Assembly (NCBI GenBank): GCA_964626635.1
Contig: CAZVFY010000002.1
Coordinates: forward strand, 5,300-69,299
From: an uncultured Candidatus Saccharibacteria bacterium
GTDB taxonomy: Bacteria; Patescibacteriota; Minisyncoccia; Phycocordibacterales; UBA918
Direction of reading: 5' to 3'
DNA: 64,000 nt
A program made the translations under genes and the position numbers. Below the pieces are notes generated by a model. That model had not been told where the DNA came from. It worked only from the letters and a program-made list of their open reading frames with translations, and did no database searches. Of this stretch, positions 1 through 64,000 are shown one piece after another. Numbering within the stretch: the stretch's first letter is position 1; each line of letters begins with the position of its first letter.

Positions 1-2
1 CC

Positions 3-1523
3 GTGCCGCCATCAGTTCCGGTTATCACCAATGCTGTTGCTGTAACGAGTAATCAGATCAGTCTGACGTGGGCCACTTCTACTGATAATAATGTGGTGGG
101 TGGCTACATCGTGTACCGCGATGGGAGTGCGCTCGCGACCACAAGTTTAGTGACGTACCTGGATGCAGCGGTAGCGGCCTCGACAACATATCTGTATAGC
201 GTACAAGCGTTCGACACGTCATTTAATTACTCAGCGACTTCTAGCCCAGCTAGCGTGACTACCCCTGACGTGCCAATCGTCCAGCCAGACCAAGAGACTA
301 CGACCACAGCGTTTACTCGCGTGTCGCTCGAGACGACCGGACTGTCGGCAGTAGTCGGTACGTCTTCAAGCGTATTCTCGTTTACCACCAATCGTCCCGC
401 TCGCGTAGAGCTGCGGTACGGTCTGACACCGTCACACGAGAGTGGCGCTATCACCGGGCAGTTTTATCGTCAAGAGCATCAAGTACCACTGCGCGGGCTG
501 CTCCCTGGCACTCGGTATCACTATGAAATGATCGGTTACAACAACGCCGGTCGGCAATTTGTATTGGACTCTGGCACGTTTACGACGACCGAGTTAACGG
601 CTGCGATCATCGCGAACGTGTCAGCTTTCCAGGCAGCTCGTGTGTCACCAACCACTGTGCGGCTGCAGTACGAATTGCCGGCGCAGCTTGACCCAGACGC
701 AATAGTTAGGGTGGTCCGTAACCAATACCAGTTCCCAACTAGTCCCACAGACGGTGAGGTAATTTATGAGGGATTATCTACCACCATTCTTGATGAGACG
801 ATTGGTGCGCAGGTTGGTCATTATACTATCTTTGTCATGGTGGGGAATCTGCACTCATCAGGTGCGATCGCATACGTCACCGGTGACAGTCCACCCGTAT
901 TTGACGTCATTCCGTTTGTGCCGCCATTGCAAAACCCGACTGACAGCCCGGACCAAGGACGTGATACTGCCACGGCTGCGCCGACTTCGACACCGGTATA
1001 CACCTTGCCGACCACACCGTCGGACAGTCCGCTGCCGGCGCCGATCGTCAAGACTATTCCAAATCAATGGTTGCAGATACACCAATCGGGTGAACAGTAC
1101 ACGTTTGCCAGTAGTTCGATCCGCCTTAATGCCAGCCGACCTTTCACCGTACTTGCTGATCCGGATGTGTTTGAAAGTGATTATGAAACCATTATTGCTT
1201 CGCTTGAAAACCCCGACGCAGAGGGTGAATGGTTTACCTTTATGCTTCGGGAGGACTTAGATCTACATATGTTTGCCGCTAAAATTGCGCCACTGAATAC
1301 AACCGGTACGTCATCACTAGTGCTAACGGTTTACAACTCTTTGAATGCTACCAAACGAGTCTCGGCCACAATGGTAGATTTCTACCTGCCAATAGCTTCA
1401 GTCACTGCGCAATATGAGTGGCGCTGGTGGTACCTGTATCTACTCATGCCACCACTTCTCATACTATTGCTATGGATCGTGTTTACTCGTCGTATAACTG
1501 AGGATAAGGAAACTACAAAGTAG
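3..1523 (+). CDS. cell-surface protein with fibronectin type III-like repeats and C-terminal membrane anchor (5' partial)
   Basis: ORF runs off the window start; Ser/Thr-rich FN3-like segment ISLTWATSTDNNVVGGYIVYRDG; C-terminal hydrophobic helix WWYLYLLMPPLLILLLWIVF followed by RR. Confidence 0.5.
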   Translation: MPPSVPVITNAVAVTSNQISLTWATSTDNNVVGGYIVYRDGSALATTSLVTYLDAAVAASTTYLYSVQAFDTSFNYSATSSPASVTTPDVPIVQPDQETTTTAFTRVSLETTGLSAVVGTSSSVFSFTTNRPARVELRYGLTPSHESGAITGQFYRQEHQVPLRGLLPGTRYHYEMIGYNNAGRQFVLDSGTFTTTELTAAIIANVSAFQAARVSPTTVRLQYELPAQLDPDAIVRVVRNQYQFPTSPTDGEVIYEGLSTTILDETIGAQVGHYTIFVMVGNLHSSGAIAYVTGDSPPVFDVIPFVPPLQNPTDSPDQGRDTATAAPTSTPVYTLPTTPSDSPLPAPIVKTIPNQWLQIHQSGEQYTFASSSIRLNASRPFTVLADPDVFESDYETIIASLENPDAEGEWFTFMLREDLDLHMFAAKIAPLNTTGTSSLVLTVYNSLNATKRVSATMVDFYLPIASVTAQYEWRWWYLYLLMPPLLILLLWIVFTRRITEDKETTK

Positions 1524-1571
1524 TGCGAGTATCGGTATACTGTATCCAGTAATCGGTAATTAGTAGCTTTT

Positions 1572-2591
1572 ATGAAACGAGTGGCAATCAATGGGTTTGG
1601 AAGAATTGGGCGGACGTTCATGCGAACAGCGTTTGGCCACAAAGATTTCGAAGTGGTCGCAATTAACGACTTGGGCAGCTTGGATAATTTGGCGTACTTA
1701 CTGAAGTACGATTCAGTGTATGGTCGCGCCCCGTTTAACGTTGAGGTAGCAGACAAGGTCCTCAAAATTAATAATAAAGAAATCAAGTTCTTGAGTGAGC
1801 GCGACCCGGCCAGTCTCCCGTGGGGTGCCCATGACATTGATATAGTGGTCGAAGCAACTGGTTTCTTTACCAAGTATAAAGATGCTAAAAGACATCTTGA
1901 TGGGGGTGCGAAGCGCGTTGTGATCTCGGCTCCTGCTAAGGGTGATCCAGCGGCAGCTGGTGTAACCGGTGAGACTATCCTCATGGGTGTAAATGACGAC
2001 AAACTAGCCACCTGCCAAATCACCTCGAACGCGTCCTGCACCACAAATGCGACTAGTCCACTCGTAGCTATTTTGAAAGAAGCTATTGGCATCGAAAAAG
2101 CAATTCTCAACACTGTGCATGCGTACACTTCTTCGCAGTCACTTGTCGATGGTCCGGCCAGCAAAGACGTGCGCAAAGGACGAGCAGCCGGACTGAACAT
2201 TATTCCGACTACCACCGGAGCTGCCGTTGCAACCACTACCGCCCACACCGAACTAGCTGGTAAATTTGACGGCATGGCAATGCGTGTCCCAGTGCCAGTA
2301 GGGTCAATCGTCGATGTAACATTTATCGCTAGCCGCAACACGACAGTCGAAGAAGTAAACGCCGCGCTCACCACCGCCGCCGGAGAAGACCGTTGGAAGA
2401 ACATCTTCGCGGCTACTGACGAACCGATTGTGTCCAGTGACATCATTGGCTCAAGGGTCGGCTCGATCGCAGACTTATCATTTACTCACGTAGTCGACGG
2501 TAATCTAGTGAAGGTGCTTGGGTGGTATGACAATGAAACCAGCTATACCCAAACCCTCGTAGAACACGTGGCAGCGGCAGCACGCGCGTAA
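1572..2591 (+). CDS. gap: glyceraldehyde-3-phosphate dehydrogenase
   Basis: N-terminal NAD-binding motif INGFGRIGR; catalytic SNASCTTN motif; 339 aa. Confidence 0.95.
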   Translation: MKRVAINGFGRIGRTFMRTAFGHKDFEVVAINDLGSLDNLAYLLKYDSVYGRAPFNVEVADKVLKINNKEIKFLSERDPASLPWGAHDIDIVVEATGFFTKYKDAKRHLDGGAKRVVISAPAKGDPAAAGVTGETILMGVNDDKLATCQITSNASCTTNATSPLVAILKEAIGIEKAILNTVHAYTSSQSLVDGPASKDVRKGRAAGLNIIPTTTGAAVATTTAHTELAGKFDGMAMRVPVPVGSIVDVTFIASRNTTVEEVNAALTTAAGEDRWKNIFAATDEPIVSSDIIGSRVGSIADLSFTHVVDGNLVKVLGWYDNETSYTQTLVEHVAAAARA

Positions 2592-2594
2592 ACT

Positions 2595-3056
2595 ATGACC
2601 ATCCATCTCGCCACCGATCACGGTGGATTAGCGCACAAGGATGCTGTGGCTAAATGGCTACAAACCGAAAGATACATAGTAGAGGATCATGGCGCCTATG
2701 TCTATGATGCGGCGGACGACTACCCAGACTATATCGTGCGCGCTGCACTTGCGGTCTCCAGAGAGCCGACCAGTCGGGCAATTATTTTTGGCGGATCGGG
2801 GCAGGGTGAGGCAATGTTATCCAATCGGTTTCCACACGTACGTGCTACCGTGCTGTACAGCAATACGACTGATATTGTGACGCTTAGTCGTGAACACAAT
2901 GACGCCAATGTATTGTCGGTCGGTGCCAGGTTCATCTCGGTTGATGATACCAAGCAGTGTATCTGGCAATGGCTCCACACTGATCCGCACGATGACCCTA
3001 AATACGCCCGTCGTAATCAAAAGCTGGATACGCTTACTCGTAATTTACACCTATGA
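2595..3056 (+). CDS. rpiB: ribose-5-phosphate isomerase B
   Basis: RpiB/LacAB-like N-terminus IHLATDHGG; 153 aa; start 3 nt after gap stop. Confidence 0.85.
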   Translation: MTIHLATDHGGLAHKDAVAKWLQTERYIVEDHGAYVYDAADDYPDYIVRAALAVSREPTSRAIIFGGSGQGEAMLSNRFPHVRATVLYSNTTDIVTLSREHNDANVLSVGARFISVDDTKQCIWQWLHTDPHDDPKYARRNQKLDTLTRNLHL

Positions 3057-3724
3057 TTGCTCCGGCGTGTATCCCCAAAAATTATGATGAGCTGGTAGAT
3101 ACGCTGAATCTTTTATCGTTTGCGCCGGAGATACACCTTGACGTGGTTGATGGTGAATTTGCCGCGCCAGCCTCGTGGCCGTACGCCGACGAACAGCTAC
3201 TAAATAATGAGACACGTACACCATTGTCCCTGCGAGCATACCTAGGGCGCGCCACCGTCGAAGTCGATCTGATGACCAGCCTGCCTCTGCCGGCGGCCCA
3301 TCATTGGGCAGCTGCCGGGGCCGACGCGCTCGTTTTTCATATTGAAACTATCAGCCCGAGTCAGCTCGCCGCGTTTGACGAGGATCACGCTAGTGTCAGT
3401 ATTGGGGTTGCGCTGCACGGCGATACACCGCTGGAGTCTCTATTAGAATATGCCACGCACGCTGACTACGTGCAGCTGATGGGAATCAAGACCATCGGCG
3501 CGCACGGCGCGCCGTTTGATGAGGGAGTGTTTGATCGGATTCGCTACGTACAGACGCACTTACCGCAACTGCCAATTTCGGTCGATGGCAGTGTCAATCA
3601 GTCATCAATCAAGGCGCTGGCGGACGCCGGCGTCCATCGTTTGGTGGTTGGCTCGGCGATTACATTACAGCCCAATCCACTCGACGCATACCGCTCGTTG
3701 CAAGCACTTATAAACGCCGCGTAG
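3053..3724 (+). CDS. rpe: ribulose-phosphate 3-epimerase-like TIM-barrel protein (divergent)
   Basis: IAP.....HLDVVDG, AAGADALVFH and VVGSAI segments align with Rpe; one metal-binding His replaced by Asp (DLMT); ATGA overlap with rpiB. Confidence 0.65.
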   Translation: MIAPACIPKNYDELVDTLNLLSFAPEIHLDVVDGEFAAPASWPYADEQLLNNETRTPLSLRAYLGRATVEVDLMTSLPLPAAHHWAAAGADALVFHIETISPSQLAAFDEDHASVSIGVALHGDTPLESLLEYATHADYVQLMGIKTIGAHGAPFDEGVFDRIRYVQTHLPQLPISVDGSVNQSSIKALADAGVHRLVVGSAITLQPNPLDAYRSLQALINAA

Positions 3725-3762
3725 TTTTATTTTGTAAACGCTGGCGGTATACTGTGTGGTAT

Positions 3763-4659
3763 ATGCAGTACCTTACGTCCGACGCTATTGTCGACCTCGA
3801 ACGCCAAGCGAATCTCATCCGCCAGAGCATTGTTGAAATGCTCGCGGCTGCCGGTAGCGGGCACACCGCCGGGCCGCTCGGGATGACCGATGTGTTTACG
3901 CTGTTGTATTTCGCACTCCTCAAACACGATCCGAACAATCCGGACTGGCCAGAACGCGATCGTTTGTTGCTCTCTAACGGACACATTTGTCCCGTTTTAT
4001 ACGCCACGCTCGCGCACGCTGGTTACTTTCCGGTCGAAGAATTATTGACACTGCGCCAGTTCGGATCACGCCTCCAGGGTCACCCCCACCGCACTGCCTT
4101 GCCGGGGGTCGAGACTACCTCTGGACCACTTGGGTCCGGCCTGTCCCAAGCAGTTGGCATGGCATTGGCTGAACGAATCGACAATCCCTACTCTAGTAAA
4201 ATGTTCTACTGTCTGACAGGAGATGGCGAGCTCCAAGAGGGGCAAATTTGGGAGGCGGCGATGCTGGCTGGTAAAGAGCAGCTACATAACCTAATTGTAA
4301 TCGTTGATCGCAATGGCATCCAGATCGACGGGTACACCAAACATGTCATGCCGATGGAGCCACTGGTCGAGAAATGGGAGTCATTCAACTGGGATGTGCA
4401 GGAGGTCGATGGTCACAGTATGCGCGCCCTTAATGACGCTATCGGCAAGGCCCAAGCGGTCTACAGTCAACCATCAGTGATCGTTGTGCACACGATTGCT
4501 GGTAAGGGGGTCGATGTATTTGAGCGAGATTTTCGCTGGCATGGCAATCCGCCCGGCAAGGGACCAGAGGACGTCATACCTAAGGGCGAGCAAGCTGCTG
4601 TAGCTCTTGAGAAACTCCGCACACTGGCTGGAATGATTGATAAAGATAATCACGCGTAA
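3763..4659 (+). CDS. transketolase, N-terminal (thiamine-diphosphate-binding) subunit
   Basis: GSGHTAGPLGMTDV and SNGHICPVLYA motifs of split transketolase; ATG 3763 preferred over the upstream GTG because a TATACT box at 3748-3753 precedes it. Confidence 0.85.
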   Translation: MQYLTSDAIVDLERQANLIRQSIVEMLAAAGSGHTAGPLGMTDVFTLLYFALLKHDPNNPDWPERDRLLLSNGHICPVLYATLAHAGYFPVEELLTLRQFGSRLQGHPHRTALPGVETTSGPLGSGLSQAVGMALAERIDNPYSSKMFYCLTGDGELQEGQIWEAAMLAGKEQLHNLIVIVDRNGIQIDGYTKHVMPMEPLVEKWESFNWDVQEVDGHSMRALNDAIGKAQAVYSQPSVIVVHTIAGKGVDVFERDFRWHGNPPGKGPEDVIPKGEQAAVALEKLRTLAGMIDKDNHA

Positions 4660-4661
4660 GT

Positions 4662-5648
4662 ATGTTCAGCGAATTTGTAAACGACATAGTAAAAAATGGT
4701 GGGGGCGTTGAGCGGGTACCAACGCGTAATGGCTTCGGTGAAGGTTTGCGCGAAGCCGGTAAGCGCGACGAGCGCGTTGTGGCACTGTGTTGTGACCTCA
4801 CCACATCGACTAAGACCCACCATTTTGCCGAAGCGTTCCCTAATCGGTTCGTGCAGGTCGGTGTGGCCGAACAAAACCTGGCATCAGTCGGTAGCGGGAT
4901 GGCTGCCATGGGCAAGATCCCGTTTATTTCTAGCTACGCCATGTTCAGTCCGGGCCGCAACTGGGAACAGATCCGCACCACGATCGCGTACAACAACGCA
5001 AACGTCAAGATTGTTGGCGCGCACGCCGGCGTGTCGGTTGGGCCTGATGGCGCGACCCATCAAGCGATCGAAGACATTGCGATCATGCGCGTCGTACCAA
5101 ATATAACAGTGATCGCACCCGCTGACGTCCATGAGGCGAGGCGAGTGACACTGGCGGCCGCTCAGCATGAGGGTCCAGTGTATTTTCGTCTCGGTCGCAG
5201 CGCAACCCCGGTAGTCACATCGGTAGACACACCGTTTGAAATTGGTATTGCCCAGAAGATGTTCAATCGCGATCAGTCACTCGAGAAAAAAGTCGGTATC
5301 GTCTCGACCGGATCACTTTTATATAACGCATTGATGGCAGCCCATGAACTGCAGATGAATGGTATCGGCGCCTCGGTGCTGCACATGGCCACCATCAAAC
5401 CACTGGATACTGAGGCGCTCGAAGCGTTCGCCGCCGAGCACGACGGTCTGGTGACCGTCGAAGAGCACCAGGTCGTCGGAGGACTAGGCAGCGCCGTCTG
5501 TGAACACCTGTCAGCCGTGCGCCCGACCCGGATCGAGCGGATTGGTGTCAATGACCAGTTTGGTCAATCAGGCGAACCTGACGAACTGATCGAGCATTAT
5601 GGTATGGGGGTCGGCAGTGTTGTCGCCGCGGGTAAGAAAGTAGTATAA
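4662..5648 (+). CDS. transketolase, C-terminal (pyrimidine-binding) subunit
   Basis: Immediately follows the N-terminal subunit gene; transketolase C-terminal / pyruvate dehydrogenase E1-beta-like domain. Confidence 0.85.
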   Translation: MFSEFVNDIVKNGGGVERVPTRNGFGEGLREAGKRDERVVALCCDLTTSTKTHHFAEAFPNRFVQVGVAEQNLASVGSGMAAMGKIPFISSYAMFSPGRNWEQIRTTIAYNNANVKIVGAHAGVSVGPDGATHQAIEDIAIMRVVPNITVIAPADVHEARRVTLAAAQHEGPVYFRLGRSATPVVTSVDTPFEIGIAQKMFNRDQSLEKKVGIVSTGSLLYNALMAAHELQMNGIGASVLHMATIKPLDTEALEAFAAEHDGLVTVEEHQVVGGLGSAVCEHLSAVRPTRIERIGVNDQFGQSGEPDELIEHYGMGVGSVVAAGKKVV

Positions 5649-5868
5649 AAAAAGAGCACTCCAAGGAATGCTCTGACCTAGCAAGCGCTGTATCTCAACA
5701 GGCCTTATTATTGTCCCATTACATCGGGCTGTCGTGATACGTGAATCGACCGATACGGTTCCAAGGCATTGCTAGCGTGACTTGGAACTAATTACAGAAG
5801 ATTATTTATAAAAATAATAAAAAAACTAACTTTTACAAGCTAGCTTTCTTACTACAATTAGTTTTTCT

Positions 5869-6870
5869 TTATACCTTGCTTGGCAGGTAGTCCTCTGGAC
5901 GTTCGTCTAAGTGTTTTTGGAGTTGCTCCATCGGTAGCAACCCCTCCTGCGCGCCGATGTGTTGGACAACGTTCATACTGTTGATCGGCCCCCAAGACAA
6001 TGCCTCGGCCGGATCTTTGCCCAATATGATAGCGGCAGTAAAGGTGGAAGAGAACGCGTCACCAGCGCCGGTGCGGTCAACTGGTGGTGCTGGATCAGGG
6101 TACATTGGCATACGCCACGCCTGATCATCTGCATCTACCGTAAAGGCACCATTCGGGCCGTCAGTCACGACTGGGATGGTCGGACCGAGTTCGCGCACCA
6201 TGCGGACGAGAGTCGGAATGTCTTGCTCGGTCGTTTTGAGGATTTCTTGAGCCTCTTCTTTGTTACAGAAAAAGATTTCTGATTGTTCGTAAATATCCCG
6301 AATCGCATCGACACCGACACTAATTTGGAAAGTACCAGGCTGAAAGGCTAATTTGGTCTCGTTATTTTTAACGTATTCAGCAATTTCGTGGTGGTAGGGG
6401 ATACCGTGCTCGCCAACGCTCGAGAAGTAGAAGAACTTTGGTGCGACAGGGAAGTCAGGTAGCGAGTAAGGGTAGGTTTCGTGATTGATCAAGATGGTGC
6501 GCTCTGGACCGTACCGCAATACGTAATGGTAGTTCGTTTTTTTGTCTTCGTGAATTTTGACAAAGTCAGTGTGCACTCCGCGATCACGCAGCGCCTGTAA
6601 ACATTCCTTGCCAAATTTATCATTTCCGATGTGAGTCACCAATCCAGTTTCAAGCCCCAGCCTAGTCGCACTAGTTGCAGCATTAGGTGAGTTGCCGACA
6701 GCTGGCACTACTACTACGTCGTTGTACGGCAGCTTGCTGCCAAAGGGCATGGTGAGCGTCTTGCGACCCGTGTCTTGGTCGATCAGCACATCGGCCTGGT
6801 CTATATTAAGTTCAATAAAAGCATCTATCAGAATGTCGCCAATGGCGACGAAATCATATTGTTGTGACAT
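5869..6870 (-). CDS. PfkB-family carbohydrate kinase (ribokinase-like)
   Basis: DRTGAGDAF motif and N-terminal FVAIGD; true start ATG at 6870 (MSQQYDFVAIGD) inside the longer track ORF; TACACT box 7 nt upstream. Confidence 0.8.
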   Translation of the reverse strand: MSQQYDFVAIGDILIDAFIELNIDQADVLIDQDTGRKTLTMPFGSKLPYNDVVVVPAVGNSPNAATSATRLGLETGLVTHIGNDKFGKECLQALRDRGVHTDFVKIHEDKKTNYHYVLRYGPERTILINHETYPYSLPDFPVAPKFFYFSSVGEHGIPYHHEIAEYVKNNETKLAFQPGTFQISVGVDAIRDIYEQSEIFFCNKEEAQEILKTTEQDIPTLVRMVRELGPTIPVVTDGPNGAFTVDADDQAWRMPMYPDPAPPVDRTGAGDAFSSTFTAAIILGKDPAEALSWGPINSMNVVQHIGAQEGLLPMEQLQKHLDERPEDYLPSKV

Positions 6871-6925
6871 ACACCATAGTGTAGCACTACTAATTTTGTA
6901 GAAATGTGATAGTCTACACGCTACT

Positions 6926-7558
6926 ATGATTATGAATTTAACTGTCGCAGCTCGAGACGCTGCCACCAAACGGTCTGCGCTACCTGATGGACACATTCCA
7001 GCAGTAGTGTACGGTCCAAAGCAAGACCCAATTACCATTAGCGTCGACGAATTTACCGTTGATCGAGTTCGCCGTGAAGCGGGTGAGTCTACTATTATCA
7101 AACTAGAAGGAATTGCCGGCGAGGACGAACTAGAAGTGCTCGTTAAGCACATTGATTTTGACCCGACCAAGCAAGGCATCGTGCACATTGATTTCTATGC
7201 GATTGAACGCGGTAAAGACATGACAGTGAACGTACCGCTTGATTTTGTAGGCGAAGCGCCAGTTGAAGCAAACCGCCTTGGCACCGTCACGAAGGTAATC
7301 CAAGACATTGAGGTAACCTGTCGCCCGAGTAATCTGCCATCTGAAATCACCGTGGATATCTCTGGTATCACTGGTGTCGATGACAAAATTTCCGTGGCCG
7401 ACTTGCCACAGCTTGATGGTGTGGTATACCAGGTGAACGCCGAAGAGCCAGTTGTGGTGGTACAGGCTGCCCGCGAAGAAACCGACGAGTCTGACGATCC
7501 TGAACCAGTCGACATGAGCGCAGTCGAGTCAGGCGAGAAAGAAAAAGACGCCGAGTAG
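6926..7558 (+). CDS. rplY: 50S ribosomal protein L25 / general stress protein Ctc
   Basis: L25/Ctc beta-barrel with acidic C-terminal tail; 210 aa. Confidence 0.8.
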   Translation: MIMNLTVAARDAATKRSALPDGHIPAVVYGPKQDPITISVDEFTVDRVRREAGESTIIKLEGIAGEDELEVLVKHIDFDPTKQGIVHIDFYAIERGKDMTVNVPLDFVGEAPVEANRLGTVTKVIQDIEVTCRPSNLPSEITVDISGITGVDDKISVADLPQLDGVVYQVNAEEPVVVVQAAREETDESDDPEPVDMSAVESGEKEKDAE

Positions 7559-7577
7559 TACACGACTGTGTACGCAG

Positions 7578-7620
7578 AAACCAGCGCCGCTTCGGACCTT
7601 GTCCGAAGCGGCGCTGGTTT
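7578..7620 (+). terminator. perfect ~20 bp stem hairpin after rplY, abutting the -10 box of the next gene
   Basis: AAACCAGCGCCGCTTCGGAC / GTCCGAAGCGGCGCTGGTTT inverted repeat; weak T tract; followed directly by GGTATACT. Confidence 0.5.
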
Positions 7621-7636
7621 GGTATACTATTTGCAT

Positions 7637-8992
7637 ATGCACCGCATTGCACTTATCTTTATTCTTTCGTTTGTACTGACGCCGTTTGTAAGTTGGGCTG
7701 AGTCTGACGCGGACCGCCGGGCCCGCCTTGAGGCGCAGCTGGCGGACGTTGAACGTCAGATTCTTACGCAGCAGGTGCTCGTGGAGGACAAACGCCAAGA
7801 GCGCCAAACTCTCGAACGTGATGTCGCGCTGATCGAGTCCGAAGTGCGTCAGGCCCAATTGGGTATCCAGGCTCGCAACGCAGCCATCGCACAACTGTCT
7901 GACCAGATCGGCGAGAAAGAAGTCGTACTCGATATCCTCTCTGACCGCAAGAGCAAGCAGCATGATTCGCTGGCCGACCTCGTGCGTAAAACTGTTGTGG
8001 CCGAGGACTACACTATGGTTGAGTTGATGCTCAGCAAGCAAAACTTCTCAGAATTTTTTAGTGACGTGGCTACCTTTGACACACTCAAAGAATCCCTAAA
8101 CAAATCACTCGTCGCGCTACAAGAAATTGAAGACGACACCAACAACCAACGCGAAGAGCTCACGCAAAAACAAATGGACGAGGCTGAAATGCGCCGTATC
8201 CAAGAACTCGAAAAAGAACGCATCGAAGCCCGCGAACGCGAAAAAGAACAGATTCTCACGGTCACTAAAGGCGAAGAGCAAGAGTACCAGGCACTCCTAG
8301 AAACCCAACAAAAAACTGCCGCCCAGCTGCGTAACCAGCTCTTCCAACTCCTCGGTGGCGGTGGCGGCATCCCATTCCCTGAGGCGGTCCGCTTGGCCCA
8401 GTACGCCGAGCGAGTGACTGGCGTTCAGGCCGAAATGATCCTAGCGATCCTCGAACAAGAAACCAACCTCGGCTCGAACCTTGGTAGCTGTCGCTTCACT
8501 GACAGCACCAGCGATCGGCCGGTCATGCACCCAACCCGTGACGAGCCAGTATTTATCGCGATCGCAGAAATCCTTGGCTTTAATGCGTACACGCAGCAGG
8601 TGTCGTGCCCGTTAGTGCGCGGCGGACAGCGGATCGGGTGGGGTGGTGCGATGGGGCCATCACAGTTCATTCCGAGCACTTGGGCCTCCTACGGTGGGAT
8701 TGTCAGCGACGGCGCCGGCGGATTTGTGTACGATCGCAGTCGGGACGCCATCCGGGCTATTAATGGCGGTGACATTGCTAACCCATTCAATAACCAAGAT
8801 GCGTTCATCGCGACCGCGCTATTGATGCGCGATAACGGCGCCAACGGTACGTACAGTGGTGATCGGACGGCGGCGTTGCGATACTACGCTGGCTGGGGTG
8901 GCGCAAATAATCCTGCCAATGCGTTCTACGGTGATCAAGTCATGAACAGGAAAGCCCGCCTCGCAAACGAAATTCAGATTATCGCGCAGTAA
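7637..8992 (+). CDS. secreted coiled-coil protein with C-terminal MltB-like lytic transglycosylase domain
   Basis: Signal peptide MHRIALIFILSFVLTPFVSWA; long E/Q/R-rich coiled coil; C-terminal AILEQETNLGSNLG and GAMGPSQFIPSTW motifs typical of family-3 lytic transglycosylases. Confidence 0.6.
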   Translation: MHRIALIFILSFVLTPFVSWAESDADRRARLEAQLADVERQILTQQVLVEDKRQERQTLERDVALIESEVRQAQLGIQARNAAIAQLSDQIGEKEVVLDILSDRKSKQHDSLADLVRKTVVAEDYTMVELMLSKQNFSEFFSDVATFDTLKESLNKSLVALQEIEDDTNNQREELTQKQMDEAEMRRIQELEKERIEAREREKEQILTVTKGEEQEYQALLETQQKTAAQLRNQLFQLLGGGGGIPFPEAVRLAQYAERVTGVQAEMILAILEQETNLGSNLGSCRFTDSTSDRPVMHPTRDEPVFIAIAEILGFNAYTQQVSCPLVRGGQRIGWGGAMGPSQFIPSTWASYGGIVSDGAGGFVYDRSRDAIRAINGGDIANPFNNQDAFIATALLMRDNGANGTYSGDRTAALRYYAGWGGANNPANAFYGDQVMNRKARLANEIQIIAQ

Positions 8993-9107
8993 CATAGAAA
9001 TAATAGAGCCCGTTGCGAAACTGTATAACTCTGCTATAGTGCCTGCACACTGATTAGGTGACCGCGTTTATCCTATCCCATTTGCGGTTGCCGAAGTATG
9101 TATTGAT

Positions 9108-9368
9108 ATGAAAAAAGATATTCACCCAGACAACTACCGACCAGTCATTTTCCAAGATACTGGAAACAACGACCGGGTCTTGATCGGATCAACTGTCAGC
9201 ACAGACAAGACAGACAAGTGGACTGACGGTAATGAATACCCGCTTGTAACGGTGGACGTTTCTTCAACGTCGCATCCGTTCTACACTGGCCAAGAGAAAG
9301 TTATGGACACCGCCGGTCGCGTTGATCGCTTCAAGCAGCGTATGTCTAAAGTGGGCAAGAAGAAGTAA
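9108..9368 (+). CDS. rpmE: 50S ribosomal protein L31
   Basis: [16 protein letters not shown]-terminus; 86 aa. Confidence 0.9.
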
Positions 9369-9413
9369 GTCGAACAGAAACCTCGACAATGTGCTTTGTA
9401 CAGACCTTGCGGA

Positions 9414-9435
9414 AAAATGCATGCCTATGCATTTT
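9414..9435. terminator. palindromic hairpin AAAATGCAT-GCCT-ATGCATTTT after rpmE
   Basis: 9 bp stem flanked by an A-tract and a T-tract. Confidence 0.45.
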
Positions 9436-9497
9436 GAGCAGAGAACTCGATTCGTGTCTGGGCAAAGTACGTTGCGAGGTTTCTGTATAATACAATT

Positions 9498-10469
9498 ATG
9501 GAATATTCCCAAGAGCGACTCGAAGAATTCAAAACACACGATAAGACGGGTTGGTTGGCGTCGCAATTTGAGAGTGAGTACGTGAAATTAGATGAGGCGC
9601 AAGCATTGGCAGATACCGACCCCGAGATGGCGGAACTTGCGCGTGAAGAAATCGCCCAGCTGCATGAACAACTGCAAAACCAGTGGGGTGAGATGGAGCG
9701 TATCGTCGAGGCGAGCCGGGAGGAAGATGAAAAGCCGTACGGCGTGATGCTAGAGGTACGAGCGGGTGCCGGCGGAGACGAGGCGTCTTTGTTTGCGGGC
9801 GAATTGGCGCAAATGTACCAATCGTACGCCGCAAGCAATGGCTGGCAAGTCAGTATCAACAACACCAGTATGAGTGAAGCCGGCGGGTACAAGGAAGCTT
9901 CGTTCGAGATTTTACACAAGGACGCGTACGATCACCTGTGCTACGAAACCGGCGTGCACCGCGTGCAGCGTGTTCCAGCGACCGAAAAGCAAGGTCGGAT
10001 CCACACTTCAACCGCCTCGGTCGCCGTGCTGCCAATGCGCAAAAAGCCAAAGGTCGACATTAACCCGAGCGATATTGATATGGAATTCTCGCGCGCTGGT
10101 GGCGCTGGTGGACAGAACGTCAATAAGGTGGAAACGGCCGTGCGCCTGGTGCATCGCCCGACCGGTATTGATGTCCGTTGCGAGTCTGACCGTAGTCAGC
10201 TAAAGAACCGCGAAAAGGCCATGTCAATGTTGATCGCGAAACTCGAGTCGCTTCACGAAGAAGAAGAAGCGCGCAAACACGCTGAAACCCGCGCCAACCA
10301 AATTGGTACCGGTGACCGCAGCGAAAAAATCCGCACGTACAACTTTCCGCAAAACCGTATTACCGACCACCGCATCAAACAATCTTGGCACACAATTGAA
10401 GCGACGCTCGGTGGTCAGCTGGGACCGATTGTCGAAGCGCTCCAAGCGGCGCAAGCAGAACTTGGTTAG
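9498..10469 (+). CDS. prfA: peptide chain release factor 1
   Basis: GGQ motif ([10 protein letters not shown]) and RF1-type PAT tripeptide; TATAAT box 6 nt upstream of the ATG. Confidence 0.9.
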
Positions 10470-10673
10470 CGGCGATGTCTTGAAACACATGTGCAAACGT
10501 GGTACGTTACTGCCACCTGTGCCACGTTTGCATACAAATATGTAAACAGGCACACTCCCAGCCCGACTGCTGTCATGGCTCGTGCGTAGCGCATCTACAG
10601 TTGCGTTGCACCTCGATGTATCCATGTAGCATGATTATTTATTAAATCGGCAGCTTGGGAACAATTATATATT

Positions 10674-11471
10674 ATGACAATTCAACAACTATTTAATGCC
10701 GGGGCGCACTTTGGCTTCAAAAAAAGCCGTCGTCACCCTAGCGTCGCACCGTACGTGTTTACCACCAAAGACGGCAGTGACGTCATCGACCTCGAACAAA
10801 CTGCAGCCCAAATCGAGCGCGCCAAAGAAGTCCTCGATGCAGCCGGTAAAAATGGTCACGTCGTGCTATTTGTGGGCACCAAGGACGAATCGGCTCGCAT
10901 CGTACGTGACGCTGCCGAGCGTGCCGAAGCACCGTACGTTACCAATCGCTGGATTGGTGGAATGCTCACCAACTGGACCGAAATGAAAAAGCGAATTAAT
11001 CGCCTCGAAGTGCTGATCAACGAAAAAGATTCTGGTGAATTAGAGCGCAAATACACTAAAAAAGAACGAGTGGTTATCGGTCGCGAGACAGACAAGCTCA
11101 CCTTTAACTTTGGTGGCATCAAAGACATGCCTAAAACCCCTGACCTGATGGTGGTGGTCGACCCGCGCGCTGATCATATCGCGGTAGCTGAGGCAGCCGA
11201 AAAAAATATTCCCGTACTTGCGCTCATGGGGACTGATAACAATGCTGAACTTGTCAAGTACCCAGTAGTGGCCAATGATTCATTGACAGATTCGATCACT
11301 TTAATTTTGAGCGAATTACTAGACGCTTACAAAGCCGGTAAAGCGGCCTACGTCCCACCAAAGCCGGTTGAACAAACTGATCGTGGAGAGCGTATAGAAC
11401 GTCGCGAACGCCCAGCTCGCCCACGTGGTGAACGATCTGAACGCCCAGACCGGTCGACTCAAACTGACTAG
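10674..11471 (+). CDS. rpsB: 30S ribosomal protein S2
   Basis: GAHFGFKKSRRHP and RWIGGMLTN motifs; basic/acidic C-terminal tail. Confidence 0.9.
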   Translation: MTIQQLFNAGAHFGFKKSRRHPSVAPYVFTTKDGSDVIDLEQTAAQIERAKEVLDAAGKNGHVVLFVGTKDESARIVRDAAERAEAPYVTNRWIGGMLTNWTEMKKRINRLEVLINEKDSGELERKYTKKERVVIGRETDKLTFNFGGIKDMPKTPDLMVVVDPRADHIAVAEAAEKNIPVLALMGTDNNAELVKYPVVANDSLTDSITLILSELLDAYKAGKAAYVPPKPVEQTDRGERIERRERPARPRGERSERPDRSTQTD

Positions 11472-11510
11472 GGTATACTATAAATTACTTGATCTTTAAC
11501 GATATATCGT

Positions 11511-12095
11511 ATGGAAATTACTTCTGCGCAACTAAAAGAATTACGAGACAAAACTGGCATTTCAGTCATGCAATGCAAGCAAGCTCTGCAAGAGGCTGAG
11601 GGTGACATGGAGAAAGCGGTCATTATCCTCAAGAAAAAGCGCTCAGAAGCGGCCGATAAGAAATCAGACCGCGAACTCGGCGCCGGTGCGGTCGGTCACT
11701 ACGTTCACAATACTGGCGAAGTCGCGGCGATGGTCTTGCTCGCGTGCGAGACAGACTTTGTATCAAAGAACGAAGAGTTCGTTGCGCTCGCTCGTGACAT
11801 TGCGATGCATATAGCTGCGACCAGTCCACAATACATCAGCAAAGACCAGCTGCCGGCCGACGCGCTCGAGAAAGCGAAGGAAGTATTTGCCCCTGAACTA
11901 GAAGGCAAACCAGAAGAGATGAAAGAAAAGATCATGCAGGGCAAGCTCGACAGTTACTTCAAGGATCAAGTCTTGATGGAGCAGTCGTTTGTGAAGAACC
12001 CTGACACCACCATCGGAGAACTGGTAGCTGGCGGCATTCAGAAGTTTGGTGAGAATATGAGCATTGCTGATATGTCACGACTATCTGTAAAATAA
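11511..12095 (+). CDS. tsf: elongation factor Ts (short form)
   Basis: N-terminal UBA-like MEITSAQLKELRDKTGISVMQCKQAL; 194 aa; follows rpsB as in the conserved rpsB-tsf operon. Confidence 0.85.
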   Translation: MEITSAQLKELRDKTGISVMQCKQALQEAEGDMEKAVIILKKKRSEAADKKSDRELGAGAVGHYVHNTGEVAAMVLLACETDFVSKNEEFVALARDIAMHIAATSPQYISKDQLPADALEKAKEVFAPELEGKPEEMKEKIMQGKLDSYFKDQVLMEQSFVKNPDTTIGELVAGGIQKFGENMSIADMSRLSVK

Positions 12096-12099
12096 CCGT

Positions 12100-12477
12100 A
12101 TGAGTGAACTGCTAGTTCCAGCAGTTGCGAGCAGCGTACTGGTGGCGCTGTTTGTCGTTTTCGCCAGCTTGGTGCATCGCGAACGCACGCTCGGTCGTCG
12201 AGTGTTGCTGGGTGCTTTCCGTGCCCGCCTAGACGTGGCGGTACAGAGCGCCGGACGAATAAAGTTAGCGCTGCGCACCCATGTGCGGAAATGGGTGCAG
12301 AGTGTTGCGAAGACTCGCCGCGCGCCGGGCCATTCTATTACTCGCCGTCCGGGGCTCGGCTCGGTACCTACCAACACTTCTAGCCTGGCGGATGTCCGCG
12401 CCCATCGCCGGCAGACCGCCCTCACACCCGCCGAACGAGCTGAGCGCAAACGTCGTTCGGTCGAGGAGTGGAGCTAG
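12100..12477 (+). CDS. hypothetical small Arg-rich protein with N-terminal hydrophobic helix (uncertain gene)
   Basis: ATG 5 nt after tsf stop; locally GC-rich with ORFs open in several frames, so coding status is uncertain. Confidence 0.25.
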   Translation: MSELLVPAVASSVLVALFVVFASLVHRERTLGRRVLLGAFRARLDVAVQSAGRIKLALRTHVRKWVQSVAKTRRAPGHSITRRPGLGSVPTNTSSLADVRAHRRQTALTPAERAERKRRSVEEWS

Positions 12478-12536
12478 GATGCACTAATCGCACCCAATGA
12501 TGTCAGAAATGTGATCCTAATTCGTCACCATTACTG

Positions 12537-14300
12537 ATGACTCAAAAAATTTCTCAAACTACTGAATTACCAAGAACGCCGATAGCGTTCTTTTGGTATA
12601 TCAGTAAACCATACAAATGGATAATAGTGGCTGCTGTTGTACTAGTTACTATAGCTGCCGCTGGTAGTGTAGGAACTAGATTCCTCATCGAATTCTTAGT
12701 TACGGCGATTGAAGACCGAGATAATTATCGCGTAATGGTGCTAGCAATGCTATACCCGACTATTTTCTTTGGATTCGCTATGCTGTGGAGAATTTCTAGT
12801 GTTGTGGCCCAGAATTGGTTGCTGGGTGCACCAAAACAAACTGTTGATCGCTTGATGTCTTATACAAATAAGCATAGTCATAGCTATTTTGCGAATCGAT
12901 TCGCAGGTTCGCTTAGTAACAAGATCTCAAATGTCTCCAGCGCTATGGAAGAATTTGTTGGTTTATTTCTATGGGATTATTTAGAACAATTCATCCCTGT
13001 GCTCTTGACGGGTGTAATCTTTCTTTATACTGATGTCCTAGTCGGGGGTCTATATTTTGCGTTAATCGTCTCAAGCATAATTCTGAATTTATGGTTAATG
13101 AAGCGTAAACGGATCTACTCGCTCGCTCTAGCAAATGCCCAATCAAAAACTACTGGTTTAGTAGTGGATGTGATGAGTAATGTGCAAGCAGTTAGGCAGT
13201 ACGTGCGCAGTACTGATGAGTATCAAAGCGTTGCGAAACAAACCGAAGATGTTAGAACCAAGGGGCGAAGATCTTTTTTGTATTCAGAATATATGATGTT
13301 CGCAAACTCACTATTATTTACAGTGTTTGCAGTGGGTATGTTCAGTGTGATGGTGCAAAATTGGATTACAGAAGAAGTTACATCTGGTCGTTTGTTAAGC
13401 TTTATTTTACTATTAACGTACACATCAGGGACAGTACTTTCACTCGGGCGGGTAATCAGTCGCACCGCTAAAGTGTATGGACGAGCCGAAGAAGGTTTAC
13501 AAGAAGTTCTCGTCGATCACGAAGTTATCGACGCACCTGACGCAAAAGCATTGCGAGTCTCAAGCGGTGCACTTGATATATGCGCTCTCACATTTGCCTA
13601 CCAAGAAAAAGATATTTTCACTGACCTCACACTAGACATCCCACCTGGCCAGCGTGTCGGTCTGGTCGGACCATCCGGGGCGGGGAAGTCGACGTTTGTA
13701 TCGCTACTCTTGCGTCAGCATGATCTGAATGGGGGATCGATCGAGATTGATGGACAAAATATTGCCGAGGTGACGCAAGACAGTTTGCGTCAAAATATCG
13801 CGTTTGTGCCCCAAGAACCAATGCTCTTTCACCGCTCCATCCGCGAGAACATTTTGTACGGCAAGCTAGACGCCAGCGAGGCCGAAATGATTGAGGCAGC
13901 CATGCGCGCGAACGCGCATGACTTTATCATCGAGCTACCCGACGGCTACGACACCCTGGTGGGTGAGCGCGGCGTCAAATTGTCTGGCGGGCAAAAGCAG
14001 CGTGTCGCGATCGCCCGCGCGATGCTAAAACAAGCGCCAATTCTAATCCTCGACGAGGCGACCAGCGCACTTGATAGCGAATCGGAGTCGCTGATTCAAT
14101 CCGCGCTCGAGGAACTGATGGAAGGCAAAACGGTCTTAGCAATCGCGCATCGTCTATCGACCCTGCGAAAGATGGATCGTATTTTAGTGTTCGAAAACGG
14201 GCGAATCATTGAAGACGGCACGCACGCAGAACTGACCAAAGCCAGCGGCACCTACAGCCGTTTGTGGAAACATCAGTCGGGCGGGTTTTTAGTTGAATAA
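12537..14300 (+). CDS. ABC transporter, fused permease/ATP-binding exporter (MsbA/LmrA-like)
   Basis: Six predicted TM helices; Walker A GPSGAGKST; signature LSGGQKQRVAIARA; Walker B ILILDEATSALD. Confidence 0.9.
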   Translation: MTQKISQTTELPRTPIAFFWYISKPYKWIIVAAVVLVTIAAAGSVGTRFLIEFLVTAIEDRDNYRVMVLAMLYPTIFFGFAMLWRISSVVAQNWLLGAPKQTVDRLMSYTNKHSHSYFANRFAGSLSNKISNVSSAMEEFVGLFLWDYLEQFIPVLLTGVIFLYTDVLVGGLYFALIVSSIILNLWLMKRKRIYSLALANAQSKTTGLVVDVMSNVQAVRQYVRSTDEYQSVAKQTEDVRTKGRRSFLYSEYMMFANSLLFTVFAVGMFSVMVQNWITEEVTSGRLLSFILLLTYTSGTVLSLGRVISRTAKVYGRAEEGLQEVLVDHEVIDAPDAKALRVSSGALDICALTFAYQEKDIFTDLTLDIPPGQRVGLVGPSGAGKSTFVSLLLRQHDLNGGSIEIDGQNIAEVTQDSLRQNIAFVPQEPMLFHRSIRENILYGKLDASEAEMIEAAMRANAHDFIIELPDGYDTLVGERGVKLSGGQKQRVAIARAMLKQAPILILDEATSALDSESESLIQSALEELMEGKTVLAIAHRLSTLRKMDRILVFENGRIIEDGTHAELTKASGTYSRLWKHQSGGFLVE

Positions 14301-14361
14301 GACTGGTCAAACCTTTCAAACTTTGTTACCATCATGGCCACTTAGGAACACCTTCCTATTC

Positions 14362-14435
14362 GCCACCTTAGCTCAGTTGGCTAGAGCAACGGATTTGTAA
14401 CCCGTAGGTCGTCAGTTCGAATCTGACAGGTGGCT
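14362..14435 (+). tRNA. tRNA-Thr (anticodon TGT)
   Basis: Cloverleaf by eye: acceptor GCCACCT/AGGTGGC, D-arm GCTC-AGTTGGCTA-GAGC, anticodon loop TTTGTAA, T-arm GTCAG-TTCGAAT-CTGAC; CCA not encoded. Confidence 0.8.
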
Positions 14436-14514
14436 CAGTTGGATAGAGTTTGAAACACTGTTTCAAAAGATTTGTAACGCACGCTTCGCTCAGGTCGTCA
14501 GTTCGAATCTGACA
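14433..14514 (+). other. degenerate partial tandem copy of the tRNA-Thr gene (pseudo-tRNA or att-like scar)
   Basis: Repeats the D-arm (GCTCAGTTGGATAGAG) and the identical 3' 32 nt AGGTCGTCAGTTCGAATCTGACAGGTGGCTCA; has no 5' acceptor strand; carries an extra TTTGAAAC/GTTTCAAA hairpin. Confidence 0.4.
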
Positions 14515-14574
14515 GGTGGCTCACATTCCACCCTTTATTTTCCAGCAAAATAAAGCTATACTCGACCCTAACTC

Positions 14575-16164
14575 ATGCAGTCTATCCCCGAGGCAGAACT
14601 ATTACCCTACGCGCGACGCGAGGATTTTAAGGTTGGTAAAGCCTCTGAACTCACTGGCCGCGATCGGCGTTTTTATCGGTTTTTGGAAATTGTGCCCGGC
14701 CTCGCTTCATGGGGAGCGCTGATTGGGATTGTGTTGGCGTCAATTTACGCGTCGTTCTTTGCGGCGTATTTTATTATTGCATTCGCGATTTACTGGGTAC
14801 TGAAAACAATCTTTTTGTCGTATCACGTGCGCTACAACTGGAAACGCTTGCGTCACCATATGAAGCTTGATTGGCGACAGCTAGTTAGCAAATACGAGTA
14901 CGACCACTTGCAGCACCTCGTTGTATTTCCCTACTACAAAGAACCGCGCGCCGTGCTAGTCGAAGCCTTGGAGGGCTTGCGGGCGGCGCATTATAATCCA
15001 CAGAAACTGATCGTTGTCTTAGCGGCCGAGGAACGCGCCGGTGCCGAGCAGGTGACGTTAGGCGAGTCATTAGTACAAGAGTACGCTGGTACGTTCGGCA
15101 GCCTAACGCTCACGGTGCATCCGGATGATGTGCCAGGCGAGATTGCTGGCAAGGGCTCGAACGTACACCACGCACTACACCAGGTTCGCGAAGAGATTAT
15201 CGACCCGCGCCAAATCGGCTACCGCGATATCCTCGTATCTATATTTGATGTTGATACCGTGGTGTACCCCGACTACTTTAACTGTTTGGTCTGGCATTTT
15301 ATGAACGCCGAGCATCCGTTCAAAAGCGCGTTTCAGCCGGTGCCACTATTTACTAATAATTTGTGGGAGGCACCGGCGGTTTCGCGTGTGATGGCAATGT
15401 CGAGTACATTCTGGCAAATGATTATGCAGGAGCGACCCGACAAGGCCGCAACGTTCTCGTCTCATTCAGTTAGTTTTCAGTCGCTGTACGAAATTGGCTA
15501 TGGCCAGGCCAACGTGGTCAGTGAAGACTCGCGAATTTACTGGAACCTGTACATCGCAAATGATGGAGATTTTCATATCGTGCCGCTTTCGTACCCGATT
15601 GCCATGGACGCCACAACAGCGCCGACGTTGTGGGGAACGATCATTAATATTTACCGCCAGCACCGTCGCTGGACGTACGGCGTCGAAAACTGGTGTTACA
15701 TCGTCTACCACTTTACCAAGAACAAAGCGATTCCACTGCGCAAGCGCCTAGCGGTTGGGTTCATGTCCGGTGAGGGTTACTGGGCGTTGGTGACGAATCC
15801 AATCATGTTGTTTATCCTCGGGTGGGCACCGATTTTCCTCGGCACACAAGAATTTCACCAAACGGTACTATCGTACGAACTGCCAATTCTGGTGCGGAAT
15901 ATGTTGACATTTGCTATGATCGGGTTAGTGGTGTCTGCAATCATCTCGTTGTCTCTCACCCCGCCACGGCCGGCTGGACACAGTCGGTTCAAGTACATCG
16001 TCATGGCGTTGCAGTGGATCATGGTGCCTTTGACCATGATCGTGTTTAGTGCGATTCCAGGGCTTGATGCGCAGACGCGATTGATGCTCGGTCGGTACAT
16101 GGGGTTCTGGGTCACACCCAAACGCAGCAATGTAAAAGCGATCACGCGTCGCGCCATAGCCTAA
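14575..16164 (+). CDS. family 2 processive glycosyltransferase (cellulose/chitin-synthase-like), integral membrane
   Basis: DVD (DxD), SED and QHRRW (Q-x-x-R-W) motifs; multiple TM helices at both ends. Confidence 0.7.
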   Translation: MQSIPEAELLPYARREDFKVGKASELTGRDRRFYRFLEIVPGLASWGALIGIVLASIYASFFAAYFIIAFAIYWVLKTIFLSYHVRYNWKRLRHHMKLDWRQLVSKYEYDHLQHLVVFPYYKEPRAVLVEALEGLRAAHYNPQKLIVVLAAEERAGAEQVTLGESLVQEYAGTFGSLTLTVHPDDVPGEIAGKGSNVHHALHQVREEIIDPRQIGYRDILVSIFDVDTVVYPDYFNCLVWHFMNAEHPFKSAFQPVPLFTNNLWEAPAVSRVMAMSSTFWQMIMQERPDKAATFSSHSVSFQSLYEIGYGQANVVSEDSRIYWNLYIANDGDFHIVPLSYPIAMDATTAPTLWGTIINIYRQHRRWTYGVENWCYIVYHFTKNKAIPLRKRLAVGFMSGEGYWALVTNPIMLFILGWAPIFLGTQEFHQTVLSYELPILVRNMLTFAMIGLVVSAIISLSLTPPRPAGHSRFKYIVMALQWIMVPLTMIVFSAIPGLDAQTRLMLGRYMGFWVTPKRSNVKAITRRAIA

Positions 16165-16195
16165 TGGCGCAGGCCGTGCTAGGAGTTTAGTAATT

Positions 16196-17350
16196 ATGCC
16201 TCAGGAACCTCAAATTAAGGCTCTCTCAAATCGCGAACGCACCTGGTTATTCTGGTTGTTGTTCGCAGTGTTTTTGGTGTCATTGCCAGCGGTGATTTTC
16301 TATACAACGGGTTATCGCCTGCAGTTTACCGAAGACGCGACTGAGATTGTGACCACCGGGGGGTTGTACGTCGACACTGACCTCGATGAGGTTCAGGTGT
16401 ACTTGAATGAAGATGCGTTTCTGCGTCCACGGCTATTTCGCAATGCGTACTATTTGCAGAATGTGCCCGAAGGTGTACACCGGGTGGTTGTTCAAGCGCC
16501 AGGCTTGCACACCTGGGTTAAGGAGCTACCAGTTAGTCCCCGGATCGTGACCGAAGCGCGCGCATTCAATGTACCGGTCGAGCCACAACTACGACCAATT
16601 ACTCGCTTCGAAACCGCAGACAATATTCCAGTCTACCGCGCCGCGTCGTCTACCCTCTGGGGGGTCGCTACTGCCACCGAGCCGTTTCTTACTGCTACGA
16701 CCACTGCCACTACCAGTTTAGTACGGAATCCTGAGTTTATATTTGTCGACGCATTATTTGCGAGCACTTCCAGTACCAGTGTCTCAGTATTTGCGGATAA
16801 CGATGCTTTTCGATTCATGACTCCTCGAGAAAGAGCCCGAGCGACCACTACTTCGCGGCGTGTTGTTAGTAACGACATTGAGTTACTTGACACTCAGAAC
16901 GAAGTGTTTGCCGTCTGGCTCGGGCCCCGTCACGATATACCGCACTACTACTGTGTGTCAAATGGCACCGCGTCTAGCACAGCTGCCAAGTATGGGCAGC
17001 ACGTGGCAGACCAAATCGAGGCACTGAATGCGGCTAGCATCAGCACCACCAGCAACACCAGTGTCGGGCAAGTATTTAACAAGCGCGACCAAACCTGCCG
17101 ATCAGCGATCCAGTTGAATCGCTTACGCCAAGACGTGTATTGGTATGGGTTCATGCCCGGATCTAACGATGAAGTCTTGTTACATCTAGAGGACGGGTTG
17201 TACGTGACAGAAATTGACGATCGGGCGTGGCAGAATACGCAGCCACTTTTACCAATCAGTGACGTCCGGGTACTGGTAGAAAACGGCATCATTTATGTGT
17301 TACACCGAGGCTTTTTGTTTGAACTCGTGCCAACCCTAGCTGACTCATAA
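16196..17350 (+). CDS. hypothetical membrane-anchored extracytoplasmic protein, likely partner of the glycosyltransferase
   Basis: Single N-terminal TM helix WLFWLLFAVFLVSLPAVIFY; SD-like AGGAG upstream; adjacent to the GT2 gene. Confidence 0.45.
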   Translation: MPQEPQIKALSNRERTWLFWLLFAVFLVSLPAVIFYTTGYRLQFTEDATEIVTTGGLYVDTDLDEVQVYLNEDAFLRPRLFRNAYYLQNVPEGVHRVVVQAPGLHTWVKELPVSPRIVTEARAFNVPVEPQLRPITRFETADNIPVYRAASSTLWGVATATEPFLTATTTATTSLVRNPEFIFVDALFASTSSTSVSVFADNDAFRFMTPRERARATTTSRRVVSNDIELLDTQNEVFAVWLGPRHDIPHYYCVSNGTASSTAAKYGQHVADQIEALNAASISTTSNTSVGQVFNKRDQTCRSAIQLNRLRQDVYWYGFMPGSNDEVLLHLEDGLYVTEIDDRAWQNTQPLLPISDVRVLVENGIIYVLHRGFLFELVPTLADS

Positions 17351-17372
17351 TGTGTGGTACACTCGCTATCGT

Positions 17373-18092
17373 ATGCAACGACCCGGACACCAACACCCTA
17401 TTACTGCAATGATTAATGAGATCAACGCGATCTTTGCCGAGATCGGTTTTACGTTTGCCGATGGTCCAGAGGCTGAAACCGAGCGATATAACTTTGACTT
17501 ACTCAACGTCCCAAAGGACCACCCGAGCCGCGACATGCAGGATACATTCTGGTTTAAAGACAAAGATGTAAGTGAGCCAACAGTCTTACGCACGCACACT
17601 AGCCCCGTCCAGGCGCGTACGCTAGAGGCGGAGGGTGCGCCGTGTAAAGTGATCGTACCGGGCAAAGTCTTTCGTAACGAAGCTACTGACGCGACGCACG
17701 AAGCACAGTTTTATCAACTTGAAGGCTTACACGTTGACCGTGGTGTGCACCTCGGACACCTTAAAGGGACGCTTGAGTATTTCTTCTCGAAGTTTTTCGA
17801 CGGTGCGACCGAAGTCCGCTTTCGCCCAAGCTTTTTTCCGTTTGTTGAGCCGGGCGTCGAGGTCGACATGAAACTCCTCGAAGGCGATAGCAAACTAGCG
17901 GGCAAGTGGATCGAAGTCATGGGCGCTGGTATGGTACATCCGAATGTGCTGCGTGACACCGGTGTCGACCCGGACGAATTCAGCGGCTACGCGTTCGGGA
18001 TGGGGATCGACCGCCTTGGCGTGATGAAGTATGGCGTTGAGGATGTACGTGATTATTACACTGGGGACTTGCGGTTCGTGACGCAATTTTAG
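17373..18092 (+). CDS. pheS: phenylalanine--tRNA ligase alpha subunit (minimal, catalytic core only)
   Basis: FRPSFFPFVEPG, GAGMVHPNVL and GFAFGMGIDRL class II motifs; lacks the N-terminal helical arm; start could instead be GTG 17352. Confidence 0.85.
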   Translation: MQRPGHQHPITAMINEINAIFAEIGFTFADGPEAETERYNFDLLNVPKDHPSRDMQDTFWFKDKDVSEPTVLRTHTSPVQARTLEAEGAPCKVIVPGKVFRNEATDATHEAQFYQLEGLHVDRGVHLGHLKGTLEYFFSKFFDGATEVRFRPSFFPFVEPGVEVDMKLLEGDSKLAGKWIEVMGAGMVHPNVLRDTGVDPDEFSGYAFGMGIDRLGVMKYGVEDVRDYYTGDLRFVTQF

Positions 18093-18104
18093 TCTGAATT
18101 TGAT

Positions 18105-20054
18105 ATGAACGTAAATTACAACTGGCTAAAAGAATACGTAGGGGACGCCATACCGCCCGCGGAAGAGGTAGCTGAACTGCTGACTAAACACGCGTTCGAG
18201 ATCGAAGGCGTCGAGGAAGTAGCGGGCCAGACCGTCATTGACGTGGATGTGCTCCCTAACCGGGCGTCTGACTGTCTCTGTCATCGGGGAATCGCGCGCG
18301 AGCTGGCGTCTATTTTGAATGTGCCACTCGCGCATGATCCACTTGCCGCTGCACCTGCGCTTACCCTGCTATCCGACGATCAGCAGATCTCGGTCGACAT
18401 TGCCGAGCCTGACGCTTGCTCGCGCTTTAGCGCATCGCTCATCACTGGCGTGACAGTCGGTGAGTCACCCGACTGGCTGAAAATCCGCCTCGAGTCCCTT
18501 GGTCAGCGCTCGATCAACAACATCGTCGACGCGACGAACTATGTGATGTACGCCATTGGGCAACCACTGCATGCGTACGACGCCGATCTGTTCCCGCAGG
18601 TCGACGGCGCGTGGCGGATAGCTGTACGCTACGCCCGCCCGGGCGAAATTGTCGAGATCCTACCCGAAGGCGGCAGCGATGAACCGCGCCAGGTTGAGTG
18701 TCTTGGCACGGAACTTTTAATTGTTGACCAATCAAGCGACACTCCGATCGGCCTGGCTGGTGTCAAAGGCGGACAGTTCGCCGGCGTGCGCGCGGGGACG
18801 ACCCGTATCATCATCGAAGCCGCGAACTTTGACCCTATCGTGACCCGTAAAACCGCGCGACGTCTGGGGATCGTGATCGACGCCAGCAAGCGCTTCGAGA
18901 ACGATTTGCCAAACGAGCTTGCGCCGTATGCGCAACGCGACATCATCAGTCTGATCACAGACATCGCCGGTGGCACGTACATCGGTACGGTCGATCAGCT
19001 CGTAATAGAGCGCCTAAACCCTGCGGTTGATGTGCGAGTAAGTCGTGCAAATAAACTGTTGGGGTTAACACTGTCACAACAGCAAGTCGCCGATATTATT
19101 GAGCGTACTGGCAGTGAGGTATTTGATGAGACTGAGGCCAATATTGTTACATGTATTGGTCCCTGGGAACGCACTGATCTTAATATTGAAGAAGATTTTA
19201 TCGAAGAAGTTGGACGATTGTATGGGCTCGACCAAATCCAGTTAGTCGCCCCGACCACAGACACTCACGCTGCTGTCAATAAACACCAATACTACGCCGA
19301 AGGTGTGCGTCAAGCACTTTTGGCCGCTGGCGCGAGCGAAGTAATCACCAGCAGCTTCCAAAAGAAAGATCAGATCCAACTGCGCAATGCCCTCGCGAGC
19401 GACAAATCCTACGTCCGCAGTACGCTGCGCAAAAACATGTCGCGCGTCCTTGACCAGAACTTTGTGCATGGTGACTTGCTCGGTGTCCCGCGTATCGCCG
19501 CGTTCGAAATCGGAACGGTGTTCGACAAAGGAGAGGGAGCGGTGGGCGAGCACACATCGCTATGTATCGGTGTCCGCGGCAAGGGTAGTGGTCACACCCC
19601 AAAGGACGATAAAGAATTAACTAGGCTCACGACAGTCGTCGCAGATGCCCTCGGTGTGACGCCCGAGTGGCAGATCGAACAGGGTGTCGCCGAAGTGGAC
19701 TTTGGTGCACTCATTGCTACTCTTCCTACACCAAATCAATACAACGCATTTATAAAAAATGACGTCAAGACTTTCCGACCAATTTCGCAATTCCCGGCTG
19801 TCTCACGTGACATTGCCTTATGGGTGCCAGCCGATATCACATCGACACAAGTCGAGGCGCTGTTGCGAGCATCAGTCACTGATTTGTGTGTTCGTATCGA
19901 CCTATTCGATGAGTTTACCAAGGAGGGCAGGACGTCGTACGCCTTTCGCTTAGTGTTTCTCTCTCATCAAAAAACACTCACCGACGGTGAGGTACACACA
20001 ATTATGGACCGCGTGTACGCTGCTATCAGCGAGCAGGGGTGGGAGGTGCGGTAA
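18105..20054 (+). CDS. pheT: phenylalanine--tRNA ligase beta subunit (short form lacking the OB tRNA-binding domain)
   Basis: N-terminus MNVNYNWLKEY aligns with PheT; B3/4, B5 and C-terminal FDX-ACB-like regions; 649 aa. Confidence 0.85.
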   Translation: MNVNYNWLKEYVGDAIPPAEEVAELLTKHAFEIEGVEEVAGQTVIDVDVLPNRASDCLCHRGIARELASILNVPLAHDPLAAAPALTLLSDDQQISVDIAEPDACSRFSASLITGVTVGESPDWLKIRLESLGQRSINNIVDATNYVMYAIGQPLHAYDADLFPQVDGAWRIAVRYARPGEIVEILPEGGSDEPRQVECLGTELLIVDQSSDTPIGLAGVKGGQFAGVRAGTTRIIIEAANFDPIVTRKTARRLGIVIDASKRFENDLPNELAPYAQRDIISLITDIAGGTYIGTVDQLVIERLNPAVDVRVSRANKLLGLTLSQQQVADIIERTGSEVFDETEANIVTCIGPWERTDLNIEEDFIEEVGRLYGLDQIQLVAPTTDTHAAVNKHQYYAEGVRQALLAAGASEVITSSFQKKDQIQLRNALASDKSYVRSTLRKNMSRVLDQNFVHGDLLGVPRIAAFEIGTVFDKGEGAVGEHTSLCIGVRGKGSGHTPKDDKELTRLTTVVADALGVTPEWQIEQGVAEVDFGALIATLPTPNQYNAFIKNDVKTFRPISQFPAVSRDIALWVPADITSTQVEALLRASVTDLCVRIDLFDEFTKEGRTSYAFRLVFLSHQKTLTDGEVHTIMDRVYAAISEQGWEVR

Positions 20055-20087
20055 CGCAAATAATGGTATACTACCGAGGTTATTTAA

Positions 20088-22181
<2,094 letters not shown>

Positions 22182-22197
22182 CACAATGGCGACAACA

Positions 22198-22229
22198 CAA
22201 AAGCCCCGGCACGAGTACCGGGGCTTTTG
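22198..22229. terminator. bidirectional intrinsic terminator between gyrB and the convergent gene
   Basis: AAAAGCCCCGG-loop-CCGGGGCTTTT with flanking A and T tracts. Confidence 0.7.
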
Positions 22230-22241
22230 TGTTGTAGGCTA

Positions 22242-23285
22242 TTAGCGGACTACTTGAGTGAATGAGTCGTTGTTATCAAACAAGTCTTCGTCTGTAGCAG
22301 TGGTGACCGTTACCGTGAACGGTGTTGCAGTCCGGTCAAAACCGAGGCTAATCACTGCCCGCTCGTTCGGCTTGAGTGGATCTTGAGCAGGTGAGCGGTA
22401 AGTTGTACCGTCAGGTAGTGACGCGACGTATGTCCAGATATCTGAGGTTTTACTACCAAAGTTTTGAACAGCAAACTGCACAGCGTCAGGATTGTTGCGT
22501 TCGATAGTTGCGGGTACGAATGTGCGATTGATGATTGTTCCCACACTACCATAGCTGGCGGCCAGATCTACGAACCCTGCTGGGTTCGAGACTGGAATGC
22601 TAAATTCGAACTGCTGTGTAACGGACGGTGCGGTAAGGGCAATATTGTCAGTTGCAGGTACCTCTATCGCTCCATCATCTGCGGCTACCTCGTTAGTGTC
22701 GTCGTTTGTAGTCGCGTTAGAAGCTTCACCATTTGTACCAATATTGTCTGTGATATTTGTATTCATGACCGTGAATACACCACTCCCCTCGGCGCTCACG
22801 TCAGATGAATCAGTGCCAACAAATCCAATTTTGTATTGTACGTCGGTGTAACGACTTTCGGTTGATTCGGCTATGAGGCTGACCTGGTTGACGGCGCCTA
22901 TATTATAATCAGTGTTACAGTCGATTTCAAAAAGGCCGTCTTGGCTGTCATGGCTCAAGGTAATACCAGGATCACAAGCGTAGACGAACACATACTCGCC
23001 ATTAGGTTCAGCGTCCCAACTGATTACTACAGACTCCCCATTCTCTAGAATGGTGGTGTCAGTAGCGACGGCAATTGGCAATACTGGATCTGGTTCAAGG
23101 TCAGCGGTTGGTTCTTGTGAGTTATTTACGCCACTGGTGATTGATGCGAGCGAACCGAGGGCGTTTGGCATACCGCCGATAAAACGCATGGCAAACCATG
23201 CCACGGCTAAAATTATGAAAAGAACGCTAATAAGGATGGCTGCCTTAACGATAGGCGAGCGCTTTGATGTATTGGTATCACTCAT
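22242..23285 (-). CDS. hypothetical type II membrane-anchored extracellular protein
   Basis: N-terminal signal anchor PIVKAAILISVLFIILAVAWFAM; Thr/Asn/Asp-rich ectodomain; TATAAT box 5 nt before the ATG. Confidence 0.5.
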   Translation of the reverse strand: MSDTNTSKRSPIVKAAILISVLFIILAVAWFAMRFIGGMPNALGSLASITSGVNNSQEPTADLEPDPVLPIAVATDTTILENGESVVISWDAEPNGEYVFVYACDPGITLSHDSQDGLFEIDCNTDYNIGAVNQVSLIAESTESRYTDVQYKIGFVGTDSSDVSAEGSGVFTVMNTNITDNIGTNGEASNATTNDDTNEVAADDGAIEVPATDNIALTAPSVTQQFEFSIPVSNPAGFVDLAASYGSVGTIINRTFVPATIERNNPDAVQFAVQNFGSKTSDIWTYVASLPDGTTYRSPAQDPLKPNERAVISLGFDRTATPFTVTVTTATDEDLFDNNDSFTQVVR

Positions 23286-23404
23286 ATAAAATTATATTAG
23301 CATGGATTATAAATAAGTCAAGTTTGATGTAATCATAATTACAGTAGTTCAAGGTCTTCAACTCTATCTAAATGCACTGTAAATGATGCCTCAGACAAAA
23401 ACTA

Positions 23405-23432
23405 TTGACAAACTTATCATAAGTGCTATGAT
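23405..23432 (+). promoter_or_regulatory. sigma70-like promoter of the sortase gene
   Basis: TTGACA - 16 nt - TATGAT, 11 nt upstream of ATG 23444. Confidence 0.45.
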
Positions 23433-23443
23433 TGTTTGCACGT

Positions 23444-24166
23444 ATGGAGACGAGCAACTCATTCGAACGCCTCATTGAAACGCTGTGGGAGCGCAAAATT
23501 TTATTTTTTGCTGCTTTTGCAATAATTGGATTATTGACCTACGCGTTACTCGCGTGGGTTGATTTTTTACCTGAGCCTCGCACAGTAGATCTTGATCCTC
23601 AAGCAACGTCTGAAAACAGTGTTGCACTGGGTGATAGTACTACAGCATTTCCGGCTCAAGAGATTGAAGTTGTATCGGGATCAGAAGATCCAGCAGCAGA
23701 GCCGGTAGAAGTGTTCGTGGCACCGGTACTACCAAACTCAATTTTTATACCTGCTACCGGTAAAACCATCCCGGTCTTGAACCCTAACTCTCGGTCAGTC
23801 GCTGATCTGGATGCGGCGCTACTAAATGGTGTCGTGCGACACCCTGACTCTGCGACGCTAGAAAGTGAGGGTAACGTGTTTATTTTAGGCCATTCTAGCT
23901 ATCTGCCGAATGTGTTCAATGAGTATTTTCAGGCTTTTAATGGTATCCAAGACCTGGAGTGGGGAGACGAAATTTTGGTCACTGCCAATGGCGAGACATA
24001 TGTGTACGTAGTTGACCGCGTGTTTGAAGCGCGCGCCTCAGAAGTAACCATCCCGCTGGTTGACACGGGCCGTCGGCTGACACTCGCCACCTGCGACAGT
24101 TTTGGTAGTGTCGAAGATCGGTTCATTGTCGAGGCGTCATTTGATCGCATCGATATGCAAATATAA
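23444..24166 (+). CDS. sortase family transpeptidase
   Basis: N-terminal TM helix; conserved His (VFILGHSS); catalytic LTLATCDSF (TLxTC motif); ATG 23444 preferred over the track's TTG at 23432. Confidence 0.75.
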   Translation: METSNSFERLIETLWERKILFFAAFAIIGLLTYALLAWVDFLPEPRTVDLDPQATSENSVALGDSTTAFPAQEIEVVSGSEDPAAEPVEVFVAPVLPNSIFIPATGKTIPVLNPNSRSVADLDAALLNGVVRHPDSATLESEGNVFILGHSSYLPNVFNEYFQAFNGIQDLEWGDEILVTANGETYVYVVDRVFEARASEVTIPLVDTGRRLTLATCDSFGSVEDRFIVEASFDRIDMQI

Positions 24167-24352
24167 TTACTTGACAAAACCTCAAAAATAGATTACAGTT
24201 GCTTGTAATTTATCGCTCTTTACTGCACAACTCGTAGAGGCAGCTAGTACTCAACAAAATAATATAGCGCAGCACTGTCTTTCATGGGATTGCTTACTCT
24301 TGCGTATGTGGTGTAGGTAGGAGTATTAATTTTAGGAAATAATTATAAATGT

Positions 24353-27061
24353 ATGAATACAAAAACTGTATTACGCCTGAGCTATGTACTGCCGATGCTA
24401 TTTGCGTTGGTATTCACATTTGCCGCTCCGGCTGCAACTATTGCTGCATGGGATGGCAATCAGAGTTCAGGCTGGTCAAACAGCGGAGGATTCGATTGGG
24501 GTGATCGTCCAGATTGGACAAATTCATTTAACTGGTCGAATGACAATAACTATGGAGATAATGGATCTTCTAGCAGCGCCAGTTCAGAAACGAAGTGTAA
24601 AGTTGACTCTCGGGTTGAGACTATTTCGTATGGTGGCAGTGTGACTCTGACCTGGGACACTGTTGGCGCTACGTCGGTGACCGTAAACGGTGAGTCAGTT
24701 AACCTTAGTGAAGGTAGTAAAACCTTTACAAATATTACTGAAGACACTGAATACGTACTCGAAGTAAAAACCGACAACGGTTCATGTAAAACAACTATTA
24801 AGGTTATCTGTCTGCCACCAGTCGTCATTAAAGGATGTACCGACGAACACGCTTTCAACTACAACCCGGATGCAACCGAGGATGATGGCTCATGTGAATA
24901 CGAGGTTCCCGGGTGTACTGATGATAATGCCGTCAATTATAATCCAGACGCCACCAAAGACGATGGTTCTTGTACATATCAAAAGTTATGTGAACCCGGT
25001 GATCAGTTTTACAATCCAGAAGCCGACTTAGAAGGTACTATTTTCGACGGTACAAAAGGGCGGGTAGTAAACACTTCGCAATACTGCGATTACAAAATTG
25101 GTCTTGCATCATATGAAAAATTTGATGAAATTATTGACAATCAAATTATCTTTGACAGTAAAACCGGCGTCGTAAAAGCAAGCAGTCAGAAAGAGTTACA
25201 CGTTACTGTGCCTGAGTGCGCATACCAAATTAATCTCTTTTACGGTCATGTGCTACAATCGCTTGATGGACAGCGATACGGCGATCGATTACTGGACGCT
25301 GAACATCTCAATAGCGAAAAGGGCTACTGTGGTCAAGAACAAGTTGTCTTAAAATGTACGTTGGTTGCTGATCGTAATGAAATTAAGCGTGGCGAATCAG
25401 CGACTTTAACGTGGACTAGTGAGCACGCCGAGTTTGCGTTTATAGACCGGGGTATTAATGACGTCGAGCTAAATGACAGTCGATCAGTAAAACCCAAGAA
25501 GACTACTACCTACACCCTTACTGTCTTTGGAAAAGATGGTCAAGAAAAAAAATGTGATGAAACTATAAAAGTTGAGAAAGATCCGACTCCAACCCCGGTT
25601 CCAAAATGTCACTCTTTCAGTATTGCTGAAAGTAAGGTTGTGCCGAGCGGTGATATTACCCTGTCATGGGACACGTCTGACACAACTAATGTAACAATTA
25701 CAAATATTGGTAGCGTTGCTAGTGATGGTTCGAACCAGGTCTTTAGCGCACCAGACAGTGAGGGTGAATTCACTTACGTCTTAACTTATGCTGGTAAGAC
25801 AAACGACACCTGCCGCGATACGCTAACTGTTGAGCGTGAAAGTGCCAGTATACCAGTTTGTGATTTGTTTACTGCTAGCGACACGTCGATCAATAAGGGT
25901 GAGCAAACGACATTGCGGTGGCAAACGACTAATGTTACCAATGTCTCAATTAACAATGGGGTAGGGTCAAATCTAGAGGTTGACGGTAACGTTGAGGTGA
26001 CACCCCAATCAGATACCACCTACATCCTCACGTTTGATGGTAATACAAATGATGATTGTCGTGTGGACATCAGCGTGACTAAAGACAGTGGTGGAGGTGG
26101 TGGCGGCGGTGGCAGTTCTTCTCCACGGTGTGAACTAGATATTTCAGACACGCGTATTGCTGCCGGGGAAGAAATTACCCTGACCTGGGATTCGACCCGA
26201 GCGCGTGACCTCACTATTACTGATGACCGAGGCAATGTCATCGTTACCACCGAAGACAAATTGTCAGACGATAAAGATGAATTATTTGAAGGTTCGATTG
26301 ATCTGCGACCAACGCGTGATACTGAATACACGCTCGTGGTCGAACGTGGAAGTCGTGACCGTGAATGTAATGTGTCAGTAGATATTCGTGGCAGTGTCAG
26401 TGGCGCCAGTATCACTGTTTTAGAAGAGCGTGATCAACAGCCGCTCATTACTGGCATCTCGCTATCAGAAGTGCCACACACAGGGTTCGAAGCTGGACCA
26501 CTCATGACATTTGCGTTCTATGCACTACTGGTTACTTGGGCATTAGTGCTCGCGTATGTACTAGTAATCCCTAGAGGAGCAGTTGCAAATGTCCACACCA
26601 CCACCGCAACTCCAACTGGTAATATCACCGCTCCAGTACCAACCGTGGTCGACTCTAGTCGAGTGTTCCCAGACTATGCAGCTCACACCAATACACCACA
26701 GTATAGCGCTGCTGCCACCGTGGCCGCACCAACCAATCTGCCAACTGGTTCAGTCGAAGATATTCTGGCGGCGCCAGTTGCACCGGCACCAGCACCGACC
26801 GCTCTGACCACGCCGACTCAAGCAGCCGTCCTAGCCGAAGGCACGCCGGTAGAAGTCGCTGCCCTCGAAGCTGTAGCTCACAATAACCAAGCGCTCTTCT
26901 CGAGTGATGCTCTCAAGGTGTTCATGGACATTACTGCAACCCAAGAACAGCTCATGAAAGCCGAACAAGTCATTACACTTGGTAAGTCACTCTATCCACT
27001 AGAAGACGGCTGGCTCATGATCAACAAAGCTCGAATGTTTGAACTGTTGGCGCAAACCTAA
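24353..27061 (+). CDS. large repeat-rich cell-surface protein with internal sortase-like sorting signal
   Basis: Signal peptide; five ~100 aa beta-sandwich repeats with T(L/V)TWD cores; two Cys-bracketed NYNPDAT.DDGSC repeats; poly-Gly linker; VPHTG motif then TM helix then Arg, followed by a ~170 aa tail. Confidence 0.6.
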   Translation: MNTKTVLRLSYVLPMLFALVFTFAAPAATIAAWDGNQSSGWSNSGGFDWGDRPDWTNSFNWSNDNNYGDNGSSSSASSETKCKVDSRVETISYGGSVTLTWDTVGATSVTVNGESVNLSEGSKTFTNITEDTEYVLEVKTDNGSCKTTIKVICLPPVVIKGCTDEHAFNYNPDATEDDGSCEYEVPGCTDDNAVNYNPDATKDDGSCTYQKLCEPGDQFYNPEADLEGTIFDGTKGRVVNTSQYCDYKIGLASYEKFDEIIDNQIIFDSKTGVVKASSQKELHVTVPECAYQINLFYGHVLQSLDGQRYGDRLLDAEHLNSEKGYCGQEQVVLKCTLVADRNEIKRGESATLTWTSEHAEFAFIDRGINDVELNDSRSVKPKKTTTYTLTVFGKDGQEKKCDETIKVEKDPTPTPVPKCHSFSIAESKVVPSGDITLSWDTSDTTNVTITNIGSVASDGSNQVFSAPDSEGEFTYVLTYAGKTNDTCRDTLTVERESASIPVCDLFTASDTSINKGEQTTLRWQTTNVTNVSINNGVGSNLEVDGNVEVTPQSDTTYILTFDGNTNDDCRVDISVTKDSGGGGGGGGSSSPRCELDISDTRIAAGEEITLTWDSTRARDLTITDDRGNVIVTTEDKLSDDKDELFEGSIDLRPTRDTEYTLVVERGSRDRECNVSVDIRGSVSGASITVLEERDQQPLITGISLSEVPHTGFEAGPLMTFAFYALLVTWALVLAYVLVIPRGAVANVHTTTATPTGNITAPVPTVVDSSRVFPDYAAHTNTPQYSAAATVAAPTNLPTGSVEDILAAPVAPAPAPTALTTPTQAAVLAEGTPVEVAALEAVAHNNQALFSSDALKVFMDITATQEQLMKAEQVITLGKSLYPLEDGWLMINKARMFELLAQT

Positions 27062-27083
27062 GCGCTAAGAGTACAGCAAACAC

Positions 27084-27114
27084 AAAACCGCGCCTCAATA
27101 GAGGCGCGGTTTTG
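27084..27114. terminator. bidirectional intrinsic terminator between the surface-protein gene and thrS
   Basis: AAAACCGCGCC-TCAATAGA-GGCGCGGTTTT. Confidence 0.7.
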
Positions 27115-27129
27115 TGTACTTCTATCTCT

Positions 27130-28866
27130 TTATACGCTGGCTTCGGCAGATAATTTCTCGATTAGCTCGGGTAGGGTATGGGTGGTCGACTCACCGGTGT
27201 CACGGCTCTCGAGTGTCACCGTTTTGTCCGCTACTTCCTTGTCACCAATGACGATGAGGTAGGGGAGTTTGGCCTTTTTGGCGTTGCGGATTTTTTTACC
27301 CATGCTGTCTTTGTGGTCATCAAGTTCGACACGCCAGTCGGCTGCGCGTAGTTTGCTCATGACCTGACGCGCATAGTCGTGGTGCGCGTCAGCCACGGGA
27401 ATAATGCGCAGATGTTCGGGTGACAGCCACAGTGGGAACGCCCCAGCGTAGTGCTCGATCAAGACACCCATAAAGCGCTCGAGCGACCCGCTGATCGCGC
27501 GGTGAATGACGACCGGCCGCTCGCGCTCGCCGTCTTCGTTTATAAATGACAAATCAAAGCGCTCAGGTAAATTGAAGTCGCACTGGATCGTTGCCAATTG
27601 CCACTCGCGTCCAATGGCATCCTTGAACATAAAATCAAGCTTTGGTCCGTAGAATGCCGCTTCGCCTTCGACGCGTTTATAATTGAGGTTGTTCGACTGT
27701 GCGGACTCTTCGAGCGCGGCCTCGGACTGTTCCCAGACATCGTCACCACCGAGGTACATACCCTCATCGTCACGCACGGACAAACTCACCCAGTAATTAT
27801 CAAGCAGTCCCATTCGCGCATAAAACGCGCGCACGATTTCGACCATCGTCGATACTTCCTCGGTGATCTGCGAGACGCGACAGAATATATGCCCGTCATC
27901 CTGAGTGATCGCTCGGACGCGGGTCAGGCCAGATAGCTGTCCCGACTTTTCGTAGCGGTACACCGTCGCTGGTTCAAAATAACGTACTGGCATGTCGCGA
28001 TACGAAAACTGATTGTCGGCAAAGATCTGCATGTGGTGCGGACAATTCATCGGCTTGAGTGCAAAGTCCTCATCGCCACCTTTGACCCGGAACAGTTCCT
28101 CGCCAAACTTCTCGGCGTGGCCGCTGGTTTCGTACAATGAAATGTTCGTAATGTGCGGCGTCCAGACGCGGTCGTAGCCGTGACCCTTATGCAGGTCCCA
28201 CAAATACTCCTCGATCGCCTGGCGGATGATCATGCCTTTTGGCTGCATCAGCGGGAGTCCTGCGCCAACAAGCGGCGAGATGGTGTAGAGCCCCAGTTCA
28301 GGACCGAGTTTTTTGTGGTCGCGTTTTTTCGCTTCTTCTAATTGCTGTTCGTACGCCACTAGTTCCTCTTTAGTATCAAATGCGACGCCGTATATTCGGG
28401 TAAGCATCGGATTCTTCTCATCACCGCGCCAGTACGCCCCAGCGATCTTATCGAGCTTGAACGCATCGGCTGCAATTTCTTCTCGTGGATTGTCGACGTG
28501 TCCACCGCGACACAGGTCGGTAAATCCGCCGCACGTGTACAGGGTGATCGGCTCGCCGCGCTCTTCGATCTCGTCGATTAGTTCGAGCTTGAACTGATTG
28601 CCAGCAAATACCTCGCGCGCGCGTTCGAGGGTAACTTCCTCGTGTGACCATTCGGTCCATTTATTCAGCAGTTTCTTCATCGTCTTCTGCACGCGCTTCA
28701 GGTCGTCTTCGCCCGGAGCGTCGCCAGTAGAGAAATCGATGTCGTAGTAAAATCCGTTGTCGATCGCGGGACCGAGGGTCAGGCGAGCGTGCGGATACTG
28801 TTCGACTACCGCGGCGGCGAGTAGGTGAGCGAGGGTGTGGCGTTTGTGGGCGAGTTGTTCGTTCAT
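27130..28866 (-). CDS. thrS: threonine--tRNA ligase (lacks N-terminal TGS domain)
   Basis: Editing-domain start HKRHTLAHLLAAAVVEQYPHARLTLGPAIDNGFYYD; class II catalytic core and anticodon-binding domain; ATG 28866 chosen because the track's upstream start is a TTG lying inside the promoter/terminator region. Confidence 0.85.
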   Translation of the reverse strand: MNEQLAHKRHTLAHLLAAAVVEQYPHARLTLGPAIDNGFYYDIDFSTGDAPGEDDLKRVQKTMKKLLNKWTEWSHEEVTLERAREVFAGNQFKLELIDEIEERGEPITLYTCGGFTDLCRGGHVDNPREEIAADAFKLDKIAGAYWRGDEKNPMLTRIYGVAFDTKEELVAYEQQLEEAKKRDHKKLGPELGLYTISPLVGAGLPLMQPKGMIIRQAIEEYLWDLHKGHGYDRVWTPHITNISLYETSGHAEKFGEELFRVKGGDEDFALKPMNCPHHMQIFADNQFSYRDMPVRYFEPATVYRYEKSGQLSGLTRVRAITQDDGHIFCRVSQITEEVSTMVEIVRAFYARMGLLDNYWVSLSVRDDEGMYLGGDDVWEQSEAALEESAQSNNLNYKRVEGEAAFYGPKLDFMFKDAIGREWQLATIQCDFNLPERFDLSFINEDGERERPVVIHRAISGSLERFMGVLIEHYAGAFPLWLSPEHLRIIPVADAHHDYARQVMSKLRAADWRVELDDHKDSMGKKIRNAKKAKLPYLIVIGDKEVADKTVTLESRDTGESTTHTLPELIEKLSAEASV

Positions 28867-28927
28867 AATATGTGTGGTCACTAGTATCTGTGATGATACC
28901 TTGCCAGTGTAAAAAGGCAAAGAAATA

Positions 28928-28946
28928 CCCGCAGTGAGGCTGCGGG
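28928..28946 (-). terminator. intrinsic terminator of the upstream minus-strand gene
   Basis: On the minus strand CCCGCAGCCTCACTGCGGG followed by TATTTCTTT. Confidence 0.5.
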
Positions 28947-29002
28947 TATCGAGTCGGATTCAAAAGGTTTTGGTTGGTCCTCGAGTAGCTAGATCGCCAT
29001 GC

Positions 29003-29509
29003 TCACCCTAGTTCATTTGCCCAGGTGCGAAGAAATTTTCGTAGCAGCCGTCGTTCTTGCGCAGTTAGCTCACCTTGCGACTGCCTTTCGCATAGTTCAA
29101 TGATATGCACCAGCGCAGCATGTTCTCTGGCCGGCCGGTTGGTATGCCGTTTAGCAAACTCGGCAAAGTATGCCTTACCAGCGCTTTGCGCAAATATCCA
29201 GCACCAGTGTCGGTGTACGAGCGGGCTGTAAGGCGAGAGTTGCGTGCGGCGACTGTTCTCGGACAATGCGTCGTCAGCTTGGCTCGCCAGAGTCATAACG
29301 TGCCGTAAGCAGTCTGCACACTCTTCTAAGGCTTCGTACTTAGTCAAGCCGGTATTTTCGGCGGTGACAGGGTTCCTCGTTTCAGTATACTTAGGCTCGA
29401 TGGCTGTGACTGCTTGATGCAGTTTCCAGCGCCACAACTGTACGCCAGTAACTGAGGGCGGCAATACGCGGCAGCCAACTTCTTTGGCGAACGAAGTCAT
29501 TGTAGTCAT
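29003..29509 (-). CDS. hypothetical protein (possibly DinB/YfiT-like helical bundle)
   Basis: Strong SD AAGGAGAGCAAA-ATG; His-rich helical segments; no confident family assignment. Confidence 0.45.
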   Translation of the reverse strand: MTTMTSFAKEVGCRVLPPSVTGVQLWRWKLHQAVTAIEPKYTETRNPVTAENTGLTKYEALEECADCLRHVMTLASQADDALSENSRRTQLSPYSPLVHRHWCWIFAQSAGKAYFAEFAKRHTNRPAREHAALVHIIELCERQSQGELTAQERRLLRKFLRTWANELG

Positions 29510-29571
29510 TTTGCTCTCCTTGGGAACGTTCCGCGGTGCAGCGTATCGTGACGTTGCACGGTTGTCAAAAG

Positions 29572-29598
29572 AAAAGTCGCCATGGTCATGGCGGCTTT
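29572..29598 (-). terminator. intrinsic terminator downstream of the DUF378 gene
   Basis: AAAAGCCGCCATG-ACC-ATGGCGACTTTT on the minus strand. Confidence 0.55.
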
Positions 29599-29618
29599 TC
29601 TATTAGTCACAGTGTGAC

Positions 29619-29861
29619 TTAGGTTGTCACTGGGCGGTTGTTGTACCGACTGTCGCGGCGCATTTCCGTTTTACCGGCGCTCGCATCAGCGATGGCCATG
29701 GTCAAGGTGATGAGCCCGGCAACACCGACGACCGCGTAGGTCAGGGTGGTTAGTACGGTGTCAATACCAAATAGGAATGACACCAGATTAAAGTTAAAGA
29801 ATGCGATCAACCCCCAGTTGAGGGCTCCGATCGATGCGATAATGGCAGATAGCTTTCTCAT
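29619..29861 (-). CDS. DUF378-family small membrane protein
   Basis: IGALNWGLIAFF motif characteristic of DUF378; two TM helices; 80 aa. Confidence 0.6.
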   Translation of the reverse strand: MRKLSAIIASIGALNWGLIAFFNFNLVSFLFGIDTVLTTLTYAVVGVAGLITLTMAIADASAGKTEMRRDSRYNNRPVTT

Positions 29862-29985
29862 ATTTATGTTGAATTATCTTCCTCGCTTGTAAACAACTTC
29901 TGTATAGTACTACTTAGTACAATTTTATACAAGTGTACGTTACATTACACAACATGCCAGAATAAGTAGCAACACCCACGTAGGC

Positions 29986-32900
29986 TTATTGTGTTGCGAC
30001 CGCAGGTTCTCTGTTGGCGGTGGTTTCTACCGGCGCATTGCCCAGCACCTTTACTCGATCGACCAGCACGCTCGGCTCGTCATTACGAATATTGAGCTTG
30101 CCTTTGATGGCGACACAGGTGCCTGGCACGAGCAAGTCGCGATACGTTTGGAAGCACTCGGGGAAAGTTACTAGCTCCATGTCAGTGTCCTTACTCACGA
30201 GTTGTACGAACGCCATTTTGTCACCCTTTTTGGTAATGAGTTCGCGCACCGTGCCGATCATCCCGGCAGTGACGACCGGGATGCCTTGGCGGCCGTCGGC
30301 TTTGACTGACGACAAGGGGGTGCGTTTTTTGAGTTCCTCGGTGTACGCGTCAAGCGGGTGCCCGGACACGTAGACGCCGAGCAAGTCCTTTTCCCATTGT
30401 AGTTTCTGGATAGTCGACAATGGCTCGGTCGGGCCGAGGTGTAATTGGTGCATGTTACTCATGCCGCCGAATAGCGAGTCTTGGGCTGACGTCTGCGCGG
30501 CGACTTGTTCGCGGTTGTATGCCAAGAGGTAGTCGAGGTTGCCGTACAGCTCGTCGCGCGTTGCAAACGTGTCAAATGCGCCGGTACAGATGAGGGCTTC
30601 GAGCGACTTTTTGTTCAGGCCGCGATCATGAATCCGGCTAAGGAAGTCTTGCATGTCCTTAAACGCGCCAGCGCGTTTGCGTTCCTCGATGATGACTGCC
30701 GCAATACCAGCACCGAAATTCTTGATAGTCGTGAGGCCAAAGCGAATGGTGTTCGCGCCAGGCATCACGGTAAAATCAGCGAATGATTCATTGATGTCCG
30801 GCGGCAGCACTTCGATGCCCATGCGATTACACTCAGTAATGATGAGTGAGATCTGCTCGGTGTCGCCCGAGTCTGCGGTGAGAACCGCCGACATGTACTC
30901 GACGGGGAAGTTGGCTTTCATGTACGCCGTTTGGTAGGCGACGCGGCCGTACGACGCCGCGTGCGCCTTATTAAATCCGTACGCCGCGAACGGTTCGATC
31001 AGCTTCCACAACTGCTCGGCTTTAGCGGCCGTCATGCCATGCTCGATGAGGCCATTGAACAACTTGTCTTTCTCGGCCGCCATGACTTCGGGAATTTTCT
31101 TTCCCATCGCCTTGCGGAGTTTGTCGGCGTCGAGCCAGCTATACCCGGCCAGCTCGATGGCGGTCATCATCACGTCGTCCTGGTAGGTAATGACCCCGTA
31201 CGAGCGTTCGATAATTCCTTCAAGGCGCGGGTCGAGGTACGTTACTAGTGACGGATTGTGCTTGCGTTCGATGTACGTTGGGATCATTTCCATCGGCCCT
31301 GGACGATACAGTGCGACCATCGCATTGATGTCGTGAATGGTAGTGGGCTTGAGTTGTTTGAGGAAGGCAGTCATTCCCGAGCCGTTGAGCTGAAAGAGCC
31401 CCATTGTCTCACCACGCGCAAGCATCTCGAACGTTTTGGGGTCGTCGAGTGGGATGTTCTCAATGTCCACCTCAACATCGTGTACAGCTTTCACGCGCTT
31501 CACGGCATCCGCCAAGATCGCCAGGTTTTTGATCCCGAGGAAGTCGAACTTGAGGAGGCCGACGCCGTCCTCTCCGACAGAGTGCATTTCGTACTGAGTG
31601 ACTTGCTTGCCGGTTTTGGAATCAATCTGGACGGGGACGTACTGATTGAGCGGTACGGGACTGATCACTACACCGGCGGCGTGCACGCCGAGGTGACGGA
31701 CGCGACCCTCGATTTGTTTAGCGAGGTCGATGACCTCGCGCGATTCGGCGTCTTTTTTATACAGTTCGGCCAGCTCTTTCTCTTCTTGCATCGCTCGGTC
31801 GATGGTCATCGGGAAGCCTTGCGCGCCGAGCGGGATCAGTTTCGCAATCCGGTCCCCGGTCGAGTACGCGTGCCCGAGGGCGCGCGCCACGTCACGCACG
31901 GCGGCGCGCGCCATCATGGTGCCGAACGTACCGATCTGCGCGACTTTGTCGTGGCCGTATTTCTCGCGGGCGTAGGTAATGATTTCGTCGCGGCGATTAT
32001 CGGCAAAGTCCATGTCGATGTCCGGGGCACTGGGACGTTCTGGGTTCAGGAAGCGCTCGAAGGGAAGGCGGTACTCGAGCGGGTTTACGTTCGTAATCCC
32101 AAGCACGTACGTCGTCAGTGACCCCGCCACTGATCCACGAATGGTTGTCAAAATTCCGCGCTCGCGCGCCTCGCGCAGGAGGTCACCTACGACGAGGAAG
32201 TACTTGGCGTAGCCTTTGGTGCGGATAATGCCCAGTTCGTAGTCGAGCCGGTCTTTGACGACTTTATCGTCCAGCGACAGCCCACGCCAGCCGACGCCCG
32301 CGTAGGCAGTATCGCGCAGCTCGTCGTCGGGTTCTTTGCCGGACTCGATGATGTAGTCGGGAAATACCCACGCGTCCATGCCGAGCGTGATCGAGACGTT
32401 GCATGACTCGGCAATCCGGACGGTATTCGACAAAGCTTCTGGTGTATCAGCGAACCACTCACACATCTGCGCTTGGGTTTTAAATGAAAAATCTTCGGCG
32501 CCTAGGCCGTCCCCGTTGGTGTCAACCACGCCGCCCGTGCCGATCTTGACCATGGTTTCGCGTGCGAGGTGGTCGTCTGGTTTGAGGTAGTACACATCGT
32601 GCGCGGCAACGAGGGGAGTGTCAGTGTCTGCTGCGAGCTGCTTGATACGGGCTTGGTTTTCTTGGTGGCCAAATATTTCTGGATGGTGCGAGATTTCGAG
32701 GTAGCAATCCTCGCCGAACACGCGTTTGTAAAAATCAAGCCGTTCAGCGGCGCGCTCGGGGAGCGAGTCCTTGAGGGCTTGGGCGACGTCGCCCGCAAAC
32801 GACGGGATGATACACACGAGGTCTTCGTGTAATCGCTCGAGCAGTTCGTCGTCAATGCGCGGCTTGTGATAAAAGCCGTCGATGTTACTACGCGTCACTA

Positions 32901-33267
32901 GCTCAATCAGGTTTTGGTACCCTTTGAACGTCTTGGCGAGGAGGACGAGGCGCGAGCGCGGTTTGTCGATCGGGTGTTCTTTGTTGTGGCGGGTACGGGG
33001 CGCCATGAACGCATCAAGGCCGATGATTGGCTTGACCCCTTTGGCATGACACGCTTGATAGAAATCGATCGCACCATACAGTGCGCCTGCGTCAGTGATC
33101 GCCAGCATGGCTTGGCCGTCAGCGGCCGCGGCCTTGGCCAGTTCCTTGGGGGTCGGCACGGCACCGAGGAGCGAGTACATCGAGTGGACGTGGAGGTGGA
33201 CGAACGACGGCGCAACTGGCGTTTCGGCGCCGTCGCCACCATCTTTTACTTTAGGAGAATCACTCAT
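29986..33267 (-). CDS. dnaE: DNA polymerase III alpha subunit
   Basis: N-terminal PHP domain (HLHVHSMYSLL); polymerase core; 1093 aa; TATACT box 6 nt upstream of the ATG. Confidence 0.9.
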   Translation of the reverse strand: MSDSPKVKDGGDGAETPVAPSFVHLHVHSMYSLLGAVPTPKELAKAAAADGQAMLAITDAGALYGAIDFYQACHAKGVKPIIGLDAFMAPRTRHNKEHPIDKPRSRLVLLAKTFKGYQNLIELVTRSNIDGFYHKPRIDDELLERLHEDLVCIIPSFAGDVAQALKDSLPERAAERLDFYKRVFGEDCYLEISHHPEIFGHQENQARIKQLAADTDTPLVAAHDVYYLKPDDHLARETMVKIGTGGVVDTNGDGLGAEDFSFKTQAQMCEWFADTPEALSNTVRIAESCNVSITLGMDAWVFPDYIIESGKEPDDELRDTAYAGVGWRGLSLDDKVVKDRLDYELGIIRTKGYAKYFLVVGDLLREARERGILTTIRGSVAGSLTTYVLGITNVNPLEYRLPFERFLNPERPSAPDIDMDFADNRRDEIITYAREKYGHDKVAQIGTFGTMMARAAVRDVARALGHAYSTGDRIAKLIPLGAQGFPMTIDRAMQEEKELAELYKKDAESREVIDLAKQIEGRVRHLGVHAAGVVISPVPLNQYVPVQIDSKTGKQVTQYEMHSVGEDGVGLLKFDFLGIKNLAILADAVKRVKAVHDVEVDIENIPLDDPKTFEMLARGETMGLFQLNGSGMTAFLKQLKPTTIHDINAMVALYRPGPMEMIPTYIERKHNPSLVTYLDPRLEGIIERSYGVITYQDDVMMTAIELAGYSWLDADKLRKAMGKKIPEVMAAEKDKLFNGLIEHGMTAAKAEQLWKLIEPFAAYGFNKAHAASYGRVAYQTAYMKANFPVEYMSAVLTADSGDTEQISLIITECNRMGIEVLPPDINESFADFTVMPGANTIRFGLTTIKNFGAGIAAVIIEERKRAGAFKDMQDFLSRIHDRGLNKKSLEALICTGAFDTFATRDELYGNLDYLLAYNREQVAAQTSAQDSLFGGMSNMHQLHLGPTEPLSTIQKLQWEKDLLGVYVSGHPLDAYTEELKKRTPLSSVKADGRQGIPVVTAGMIGTVRELITKKGDKMAFVQLVSKDTDMELVTFPECFQTYRDLLVPGTCVAIKGKLNIRNDEPSVLVDRVKVLGNAPVETTANREPAVATQ

Positions 33268-33302
33268 GCGGACAGTATAGCAAAAACTGATACACTACCA
33301 GC
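33268..33302. promoter_or_regulatory. 35 bp divergent promoter region with back-to-back -10 boxes
   Basis: TATACT-GTCCGC-ATG on the minus strand (dnaE) and TACACT-ACCAGC-ATG on the plus strand (33303). Confidence 0.5.
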
Positions 33303-33620
33303 ATGAAGAAGATCAGACTACTAGTTGGAATCTTTATTAGTTTAGCTGTGGTGGTATTACTAACACGTACGCTCTTACTCGATTGGGCAGTGCTTATGAC
33401 TGGTACCGATCGACACGCTCCTGAAATTTATGATGGTGACATTAAGTTCTATTGTTTAGTGTGCGACTATGAAGTTGGTGATTACGTGGTCGTTTTTGAT
33501 AACGATCTACTGCTGGTAGAAAAAGTTTTGGATCGCAACGAAAGTAGCGTAATTATTACCAGTCCCGCAGCGGACAGGGTTGCCGTTCCAGTCAATGCGG
33601 TTATCGGTGTTGTGTTGTAG
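33303..33620 (+). CDS. small membrane protein, possibly a degenerate S26 signal-peptidase-like protein
   Basis: N-terminal TM helix; LMTGTDRHAPEIYDGD and EVGDYVVVF/LLLVEKVLD loosely resemble SPase I boxes with Thr in place of the catalytic Ser; 105 aa. Confidence 0.3.
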   Translation: MKKIRLLVGIFISLAVVVLLTRTLLLDWAVLMTGTDRHAPEIYDGDIKFYCLVCDYEVGDYVVVFDNDLLLVEKVLDRNESSVIITSPAADRVAVPVNAVIGVVL

Positions 33621-33624
33621 TCTC

Positions 33625-34221
33625 ATGAAATACATTATTGGCATAGACGAAGCCGGTCGTGGGCCACTGGCTGGACCAGTCGCCGTTGGCGCGGCCGTTG
33701 TGCCGGTTGATTTTGCGTGGCTGGAGGTGCTGCCTGGCGTTACCGACAGCAAAAAGATCTCGCCCAAGAAGCGCGCCGAGGTGCTGCGGACGGCGACGCT
33801 CCTGCGCCACCGAGGTCTGATCAACTTCACCGTGGCCATGGTTAGCGCGTCTGTAATCGACCGGGAGGGAATCGTACCCGCCATCAACATCGCGATGAAA
33901 CGAGCGCTCGCGCGGCTGGCGCCGCCGGTCTCGCGCTCGTTTATCCGCCTCGACGGATCACTGTACGCACCCGAGCAATTTGCACAGGCGACCATCATCA
34001 AGGGTGACGCGCTCTATCCCGAAATTGGCCTTGCGAGCATCGCCGCCAAAGAAACGCGCGATGCGTACATGCGCCGCGTGGACAAGCGCTGGCCTGGCTA
34101 TGGGTTTGCAGATCATTCTGGATACGGCACTGTCGCCCATCGTGCTGCGATCCAGGCCCGTGGTTTGAGCCCGATCCACCGAGCCATGTATTGCCAGAAT
34201 GCGCTACGTGGGGTACGGTGA
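33625..34221 (+). CDS. rnhB: ribonuclease HII
   Basis: GIDEAGRGPLAGPVAVG motif; start MKYIIG at 33625 inside the longer track ORF. Confidence 0.85.
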   Translation: MKYIIGIDEAGRGPLAGPVAVGAAVVPVDFAWLEVLPGVTDSKKISPKKRAEVLRTATLLRHRGLINFTVAMVSASVIDREGIVPAINIAMKRALARLAPPVSRSFIRLDGSLYAPEQFAQATIIKGDALYPEIGLASIAAKETRDAYMRRVDKRWPGYGFADHSGYGTVAHRAAIQARGLSPIHRAMYCQNALRGVR

Positions 34222-34518
34222 AGAGGCTCAGATCCTGATCCTGATATTATCGACAAAACTGAGCAACAGGAACAGGCATGAGTAAGAAAAGTCAAGATGG
34301 TTGCGCAAGGTGTATTCTTTGCTGCAGAGAGTTGTGTCACGTAGTGGCGGGCACGACACAGGAGCTGCCCGAACCGCGGCCGTCTAGCTGGCGAAGCTGT
34401 CAGCGAAGGATCAGACGAGAACAAGAGCTCAAGGAAGAAGCTCGTCTGGCGCGCAAAGCGCTTCAGCATCAATACGCCGCCGAATAAGCGGCACCAGACC
34501 ACGATTGCAAGGTGGTCT

Positions 34519-34552
34519 GCGATTCTGGTCGGCGAGCGAAAGCGAGCCGACC
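34519..34552 (+). terminator. intrinsic terminator ~300 nt downstream of rnhB
   Basis: GGTCGGC-GAGCGAAAGCGAG-CCGACC followed by TTTTTCTT. Confidence 0.5.
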
Positions 34553-34659
34553 TTTTTCTTGCACCACAGGCACTGCTATTTCATATTCCCGTTGGTCATT
34601 GAAATAGGTTGCCTTTTTCACACACTTTGCTATAGTTCGCCCACTAATTCAACAAATAT

Positions 34660-35016
34660 ATGGTTATTCGAATGCGACATACGCGGTCTCACACCAAGAA
34701 CCGCCGATCACACCACGCCCTGACTGGACCAGCGCTAGTCACGTGTCAAAACTGCGAGGCAATGCACCGCCCACACCACATGTGTCAGGCGTGTGGTCAT
34801 TACAAAGGTCGGTTGGTGATCGACATGAAGGCACAACACGAAAAGCGTGAAGCTCGCATCCAAGCCAAGCGAGACGCCATCAAAGCGCAGCGCCAAGACG
34901 CTGAGGCTGATCAACCGGCAGAAGTAACCGACGACCAAACGCCAGTTGAACCAACAGACACAGAAACGACTGCCGAAACCAAGCCCGAAGAAATCACCAG
35001 CGATCAGAAAAGCTAA
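34660..35016 (+). CDS. rpmF: 50S ribosomal protein L32 with long acidic C-terminal extension
   Basis: RRSHHALTGP....C.NC.......H..C..CGHYKGR zinc-ribbon L32 signature; 118 aa versus ~57 typical. Confidence 0.75.
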   Translation: MVIRMRHTRSHTKNRRSHHALTGPALVTCQNCEAMHRPHHMCQACGHYKGRLVIDMKAQHEKREARIQAKRDAIKAQRQDAEADQPAEVTDDQTPVEPTDTETTAETKPEEITSDQKS

Positions 35017-35092
35017 TCCACACTCCACCGCTCACCAAGAGCGGTGTTTGTGTACTGATAATGCTACACTGTAGTCAGTAACCTAGTACATT

Positions 35093-35992
35093 ATGGCCAA
35101 TCGACACCTCTCACGTAGCATTGTTCTCCAGACCCTATTCGAATGGGATCAGGGAAATTTAGATCACAAAGCCTCACACGAAGTGCTCGACCGTAATGTC
35201 GCAGAATTCGCCCCGAACAAAACCGACCAAGGTTTTATGGACCGACTGCTCGATGGCGTCATGGGTAAACGCTCGGAACTCGACCTCGTCATCGAAAAAG
35301 CCGCCCCCGATTGGCCAATCGACCGCATCGCGGCGGTCGATCGCAATATCTTGCGGATGGGTCTGTTCGAGCTGTTATTTTCTGATCGAGACGAAGTTCC
35401 GGCCAAGGTCGCGATCAATGAGGCGATCGAGTTGTCTAAGCAATTCGGTGGCGACAACAGCAGCCGGTTCGTCAACGGTGTGCTCGGCGCTGTGTACAAA
35501 GAGATCGGTGAACCCGGCAAAGACGATCAAGGCAAGCGCAAGAAAAAGCACGTCGCCTACGAGGATATGCCGATCCAGCGTCTGGCGGGCGCGGTCGTGT
35601 ACGCGCAACACGAGGGACAAATCTACCTTGCATTGGTACATGACATCTTTGGACACTGGACGCTTAGTAAGGGTAAAATTGACGAAGGCGAAGACCTCGA
35701 AGCGGGAGCACGCCGTGGCTTACTCGACGAGATCGGTTTGACCGTGACGCTCGAAGACACTATTGGCCAAAACGAATACGTCGCCAGCAATCCCGAGCTC
35801 GGCAAAGTCCGCAAACAAGTCAGCTACTTTTTAGCCAAGGCGCCTTACCAAGACCTGGTACTCGAGCAAAAGGGTGGACTGGATGACGCCCAGTGGTTCA
35901 AGATCGCTGATATTCTGGAGCTTAATTTTTATGAAGATATCTTGCCAATTGTGACCAAGGCAGTGACGCTGCTGGTTGGCAGGAACACGTAG
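35093..35992 (+). CDS. nusB: NusB antitermination factor fused to a C-terminal Nudix hydrolase domain
   Basis: Residues 1-145 carry NusB motifs (RSIVLQTLFEWD, VAINEAIELSKQFGGDNSSRFVNGVLGAVYKE); residues ~165-299 carry a Nudix-box-like GKIDEGEDLEAGARRGLLDEIGL. Confidence 0.7.
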   Translation: MANRHLSRSIVLQTLFEWDQGNLDHKASHEVLDRNVAEFAPNKTDQGFMDRLLDGVMGKRSELDLVIEKAAPDWPIDRIAAVDRNILRMGLFELLFSDRDEVPAKVAINEAIELSKQFGGDNSSRFVNGVLGAVYKEIGEPGKDDQGKRKKKHVAYEDMPIQRLAGAVVYAQHEGQIYLALVHDIFGHWTLSKGKIDEGEDLEAGARRGLLDEIGLTVTLEDTIGQNEYVASNPELGKVRKQVSYFLAKAPYQDLVLEQKGGLDDAQWFKIADILELNFYEDILPIVTKAVTLLVGRNT

Positions 35993-36010
35993 TCGTGCTA
36001 CTTTCTCACC

Positions 36011-36724
36011 ATGACTGAACTCGATCACGAGACAACTGATTTGGTCGCGCTCGAAGGCGTGCTGGGCGCCACTTTTACCGACCAGACGATCCTCAAAAGC
36101 GCGATCACGCACCGTTCGTACCTCAACGAACACCGCGAAGCTGATTGGGAACACAACGAACGTCTAGAATTTCTGGGGGACGCAGTACTAGAACTGGTCG
36201 TGACTGACTATCTGTATCAACAATACCCGGACAAACCAGAAGGTGAGCTGACCGCTGTGCGCGCCGCGCTTGTCAATACCGTATCACTGGCGGCGACGTC
36301 CGAAGCACTTGATATCGGCGCGTACATGCTGATGAGTAAGGGCGAGGCCAAAGACACCGGCCGCGCGCGGCAGTATATCCTCGCCAACGCTTTCGAGGCG
36401 TGTGTAGGGGCGTTGTACGTAGATCAGGGGTACGCGGCTGCGCAGGCATTCATTGCTACAAATCTTTTTCCTAAAACAGACGAGATTGTCCGGCAGCGGC
36501 TGTGGCAAGACCCCAAATCCAGATTCCAAGAGCTCGCCCAAGAACACGCCAATGTCACCCCGACGTACGAAACATTGGGGCAGGAGGGGCCAGATCATGA
36601 TCGCGAATTCACGGTCGGCGTATTTTTACGCAAAGAAAAGATCGCGGTCGGCAAGGGTCGTAGCAAACAAGAAGCCGAACAGCAAGCCGCCGAGTCCGGT
36701 ATTACCCACAAGGGTTGGAATTAG
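36011..36724 (+). CDS. rnc: ribonuclease III
   Basis: ERLEFLGDAVLELVV signature; C-terminal dsRBD. Confidence 0.9.
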   Translation: MTELDHETTDLVALEGVLGATFTDQTILKSAITHRSYLNEHREADWEHNERLEFLGDAVLELVVTDYLYQQYPDKPEGELTAVRAALVNTVSLAATSEALDIGAYMLMSKGEAKDTGRARQYILANAFEACVGALYVDQGYAAAQAFIATNLFPKTDEIVRQRLWQDPKSRFQELAQEHANVTPTYETLGQEGPDHDREFTVGVFLRKEKIAVGKGRSKQEAEQQAAESGITHKGWN

Positions 36725-36753
36725 TTAGTAACTGGATACTATACACTGTATGC

Positions 36754-37302
36754 ATGCGTTTAGGCGGTTTTACATTAATTGAAATAATTGTAGTGGTGAG
36801 TATTATATCTCTGCTCGCTGCAGTAGTGGGTACAAACTACAGCAATGTTAGAACCGAGTCTCGCATCAAAGCTGAACAGGCTACACTGGAGCAAATGAAG
36901 CTCGCCTTTACGTTATACGCTGAATTATACGGTCATTATCCTGCTGGTGTGACTCTTGGCGGTTACCCTATGCCTAATAATGACAATTGTTCGTCGTGTT
37001 TTCTTAGGCCGCCGGCCAACCTTCTGGAAGCCACCATTCAATGGGGGGCTGCTGCCAGTGCAATGATTGGTGCTGGGCTTATCAATGATTCAATATTCAC
37101 AGATAGCTGGGGTATGCCGTATGCATATGATAATAATTCTTATGGCGCACACAACGTCGATCTGTTCTCCTTTGTTTGCAGCACTGGTCCAGACCGGGTC
37201 TGGGGTGTTTCTGACAGTGCCGCAACTATCGCTGTATTTGACCGCACCACTGGTACACATGAGCCGCTGGGTGACGATATCTGCGTTTTTTTACCTAATT
37301 AA
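36754..37302 (+). CDS. type IV pilin-like protein (prepilin-type N-terminal cleavage/methylation domain)
   Basis: MRLGG|FTLIEIIVVVSIISLLAAV class III signal. Confidence 0.7.
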   Translation: MRLGGFTLIEIIVVVSIISLLAAVVGTNYSNVRTESRIKAEQATLEQMKLAFTLYAELYGHYPAGVTLGGYPMPNNDNCSSCFLRPPANLLEATIQWGAAASAMIGAGLINDSIFTDSWGMPYAYDNNSYGAHNVDLFSFVCSTGPDRVWGVSDSAATIAVFDRTTGTHEPLGDDICVFLPN

Positions 37303-37305
37303 TGT

Positions 37306-38028
37306 ATGCTTCAGTTTACTACCCAAAACCGTGGTTTTACACTCTTAGAAATATTAGTGGTAACCGCGATTATCAGCATTTTTCTCACAACTGTGTACGT
37401 GAACTTTACTGGTTCATACGCTCAGGCTCGTGACGCCGAGCGCAAAGCAAATGTACAGAACGTCGCAACGGCATTGGAGTTATACAAAAATAAATACGGG
37501 CGGTACCCTGAAGCGTGCAACGGCCCAATTCCACGACCCACACCAAACCCAATACAAGGTTCTGTCTTGTGGTCCGGTGAGCCAGGTACTGCTGATGAGT
37601 GTCCGTCAAGTGGTGACGATTACATAGTGGGATTGGCACCAGAATTCATTGAAGAATTACCCACCGACCCTCGTGCCCGTACTGATGCTGGGTATGTATA
37701 CGCCGTAAATTATAACGGTTCGGCGTACAAGTTTATGGCGATGAACACGGTCGAGAACGAAACCGTCACGTCTGACAGCGCATTTTTCCGCTGCGGGCAA
37801 GGATTTAATGTAATGGGTACCCCTGCGACAGAAACATACGATGACGAAGTGATGTGCTTACGTACACCCAGAGAGTTTGGTGGTGGTAATGTTTCAATAG
37901 ACGGCTGCCATGCAGCTTCAAACAGCGCGATAAACGCCCGAACGTATGCAGTCTCGGCAGGCATTGCCACAGAAGGTTCTGATTTGAGACAGGTTGAACA
38001 CTACACCGAAATTGTCCGCTGCGGGTAG
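37306..38028 (+). CDS. type IV pilin-like protein
   Basis: QNRG|FTLLEILVVTAIISIFLTTVYV N-terminal prepilin motif. Confidence 0.7.
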   Translation: MLQFTTQNRGFTLLEILVVTAIISIFLTTVYVNFTGSYAQARDAERKANVQNVATALELYKNKYGRYPEACNGPIPRPTPNPIQGSVLWSGEPGTADECPSSGDDYIVGLAPEFIEELPTDPRARTDAGYVYAVNYNGSAYKFMAMNTVENETVTSDSAFFRCGQGFNVMGTPATETYDDEVMCLRTPREFGGGNVSIDGCHAASNSAINARTYAVSAGIATEGSDLRQVEHYTEIVRCG

Positions 38029-38087
38029 CACTTGTAATGTGCACTACCCGCAATCCCGCGGCGCACATTTAGTATGATAAGGACAGT

Positions 38088-38636
38088 ATGAAATACTTTC
38101 GCACACCGCTCCCAACCGCTGGGTTTACCCTCCTAGAAATTCTGGTGGTGACGTCGATCATCGCTATTCTCTCGAGTATTCTGTATGTCAGTTTTAGCGA
38201 CTCGCGCAACTTGGCACGGGACCGGGCGATGATGTCCGAGTTCAAGCAAGTGCAGCTGGCGTTGCAGACGTATTATGCACAGAATGATGCGTATCCAGCG
38301 CCTAATCCGTCGTGTGGGCTAAGCACTAGGGCAACTGAATCGGCTACCTGTGGTGATTACATAATTATTTCGAACGAATTTATTACTGAATTGCCGCGTA
38401 GCGCAGATTCGGGAAACAGTAATTGCCAAATATCATATCAGGTTGATAGTGTCAGCGACCCTCAAAATTATAAACTAACAGGGATCAATTGCATTGCCAG
38501 CGATCTCGTCATTACTCTAGAGAATGATATGGCTAGATGTCCGAGTACTTCTGATGGCTTAGGAGAATGCAGTTCCAGCCATGCAGACTTCGCCAAGTCA
38601 TTCGCTGTGTACAGCCCCGGGGGCCAGTCATATTAG
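38088..38636 (+). CDS. type IV pilin-like protein
   Basis: TAG|FTLLEILVVTSIIAILSSILYV N-terminal prepilin motif. Confidence 0.7.
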   Translation: MKYFRTPLPTAGFTLLEILVVTSIIAILSSILYVSFSDSRNLARDRAMMSEFKQVQLALQTYYAQNDAYPAPNPSCGLSTRATESATCGDYIIISNEFITELPRSADSGNSNCQISYQVDSVSDPQNYKLTGINCIASDLVITLENDMARCPSTSDGLGECSSSHADFAKSFAVYSPGGQSY

Positions 38637-38638
38637 TC

Positions 38639-40861
38639 ATGCAGTTACAGTCGCTCAAGGTCAATGGCTTTAAATCGTTCGCCCACCAGAGCGAACTGGC
38701 GTTTACCACCCCGATCACGGCGATCGTCGGGCCCAATGGCTCGGGCAAGAGCAACGTAGCCGAGGCCTTTCGGTTCGTGCTCGGCGAACAGTCCGTCAAA
38801 TCCATGCGCGGTAAACGCGGCTCGGACCTGCTGTGGGGCGGGTCGGACGCGGTTGCGCGCAAGGGGCGGGCTAGTGTGTGCGTGTCGCTCGATAACCGGT
38901 CACGGCTCCTTGATCTGGATTTTGATGAGGTGCGGATCGAGCGCGTGGTACACCGTGATGGACAGAACGACTATCTCCTCAATGGCTCTGCGGTCCGGTT
39001 GCGGGATATTCACGAACTACTGGCCGGGGCGCACATCGGCCCCAGCGGGCATCACATTATTTCGCAAGGCGAGGCTGATCGCGTCCTGACCGCCAACGCT
39101 CGCGAGCGACGCGAAATGGTCGAGGACGCGCTGGGTCTCAAAGTATTCCAAACCAAAAAACACGAAGCCACCAAAAAACTAGAAAAAACCCTTCAGAATA
39201 TCAGCGAGACTGAGTCGCTGCGGCGCGAGGCGGCGCCCCATCTGCGCTACCTTGAGCGCCAAGTGGCGGACGCCGAACGCGCTACCACAACACAACAGGA
39301 ATTATTGGCTGGCTACCACGAATACCTCTACCGCGAAGACACGTACGTCGCACTGCGTACCAACACCCTCCAGGCTGAGCAGCATACACTACAGCAATCT
39401 GTCCGAGACAGTCACGATCAGGTAGCTGCGCTGCGCGCCCAAAAGGCCACCTACGAAGAGGGTGTCGATCGCACGCCACTAGAGGAAGCCGGACGAACCC
39501 AGGCTGCGGTCGAGCAGGTCTGGCAAGAGGCCGTAGCAAAGGCCAATCAACTAGAAGGCCAGGTCACGTACCTACGCCGCAGCATAGAAGAGCGCGAGCA
39601 CGCGGCCAGCCAAACGGTCGAGGCGCCGACGGTCGTGTCCCGGCACCTAGTCGACCAGGTGTACAACACGGCCCGCGCACAAGAACCGTCAGCCGCCGCC
39701 CACCAGCAGTTAGTGTCCGACCTAGAGGCAGTGCTGCAGGCTGATCTGCCGACCACTGAACTGTATGACAGTACCTCGGACAAACAACAGCTCGAGACCC
39801 TCAAGGCTGCATTAGCCTCAGCCATCGAACAAGTCACGCAGGCGTTTCAGGCAGTCGAGACAGCCAGGCATAAAGTCCAGCAAGCCCAGGCCGACATCGA
39901 CGCCCAACAGTCCGCGTGGCACGACACGGAACAAGCATTGTTCATAGCGCTCGGTCGCGAGCGCGAACAAACAGTAGCATTGCGTACAGTAGAAGCAGAA
40001 CTAGCAACGCTCGAGCGCGACCGGGCGGATTTTAAACAAGAATTATACGAAGCCACGACGCTAGTCGGCCGCAACGTCATGCAGTACAGCCAGTACGGAG
40101 CGCAATCGGACGTCAGCATCACCGAAGACGAAGTGCTGCAGGAGCCAAGAGACTCGCAACGCGACCGGCGCACTCAGCTGGAGAAACTAAAGATCCGCCT
40201 CGAGGAACTAGGGGTAGGTGACACCGAGGCACTCATGCTGGAATTCCGCCAGTCCAAGGAGCGCGACGAGTTTCTATCAGGCGAACTGGACGATCTACAT
40301 TCATCGGTGGACAATCTGCGGACGCTAATAGGTGAATTAGACACCCAGATCCACACCGCATTACAGTCTGGTCTGGCGCAGATAGATCGCGAATTCAATC
40401 GCTTTTTTACGCTGATGTTTGGTGGCGGCAAGGCAGCGCTTGATCTAGTGACACCAAAACCGAGCGACGCTGACGCTGTCGACGGAGATCAATCTGCACT
40501 CCAGCAGTCCGGCATCGAGCTGCACGTGTCGCTCCCCAACAAACGCGTCAAAGGGCTAGAGATGCTCTCTGGCGGCGAGCGAGCGCTGACGTCGATCGCG
40601 CTGGTATTCGCGATGAGTCAGGTCAACCCGCCGCCATTTATTATATTGGACGAGACCGACGCGGCCCTCGACGAGGCCAACAGCCGTCGGTACGGGGATA
40701 TGATTGAAGCGCTGGCACAGAAATCGCAACTGATTTTGATCACCCACAACCGCGAGACAATGTCGCGCGCGGGCGTCCTGTACGGCGTGACGATGGCGGG
40801 GGATGGGGTGTCGCAACTGTTGTCCATTCAGTTTGCTGATGCGACAATCCACGCCAAATAG
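38639..40861 (+). CDS. smc: SMC-like chromosome segregation ATPase, short (740 aa) with no recognisable hinge
   Basis: N-terminal head GFKSF....ITAIVGPNGSGKSN; C-terminal LSGGERALTSIALVFAM....FIILDETDAALD; coiled-coil middle with no Gly-rich hinge; sits in the conserved rnc-smc position. Confidence 0.75.
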   Translation: MQLQSLKVNGFKSFAHQSELAFTTPITAIVGPNGSGKSNVAEAFRFVLGEQSVKSMRGKRGSDLLWGGSDAVARKGRASVCVSLDNRSRLLDLDFDEVRIERVVHRDGQNDYLLNGSAVRLRDIHELLAGAHIGPSGHHIISQGEADRVLTANARERREMVEDALGLKVFQTKKHEATKKLEKTLQNISETESLRREAAPHLRYLERQVADAERATTTQQELLAGYHEYLYREDTYVALRTNTLQAEQHTLQQSVRDSHDQVAALRAQKATYEEGVDRTPLEEAGRTQAAVEQVWQEAVAKANQLEGQVTYLRRSIEEREHAASQTVEAPTVVSRHLVDQVYNTARAQEPSAAAHQQLVSDLEAVLQADLPTTELYDSTSDKQQLETLKAALASAIEQVTQAFQAVETARHKVQQAQADIDAQQSAWHDTEQALFIALGREREQTVALRTVEAELATLERDRADFKQELYEATTLVGRNVMQYSQYGAQSDVSITEDEVLQEPRDSQRDRRTQLEKLKIRLEELGVGDTEALMLEFRQSKERDEFLSGELDDLHSSVDNLRTLIGELDTQIHTALQSGLAQIDREFNRFFTLMFGGGKAALDLVTPKPSDADAVDGDQSALQQSGIELHVSLPNKRVKGLEMLSGGERALTSIALVFAMSQVNPPPFIILDETDAALDEANSRRYGDMIEALAQKSQLILITHNRETMSRAGVLYGVTMAGDGVSQLLSIQFADATIHAK

Positions 40862-40949
40862 CTTGAAAAATATTTCAGTTGTGGTATAAACGTAGCTGGA
40901 TCCTACCGTCACGATGACGGGGGACATTTCTCACAGGGAGTACAGTTCC

Positions 40950-41594
40950 ATGACAACCATGATCAGGTCGCTTCTGGCCCTCGTGCTAACCGTTTTGCTG
41001 CCGTTCGCCGCGTTCGCGTCGACGGTGGCACCGACGTCCGTCGAAATCTTCGGCGAACAGTTCGTCCGCAAGGACACCCGCTACATCGCCACGGTGGACA
41101 TCCCAAGCTCGGGCGTGCCTGAGCGGATCACGGTGACGACCCGGCCACTGCCGGTGCGCTCGACGTTCGATATGCTAGCACGTGAGGTCGGATTCGATTC
41201 ACCTTACGGCTTCCTCGACACCACCGCGCTGCTTTTGCCGGGGGAGACCGGCATCATCAGCGGCGGATCCTTCACCGATGTGAACGGTGTCACCTCGCCG
41301 ACGGAGTTCCAGGTCGAGATCTTCCTCTTAGCCTCGGACGTCGACGCGCTCGGGACACTGGATCGCCAAATGCTACTGGACAGGCCGATCGGCGTCGAGC
41401 TTGGCTGGCTCGATGCGGCCGGCATGCCGATCGCCCTCACGCCGGACTATGTCAGCCAACTGCCAACTGTCGGTAATATGGACGACGGTAACGGACCGTC
41501 GCCAGTCCCGCTGCCGCCGGCTGCCTGGTTCCTCCTCTCGGGGCTTGCCGGTCTGGGCTATGTCGCCAGGCATCGCTCGCGCGCAGCCGCCTGA
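40950..41594 (+). CDS. secreted protein with VPLPA/PEP-CTERM-like C-terminal sorting domain; compositionally GC-rich
   Basis: SD AGGGAG 9 nt upstream; signal peptide MTTMIRSLLALVLTVLLPFAAFA; C-terminal VPLPPAAWFLLSGLAGLGYVARHRSRAA; GC3 visibly above neighbours. Confidence 0.5.
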   Translation: MTTMIRSLLALVLTVLLPFAAFASTVAPTSVEIFGEQFVRKDTRYIATVDIPSSGVPERITVTTRPLPVRSTFDMLAREVGFDSPYGFLDTTALLLPGETGIISGGSFTDVNGVTSPTEFQVEIFLLASDVDALGTLDRQMLLDRPIGVELGWLDAAGMPIALTPDYVSQLPTVGNMDDGNGPSPVPLPPAAWFLLSGLAGLGYVARHRSRAAA

Positions 41595-41637
41595 TCTTTG
41601 CTCATCCCTCCAATCGGCGGGGTGAGCCACAACGCGC

Positions 41638-41675
41638 AAGGGCGCGGTCTACTTAGACCGCGCTCTTTTCTTTTC
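41638..41675. terminator. intrinsic terminator between the VPLPA-like gene and convergent rnr
   Basis: GCGCGGTCT-ACTT-AGACCGCGC followed by TCTTTTCTTTT. Confidence 0.65.
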
Positions 41676-41697
41676 ATACCGTCTTAATATACTTCCT

Positions 41698-43668
41698 CTA
41701 CTGTACTAGCTCGAAATCTATCTGTCGTTCTTCCATATCAGCACGCACTAGTGTAACGCGCACCTCATCACCCAGGCGGTAGGTCTTGCCAGTTTTGCGA
41801 CCGCGAATGCGGTATTTTTTGGGTTCGTGTTCAAAGTAATCCCCGTTGATGGTCGCCAGGCGCACCATGCCTTCGGACAGGGTGTTTTGCTCTTGGACAT
41901 AAATACCCCAGTCAGTCACACCGGTGATGACCGCGGTAAATTCTTTGCCCACGTGACGCACCATGTATTCGACTTGCTTAAATTTAATCGAATCACGCTC
42001 GGCGCGGACGGCCTCGTTTTCTTTCTCGCTGGCGTGCGTACAGGTCTGTTCGAGCGTCGCAGTTTCGCGTGGCCCGACGCGGACGCCGTCGAGGTGCTTG
42101 CGCAGCAGTCGGTGGGCGAGTAAGTCAGGATAGCGGCGGATCGGCGAGGTAAAGTGCGAGTAATAATTGAACGCCAGTCCAAAGTGTCCGATATTTTTGG
42201 TGCTGTAGATTGCCTTGGCCATGCTGCGGATGGCGGCGGTCTTGATCAGGTTTTCCTCGGGGGTACCCTCGACCTCTTTCATCAAGCGATTAATAGCCTT
42301 GGCGGACACGTTCCCATTGTGAGTCTCGAACTCGTGCCCCAGGGCGTGCACAAAGGTCGCTAGTTCTTCGATTTTGTCCGGGTTCGGGTTGTCGTGGATA
42401 CGGTAGACGTAGGGATGATCGACTGATTCTTGCTTGGCTTTCTCGTTCACGTACGTGGCCACCTCGCGGTTACACAAAAGCATAAAGTCCTCGATCATCA
42501 TCATCGTTTCGGTGCGGTGCTTTTGGTAGGCTTCGATCGGCGCGCCGTTCTCGTCTAGCTTGAACTTGATCTCTGGTTGCTCGAACGCGATCGCACCGGC
42601 CTTGAAACGCGCAGCCCGCAGTAAACGCGACAGTCGCCGCATGATCTGTAGTTCGGTCAGGTAGTCGCCCGACTCATTGTCCAGCACAGCTTGCGCGTCT
42701 TCGTACGAGAATCGCTTGTCCGAGTGGATGACGGTCTGGCCGTACCAAGCATTTTGCACCTCGGCCTCGGAGTTTAGTTCGAATACGGCCGAGAACGCCA
42801 GACGGTCTGTGTCCGGGCGCAGGGAACACAGATCGTTACTGAGCACCTCGGGCAGCATCGGAATCACGCGATCGACTAGGTACACACTGGTGGCGCGCTC
42901 ACGCGCCTCGACGTCCAGTGGCTCGCCCTCGATCACATAGTGCGATACGTCGGCGATGTGGATCCCCACCGAGACATTGCCGTTGGGAAGTTGTTCGATC
43001 GACAAGGCATCATCAAAGTCCTTGGCGTCCGCCGGGTCAATGGTCATCGTTGTGACGCCCCGCATATCGCGGCGTTTTTCGTCGGCCAGGGCCGCTGCAA
43101 AAATAGCAGCTTGCGTCTCGTGGAGTTCCTCGGCTGCCGCCTGGACACCAGCGGGGAAGTCCTTGGCAAACCCGCCACCGCGAATGATGGCGCGCATTTC
43201 GGTCTCGTGGTCGCCGGCGCGCCCGAGTACCTCAGTAATACGGGCGTGTGGTGCGAGGTGGGGCTGCGGCCATTCCGTTAACTCAGCTACAACTTTCATG
43301 TCGACATCATTGCCGCTAGCGTCTGGGAGGAGGGGGCGCACATGAATGCGTCGGTTGTCTGGTACCAACTGTCGCATCGGCGCGCCATTTTCTTGCACTT
43401 CTTTGACGGTGCCAATGATGTATAGGTGCGCCCGCTCGAGCACTTTGGTGACGCGACCTTGGCGGCGTTCGCCGGGCTTTTCTGGCAGTAGCTCGACCGC
43501 TACCGTGTCTCCGTCCAGGGCGCGATCGAGGTTTTGCCGCTCGACGACGATGTCATCATTGCGGTCGCGCGTTTTTGGATCGTCGGTACCGGGGCCGGGT
43601 GGCGTGACAAAACCAGTGCCTTTGCCACGAACCATAATAGTGCCAGAAAATGTCTTGTTCATATACAT
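41698..43668 (-). CDS. rnr: ribonuclease R (RNB-family 3'-5' exoribonuclease)
   Basis: N-terminal cold-shock/OB domains, central RNB catalytic domain and C-terminal S1 domain; 656 aa. Confidence 0.85.
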   Translation of the reverse strand: MYMNKTFSGTIMVRGKGTGFVTPPGPGTDDPKTRDRNDDIVVERQNLDRALDGDTVAVELLPEKPGERRQGRVTKVLERAHLYIIGTVKEVQENGAPMRQLVPDNRRIHVRPLLPDASGNDVDMKVVAELTEWPQPHLAPHARITEVLGRAGDHETEMRAIIRGGGFAKDFPAGVQAAAEELHETQAAIFAAALADEKRRDMRGVTTMTIDPADAKDFDDALSIEQLPNGNVSVGIHIADVSHYVIEGEPLDVEARERATSVYLVDRVIPMLPEVLSNDLCSLRPDTDRLAFSAVFELNSEAEVQNAWYGQTVIHSDKRFSYEDAQAVLDNESGDYLTELQIMRRLSRLLRAARFKAGAIAFEQPEIKFKLDENGAPIEAYQKHRTETMMMIEDFMLLCNREVATYVNEKAKQESVDHPYVYRIHDNPNPDKIEELATFVHALGHEFETHNGNVSAKAINRLMKEVEGTPEENLIKTAAIRSMAKAIYSTKNIGHFGLAFNYYSHFTSPIRRYPDLLAHRLLRKHLDGVRVGPRETATLEQTCTHASEKENEAVRAERDSIKFKQVEYMVRHVGKEFTAVITGVTDWGIYVQEQNTLSEGMVRLATINGDYFEHEPKKYRIRGRKTGKTYRLGDEVRVTLVRADMEERQIDFELVQ

Positions 43669-43958
43669 GCTAGATAGAATAAAGTGTGCGTGCAGTATAG
43701 CATTTACGGGCTGCGCCGATAGGTAAGGTGAGAAGCGGCGTATATATCATTAGGATTTGTCCAAACACAGCGTGGTGTTTCTCAATCAACACCCGTGTCT
43801 AGTGAGCATTGCACGGCATCTTGAGGCGTCCGCGGGGTCGAACGCTTGTGATGGTTGCACACACATCGGAGCGTGTCGAAAAATGCCGCGCAGTGCTCAC
43901 GTTCAAAAATCGATAACCGCTTGACGAAACCCGATAGTCTGATACGCTAGCGACACTT

Positions 43959-44480
43959 ATGTTAATGATGCGACTACAACGCGTCGGCCGCCGTAACGAT
44001 CCATCTTACCGAATCGTGGTCACCGACAAGCGAACCGGCCCTAAGAGCGACAAACACGTCGATCGTCTGGGTTCTTACAATCCTAAAATGGACCACATCC
44101 AAATTGACGCTGACCGCGCCAAAGACTGGCTCAGCAAGGGCGTACAGCCGTCTGACACGGTGTACAACATCCTGGTGGGACAGAAAATTGTCGAAGGCCG
44201 TAAGCGCAACGTGCTCCCAAAGAAATCTCCAATAATTGATGAAGAAGCTCTCGCCAAAGCCAAAGAAGAGGAAGAAGCGAAAAAAGCTGCCGAAGAAGCC
44301 GCTGCCGCCGAAGCCAAGGCTAAGGAAGAAGCAGAAGCAGCTACTGTAGACGAAGCAGCAGCTGACACACCAGCCGAAGACGCTTCAGCCGAAACTGACA
44401 GCGAAACAGAAGAAAAGCCGGTAGAACCAGCCGCTGACGAACCAGCCGCCGACGACGCACCAGAGGAAGACAAAAAATAG
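43959..44480 (+). CDS. rpsP: 30S ribosomal protein S16 with long Lys/Ala/Glu-rich C-terminal extension
   Basis: MLMMRLQRVGRRNDPSYRIVVTDKR....GSYNP aligns with the S16 N-terminus; 173 aa versus ~82 typical. Confidence 0.85.
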   Translation: MLMMRLQRVGRRNDPSYRIVVTDKRTGPKSDKHVDRLGSYNPKMDHIQIDADRAKDWLSKGVQPSDTVYNILVGQKIVEGRKRNVLPKKSPIIDEEALAKAKEEEEAKKAAEEAAAAEAKAKEEAEAATVDEAAADTPAEDASAETDSETEEKPVEPAADEPAADDAPEEDKK

Positions 44481-44505
44481 TCAACTTGCATTGGCCAGTT
44501 GTCCC

Positions 44506-44536
44506 GACACCCGACCGTTGTATCCGGTCGGGTGTC
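44506..44536 (+). other. perfect 12 bp stem hairpin between rpsP and the KH-domain gene
   Basis: GACACCCGACCG-TTGTATC-CGGTCGGGTGTC; no T tract, so more likely a processing or regulatory structure than a terminator. Confidence 0.4.
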
Positions 44537-44590
44537 ACGTTATACTTGAATGAGAGCGAATGCTCATCGCTACCAGATAAGACTAGAAAC

Positions 44591-44944
44591 ATGGAACAGT
44601 ACGAAGATAAGCAATTCTTGGAAACTACCGTCAAAGCCCTCGTTGATAACCCGGACGCCGTACAGATCAACCGCACCGTCGATGAAATGGGCGTGTTACT
44701 TACGCTCGATGTGCATGCTGATGATATGGGCAAGATCATCGGCCGCAGCGGCAACACTGCCAAGGCGATCCGCACTTTGTTGCGAGTGGTCGGCATGAAG
44801 CACGACGCCCGCGTCAACCTCAAAATCAACGAACCTGAAGGTGGCCGCGGCATGGATCCACAGATGCACGAAGCGATGCAAGAAGACAACCCTGTCAGCG
44901 ATACCAAGTCACTTGATGACGCGATTGATGATCTGAAGATTTAG
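44591..44944 (+). CDS. KH-domain RNA-binding protein (UPF0109/YlqC-like)
   Basis: GKIIGRSGNTAKAIRTLL KH type II GxxG motif; conserved position after rpsP; start MEQYEDK at 44591. Confidence 0.7.
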   Translation: MEQYEDKQFLETTVKALVDNPDAVQINRTVDEMGVLLTLDVHADDMGKIIGRSGNTAKAIRTLLRVVGMKHDARVNLKINEPEGGRGMDPQMHEAMQEDNPVSDTKSLDDAIDDLKI

Positions 44945-44956
44945 TATAATCACCAC

Positions 44957-44987
44957 AAAAGACCCGCTTCGGCGGGTTTTTTGTTGC
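44957..44987 (+). terminator. intrinsic terminator ending the rpsP-KH operon
   Basis: AAAAGACCCGC-TTCG-GCGGGTTTTTTGTT. Confidence 0.8.
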
Positions 44988-45029
44988 GCAACACACTGGT
45001 TTGTACTATGGTGCCTGTATACTACAGCT

Positions 45030-45815
45030 ATGAAACGCGCTCACTTTTACATACTCACCGCCGCCATTGGTCTCTTACTTATTCTTGCAATTGTTGTGTT
45101 TACTAACGAACCCGACGTAGCCCCAGGAGATACGGCTGGCAATACCACACAACCGCAACCAGCCCCGACCGAACCAGCAGAGCGAACTGCACCCCTCAGC
45201 ACCACCACCGCCGCTGGTACCTTCATCATCGACCCCGCCATCCCAATCAACGAGCGCTGTACCCCCGTGACCCTGGCGTGTCTGGAGGCGCAGCCGGAGT
45301 GGAACCCAACCATGGCGACAACCGGGATCGAGCGGATTGACCCGAGCGAGCTCACGCTGTTCGATGGTACCTACCAACTAGACTACCAATCCGTCCCGCG
45401 CAGTACCGATCCATTTACTTTCGTGACCGCTAAAGACGAGCACGACCCTGCATATTGCGCACAGTATGACCTCACCGGCTTGGATTTATTTATCCGTGAT
45501 GAGGGACCCTTAGAACCATCATGTTCAATTTACCCACCAGAAGCGTACCAAGAGTTCGTCATTCTTGATGAGAACGAGGCGGTGGTGCATGCGTATCGCT
45601 TATCGGATAAATATTCGTTATTAGAACTAAGGGCCGGCGTGCAACTAATGGGGAGGGTTAATTCGGTCGGTGCAGGATGTTGCAACAGTCAATACAGTAC
45701 ATCTCTCTCTCTCTCATTTATAAACTGGTCTGATTATAATCAGTTTTATAACCCTATCGTTACAGGGGTTTATATAAACCCTTACACCGGCGCCTTCAAC
45801 GACCGCACCAATTAG
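45030..45815 (+). CDS. signal-anchored extracytoplasmic protein, paralog family member A1
   Basis: MKRAHFYILTAAIGLLLILAIVVF anchor; conserved core TTTAAGTFIIDPAIPI.ERCTPVTLACLEAQPEW; contains an in-frame (TC)7 tract; TATACT box 6 nt upstream of the ATG. Confidence 0.6.
   Translation: MKRAHFYILTAAIGLLLILAIVVFTNEPDVAPGDTAGNTTQPQPAPTEPAERTAPLSTTTAAGTFIIDPAIPINERCTPVTLACLEAQPEWNPTMATTGIERIDPSELTLFDGTYQLDYQSVPRSTDPFTFVTAKDEHDPAYCAQYDLTGLDLFIRDEGPLEPSCSIYPPEAYQEFVILDENEAVVHAYRLSDKYSLLELRAGVQLMGRVNSVGAGCCNSQYSTSLSLSFINWSDYNQFYNPIVTGVYINPYTGAFNDRTN
45702..45715 (+). repeat. (TC)7 dinucleotide repeat inside paralog A1 coding sequence (currently in frame)
   Basis: tctctctctctctc encoding SLSLS. Confidence 0.8.
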
Positions 45816-45913
45816 TCGACACCCTTTTGGCCCCGTGCTACACTCGCCTTAGAACAGCCGCCCTTTCGGGCGGTTTCTGTTCTTTGATAACCTCAAACAA
45901 AAAGGAGGCAGTC

Positions 45914-48850
45914 ATGGCTGCAACTACAACAAGTGTCGATCGAAGTGTAACTGTAGAGGAGGGTGATCGTGCTCGCATCTACATCGAGCGCGAAGGAGAT
46001 CTAGCTACCTACTCAACTGTTTGGGTTACAGTCGTCTTTAGTGATCGGGACGAGAGCTGGGGCGACTTATCATTTCGCCGCGTCGGCGGTGATGGGGTGA
46101 GTTGGTTCAATCAAAATCAAAACCAAGGCGCAATCAATTTTGCCCCTGGTGATGATCGAGCGTACGTAGAATTCGACATCACTGAAGACGGTCAGGCTGA
46201 GGATTACGAATCCTTTGGAATCGAAATCTACAACCCAACCAATACTAATATCGGTGATTCGCGCGACTTTATCAAAGTTCCCGAACACGATACCGCGCCC
46301 AACACCAACCTGCCGCTCGTCCGCGTCGATGACGCGGTCGCAGCGCTCGAGGGTACGGGCCAAGAACTGGAGTGGAAGATCACGTACACCAACCCGTACA
46401 ACCGGGACTGGGATGGCAGCGAAGACGGCCGCACGGTCGTGCACTACCAGATCATCAATGACCGGACGGGGCAGGTGGTGGACAGCGGCTCGACCACCAA
46501 CAGCAACGTAGATGCTTACGAGGTAGAAACGCGCACCATCGACTACCGTCCGCCAGACGACAATGTCTACACCGGCGGCACGACGTACACCTTCCGGGTC
46601 ACCCGGCTCGAGTACCTCAGTGGCCAGACCGGCAATGTCGCGTCTGGCCTAGTGGTCGATGACGAGCTACCATATGTACCGCCGATCCCACCAGAAATCT
46701 CGATCCGCGGCGACACGGTCGACGAAGGCGAGGTTGCCAACGTCGAGCTGCGTCTCAACAAAGCGAGCGCGTCCGATGTCTCGGTCGTGGTTAGCACGTA
46801 CTACGGTACGTTTAATGAAGCCAACACTGGCGGCAGCGGCCTCGACTACGCTGGGCTTGTGGACCGTTCGTTCACTATCCCCGCCGGGGACACGAGCGTC
46901 ACGGTGCCGATCACGACGTTCACTGACAACATCTACAACGAAGGAGACGAACGCTTTGAAGTCCGGATCGAATCCGCCAGTGGCGCAACCATAGATGATG
47001 AAAGCGCCACGGTACGGATCCGGGATACCACGGTAGAACCGGAGCCAGTCCCTGACCCGGTCTTGTCCGGGTCGCAAGTATTCGAGTACAACCTCGCCTT
47101 GACCAGCGCGGAATCGATCATGGGTACCAATCGTTTGGTATCGGTGATCGAGTCCGAACCACTCTTGCTGCGTCTCGCAAAGACTTTGCAAGACGCTGGC
47201 AGCAATGTGATCGATGGTCTGGTGCAGGCTGGATTGTCGCTGATCGGGACTACTGCATACGCGGCCGAAGCCGATGTGCCACCTGTCCAGTCGTTCAACT
47301 CTATGGCCGACGAGTGGTATGAGTTCTTGTTCCCAAGTTCGTCGTACGGGCGTCTGCTCGCTAGTCTGCCAGATTACTACACCTCGTGGGATCTGGCGGT
47401 GCGTGATGTCGAGCTGCGAGTTGGTGACTACGTGGATGATCGGTTGGTGATCGGTCAGCCACTGTTCAGTGAAGATGGACTCGAAGTCGATGCAGGGGGT
47501 CGGACGATCTATAGCAGTCTGCAAGGTAGGTATGACGCTGTAGACAGAATGACCTCTCACTTCAGCAATGATGGCCATGCCTTTGATTGGGGTGGCCGGA
47601 TAACTGGTAATAACGATGCCTTCGTATTGGCTCCAATCGGAGCCTGGGTCGTTCACGCAGTTGATCATTATGTCAATGATCCAACCAACAATGGCTGGGG
47701 TAGTGATAGTAACAAAAATGATAACGGAGGGTTCGGAAATGTTGTTACGATTCGTGTTGCACACCCCAATGGCGCAGACGTTGATATAACGTTTGCTCAC
47801 CTTAAGAAAGGAAGTGTGCCCGATGCATTTCTGAAAGCAACGGAAGCCAATCCAGTCGAGGTTGATCAATACCAAATCCTTGGTTTGATGGGGAATACGG
47901 GTGCTGGCGATAAACACTTGCACATGCAGGTGGGAAACGGTATTGAAAACGGCATTGCTGTTATACCAAGTGAAGATATCGAGTCTAAACTTAACTTGAA
48001 TCCACCTGTCTACATGCTTGGCTTCGGCAATGCCGATATCGCCTCTCGCGCAGAATTGAAAGGAGATACCTCTCTGGCGCAAGATGCTGGCTTCCCAGCT
48101 GGCGATAGCCGTGGCAGCGAACCGAATGTGGTCAGTGGCATCCAATCCACCGTCGACTACGATGACTTCCGGGCCATCAACGACGCGTACTTCAACCCAC
48201 CACCCCAAGGCCCTCGCCAAATCATCACCACCGAATACGACGCCACTACCATTGGGTCGATTGCGGAGCGAGGTGGATGGACAGACATCTTGGACGGCAA
48301 CGCTTCACGAGTGAAGGTGCACGATCAAGACAACGAGTTGCGCTATAAACGCACGGACATTGAGGCCAGTGCGCGCACGGATGAACGGCACGAATCCAGA
48401 GTGCTAGTCACCGAGTTCGTCGTCGATCTTGCTGATGGTGTCGACCTCATCGGCGGCGAACTCGAACTTACGCTCGGGAAGCGCATCAAGCTTGACGCGT
48501 CTGGCCTCGACCAAGTCTCGCTGGCGGTGATCGCGGCCGAGATCGGCGACGATCTCGATCGCGCTGATCGCGATACGTTCGACTTCATCAACCCACTTTC
48601 TAACCAGGTGGGAGTGGATGAGAACTGGCGTCGCGGGGACACCGTTTCGTTTACGTTAAACGAGGCGGGCCTGACACATTTGGCCGCGGGCGGGGAACTG
48701 GCCGTGGCAACGTCGTACCATTTCGACAGTACGACCCCTCCCAATGACCGTAATGGCCGTTGGGACGAACTCCGCATCCAGATCGACGATGCGGATCTCG
48801 AACTGGAACTGCAGCTGCCAATCAACGGAGCTGACGAGTTCCTGTTCTAG
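45914..48850 (+). CDS. large Calx-beta and M23-peptidase-like domain protein without a signal peptide
   Basis: SD AAAGGAGG 5 nt upstream; Calx-beta-like segment (GDTVDEGEVANVELRLNKAS....ERFEVRIESASGATIDDESATVRIRD); M23-like GLMGNTGAGDKHLHMQV and AHPNGADVD; the last ~16 codons recur in downstream repeats. Confidence 0.65.
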   Translation: MAATTTSVDRSVTVEEGDRARIYIEREGDLATYSTVWVTVVFSDRDESWGDLSFRRVGGDGVSWFNQNQNQGAINFAPGDDRAYVEFDITEDGQAEDYESFGIEIYNPTNTNIGDSRDFIKVPEHDTAPNTNLPLVRVDDAVAALEGTGQELEWKITYTNPYNRDWDGSEDGRTVVHYQIINDRTGQVVDSGSTTNSNVDAYEVETRTIDYRPPDDNVYTGGTTYTFRVTRLEYLSGQTGNVASGLVVDDELPYVPPIPPEISIRGDTVDEGEVANVELRLNKASASDVSVVVSTYYGTFNEANTGGSGLDYAGLVDRSFTIPAGDTSVTVPITTFTDNIYNEGDERFEVRIESASGATIDDESATVRIRDTTVEPEPVPDPVLSGSQVFEYNLALTSAESIMGTNRLVSVIESEPLLLRLAKTLQDAGSNVIDGLVQAGLSLIGTTAYAAEADVPPVQSFNSMADEWYEFLFPSSSYGRLLASLPDYYTSWDLAVRDVELRVGDYVDDRLVIGQPLFSEDGLEVDAGGRTIYSSLQGRYDAVDRMTSHFSNDGHAFDWGGRITGNNDAFVLAPIGAWVVHAVDHYVNDPTNNGWGSDSNKNDNGGFGNVVTIRVAHPNGADVDITFAHLKKGSVPDAFLKATEANPVEVDQYQILGLMGNTGAGDKHLHMQVGNGIENGIAVIPSEDIESKLNLNPPVYMLGFGNADIASRAELKGDTSLAQDAGFPAGDSRGSEPNVVSGIQSTVDYDDFRAINDAYFNPPPQGPRQIITTEYDATTIGSIAERGGWTDILDGNASRVKVHDQDNELRYKRTDIEASARTDERHESRVLVTEFVVDLADGVDLIGGELELTLGKRIKLDASGLDQVSLAVIAAEIGDDLDRADRDTFDFINPLSNQVGVDENWRRGDTVSFTLNEAGLTHLAAGGELAVATSYHFDSTTPPNDRNGRWDELRIQIDDADLELELQLPINGADEFLF

Positions 48851-48900
48851 AACGAACAACTGATAGCACCCGTGGCGTCCGCGCCACGGGTGGTTTTTTA
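48795..48900 (+). repeat. R1: ~100 nt two-hairpin repeat (3' codons of the large gene plus terminator), followed by a conserved promoter
   Basis: GAACTGGAACTGCAGCTGCCAATC..GGAGCTGACGAGTTCCTGTTCTAG imperfect hairpin, then CACCCGTGGCGTCCGCGCCACGGGTGGTTTTTT; four copies in the island. Confidence 0.8.
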
Positions 48901-48936
48901 TCTTATTCTAAGCTACAGTGCTGCTATACTCACATT

Positions 48937-49647
48937 ATGAAACGATCTCATTTTTACATCCTCGTGGCCGCCATTGGCTTACTCGTTCTCTTGGCTATAT
49001 TTGCGTTGTACGCAAACGATACTGAAACTAGTCCAGTTACTACAATCACCAATACCACAGAACCGCAATCAGTCCCGTCTGAACCAACAGAATCTACCAC
49101 ACCGATCTCCACCACCACTGCAGCCGGCACCTTCATCATCGATCCAGCCATTCCGATCGAAGAGCGTTGCACCCCCGTGACGCTGGCGTGTTTGGCGGCG
49201 CAGCCGGAGTGGAGTCCTGCTACGGAATTCAACGGTATGAAACGGGTGGATCCCTTAGAATTATCAATGTTTACTGGTGACATTGAATTGCAAGAAACAG
49301 TTTTGGGAAAAACGCGGGATGTTTTTACCTTGGTACAGCCGTCAGGAGAACTCACAGAAAAATATTGCGCTGACAGAAACATTGCTGTCCCAAATGCAAT
49401 TTGTCCTAAATATGCACTACCTACTTATAATGAATTTGCTATTAAGATTACAGACACTGATGAGATCGTTCATGCGTATGAGCTTGTTAATAATAACTCA
49501 ACAACGTACGTGCCATACTGCGTACCGAGTCTGGAATACTGTGATGGATTGGGTGGAGATAGCGCTGTCGGAAGAGATGCGATTCCACATAAAATTGGAA
49601 TTATGATTTGGCAATGGGACGACATCAACAAAAAAACCCGAGCCTAG
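48937..49647 (+). CDS. signal-anchored extracytoplasmic protein, paralog A2
   Basis: MKRSHFYILVAAIGLLVLLAIFAL plus conserved core; A7 tract at 49630-49636 near the 3' end. Confidence 0.6.
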   Translation: MKRSHFYILVAAIGLLVLLAIFALYANDTETSPVTTITNTTEPQSVPSEPTESTTPISTTTAAGTFIIDPAIPIEERCTPVTLACLAAQPEWSPATEFNGMKRVDPLELSMFTGDIELQETVLGKTRDVFTLVQPSGELTEKYCADRNIAVPNAICPKYALPTYNEFAIKITDTDEIVHAYELVNNNSTTYVPYCVPSLEYCDGLGGDSAVGRDAIPHKIGIMIWQWDDINKKTRA

Positions 49648-49755
49648 ATGAGACCGATGAGAGAGAACTCAATATTACTAATCTATACACCGGAGAAATT
49701 AATCGGTTTATTCCAGTTAATGAACGCTAGCTCTACCTCATTACAATTAAAAAAG

Positions 49756-49826
49756 GGCCACGAGTTCTTGTTTTCAAACGAACAACTAATAACACCCGTG
49801 GCGTGCGCGCCACGGGTGGTTTTTTA
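49756..49826 (+). repeat. R2: partial copy of the repeat (terminator hairpin and flanks) with conserved promoter downstream
   Basis: GAGTTCTTGTTTTCAAACGAACAACTAATAACACCCGTGGCGTGCGCGCCACGGGTGGTTTTTT; following promoter ATCTTATTCTAAGCTACAGTGCTGCTATACT is identical to R1. Confidence 0.75.
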
Positions 49827-49862
49827 TCTTATTCTAAGCTACAGTGCTGCTATACTCTACGT

Positions 49863-50580
49863 ATGAAACGAACTCACTTCTACCTCCTTGCCACCGCCAT
49901 TGGCTTACTCATCCTCCTGAGTGTGTTTGCGCTGTACAAAAACGATACTACCAACGGGCCCGTAGCTTCGACCATTATTCCAGCCGCAGAACCACTTTCC
50001 ACCACCACTGCCAACGGCGACACTTTCATCACCGACCAATCCATCCCAATCGTGGAGCGCTGCACCCCCGTGACCCGCGCTTGTTTGGAGGTGCAGCCGG
50101 AGTGGGGGCCGACGATGGCGACGACCGGAATCGAGCGGGTTGAGCCGGGGGAGTTAATATATATATAATCCAGACTATATTACCTCAGTTAGTAATGCAA
50201 ATAATTTTGCAATTGTTCACACTGGCCTGGTACACAGTAATATGAACTGTAACGATCGTGGTATTAATCCTAATTCTGTAAACGGCTGGGGTGCACCGGT
50301 GAGTTGTGCGCAGCGCGACAAATCAGTTTTTACTGAATTACTCGTTATTGATGCAATTACTCAAGAACCACTACATGCATATAAAATTACTGGCAATTAC
50401 TCTTGGCTCGGTAGCTATCTAGAAGGGTGGAAGGTGGGAGGCTATCCGTTCGGCGGACAGCCAAATTATTTATATGTCACAATTTTCAATTGGTCTGATG
50501 ATAGTTATGCAGAGTTCTCTAGGCCGACATTGAATTACCGCCTCAACCCCTACACTGGCGAACTGACTGTAAATGACTAG
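49863..50580 (+). pseudogene. paralog A3, split into two ORFs by a frameshift at a (TA)5 tract
   Basis: 49863-50168 encodes the conserved N-terminal 101 aa and ends GELIYI*; 50242-50580 encodes a family-like C-terminus; adding one TA unit fuses them in frame. Confidence 0.6.
50158..50167 (+). repeat. (TA)5 dinucleotide repeat at the A3 frameshift point
   Basis: tatatatata; other paralogs have GAGTTGACGTTGTTTAAT at the equivalent position. Confidence 0.8.
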
Positions 50581-50616
50581 CTTTACGAGAACTTGCCGGA
50601 ATACAAAGGTGCCATC

Positions 50617-51237
50617 ATGAAACGCTCCCACTTCTACCTCCTCGCTACCGCTATCGGCCTCCTTATCCTCCTCGCGCTATTTGCGTTGTATACAAACACC
50701 ACTGACAACAGTCCTGCTACCATTAATGCACCTGCCGGCGCAACCACCTCGCCTGCAGCCACACCCCTCTCTACCACTACCGCAGCCGGCACCTTCCTCA
50801 TCGACCCCGCCATTCCGATCGCGGAGCGTTGCACCCCCGTGACCCTCGCTTGTTTGGAGGCGCAGCCGGAGTGGGGGCCGACGATGGCGACGACCGGAAT
50901 CAAGCGGGTTAAGCCGGGGGAGTTGACGTTGTTTAATAACCGCTATGAATTGGAACGCTTTCCAGTGCCTAAGGGTAGACAACCAGAACTAAGTCCATTT
51001 GAAATGGTCGTGCGCGCAGCAGATTTTAAAGAAGAGTACTGTGCACAGTATGACGATCCAGACCTGCGTCCAGGCCAACGTTGTAACATACTGCCGTACA
51101 CCGCATATACCGAAATGGCCATTGTTTTAAAAGGTACGGAAAAAGTGGTGCACGCGTATCGCACTACAGATGAATACTCGTTGCTGTATCCGTACTGGTT
51201 AGTGATGGGGGGGCGTGGAATATTACTAGCGGCTTAG
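50617..51237 (+). CDS. signal-anchored paralog A4, C-terminally truncated by a frameshift at a G7 tract
   Basis: MKRSHFYLLATAIGLLILLALFAL plus core nearly identical to A3 at DNA level; the +1 frame downstream to 51355 encodes a family-like C-terminus (KQQYGFTIRDWSG...). Confidence 0.6.
   Translation: MKRSHFYLLATAIGLLILLALFALYTNTTDNSPATINAPAGATTSPAATPLSTTTAAGTFLIDPAIPIAERCTPVTLACLEAQPEWGPTMATTGIKRVKPGELTLFNNRYELERFPVPKGRQPELSPFEMVVRAADFKEEYCAQYDDPDLRPGQRCNILPYTAYTEMAIVLKGTEKVVHAYRTTDEYSLLYPYWLVMGGRGILLAA
51207..51213 (+). repeat. G7 homopolymer at the A4 truncation point
   Basis: atgggggggcg; G8 would extend the ORF by ~40 codons with family homology. Confidence 0.8.
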
Positions 51238-51388
51238 GTACTAAACAGCAGTACGGTTTTACAATAAGAGATTGGTCCGGCGTCCTTAACGGCTACGCCG
51301 GTTACCGAGCGACTCCTGACGATGTTTTTGTACTTACTCAATCCGTACACTGGGCAGTTTGAGTTGTATTAGTTATTACCTTTATATC

Positions 51389-51490
51389 ACTCGAACTAGA
51401 ACTGCAGCTGCCAATCGGAGCTGACGAGTTCTTGTTCTAAGCAGTACAACTGATAGCACTCGTGGCGTCCGCGCCACGGGTGGTTTTTTT
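51389..51490 (+). repeat. R3: copy of the two-hairpin repeat with no large gene upstream
   Basis: CTCGAACTAGAACTGCAGCTGCCAATCGGAGCTGACGAGTTCTTGTTCTAA...CACTCGTGGCGTCCGCGCCACGGGTGGTTTTTTT; in-frame stop 9 codons upstream of the conserved part. Confidence 0.8.
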
Positions 51491-51512
51491 GTAAAAGTGT
51501 GCTATTTTTTTT

Positions 51513-52208
51513 ATGAAACGATTCATACTCTTACTGTTAACACTAATCATATTAATGTTCGCGTTGCACTACGTTCATTACAGTAAGAAAGCCAATTTAA
51601 TGATGAGTTGGTCTGAAACTCATAATCCCGGTATCAATACCACCCTTAATGAAGAAGAGTACTGCAATTATCTATCAGCTAGTTGCTTGCAAAATCAACC
51701 TGGCTGGGATCCAACACTTGAAACCGAGACCTTTTCACGAATTAGTCCGCAGGATGTAGAAATTTTTGCCTCCGAAGTGGGGGTGTCTTCACGATCATCT
51801 TTGGTAAACGAAATACCAAACTTCGAAATAATATTGCCAAATTACGTTGAAGGCCCAGAATATTGCACACAATGGTCTTCAAGCAAGTTTTTTATCACAG
51901 AACTCAAAGGGTATGACGTGCAGTGCTCAAAGTATCGCCCGGAGCTTTATCGTGAATTTGTTGTGCGATCTACAGACACTAATGAAATTATTCATGCTTA
52001 CAGACTAAAAGATAGTTATACCTTGCTGCCTCTTATTGCTACTGTAATGGAAGGTGGTCCGGGCATAAACTATGGTAGACCAGACAAAGGAGATTTTGGG
52101 TTTAGTGTTTATAGTAGCTTGCTACTCGATGATGGGAGGAGTTTTGATTTAGTGGCTAGTTATTACATTGATGTTCTTACCGGTAAGATTATTTCAATTC
52201 CAGATTAA
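51513..52208 (+). CDS. divergent member (A5) of the signal-anchored paralog family
   Basis: MKRFILLLLTLIILMFAL anchor; shared C-terminal motifs EYCTQW, YREFVV, EIIHAYRLKDSYTLL; T8 tract at 51505-51512 just upstream of the ATG. Confidence 0.55.
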   Translation: MKRFILLLLTLIILMFALHYVHYSKKANLMMSWSETHNPGINTTLNEEEYCNYLSASCLQNQPGWDPTLETETFSRISPQDVEIFASEVGVSSRSSLVNEIPNFEIILPNYVEGPEYCTQWSSSKFFITELKGYDVQCSKYRPELYREFVVRSTDTNEIIHAYRLKDSYTLLPLIATVMEGGPGINYGRPDKGDFGFSVYSSLLLDDGRSFDLVASYYIDVLTGKIISIPD

Positions 52209-52280
52209 TTTTTGTAATATATAAATCATACATCCGCCAATCTGCTTCAAGAAAGTCAGAAAACACATTTATAAATGTGG

Positions 52281-52380
52281 ATCTAGAACTAGAACTGCAG
52301 CTGCCAATCGGAGCTGACGAGTTCTTGTTCTAAGCAGTACAACTGATAGCACTCGTGGCGTCCGCGCCACGGGTGGTTTT
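52281..52380 (+). repeat. R4: copy of the two-hairpin repeat directly upstream of trmD
   Basis: Nearly identical to R3 over ~95 nt. Confidence 0.8.
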
Positions 52381-52427
52381 CTGGTAGTTGCATTTTTCGT
52401 ATGCTACATTCTAATATATCTGCAAGT

Positions 52428-53102
52428 ATGTTGCACTTCCACCTCATCACCATTTTTCCTGATGTCTGCCGGGCGTACACCGACGCCAGTGTATTAGGGC
52501 GCGCCCAGAAAACCGATAAAGGCAAAGGTGCCAAAGTGCGCGGGCGGAAAATTACTGTGAGTTACTATAACCCCCGCGAGTATACGAATGGCAAACATAA
52601 AAAAGTCGACGACAAGCCCTACGGTGGCGGACCAGGTATGGTGATGAAAGCCGAGCCGATCATAAAGGCGTGGCAAGCGGCGGTGGGGCGCAAGCGAACA
52701 GCACAAATAAAAACGCTGATTACCTCACCGCGCGGGCGGGTGTTTGATCAGGCGATGGCCAAAGAACTGGCCGAGCAGTACGAGCACATCGTACTCATCG
52801 CTGGGCGTTACGAGGGGATCGATAGTCGTGTCGCGGCAGCATTGGATGCCGAGTACGTGTCGGTCGGGGACTACGTGCTGACCGGTGGGGAATTGCCGGC
52901 ACTAGCGATCGTTGATGCAACCGCCAGGCACGTGCAGGGTGTGTTAGGGGAGAGCGAGTCGCTTGAAGAGTCGCGTGCGACCACCGGCGAAGCGTACACC
53001 CGTCCGGAAGTCATTGAATGGAAGAAGAAAAAAATTGCTGTACCAAAGGTATTTGTGGCAGGGAATCATAAGGAGATTGAGAAGCGTCGGGCTAAACAAT
53101 AG
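52428..53102 (+). CDS. trmD: tRNA (guanine37-N1)-methyltransferase
   Basis: MLHFHLITIFPDV N-terminus; DDKPYGGGPGMVM SAM-binding motif; Lys-rich insertion near residue 30. Confidence 0.85.
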   Translation: MLHFHLITIFPDVCRAYTDASVLGRAQKTDKGKGAKVRGRKITVSYYNPREYTNGKHKKVDDKPYGGGPGMVMKAEPIIKAWQAAVGRKRTAQIKTLITSPRGRVFDQAMAKELAEQYEHIVLIAGRYEGIDSRVAAALDAEYVSVGDYVLTGGELPALAIVDATARHVQGVLGESESLEESRATTGEAYTRPEVIEWKKKKIAVPKVFVAGNHKEIEKRRAKQ

Positions 53103-53104
53103 CA

Positions 53105-53136
53105 AAGGGCGCGCCGCGAGTTTGCGGCGCGCCCAG
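53105..53136. terminator. bidirectional GC-rich hairpin between trmD and a convergent membrane-protein gene
   Basis: GGGCGCGCCGC-GAGTTTG-CGGCGCGCCC. Confidence 0.6.
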
Positions 53137-53142
53137 ACTAAT

Positions 53143-53565
53143 TCAATCTCGGTATCTACCACCTAGCAGATCTCCGATAAATATCATGAAGGCGAGTCCT
53201 AGCCAAGCGAGTCCGTCGAAGGTTAGGTAGTAGTTGTGACCAGTGACTACGGTTGGGCCTTGCCAGAAGTCCCACTGGTGTACAACATTGAACTCTAACC
53301 ATAGTAGCATTGCTGAGGCTGTGTAAGTAAACGCAAAGAAGCATAATGTCCAAAAGATACGCCACGGCCACTGCTGTTGTGTAAGTAGCACATGTAGTGG
53401 TAGCAATGCTAACGAGTGCCTTGCTACTAAAAACCAAAACTGCTGAGCGTTGTAGCTCCCCAAGTATGCTTCTACAATAAAGTGTATTGCAGTTGGCACA
53501 AGCAGAAGAGCGCCCCAAAAAATGAATGCTGGGCGCGGATCGTACTTAGAAGAGCGAGTATTCAT
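53143..53565 (-). CDS. hypothetical integral membrane protein (4 TM helices)
   Basis: Strong SD AGGAGGTGGTC-ATG; hydrophobic, Trp-rich; ATG 53565 preferred over the track's GTG 53571. Confidence 0.5.
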   Translation of the reverse strand: MNTRSSKYDPRPAFIFWGALLLVPTAIHFIVEAYLGSYNAQQFWFLVARHSLALLPLHVLLTQQQWPWRIFWTLCFFAFTYTASAMLLWLEFNVVHQWDFWQGPTVVTGHNYYLTFDGLAWLGLAFMIFIGDLLGGRYRD

Positions 53566-53917
53566 GACCACCTCCTAGTTAAGGGTCAATATAACCCTAC
53601 TAATTTCTTCATGACTGTCAACACCCTTCACTTGCATTCAATCCCATACCTGCTATAATACCCCTCACACGCTTAACGCGATCTCTCACGAGTGGGTTCT
53701 GATCTGGGGTCAACGGTTTGCGGAGGTAAAATACTGTATTTAGTCTTGTGCTGAGGCTAAATACACCAATCACACCTGTGATGTTTTTTATAATCCGGTA
53801 ACAACCGCATAACAGAGCGCGCGCAGTCCATCTGCGTGCATTTGTGTGTGTCAGTTGTGCCTAACTGTCATTCATATGTCGCAACACACTACTCCACAGG
53901 AGGTATCAGTCGGACAC

Positions 53918-56900
53918 ATGCCGCAAAAACGCTTTGAGAAAGCGCCCGCGCCTCGTATCCCACTGCCAGACCTGATCGAGCCACAACGCGAATCTTACAC
54001 ATGGTTCGTTGAAACGGCCCTGAAGGAAATCTTTACCGAGTTTTCTCCAATTGCGGACTACTCGGATAAAAAGTTCGAAATGCAATTCAAAAAGTATGAG
54101 CTCGGCGAGCCAAAGTACACGCCCGAGTTTGCCAAAGGCAACAAGCGCACGTACGAAGCGCCCCTGCGAGCCACAGTCGTCCTTAAAAACAAGACTTTTG
54201 ACTCTGAAAAAGAGCAAGAAATCTTTATGGCCGATGTGCCAGTAATGACAGCCAATGGAACGTTCATCATCAATGGGGTCGAGCGAGTGATCGTACCACA
54301 GTTGGCGCGTAGTTACGGTATTTTCTTTACTGCGGCCGAGAGCAAGGGTCGCACGTATTTTGGCGCCAAGATAATCCCCGCCCGTGGTGCCTGGGTTGAG
54401 ATCGAGTCAGAAGCAGACGGCCTGCTGTACGTTAAAATTGACCGCAAGAAAAAGTTCCCAGCCACTTCGCTATTGCGAGTCTTGGGTGTCGAGAAAGACG
54501 AAGACATGATCAAGCTGTTTGCTGATGTCGAGCGCGGCGAAGAGTACATCAAGGCAACGTTAGCAAAGGACCCAGCCAAAACTACTGACGACGCCCACGT
54601 GGAAATTTATAAACGCTTGCGTGACGGTGACCTGGCGACAGTCGATAACGCGCGCGAGTTCGTTAAAAGCATTTTTGCGCCAGAACGCTATGACCTCTCA
54701 GAAATTGGACGTCACCACTTTAATGGACGCTACGGACGCCCAACTGATAAAAAAGCGACCGACGTACGCACTGTGTCGATCGAAGATTTGAAGCTTATCC
54801 TGTCTGAGATCATCAAGAGTAACCACGACCCGATGGCGCAGCCAGACGACATCGACCACCTCGGATTCCGTCGTGTGCGGTACTTTGGTGAGATGTTGCA
54901 GCAGCGTGTACGCGTCGGTATGACTCGCATGAAGCGCAACATTCAAGACCGAATGTCGACGATCGAAGCCGAAACCAGCCTACCAATCCAGATCATCAAC
55001 CCCCGCCCACTCCAGGCGGCTATCAAAGAATTTTTCACCACCAACCAGCTGTCGCAGTTCTCGCAGCAGCAGAACATCTTGATGGAAACCGAACACCTGC
55101 GCACGCTCTCAGCCCTTGGTCCCGGTGGACTGACCCGCGAACGGGCTGGGTTCGAGGTGCGCGACGTGCACCCGTCGCACTATGGACGATTGTGTCCAAT
55201 CCAGACGCCGGAAGGGCCGAACATTGGACTAATCTTGCGTCTGACGATGTACGCTCGGGTCAACCGGTTCGGTATTATCGAGACACCTTACATGAAGGTA
55301 GAAAAAGGTAAGTTGACCGACGAAATCATCTACATGAACGCCCACGAAGAAGAGGGTCATACAATTGCGCACGCCGCTGTCGAAATCGATGATAAGGGCA
55401 AGATCAAGCCAGATTTTGTGATGGCTCGCGCCAAGGGTGAACCACGTCTGGTTGACCGCAACGAGGTAAACTACATGGACATCGCGACCAACCAACCATT
55501 CTCGGTTGCGACATCGATGATCCCATTCCTTAACCACGACGACGCCAACCGTACCTTGATGGGTTCAAACATGCAGAAGCAGTCGACCCCGTGTATTGTG
55601 CAAGAAGCACCGATCGTCGCCACTGGCGTCGAGGGAGTCGCTGCGCGAGATATCGGTCGTGTGCTGTACGCGCATGAGGCCGGCGAGGTAGTCGACGCTG
55701 ACGCACAGCAGATCATCATTAAAGAAAAGAATGGCAAGACCCGCGAATACCCTCTGACACAGCTGCAACGTACCAACGACTTCTCGGCGTTTGCGCACCG
55801 CCCCGCGGTGTCAGTCGGGCAGACCGTCAAGCGCGGTGACCTACTGGCCGACACGACCAGTACTGACAACGGACAGATTGCGGTCGGACAGAACGCGCTC
55901 GTAGCGTTTATGTCATGGTACGGTGCCAACTACGAAGACGCAATTATTATTTCAGAGCGCCTTGTCAAAAAGTCTAAGTTCTCGACCGTACACATCGAAG
56001 AGTTCGAATGTGCCGTTCGTGACACCAAATTAGGTCCAGAAGTCACCACGCCAGACATCCCGAACGTATCAGAAGCCAAGTTACGCAACCTCGACGAAAC
56101 CGGTGTGATCCGTATCGGCGCCGAAGTTCGATCAGGTGACATCATGGTTGGTAAGGTAACGCCCAAGGGTGAAACTCAATTGACTCCAGAAGAACGACTA
56201 TTGCGCAGCATCTTTGGTGAAAAGGCCAAGGATGTTAAAGATTCATCACTGCGTCTCGAGATCGGCAAGAAAGGTCGTGTCATCGGCGTCAAGATTTTCT
56301 CTCGTGAGAATGGCGACAACCTTGAATCAGGCGTGATCAAGCGTATCCACATTACCGTCGCGCAAGTGCGTAACGTTTCTGTCGGTGACAAGCTCGCTGG
56401 TCGTCACGGAAACAAGGGGGTAATCTCTCGTATCCTGCCAGAAGAAGACATGCCCTACACTGCCGACGGAACGCCGGTGGACGTGCTACTGACGCCGCTT
56501 GGTGTCCCGTCACGTATGAACCTGGGGCAGATCCTCGAGCTACACCTTGGAATGGCCGCGCATACACTGGGGTACCAGGCGATCGTGCCACCCTTTGCTG
56601 GTGCCGACGAGAATGACGTTAAAAATGAACTACAAGCAGCCGGTCTCCCCACCGACGGGAAAGTCCAGTTACGCGACGGTCTCACGGGCCAAGAATTCGC
56701 CGAAAGAACCGCGATTGGGTACATGTACATCCTCAAGCTGCACCACATGGTGGAAGACAAGATTCACATGCGATCAATCGGGCCGTACTCTCTCATCACC
56801 CAGCAGCCGCTTGGCGGTAAAGCGCAGATCGGTGGACAGCGCTTTGGGGAAATGGAAGTCTGGGCGCTCCTCGGGTATGGAGCTGCCTACACCCTACGTG

Positions 56901-57139
56901 AAATGCTCACCATCAAATCCGACGATATCGTTGGACGATCAGCGGCCTTTGACGCGATCGTGCGCGGCGAACAGATCTCGCACCCGCACACACCAGCCGC
57001 GTTCAATGTCCTCCTCAACCAGTTGCGTGGACTGGCGCTCGATGTTGATCTTGAGAAAGAAGATCGTCCTCGCCTCACGCGTCGTCGAGACGAACAATCG
57101 ACCGAAGCTTATCAGCCCACTAAACAGTCAGCTAACTAA
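53918..57139 (+). CDS. rpoB: DNA-directed RNA polymerase subunit beta
   Basis: Full RpoB architecture; N-terminus MPQKRFEKAPAPRIPLPDLIEPQRESYTWF aligns with B. subtilis RpoB; in-frame alternative start at 53876 or 53846. Confidence 0.9.
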   Translation: MPQKRFEKAPAPRIPLPDLIEPQRESYTWFVETALKEIFTEFSPIADYSDKKFEMQFKKYELGEPKYTPEFAKGNKRTYEAPLRATVVLKNKTFDSEKEQEIFMADVPVMTANGTFIINGVERVIVPQLARSYGIFFTAAESKGRTYFGAKIIPARGAWVEIESEADGLLYVKIDRKKKFPATSLLRVLGVEKDEDMIKLFADVERGEEYIKATLAKDPAKTTDDAHVEIYKRLRDGDLATVDNAREFVKSIFAPERYDLSEIGRHHFNGRYGRPTDKKATDVRTVSIEDLKLILSEIIKSNHDPMAQPDDIDHLGFRRVRYFGEMLQQRVRVGMTRMKRNIQDRMSTIEAETSLPIQIINPRPLQAAIKEFFTTNQLSQFSQQQNILMETEHLRTLSALGPGGLTRERAGFEVRDVHPSHYGRLCPIQTPEGPNIGLILRLTMYARVNRFGIIETPYMKVEKGKLTDEIIYMNAHEEEGHTIAHAAVEIDDKGKIKPDFVMARAKGEPRLVDRNEVNYMDIATNQPFSVATSMIPFLNHDDANRTLMGSNMQKQSTPCIVQEAPIVATGVEGVAARDIGRVLYAHEAGEVVDADAQQIIIKEKNGKTREYPLTQLQRTNDFSAFAHRPAVSVGQTVKRGDLLADTTSTDNGQIAVGQNALVAFMSWYGANYEDAIIISERLVKKSKFSTVHIEEFECAVRDTKLGPEVTTPDIPNVSEAKLRNLDETGVIRIGAEVRSGDIMVGKVTPKGETQLTPEERLLRSIFGEKAKDVKDSSLRLEIGKKGRVIGVKIFSRENGDNLESGVIKRIHITVAQVRNVSVGDKLAGRHGNKGVISRILPEEDMPYTADGTPVDVLLTPLGVPSRMNLGQILELHLGMAAHTLGYQAIVPPFAGADENDVKNELQAAGLPTDGKVQLRDGLTGQEFAERTAIGYMYILKLHHMVEDKIHMRSIGPYSLITQQPLGGKAQIGGQRFGEMEVWALLGYGAAYTLREMLTIKSDDIVGRSAAFDAIVRGEQISHPHTPAAFNVLLNQLRGLALDVDLEKEDRPRLTRRRDEQSTEAYQPTKQSAN

Positions 57140-57145
57140 TTTAGT

Positions 57146-60100
57146 ATGAGTGAAGCAACAACAACCAACACGGCTCCGGAAAAGAAAGAGTTCCGCAAGC
57201 CGCCAATGCAGCCGACCAACTACACTGGTGTCAGTCTCAAGCTGGCTGATCCGGCGCAGATCCTGGACTGGTCATGGGGTGAGATCACCAAACCAGAAAC
57301 CATCAACTACCGAACCCAGCGTCCTGAAAAGCACGGGTTATTCGACGAACGGATCTTTGGTCCGGTCGAAGACTACGAATGTAGCTGTAAAAAATATCGC
57401 GGTATTCGCTACAAAGGCATCATCTGTGAAAAGTGTGGCGTCGAGATCACTCGTTCGATTGTCCGGCGTGACCGCATGGGCCACATTGACCTATGTGTAC
57501 CGGTATCACACATCTGGTTCCTGCGCGGTGTCCCGTCTCGCATTGCGATGATCCTGGGGATCACTGCCAGTTCAGTCGAGAAGGTCATCTACTTTGCCGG
57601 GTACATCGTCACAAACGTATCTGAATCTGACCGCGCCCGCATTCTGGGCGAGTTAGATACAGAATTCAAGACCAAGCTGAAGTCTCTCCAGAACGAAGAT
57701 GCTCGCGAAGCGTTGCAGACCCGGGCAGACGAAACCAAAAAAGAAATTAACGCAATCCAGCAGGGTGTCGTCCTCGACGAGACCACTTTCCACAAGTACT
57801 CGATCAAATACTCGACCTTATTCGAGGCGCGCATTGGGGCCGAAGCAATCTATGACTTGTTCAAGCAAATTGATCTGCCTGAACTTGTCCAAAAACTAGA
57901 AGAGCAATACACTAAGGCCGGCGCGATGGAACGAGCCAAGCTCGACAAGCGTTTGACGCTGATTCGCGGCATGGTCACGAGCGGCGTACGTCCTGAGTGG
58001 ATGTTCCTTACCCGAATTCCAGTGGTACCACCAGCAATTCGACCGATGGTCGCGCTCGAGGGTGGGCGACATGCCTCATCAGACCTTAATGACCTGTACC
58101 GTCGCGTCATCAACCGTAACAATCGCCTCAAGAAACTGATCGACATCATGGCCCCTGACGTGATCTTGCGTAACGAAAAGCGCATCATGCAAGAGGCGGT
58201 CGACGCCCTGATCGACAACTCGATCCGACACGGTGGTGGTGCCTCTGCCATGAACACGGCGCAGCGCCGACCGTTAAAGAGTCTATCGGACTATTTAAAG
58301 AGCAAGCAAGGCTACTTCCGTCAGAATCTCCTTGGTAAGCGAGTCGACTACTCGGGACGATCAGTGATCGTCATTGGACCAGAACTTGCACTGGATGAGT
58401 GTGGTCTGCCCAAGCATATGGCGCTGGAGTTGTTCCGACCGTTTGTGATCGCCAAATTGCTTGAGCGAGAACTAGCGTACAACATCCGCGGCGCTGGGCG
58501 TCTCATTGAAGACGGCGTCCCAGAAGTGTGGGCCATTCTCGAAGAGGTAATCGGCAACCGCCACGTGCTACTCAACCGCGCGCCAACCCTTCACCGCCAA
58601 GGTATTCAGGCATTTCGACCAGTCTTGATTGAAGGTAACGCGATCCAAGTGCATCCGCTGGTATGTAAAGCCTTCAACGCTGACTTTGACGGTGACCAGA
58701 TGGCGGTACATGTGCCATTGTCAGAAGAAGCGCAGACTGAAGCTCGTGAAATCATCTCGGCAAACAACAACATCCTCAAACCTGGTTCAGGTGAACCAGT
58801 CGTATCAGAGGGGTTCATGGATATTGCACTTGGAGCGTTTTGGATGACGCACGCAATCGAAGGCGGGCACGGTGCTGGCAAGTACTTCTCATCACCAAAC
58901 GACGCTATTAACGCGTACGATTACGGTCTGATCGACTTCCGCGCCAAAATCAAGGTCCTGTCGACAGACACGCCAAAATACGCGCAATACGAAGGAGCGG
59001 TGTTCGAAACAACTGTTGGGCGACTGCTATTTAATTCTGTGTTACCGAGCGATCACGCGTTTGTGAACGCGCAGCTCGGACAGCGCGAACTGTTCGCTAT
59101 CATCATTGACCTAATTGACGAACAAGGAACTGCAATCGTGCCGAAAATGGTCGACAAGATTAAGCGTAACGGCTTCCGCTACGCGACGAAATCAGGTACA
59201 ACGTGGGGAATTGACGAAGTAGTCGTGCCAGAGGAAAAGGCGGCGATCGTCGCAGCCGCTCGTGCCGAAGAGCAAGAAATTCTCGAACACTACAACGAGG
59301 GTCTTCTAACGCGCGAAGAACGTCGTCGTTTGATCACCGCCATCTGGCACAAGACCAAAGACGCCATTGAAAAGAAAATTGAAGAGAATATGGATCCTGA
59401 AGGTTCGGCCTACACCATGTGGAAGTCTGGTGCTCGTGGTTCAATCCGCCAGATCTCACAGATGACCGGGATGAAAGGGTTGATAGTCAACACCCGCGGT
59501 GAAACGATCGAAGCACCAGTTATCTCATCATTCAAGGAAGGACTTTCACCAATCGAGTACTTCAACACCACGCACGGATCGCGTAAGGGGCTCGCCGACA
59601 CCGCCCTCCAGACGGCAAAGGCCGGATACCTCACCCGCCGACTCTTTGTTGTAGCGCAAGACGCGATCGTTACCGAGGCAGATTGTGGTACCAAAGATGG
59701 TATTACTATCAACCGCATCAGTGCATCAGGCATCGAAATCGCCTTTAGTAAAGCCATCAAAGGACGCATCCTCGCGGCTGACGCAGTCGACGCAAAGGGT
59801 AACGTGATCTTTAAGAAAGGACACCTCCTCAGTCGCGTCGACGCGATTGCGGTCGAGGGTACGACCTGTGAATCAGTCGTTGTCCGCTCGCCGATGACGT
59901 GTCGCACCATGCGCGGCGTCTGTCAGCAGTGTTATGGTGTTGATCTAACGAAAAATGCGCTGATTGATATTGGTGAAGCAGTCGGTACCATCGCGGCACA
60001 GGCCATCGGTGAACCAGGTACGCAGCTGACCATGAATACTAAGCATAAGGCTGGTACGGCGACCGCCGAAGGTGACGTTGCGCAGGGTCTGCCGCGGGTG

Positions 60101-60838
60101 GAGGAAGTGTTCGAGAAGCGACAACCGAAGATCCCAGCCGTGATTACTAAATACGATGGGGTCGTGACCGACATCCGCACCGAAGGGTCAGAAAAGATCC
60201 TGGTGGTCGCACCAGACATGGGCGCCGAAGGTGCACCAAAGAAAAAGGATACGACCGAATATTCTGTGCACCCACGACGTGTGATGACGGTCAGCAAGGG
60301 CGACACGGTAAAGCGTGGTCAGCTATTGACGGACGGTTCGGCGTTGTTGCCAGAGTTATTCAAGTACGCGGGCAAGTCTGTAACGCAGGATTACATTATT
60401 TCTGAAGTGAACAAAATCTATGAACTACAGGGTGTGACGATCGCGCGCAAGCACATCGAACTGATCGTCAAACAAATGACCTCACGCTTCCGCATTACTG
60501 AACGCGGTGACTCACGGTTCACGACTGGCGAAGTGGTCGAGGAGTGGATCATGGAAGAGGAAAATAATAAGCTGAAAGAGTTGGGCAAGCCGATCGCCAA
60601 GGGTGAGCGATTGATCCTCGGTATTACCGAGACATCGCTGTCGCGCAAATCATTTCTCTCGGCAGCATCATTCCAGAACACGACGCGCGTACTGATCAAT
60701 GCCGCGGTCAAGGGCAGTCATGACGACCTATCTGGACTAATGGAAAACGTTATCATCGGCAAGCTTATCCCGGCCGGAACTGGCTTTAAGGGGTCAGAAA
60801 AGCACGATATGATTGAGCGATTGCAAGCTGAGCAGTAA
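57146..60838 (+). CDS. rpoC: DNA-directed RNA polymerase subunit beta'
   Basis: Zinc finger CSCKKYRGIRYKGIICEKCG; active site NADFDGDQM; 1230 aa. Confidence 0.95.
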   Translation: MSEATTTNTAPEKKEFRKPPMQPTNYTGVSLKLADPAQILDWSWGEITKPETINYRTQRPEKHGLFDERIFGPVEDYECSCKKYRGIRYKGIICEKCGVEITRSIVRRDRMGHIDLCVPVSHIWFLRGVPSRIAMILGITASSVEKVIYFAGYIVTNVSESDRARILGELDTEFKTKLKSLQNEDAREALQTRADETKKEINAIQQGVVLDETTFHKYSIKYSTLFEARIGAEAIYDLFKQIDLPELVQKLEEQYTKAGAMERAKLDKRLTLIRGMVTSGVRPEWMFLTRIPVVPPAIRPMVALEGGRHASSDLNDLYRRVINRNNRLKKLIDIMAPDVILRNEKRIMQEAVDALIDNSIRHGGGASAMNTAQRRPLKSLSDYLKSKQGYFRQNLLGKRVDYSGRSVIVIGPELALDECGLPKHMALELFRPFVIAKLLERELAYNIRGAGRLIEDGVPEVWAILEEVIGNRHVLLNRAPTLHRQGIQAFRPVLIEGNAIQVHPLVCKAFNADFDGDQMAVHVPLSEEAQTEAREIISANNNILKPGSGEPVVSEGFMDIALGAFWMTHAIEGGHGAGKYFSSPNDAINAYDYGLIDFRAKIKVLSTDTPKYAQYEGAVFETTVGRLLFNSVLPSDHAFVNAQLGQRELFAIIIDLIDEQGTAIVPKMVDKIKRNGFRYATKSGTTWGIDEVVVPEEKAAIVAAARAEEQEILEHYNEGLLTREERRRLITAIWHKTKDAIEKKIEENMDPEGSAYTMWKSGARGSIRQISQMTGMKGLIVNTRGETIEAPVISSFKEGLSPIEYFNTTHGSRKGLADTALQTAKAGYLTRRLFVVAQDAIVTEADCGTKDGITINRISASGIEIAFSKAIKGRILAADAVDAKGNVIFKKGHLLSRVDAIAVEGTTCESVVVRSPMTCRTMRGVCQQCYGVDLTKNALIDIGEAVGTIAAQAIGEPGTQLTMNTKHKAGTATAEGDVAQGLPRVEEVFEKRQPKIPAVITKYDGVVTDIRTEGSEKILVVAPDMGAEGAPKKKDTTEYSVHPRRVMTVSKGDTVKRGQLLTDGSALLPELFKYAGKSVTQDYIISEVNKIYELQGVTIARKHIELIVKQMTSRFRITERGDSRFTTGEVVEEWIMEEENNKLKELGKPIAKGERLILGITETSLSRKSFLSAASFQNTTRVLINAAVKGSHDDLSGLMENVIIGKLIPAGTGFKGSEKHDMIERLQAEQ

Positions 60839-60861
60839 TCACGTACAGGATAAAAAGTACA

Positions 60862-60896
60862 AAACCAGCGCCGTCGTAGACGGCGCTGGTTTTGTT
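60862..60896 (+). terminator. intrinsic terminator after rpoC
   Basis: AAAACCAGCGCCGTC-GTAG-ACGGCGCTGGTTTTGTT. Confidence 0.8.
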
Positions 60897-61029
60897 ACGT
60901 AAACAAAATAGTAGCGGGAAACGAAGCATCTGCCGCCGGCTACTGTAGGCGAAGCCGCTGAGATTGCTGCTACTACTTTGTGCTCAAGTACAATGAGAAA
61001 GCCCCGGCGGATTCCGGGGCTTTGGACGT

Positions 61030-61182
61030 TCAGCGGCAGATTCCGGTGAATGCATCGATTGCCGAAAAGAACATTGATCCGGCTGCCATTGCCAGAACTG
61101 ATCCCAGCGCAACCAGAATTGCAATTGCAAACATTACAATGCAAGCGGTTGCAAAGAAACTTATTGCCATATCTAAGTCCAT
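61030..61182 (-). CDS. small hydrophobic protein (50 aa), not in the ORF track
   Basis: Minus-strand AAAGGAGGTTGGG-ATG SD plus start; MDLDMAISFFATACIVMFAIAILVALGSVLAMAAGSMFFSAIDAFTGICR; followed by hairpin AAAGCCCCGG-AATCCG-CCGGGGCTTT at 60998-61023. Confidence 0.4.
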   Translation of the reverse strand: MDLDMAISFFATACIVMFAIAILVALGSVLAMAAGSMFFSAIDAFTGICR

Positions 61183-61277
61183 CCCAACCTCCTTTAACTA
61201 GACTATTGTAAAATAGTATAAATGTGTATTATGTCAACACTTCGCCACGCCCTCAACTTTCCCGTATACTGTGGGCA

Positions 61278-63056
61278 ATGAGCGATGCAGTCCAACAAAT
61301 TAAAGACCAATTGTCGATCATCGACGTCATCGCGCCATACGTTGAACTAAAAAAAGCCGGCAAAAACTACAAAGGCAAATCACCCTTTTCGTCCGAACGC
61401 ACCCCGTCATTTTATGTCTCGCCCGAGCGGGGGATGTACTACTGTTTTTCAACTAACCAGGGCGGGGATATGTTCAATTTTGTGCAGGCCATGGAAGGCG
61501 TGGATTTTAAGGGGGCGCTGACGCAACTGGCCGAAAAGGCGGGTGTCGAACTGGTCCGCGAAGACCCCAAGACCCGCAATGAGCGCGAGCAAATCTACGC
61601 CGCCCTCGCGGATGCAGCGGCGTACTACGCGACACAATTACAAGCGACCTGTGACGCGACTGGATACCTCGAGCGGCGTGGCGTCCACGCGCGGACCATC
61701 GAAGCGTGGCAGATCGGCTATGCGCCTGGTCCGCCAGCGCGAGGCTGGCGCGAGCTACGCAGCGTCCTCAATAAATCTGGGTATGCCGACACGGACTTGG
61801 TGCGCGCCGGTTTGATCAAGTACCCGCAGACAGAGGGCGCGCAGAAAAAAGAACCGTTCGATGTCTTTCGCGATCGAATTGTCTTTCCGATGAGTGACCC
61901 CAGTGGGCGAGTCGTGGCGTTTTCAGGGCGGATCCTCAGTGCAGATTCGGATGCTCCTAAATATGTGAACTCTCCCGAAACATCCTTGTATAAAAAGTCC
62001 GAGCTACTGTTTGGCTATGACAAAGCCAAAAATCACATCCGCACCCTCGGATTTACGTTGGTGGTGGAGGGGCAGTTCGATGTCGTTATGTGTCATCAGG
62101 CCGGGTACACCAACACCGTCGCCGTGTCCGGCACCGCCATGACCTCGCACCACGTGACGCTCCTCGAGCGACTCAGTAACCGGGCTGTGCTCGCGCTTGA
62201 TCGGGATCGCGCGGGGATCGCCGCCATGCGTAAGGCGGCCGAGCTGATGCTGGCGCGCGGTATGGATGTCAAGGTTGCGCGGTTTCCGGATGGGCAAGAC
62301 CCAGCAGATGTCATCGCTGCTGATCTGTCGTTGTTTAAGAAGACTATCAAAAACGCCGTCACGGTCATCGAATTTTTCCTCGCAGAAACACTTGCTTCCC
62401 ACGCTGATCCACGAGCGCGCAAGCGTGCCGTCCGCGCGGAACTGCTGCCGCTCGTGGCGCTCATTCCTGATCACATCGAACAAGAGCATTTCGTCGGCGT
62501 GATTGCCGAGGGGATCGATGCCAGTCGCGACGCCATCAGGCATGAACTAGAGCGAGTCCGCGTACCTGACACCGCTGACTCGGCGCATATCTCGCGCTCA
62601 CTCGTACCCCAGTCCGAGTCAGCAGTAGTAAGCCCAGACGCACCAGCCAGTGACGCGCCACGTCGTACCAAGGCAGATCTGCGCGCGCGCCTGTATCTCG
62701 AGGCGATCGTCGAGCTGAACCCGCAAGGGGTGGGGGAGAGGCTACGGTTACAATTAGCGGACTTGACCCAAAAAAATATCGAATCGACCGAGAGCGAACG
62801 AGCCCAAGTGTTGTTCGAGCTAGAAACACAGCTCGATTCATTCAAGCGTAGCGAGGTGCTCGAAACGGTTGTAAGTCGACTGAATTATGTGCGTAGTAAC
62901 GAGTTGAAGACCCAGTTAGCCACTCTGCGTCGCGAGTTAACCGCAGTTGAATCTGGTCAGGTGACTGGCCGAACTGCAGCGGATATTTTAAAGGATATGC
63001 AAGCCGTTGCCGGGGCGCTGCGCGCCCCGGCCTACACCGCAGCCGATTTCGCATAA
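61278..63056 (+). CDS. dnaG: DNA primase with degenerate zinc-binding domain
   Basis: N-terminus aligns with the DnaG zinc-ribbon region ([14 protein letters not shown]....[10 protein letters not shown]), but three of four Zn ligands are Ser/Thr; TOPRIM domain ([18 protein letters not shown]); TATACT box 7 nt upstream. Confidence 0.85.
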
Positions 63057-63100
63057 GCAGGGTGGACAAACTGGTAATTTTCTGTAATAGTACCAGCCAC

Positions 63101-64000
63101 ATGCCTACGTCCAATAAGGCCACAATCAAAGAAAACAACAAAGCCGCTACCGCAGCGGCCGCACAAAAAAAATCTGTAAAAAAGACACCGGCAGTTAGCA
63201 AAGCTACGCCAAAACAGTCTAAAGCAGCTCGTGTCCTCGCCGCCAAATCTGCCGAACTCATGCAGCTCGGTAAAGAGCGAGGGTATGTGACGTACGACGA
63301 ATTATTGCGTTCATTTCCAGAGGTGGAAACAAATGTTGAATTTCTCGATGACATGTACGAAAAATTTAGTATTGCCGGCATTGACGTGCTGCAGTCTGGG
63401 GGACTCCTCGGTGAAGACCCAAGTGTCAGCGTCATTGCCCAAAAGAATTCGTTCAAGCGCAGCGAAGGTGGCTACGATTCGATCCAGATGTACTTACGCG
63501 AGATTGGACAGTACCCACTACTGAATGCCCAGCAAGAAAAAGACCTGGCCAAGCGCATCGAGGAGGGTGACGAAGAGGCACGTAATTTGCTGGCGCGATC
63601 AAACCTGCGCCTCGTAGTGTCGATTGCCAAGAAATACGTCGGCCGATCTCCGGACCTCACGTTACTTGATCTTATCCAAGAGGGAAACTTGGGACTGTTC
63701 AAGGCCGTTGATAAATTTGATTTTACTAAGGGCTTCAAGTTCTCGACCTACGCCACGTGGTGGATCCGCCAAGCGATCACTCGCGCGCTGGCTGACCAAT
63801 CACGCACCATCCGCATCCCGGTCCACATGGTCGAGACGATGGCGAAATACAAACAAGTCTCGCGGCGATTAGCCCAAGACCTCGGTCGTGATCCGATGCC
63901 AGAAGAGATCGCCACTGAAATGAACGTCGAAGTCGAAAAGATCTATCAGATCGAGAAAATTTCCCAAGATACGATCTCGCTCGAGCTGCCAGTGGGGGAC
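63101..64000 (+). CDS. rpoD: RNA polymerase primary sigma factor (3' partial, runs off the window end)
   Basis: Hand translation from ATG 63101 gives regions 1.2-2.4 ([55 protein letters not shown]); absent from the ORF track because it has no stop; classic dnaG-rpoD order. Confidence 0.85.

Follow-up and report, generated by a model that had tools for sequence, protein, structure and literature searches.

In the lysostaphin/Lif and zoocin A/Zif systems a secreted M23B bacteriolytic peptidoglycan endopeptidase is encoded adjacent to a gene that protects the producer, the protection being given by cytoplasmic FemABX-type enzymes which modify the cross-bridge. In the T6SS pairs Tae/Tai and Tge/Tgi and in the X-Tfe/X-Tfi pairs of the Xanthomonas T4SS, the peptidoglycan hydrolase effectors are leaderless and the immunity proteins are placed outside the cytoplasmic membrane. 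The polymorphic toxin systems CdiA/CdiI, Rhs, WapA/WapI and LXG-T7SS have a conserved N-terminal part, a conserved junction motif and a replaceable distal part; the downstream gene is co-replaced, and orphan modules made of a fragment plus a partner are also found. In TelC/TipC the partner is anchored in the membrane and stands outside the cell.

The island described here lies in a window of 64,000 nucleotides (the whole stretch of DNA that was analysed) from an uncultured Candidatus Saccharibacteria bacterium, and is located among the core genes rpsP, ylqC, trmD and rpoB. It contains the gene for a large protein (45914-48850, + strand; 978 aa plus stop) and copies of a second gene family, here called A. 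With a probability of about 0.5, we read the large protein as a polymorphic effector that is secreted and cuts peptidoglycan as an endopeptidase, its cognate immunity or binding partners lying outside the cytoplasm; most members would be exported by a C-terminal type-I-like signal. On this reading the island of this CPR (Patescibacteria) bacterium would be a polymorphic effector/partner locus, whose 978-aa product would act outside the cell as a Zn-dependent M23 peptidoglycan endopeptidase borne on a Calx-beta stalk. Once secreted, it would cleave the wall of host or competitor cells. The A proteins, which a flexible linker rich in Thr and Pro joins to an N-terminal anchor in the membrane of the producer, would be the immunity proteins, binding the variable region of the enzyme and shielding the producer's own wall.

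The island has in common with the polymorphic toxins a conserved N-terminal part, a distal part that is replaceable (as seen in relatives), a junction motif, a downstream gene that is co-replaced (in the related strain L008) and orphan modules, and the A proteins are, like TipC, predicted to be membrane-anchored partners outside the cell. Unlike those systems, it has no LXG, Rhs/YD or TPS trafficking domain, its variable cassette is internal, its host is a CPR bacterium and its partner family is new. The likeness to lysostaphin/Lif and zoocin A/Zif is that of a proposed antibacterial peptidoglycan endopeptidase with an adjacent putative protective gene, but the A partner is extracytoplasmic, membrane-tethered, without a known fold match and arrayed. 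With the T6SS and X-Tfe pairs the locus shares a leaderless predicted wall hydrolase and an extracytoplasmic putative immunity partner; features of a T6SS or of the XVIPCD type were not detected, and the locus differs from those systems in organism and in domain architecture.

The large protein begins with an N-terminal beta-sandwich stalk (aa 1-372; 45914-47029, + strand), most of which (aa 74-371) can be aligned with P0004, a Calx-beta repeat protein. The Calx-beta-like repeat that had been noticed in the preliminary description was recovered as Pfam PF03160 at aa 274-372 (46733-47029; E=2.2e-6) with 28.1 bits, a small margin over the gathering score of 27 that is backed by the P0004 alignment. 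The stalk is followed, on the same strand, by a conserved linker (aa 380-502, LLRLAKTL...QAGLSL..TTAYA; 47051-47419), by the junction motif VGDYVDDRLVIGQP (aa 503-516; 47420-47461), which is nearly invariant in the family, by the M23-fold metallopeptidase domain (aa ~517-735; 47462-48118), recognised from its fold, profile match and invariant residues, and by a C-terminal domain (aa 761-978; 48194-48847) that ends in ...ADEFLF and for which no relatives were detectable. No recognised trafficking domain (LXG, Rhs/YD, TPS/FHA, PAAR or others) was found in the large protein with Pfam and NCBIfam, the latter giving no match at all. The identity of a phage lysin was rejected, since the protein had no match in PHROGs or, by tblastn, in 50,697 phage records.

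The M23-like domain proposed in the preliminary description was confirmed. The AlphaFold (AF2) model of aa 495-765 (pLDDT 77, pTM 0.83) has the M23 fold, and its eight best PDB matches in Foldseek are all M23 enzymes, among them EnpA, LytM, LasA, pseudoalterin and beta-lytic protease (6smk, E=5.5e-5; 3nyy, 6ik4, 3it5, 4zyb and 8af1; probabilities 0.99-1.00), the scores falling sharply below these eight. With hhalign the family profile matched bona fide M23 proteins at 99.8% (E=8e-28), the SH motif of the family being aligned to their first His, and 34 of the 39 weaker matches of the profile are bona fide Pfam M23 proteins. PF01551 matched all three close members below threshold (E=1.4e-4), reached 22.5 bits on aa 500-720 against a gathering score of 28.7, and gave no match on the full-length window protein; the relative in L006 has an unmarked PF01551 match in the precomputed table. 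Neither the full protein nor a three-sequence M23 profile gave a meaningful sequence match when compared with PDB sequences.

Five residues are invariant in 12 family members, namely H549 (47558-60), D558 (47585-87), H629 (47798-800), H668 (47915-17) and H670 (47921-23), all encoded on the + strand. The last two belong to GNTGAGDKHLHMQV, which is indeed the HLH-type metallopeptidase motif that had been pointed out from the window alone. Motif 1 is SH-x(8-22)-D rather than HxxxD, as in M23A enzymes. The counterparts of the five residues in beta-lytic protease are His22, Asp36, His82, His121 and His123, and the spacing of 39 between His82 and His121 is the same as that between H629 and H668 (PMC8715609). 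As judged from the profiles and the model, the large protein contains a real, divergent M23 metallopeptidase domain, with an active-site layout that resembles the beta-lytic/LasA (M23A) type in having a loop between the first His and the Asp. The M23A beta-lytic metallopeptidases (LasA, beta-lytic protease and pseudoalterin) have the same fold, are among the top PDB matches, and share with the large protein both the catalytic set H, D, H, HxH and the parting of the first His from the Asp by a loop. They are, however, small Sec-exported pre-pro-enzymes with no partner gene, whereas the large protein is leaderless and multidomain, with 978 aa, and its enzyme domain does not reach the Pfam gathering cut-off, is polymorphic and is accompanied by A genes.

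The signal-anchored paralogs reported as flanking the large gene are real and number five, but only A1 and A5 are intact. Gene A1 (45030-45815, + strand) encodes 261 aa, for which an N-terminal TM anchor is predicted, followed by a disordered linker rich in Thr and Pro and by a globular alpha/beta ectodomain in which Cys residues are conserved. The other copies are placed downstream of the large gene, also on the + strand. A2 (48937-49647, 236 aa) is probably degenerate, since its last strand (..LYTGEIN..) is in another frame; A3 (49863-50580) is a pseudogene extending over two frames (49863-50168 and 50242-50580); A4 (50617-51372) is in frame to 51237 and is read as frameshifted because a different frame encodes its C-terminal strand (LNPYTGQFELY); A5 (51513-52208, 231 aa) is the most divergent copy. 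The conserved Cys pairs attributed to these proteins were recovered, C143 and C165 being invariant in the A-family and the second pair, C77/C84, being found in the subfamily of the window. The family is very rare (20 clusters in 5.8 billion proteins). No significant PDB match was obtained for the fold of the A model (best E=0.22), and its ectodomain matched no known immunity fold.

The linkage between the large protein and the A-family, which had been supposed from one locus, is strict: an A gene adjoins the large gene in nine of the ten lineages recovered, and in the tenth (L014) a P0022-type enzyme lies beside non-A signal-anchored proteins. Three strains of one related species (L002, L003 and L008), with flanks that are 99-100% identical, have replaced their cassettes: the initial 400-500 aa of the protein are 99-100% identical, and identity falls to 18-72% in the cassettes. 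For L002 and L003 the M23 cassette of ~750 bp has an identity of only 62-72%, with a boundary that falls at the position equivalent to the junction motif, and the C-terminus is ~99% identical. In L008 the gene is replaced from ~aa 404, in about the region of the conserved linker, through the end (the C-terminal 60%), and the downstream gene is also different, the first downstream position being occupied by another signal-anchored protein instead of A. Moreover, orphan C-terminal modules of 80 aa, followed by extra A genes, were found in L003, L008 and L010, and these modules exclude the enzyme domain. The window itself contains 3' remnants of the large gene, extra A genes and A copies in decay. 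This exchange of cassettes together with orphan fragments is polymorphic-toxin behaviour. The resemblance to polymorphic effector/immunity islands, which had been noted from the window, receives direct support from these conspecific strains, in which either the M23 region by itself or the distal 60% of the protein together with the next gene has been exchanged. The polymorphism is demonstrated in relatives only, since scans of metagenome contigs recovered no conspecific genomes of the window organism (113 pattern matches, 0 confirmed; one 2-kb contig). We suggest that the enzyme cassette, alone or together with the partner gene, may be exchanged by recombination at one of two conserved junctions, close to aa 400 or in the motif GDYVDGRLVIxQP. 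Such events may leave behind the orphan 3' pieces of the effector gene and the arrays of partner genes that are spare or in decay.

Against the effector/immunity reading, the variable cassette lies inside the gene with conserved C-terminal modules after it, in contrast to classical C-terminal toxins, and the downstream A proteins of L002 and L003 are 94% identical despite the differing M23 cassettes, which weakens strict cognate co-variation. The A proteins could instead be cohesin/dockerin-like anchors or receptors that hold the hydrolase on the surface of the epibiont, for example by its C-terminal module, so that it would breach the wall of the host where the two cells touch; they would then not be inhibitors. 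The downstream A protein remains 94% identical and the C-terminus ~99% identical while the M23 cassette alone changes, which would be expected if A binds the C-terminal part. The duplicated units pair a C-terminal module with an A gene, the TM anchor with its long flexible linker fits a tether, and strict linkage and co-swapping suit any specific protein-protein partner equally. Nevertheless, arrays of up to six A paralogues with decaying copies are typical of immunity genes and not of structural anchors, of which a single one would suffice, and the window protein retains its A genes without having the C-terminal module. We regard surface docking as rather unlikely.

The large protein could also be the organism's own wall-remodelling or division enzyme (LytM/EnvC/NlpD-like), with the A proteins as membrane regulators. 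The identical protein was in fact automatically named MepM/NlpD by JGI, and the setting of the island among rpsP, ylqC, trmD and rpoB would suit such a function. An essential housekeeping role does not fit, however, with the extreme rarity and patchy occurrence of this M23 family (~11 strong representatives in a set of 1.84 billion proteins), with a genomic neighbourhood that varies among lineages, with the replacement of cassettes within a species, or with partner genes that are multi-copy and partly decayed, and we find it improbable. The Rhodobacterales locus L005 was rejected as a member of the family, as it encodes an ordinary 502-aa M23 protein and has no A gene.

We give similarly little credit to the idea that the large protein is mainly a Ca-binding surface adhesin, whose M23-like domain would be a non-catalytic binding module comparable to the degenerate LytM domains. 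The Calx-beta stalk together with a weak LapA-like match, the RTX-type modules of relatives and the departure of motif 1 from the canonical HxxxD would all agree with an adhesin. Degenerate LytM domains, however, lose their catalytic-type residues, and here all five are invariant in 12 divergent members, swapped cassettes included; moreover, active M23A enzymes provide a precedent for this H...D spacing.

The preliminary description presented the large protein as devoid of a signal peptide, and no Sec or Tat leader appeared once the start codon had been checked against the SD sequence, the hydropathy and the terminator. None of the three outcomes named there as refuting the idea was thus obtained: the model has an M23 fold, A genes accompany the large gene in other lineages, and no leader came to light. 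The open reading frame extends over 45827-48850 on the + strand, and its real start is ATG 45914, which has AAAGGAGG 5 nt upstream as SD sequence and sits 3' of a terminator-like hairpin belonging to A1 (45856-45875, + strand). The in-frame TTG 45827 was rejected as a start because it is without an SD and would cross this hairpin; the extension would contribute merely 'MAPCYTRLRTAALSGGFCSLITSNKKEAV', with a maximum Kyte-Doolittle value over 12 residues of 1.49. The large protein has no TM-level segment, its overall maximum being 1.35; within its initial 70 aa, as counted from the ATG, the 15-residue hydropathy peaks at 1.08. Homologues begin at the equivalent residue (MATTVAFGSN, MSSTISFGSD, MATLTVTPGS). 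The N-terminus is complete in 15 family members; 13 of them have no leader, and two have classical Sec leaders, which stop precisely at the start point of the leaderless members. That a wrongly called start conceals a leader, or that the neighbour genes are unrelated passengers, is highly improbable in spite of the in-frame upstream TTG and of the errors that MAG assemblies may hold, being already contradicted by the SD-ATG pair, the terminator within the extension and the common start of the homologues, by the identical protein found in NCBI, JGI and Logan assemblies, and by the linkage in nine of ten lineages.

An extracellular location of the large protein is favoured by the Calx-beta domain, by the RTX repeats of the relatives P0015 and P0018 (PF00353, 39.3 and 26.4 bits, cut-off 23), by the Sec leaders of two relatives and by a partner with a TM anchor and an invariant Cys pair. 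Export of the large protein would most probably follow a type-I-like ABC route by means of an uncleaved C-terminal signal, and the same would apply to most members of the family. In a single-membrane cell such a route should require no TolC: RTX bacteriocins exist, and according to a review of RTX proteins TolC is not needed in Gram-positive cells, for which TolC-free type I export has been proposed (PMC3034196). All complete members end in acidic or polar residues followed by hydrophobic ones (DEFLF, DSLIFI, ENLV, EDLLV, DQLI and others), and this holds although the C-terminal domain of the window protein is unrelated to that of the other members; as an uncleaved secretion signal, the conserved ending is suggestive only.

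The large protein is leaderless like the type I substrates (RTX proteases, RTX bacteriocins and LapA-type adhesins), and it resembles them in its Ca-binding Calx-beta domain, in the RTX-like repeats (present in relatives) and in the acidic-then-hydrophobic C-terminal end. Unlike them, the window island has no ABC/MFP genes, the window protein has no RTX repeats and two relatives are Sec-led. Searches of the window protein with Pfam and with a jackhmmer model of the 78-aa module of the family found neither an RTX-like C-terminal module nor GGxGxD repeats. No dedicated ABC exporter/MFP pair is present in the island, the nearest ABC exporter being located 30 kb away (12537-14300), and upstream of the large gene in L006 and L011 there is an MFP with an RND pump and no ABC exporter. 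Since P0018 combines a Sec leader with the C-terminal modules, these modules may serve binding and not export.

Little is known of how ultra-small CPR bacteria attach to, feed on or compete for their hosts; hardly any effector proteins have been attributed to these bacteria, and literature searches returned no description of this large-protein family or of a CPR polymorphic toxin. We put forward only tentatively, as a possibility that we hold in some doubt, that the CPR/Patescibacteria have a polymorphic system of their own, in which a wall-cutting M23 enzyme, leaderless, targeted through its C-terminus and borne on a Calx-beta stalk, would be accompanied by a new family of membrane-tethered extracellular inhibitors, would be diversified by the exchange of cassettes, and would serve either to breach the host wall at the epibiotic contact or to kill competing epibionts. 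Such a system, if it exists, would be the first weapon for antagonism or host breaching to be described in these ultra-small bacteria, and it would exemplify the Sec-independent export of a large protein in a single-membrane CPR cell. A general CPR mechanism is unlikely, as the family is rare. The locus is nonetheless a clonable candidate, with a predicted peptidoglycan endopeptidase, a putative cognate partner of new fold and natural allelic cassettes that allow specificity tests. It gives a testable lead on how CPR bacteria attack hosts or rivals, and it poses a tractable question, namely how a leaderless protein of 100 kDa would leave a cell that has a single membrane.

Downstream of the large gene a strong terminator hairpin was found (48867-48892, + strand), the first of four near-identical copies. 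The other copies, on the same strand, are each joined to a remnant of the 3' end of the large gene: a short one at 49760-49826 (60/67 identical to 48834-48900), one with the last ~17-19 codons (..LELELQLPIGADEFLF and the stop) at 51390-51489 (94/104 identical) and a second one of ~19 codons at 52275-52380 (98/110 identical). These repeated 3' ends had been proposed as footprints of lost effector copies; the repeats themselves are confirmed, but their origin has an alternative, as they could be by-products of duplication instead of what remains of lost effectors. The remnant at 52275-52380 directly precedes trmD.

The best-supported model for the island (the large gene at 45914-48850 on the forward strand, the array of A genes around it and the remnants of its 3' end), to which we give a probability of about one half for all four elements jointly, is the following. 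The large protein would be a secreted, polymorphic M23 peptidoglycan endopeptidase effector, and the A proteins would be its extracytoplasmic, membrane-tethered cognate partners, most likely shielding the producer's own wall. Diversity would arise through cassette exchange, and export would proceed, in most members, through a C-terminal signal.

The large protein has a Calx-beta domain at aa 274-372, recognised by Pfam just above the cut-off (28.1 vs 27 bits) and already noticed in the preliminary description. With this match and the alignment of aa 74-371 to the repeats of a multi-Calx-beta protein, the N-terminal ~370 aa would form a beta-sandwich stalk. The family comparison placed a conserved linker at aa ~380-500, followed by the motif VGDYVD(D/G)RLVIxQP (aa 503-516), nearly invariant across the family, and by the M23-like region, which ends near aa 735. 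For the C-terminal domain made up of the last ~218 aa, no relatives could be detected.

Searches of the full-length protein against Pfam, NCBIfam and PDB sequences were silent for PF01551/M23. Scanned alone, aa 500-720 matched PF01551 below threshold (best E=1.4e-4, 22.5 vs 28.7 bits), as did the equivalent region of two homologues. A profile of this region, searched against 1.84 billion representative proteins, recovered only about 11 strong relatives; 34 of the 39 weaker matches that were scanned are bona fide Pfam M23 proteins, and profile-profile comparison (hhalign) of the family with these gave 99.8% probability (E=8e-28). With an alignment of 11 sequences as input, AlphaFold2 gave a model of aa 495-765 (pLDDT 77, pTM 0.83), and each of the best eight PDB matches to it is an M23 enzyme (EnpA, a LytM-like protein, pseudoalterin, LasA, LytM and beta-lytic protease), below which there was a sharp drop to unrelated noise. 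Residues S548-H549, D558, H629, H668 and H670 are invariant in 12 family members. The first motif is SH-x(8-22)-D, not HxxxD, and hhalign paired its His with the first His of M23 proteins. A precedent for this arrangement is beta-lytic protease of the M23A subfamily, which relies on His22, Asp36, His82, His121 and His123 (PMC8715609); the spacing of 39 residues between H629 and H668 is also that between His82 and His121. The M23-like domain of the preliminary description is thus confirmed as a divergent, probably active M23-fold metallopeptidase, having the predicted fold and the catalytic residues of peptidase family M23 but scoring under the Pfam threshold.

The genes flanking the large gene are paralogues of one another by sequence comparison. 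Each A protein consists of a TM helix at the N-terminus (model residues 3-25), a Thr/Pro-rich disordered linker (28-64) and a globular alpha/beta domain (AF2 pLDDT 74.6). L85, P89, W91, P93, R102, C143, C165, E175 and H187 do not vary among the 18 sequences of alignment A9; with the addition of three more sequences, one of them double-domain and two partial, H187 is only nearly invariant. The signal anchor and conserved Cys residues ascribed to these paralogues are real. The A-family had no Pfam, NCBIfam or PHROGs match, its model gave no significant PDB fold match, and it is very rare (20 clusters in 5.8 billion proteins). In L004 (13582-15960), an extra domain of ~160 aa sits between anchor and A domain in two A-family proteins of 390-395 aa, and P0068 (L006 10001-11275) carries a tandem pair of A domains.

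Loci of relatives were recovered from both directions, with large-protein queries (L002, L003 and L008, three strains of one species; L004, from a MAG labelled Ca. Saccharibacteria; L014, L015 and L016) and with A-protein queries (L006/L007, L010, L011, L012 and L013). HMM scans of all ORFs showed an A gene adjoining the large gene in nine of ten lineages (L011 has as many as six copies), in agreement with the association first proposed for the window. In L014, the exception, this place is taken by two other small proteins with a signal anchor, and L010 opens at a contig edge with the C-terminal module, a Gly/Asp-rich unit of ~78 aa. The Rhodobacterales match L005 was rejected as a family member, since it is an M23 protein of the ordinary type and lacks an A gene.

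At the DNA level, L002, L003 and L008 have 99-100% identity in their flanks. Between L002 and L003 the difference is a block of ~750 bp with sharp boundaries (62-72% identity), which starts at the GDYVDGRLVI motif and is exactly the M23 region. In L008 the gene from about aa 404 to its end and the downstream gene are replaced (18-59% identity), after which identity returns to 100%; the new downstream gene encodes a different 345-aa protein that has only the signal anchor in common with the A-family. L003 and L008, though not L002, also contain an additional unit in which an orphan 80-aa copy of the C-terminal module is followed by a further A gene. As read from these sequences, this pattern would be the behaviour of a polymorphic toxin locus, in agreement with the likeness to polymorphic effector/immunity islands suggested earlier. 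By contrast, the A proteins encoded after the differing M23 cassettes of L002 and L003 are 94% identical, which speaks against it. This identity and the orphan units of C-terminal module and A gene favour the main rival, in which the enzyme is kept and the A proteins are surface docking partners, not inhibitors. We consider docking doubtful in view of the paralogue arrays and their decay, and of the window's large protein, in which the family comparison found no C-terminal module.

Free-standing ORFs of 80 aa, each with its own Met and consisting of one complete RTX-like module ending ..EWLSL, precede an A gene in L003 (7922-8164), L008 (9663-9905) and L010 (1214-1456), and might be expressed as small proteins.

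A paralogues do occur on both sides of the large gene in the window, as had been described, but only A1 (45030-45815) and A5 (51513-52208), both on the forward strand, are intact: A2 has lost its last strand through a frame change, A3 is split across two frames and A4 is frameshifted. The last ~17-19 codons of the large gene and its terminator recur on the same strand after A4 (51390-51489, 94/104 identical) and A5 (52275-52380, 98/110 identical), and a shorter 3' remnant follows A2 (49760-49826, 60/67 identical). The large gene's terminator and these three recurrences therefore amount to four copies of the same strong hairpin. The remnants are consistent with units of A gene, large gene and terminator that would have lost the large gene, and equally with duplications having a boundary inside its 3' end.

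The ORF of the large gene spans 45827-48850 (forward strand). Its true start is the ATG at 45914, because AAAGGAGG sits 5 nt upstream, the 98-nt spacer after A1 holds the terminator-like hairpin of that gene (45856-75), and the in-frame TTG at 45827, rejected as a start, would add only 29 weakly hydrophobic residues. Counted from the ATG, the protein has 978 aa and begins MAATTTSVDRS, and a hydropathy scan detected neither a hydrophobic leader nor a TM-grade segment across its length. The reported lack of a signal peptide, Sec or Tat, thus survives the start-codon check, and most relatives begin at the same residue: leaderless homologues start with MATTVAFGSN (P0002, P0003, L012, L013, L008), MSSTISFGSD (L004) or MPILTVTGG / MATLTVTPGS (P0015, L006, L011, P0022). 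P0012 and P0018 have classical Sec leaders, ending ...GNAMA / ...GNALA directly before ATEV.FGSN, and on this ground the family would act outside the cytoplasm, most members without a Sec signal. In P0012 and P0018 (L015 10001-13672) the leader is joined exactly at the start of the other members, and P0018 combines it with C-terminal modules in one protein.

Complete members other than the window's carry one to four copies of the module at the C-terminus, with RTX repeats above the Pfam cut-off in P0015 and P0018. The extreme C-terminus, whose conservation had been proposed, consists of an acidic/polar residue and then hydrophobic residues in every complete member (ADEFLF in the window; elsewhere DSLIFI, ENLV, EDLLV, DALTLL, DQLI and NFVFV). 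This ending fits an uncleaved type-I-like signal, from which we infer the export route. According to a review of RTX proteins, TolC would be unnecessary for type-I-like export from a single-membrane cell, and an RTX/HlyB/HlyD operon has been described in Streptococcus sanguinis (PMC3034196). The gene content of the window includes no ABC/MFP pair within the island.

In two related lineages, L006 (677-5318) and L011 (2043-6690), the large gene is directly preceded by divergently oriented genes for an RND pump (ACR_tran) and a membrane-fusion protein (BSH_CzcB/YknX_C); they may be there through synteny alone or be tied to export. At the P0011 locus (L016 ~480-552), close to a Fic/RhuM gene, homology of the N-terminus (TTPTEVEFAGNY..) starts directly after a stop codon with no ATG/GTG/TTG; translation may begin at a non-canonical codon, or the sequence may contain an error.

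It is unlikely that the large protein is a housekeeping autolysin, a non-catalytic adhesin or an artefact. The identical protein was found in NCBI, JGI and Logan assemblies, on contigs up to 155 kb, and was automatically named MepM/NlpD in JGI. As an effector locus, the island would work like polymorphic toxin/immunity systems and the cell-wall effector/immunity pairs of T6SS, T7SS and X-T4SS, from which it differs in having none of their trafficking domains, a variable cassette internal to the large gene and a new partner family. With type I substrates it has leaderless, Ca-binding and C-terminal features in common, but no transporter genes are linked to it and RTX repeats are absent from the window protein. 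No description of this family or locus was found in the searchable literature. The locus provides a concrete effector candidate that can be tested, in a group about whose interaction mechanisms little has been established, its significance being tempered by the rarity of the family and by a function deduced from sequence and a model.

The source organism is, by its sequence affinities, a CPR/Patescibacteria bacterium of uncertain class, because its RpoB shares 85-90% identity with proteins from MAGs that bear the labels Ca. Kaiserbacteria, Pacebacteria, Parcubacteria or Paceibacterota and one family member comes from a MAG labelled Ca. Saccharibacteria. An epibiotic lifestyle is general knowledge for the CPR group and is assumed here. 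The island lies between ylqC (KH, 44591-44944) and trmD (52401-53102), with no rimM in between; the rpsP-ylqC-rimM-trmD cluster is usually conserved. SMC, RNase R, rpsP and rpoB/rpoC surround it. Upstream of the island, three consecutive type IV pilin-like genes (36715-38636, forward strand; N-termini ..GFTLIEI.. and ..GFTLLEI..) lie just upstream of SMC.

A 226-aa protein (40914-41594, forward strand) has a hydrophobic N-terminal leader. Its C-terminus, VPLPPAAWFLLSGLAGLGYVARHRSRAAA, is similar to PEP-CTERM/VPLPA-CTERM sorting signals, with a sub-threshold match to Pfam PF07589 (E=0.026); to our knowledge, exosortase-type signals are unexpected in a CPR genome. The stretch 22000-27100 is low in GC (0.435-0.463 vs ~0.52 elsewhere) and includes a 902-aa protein with a leader and no Pfam match (24353-27061). 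ARAGORN called a 98-nt tRNA-Gly at 23946-24043, where the Rfam tRNA model was silent at gathering score; the tRNA may contain an intron, or the call may be false.
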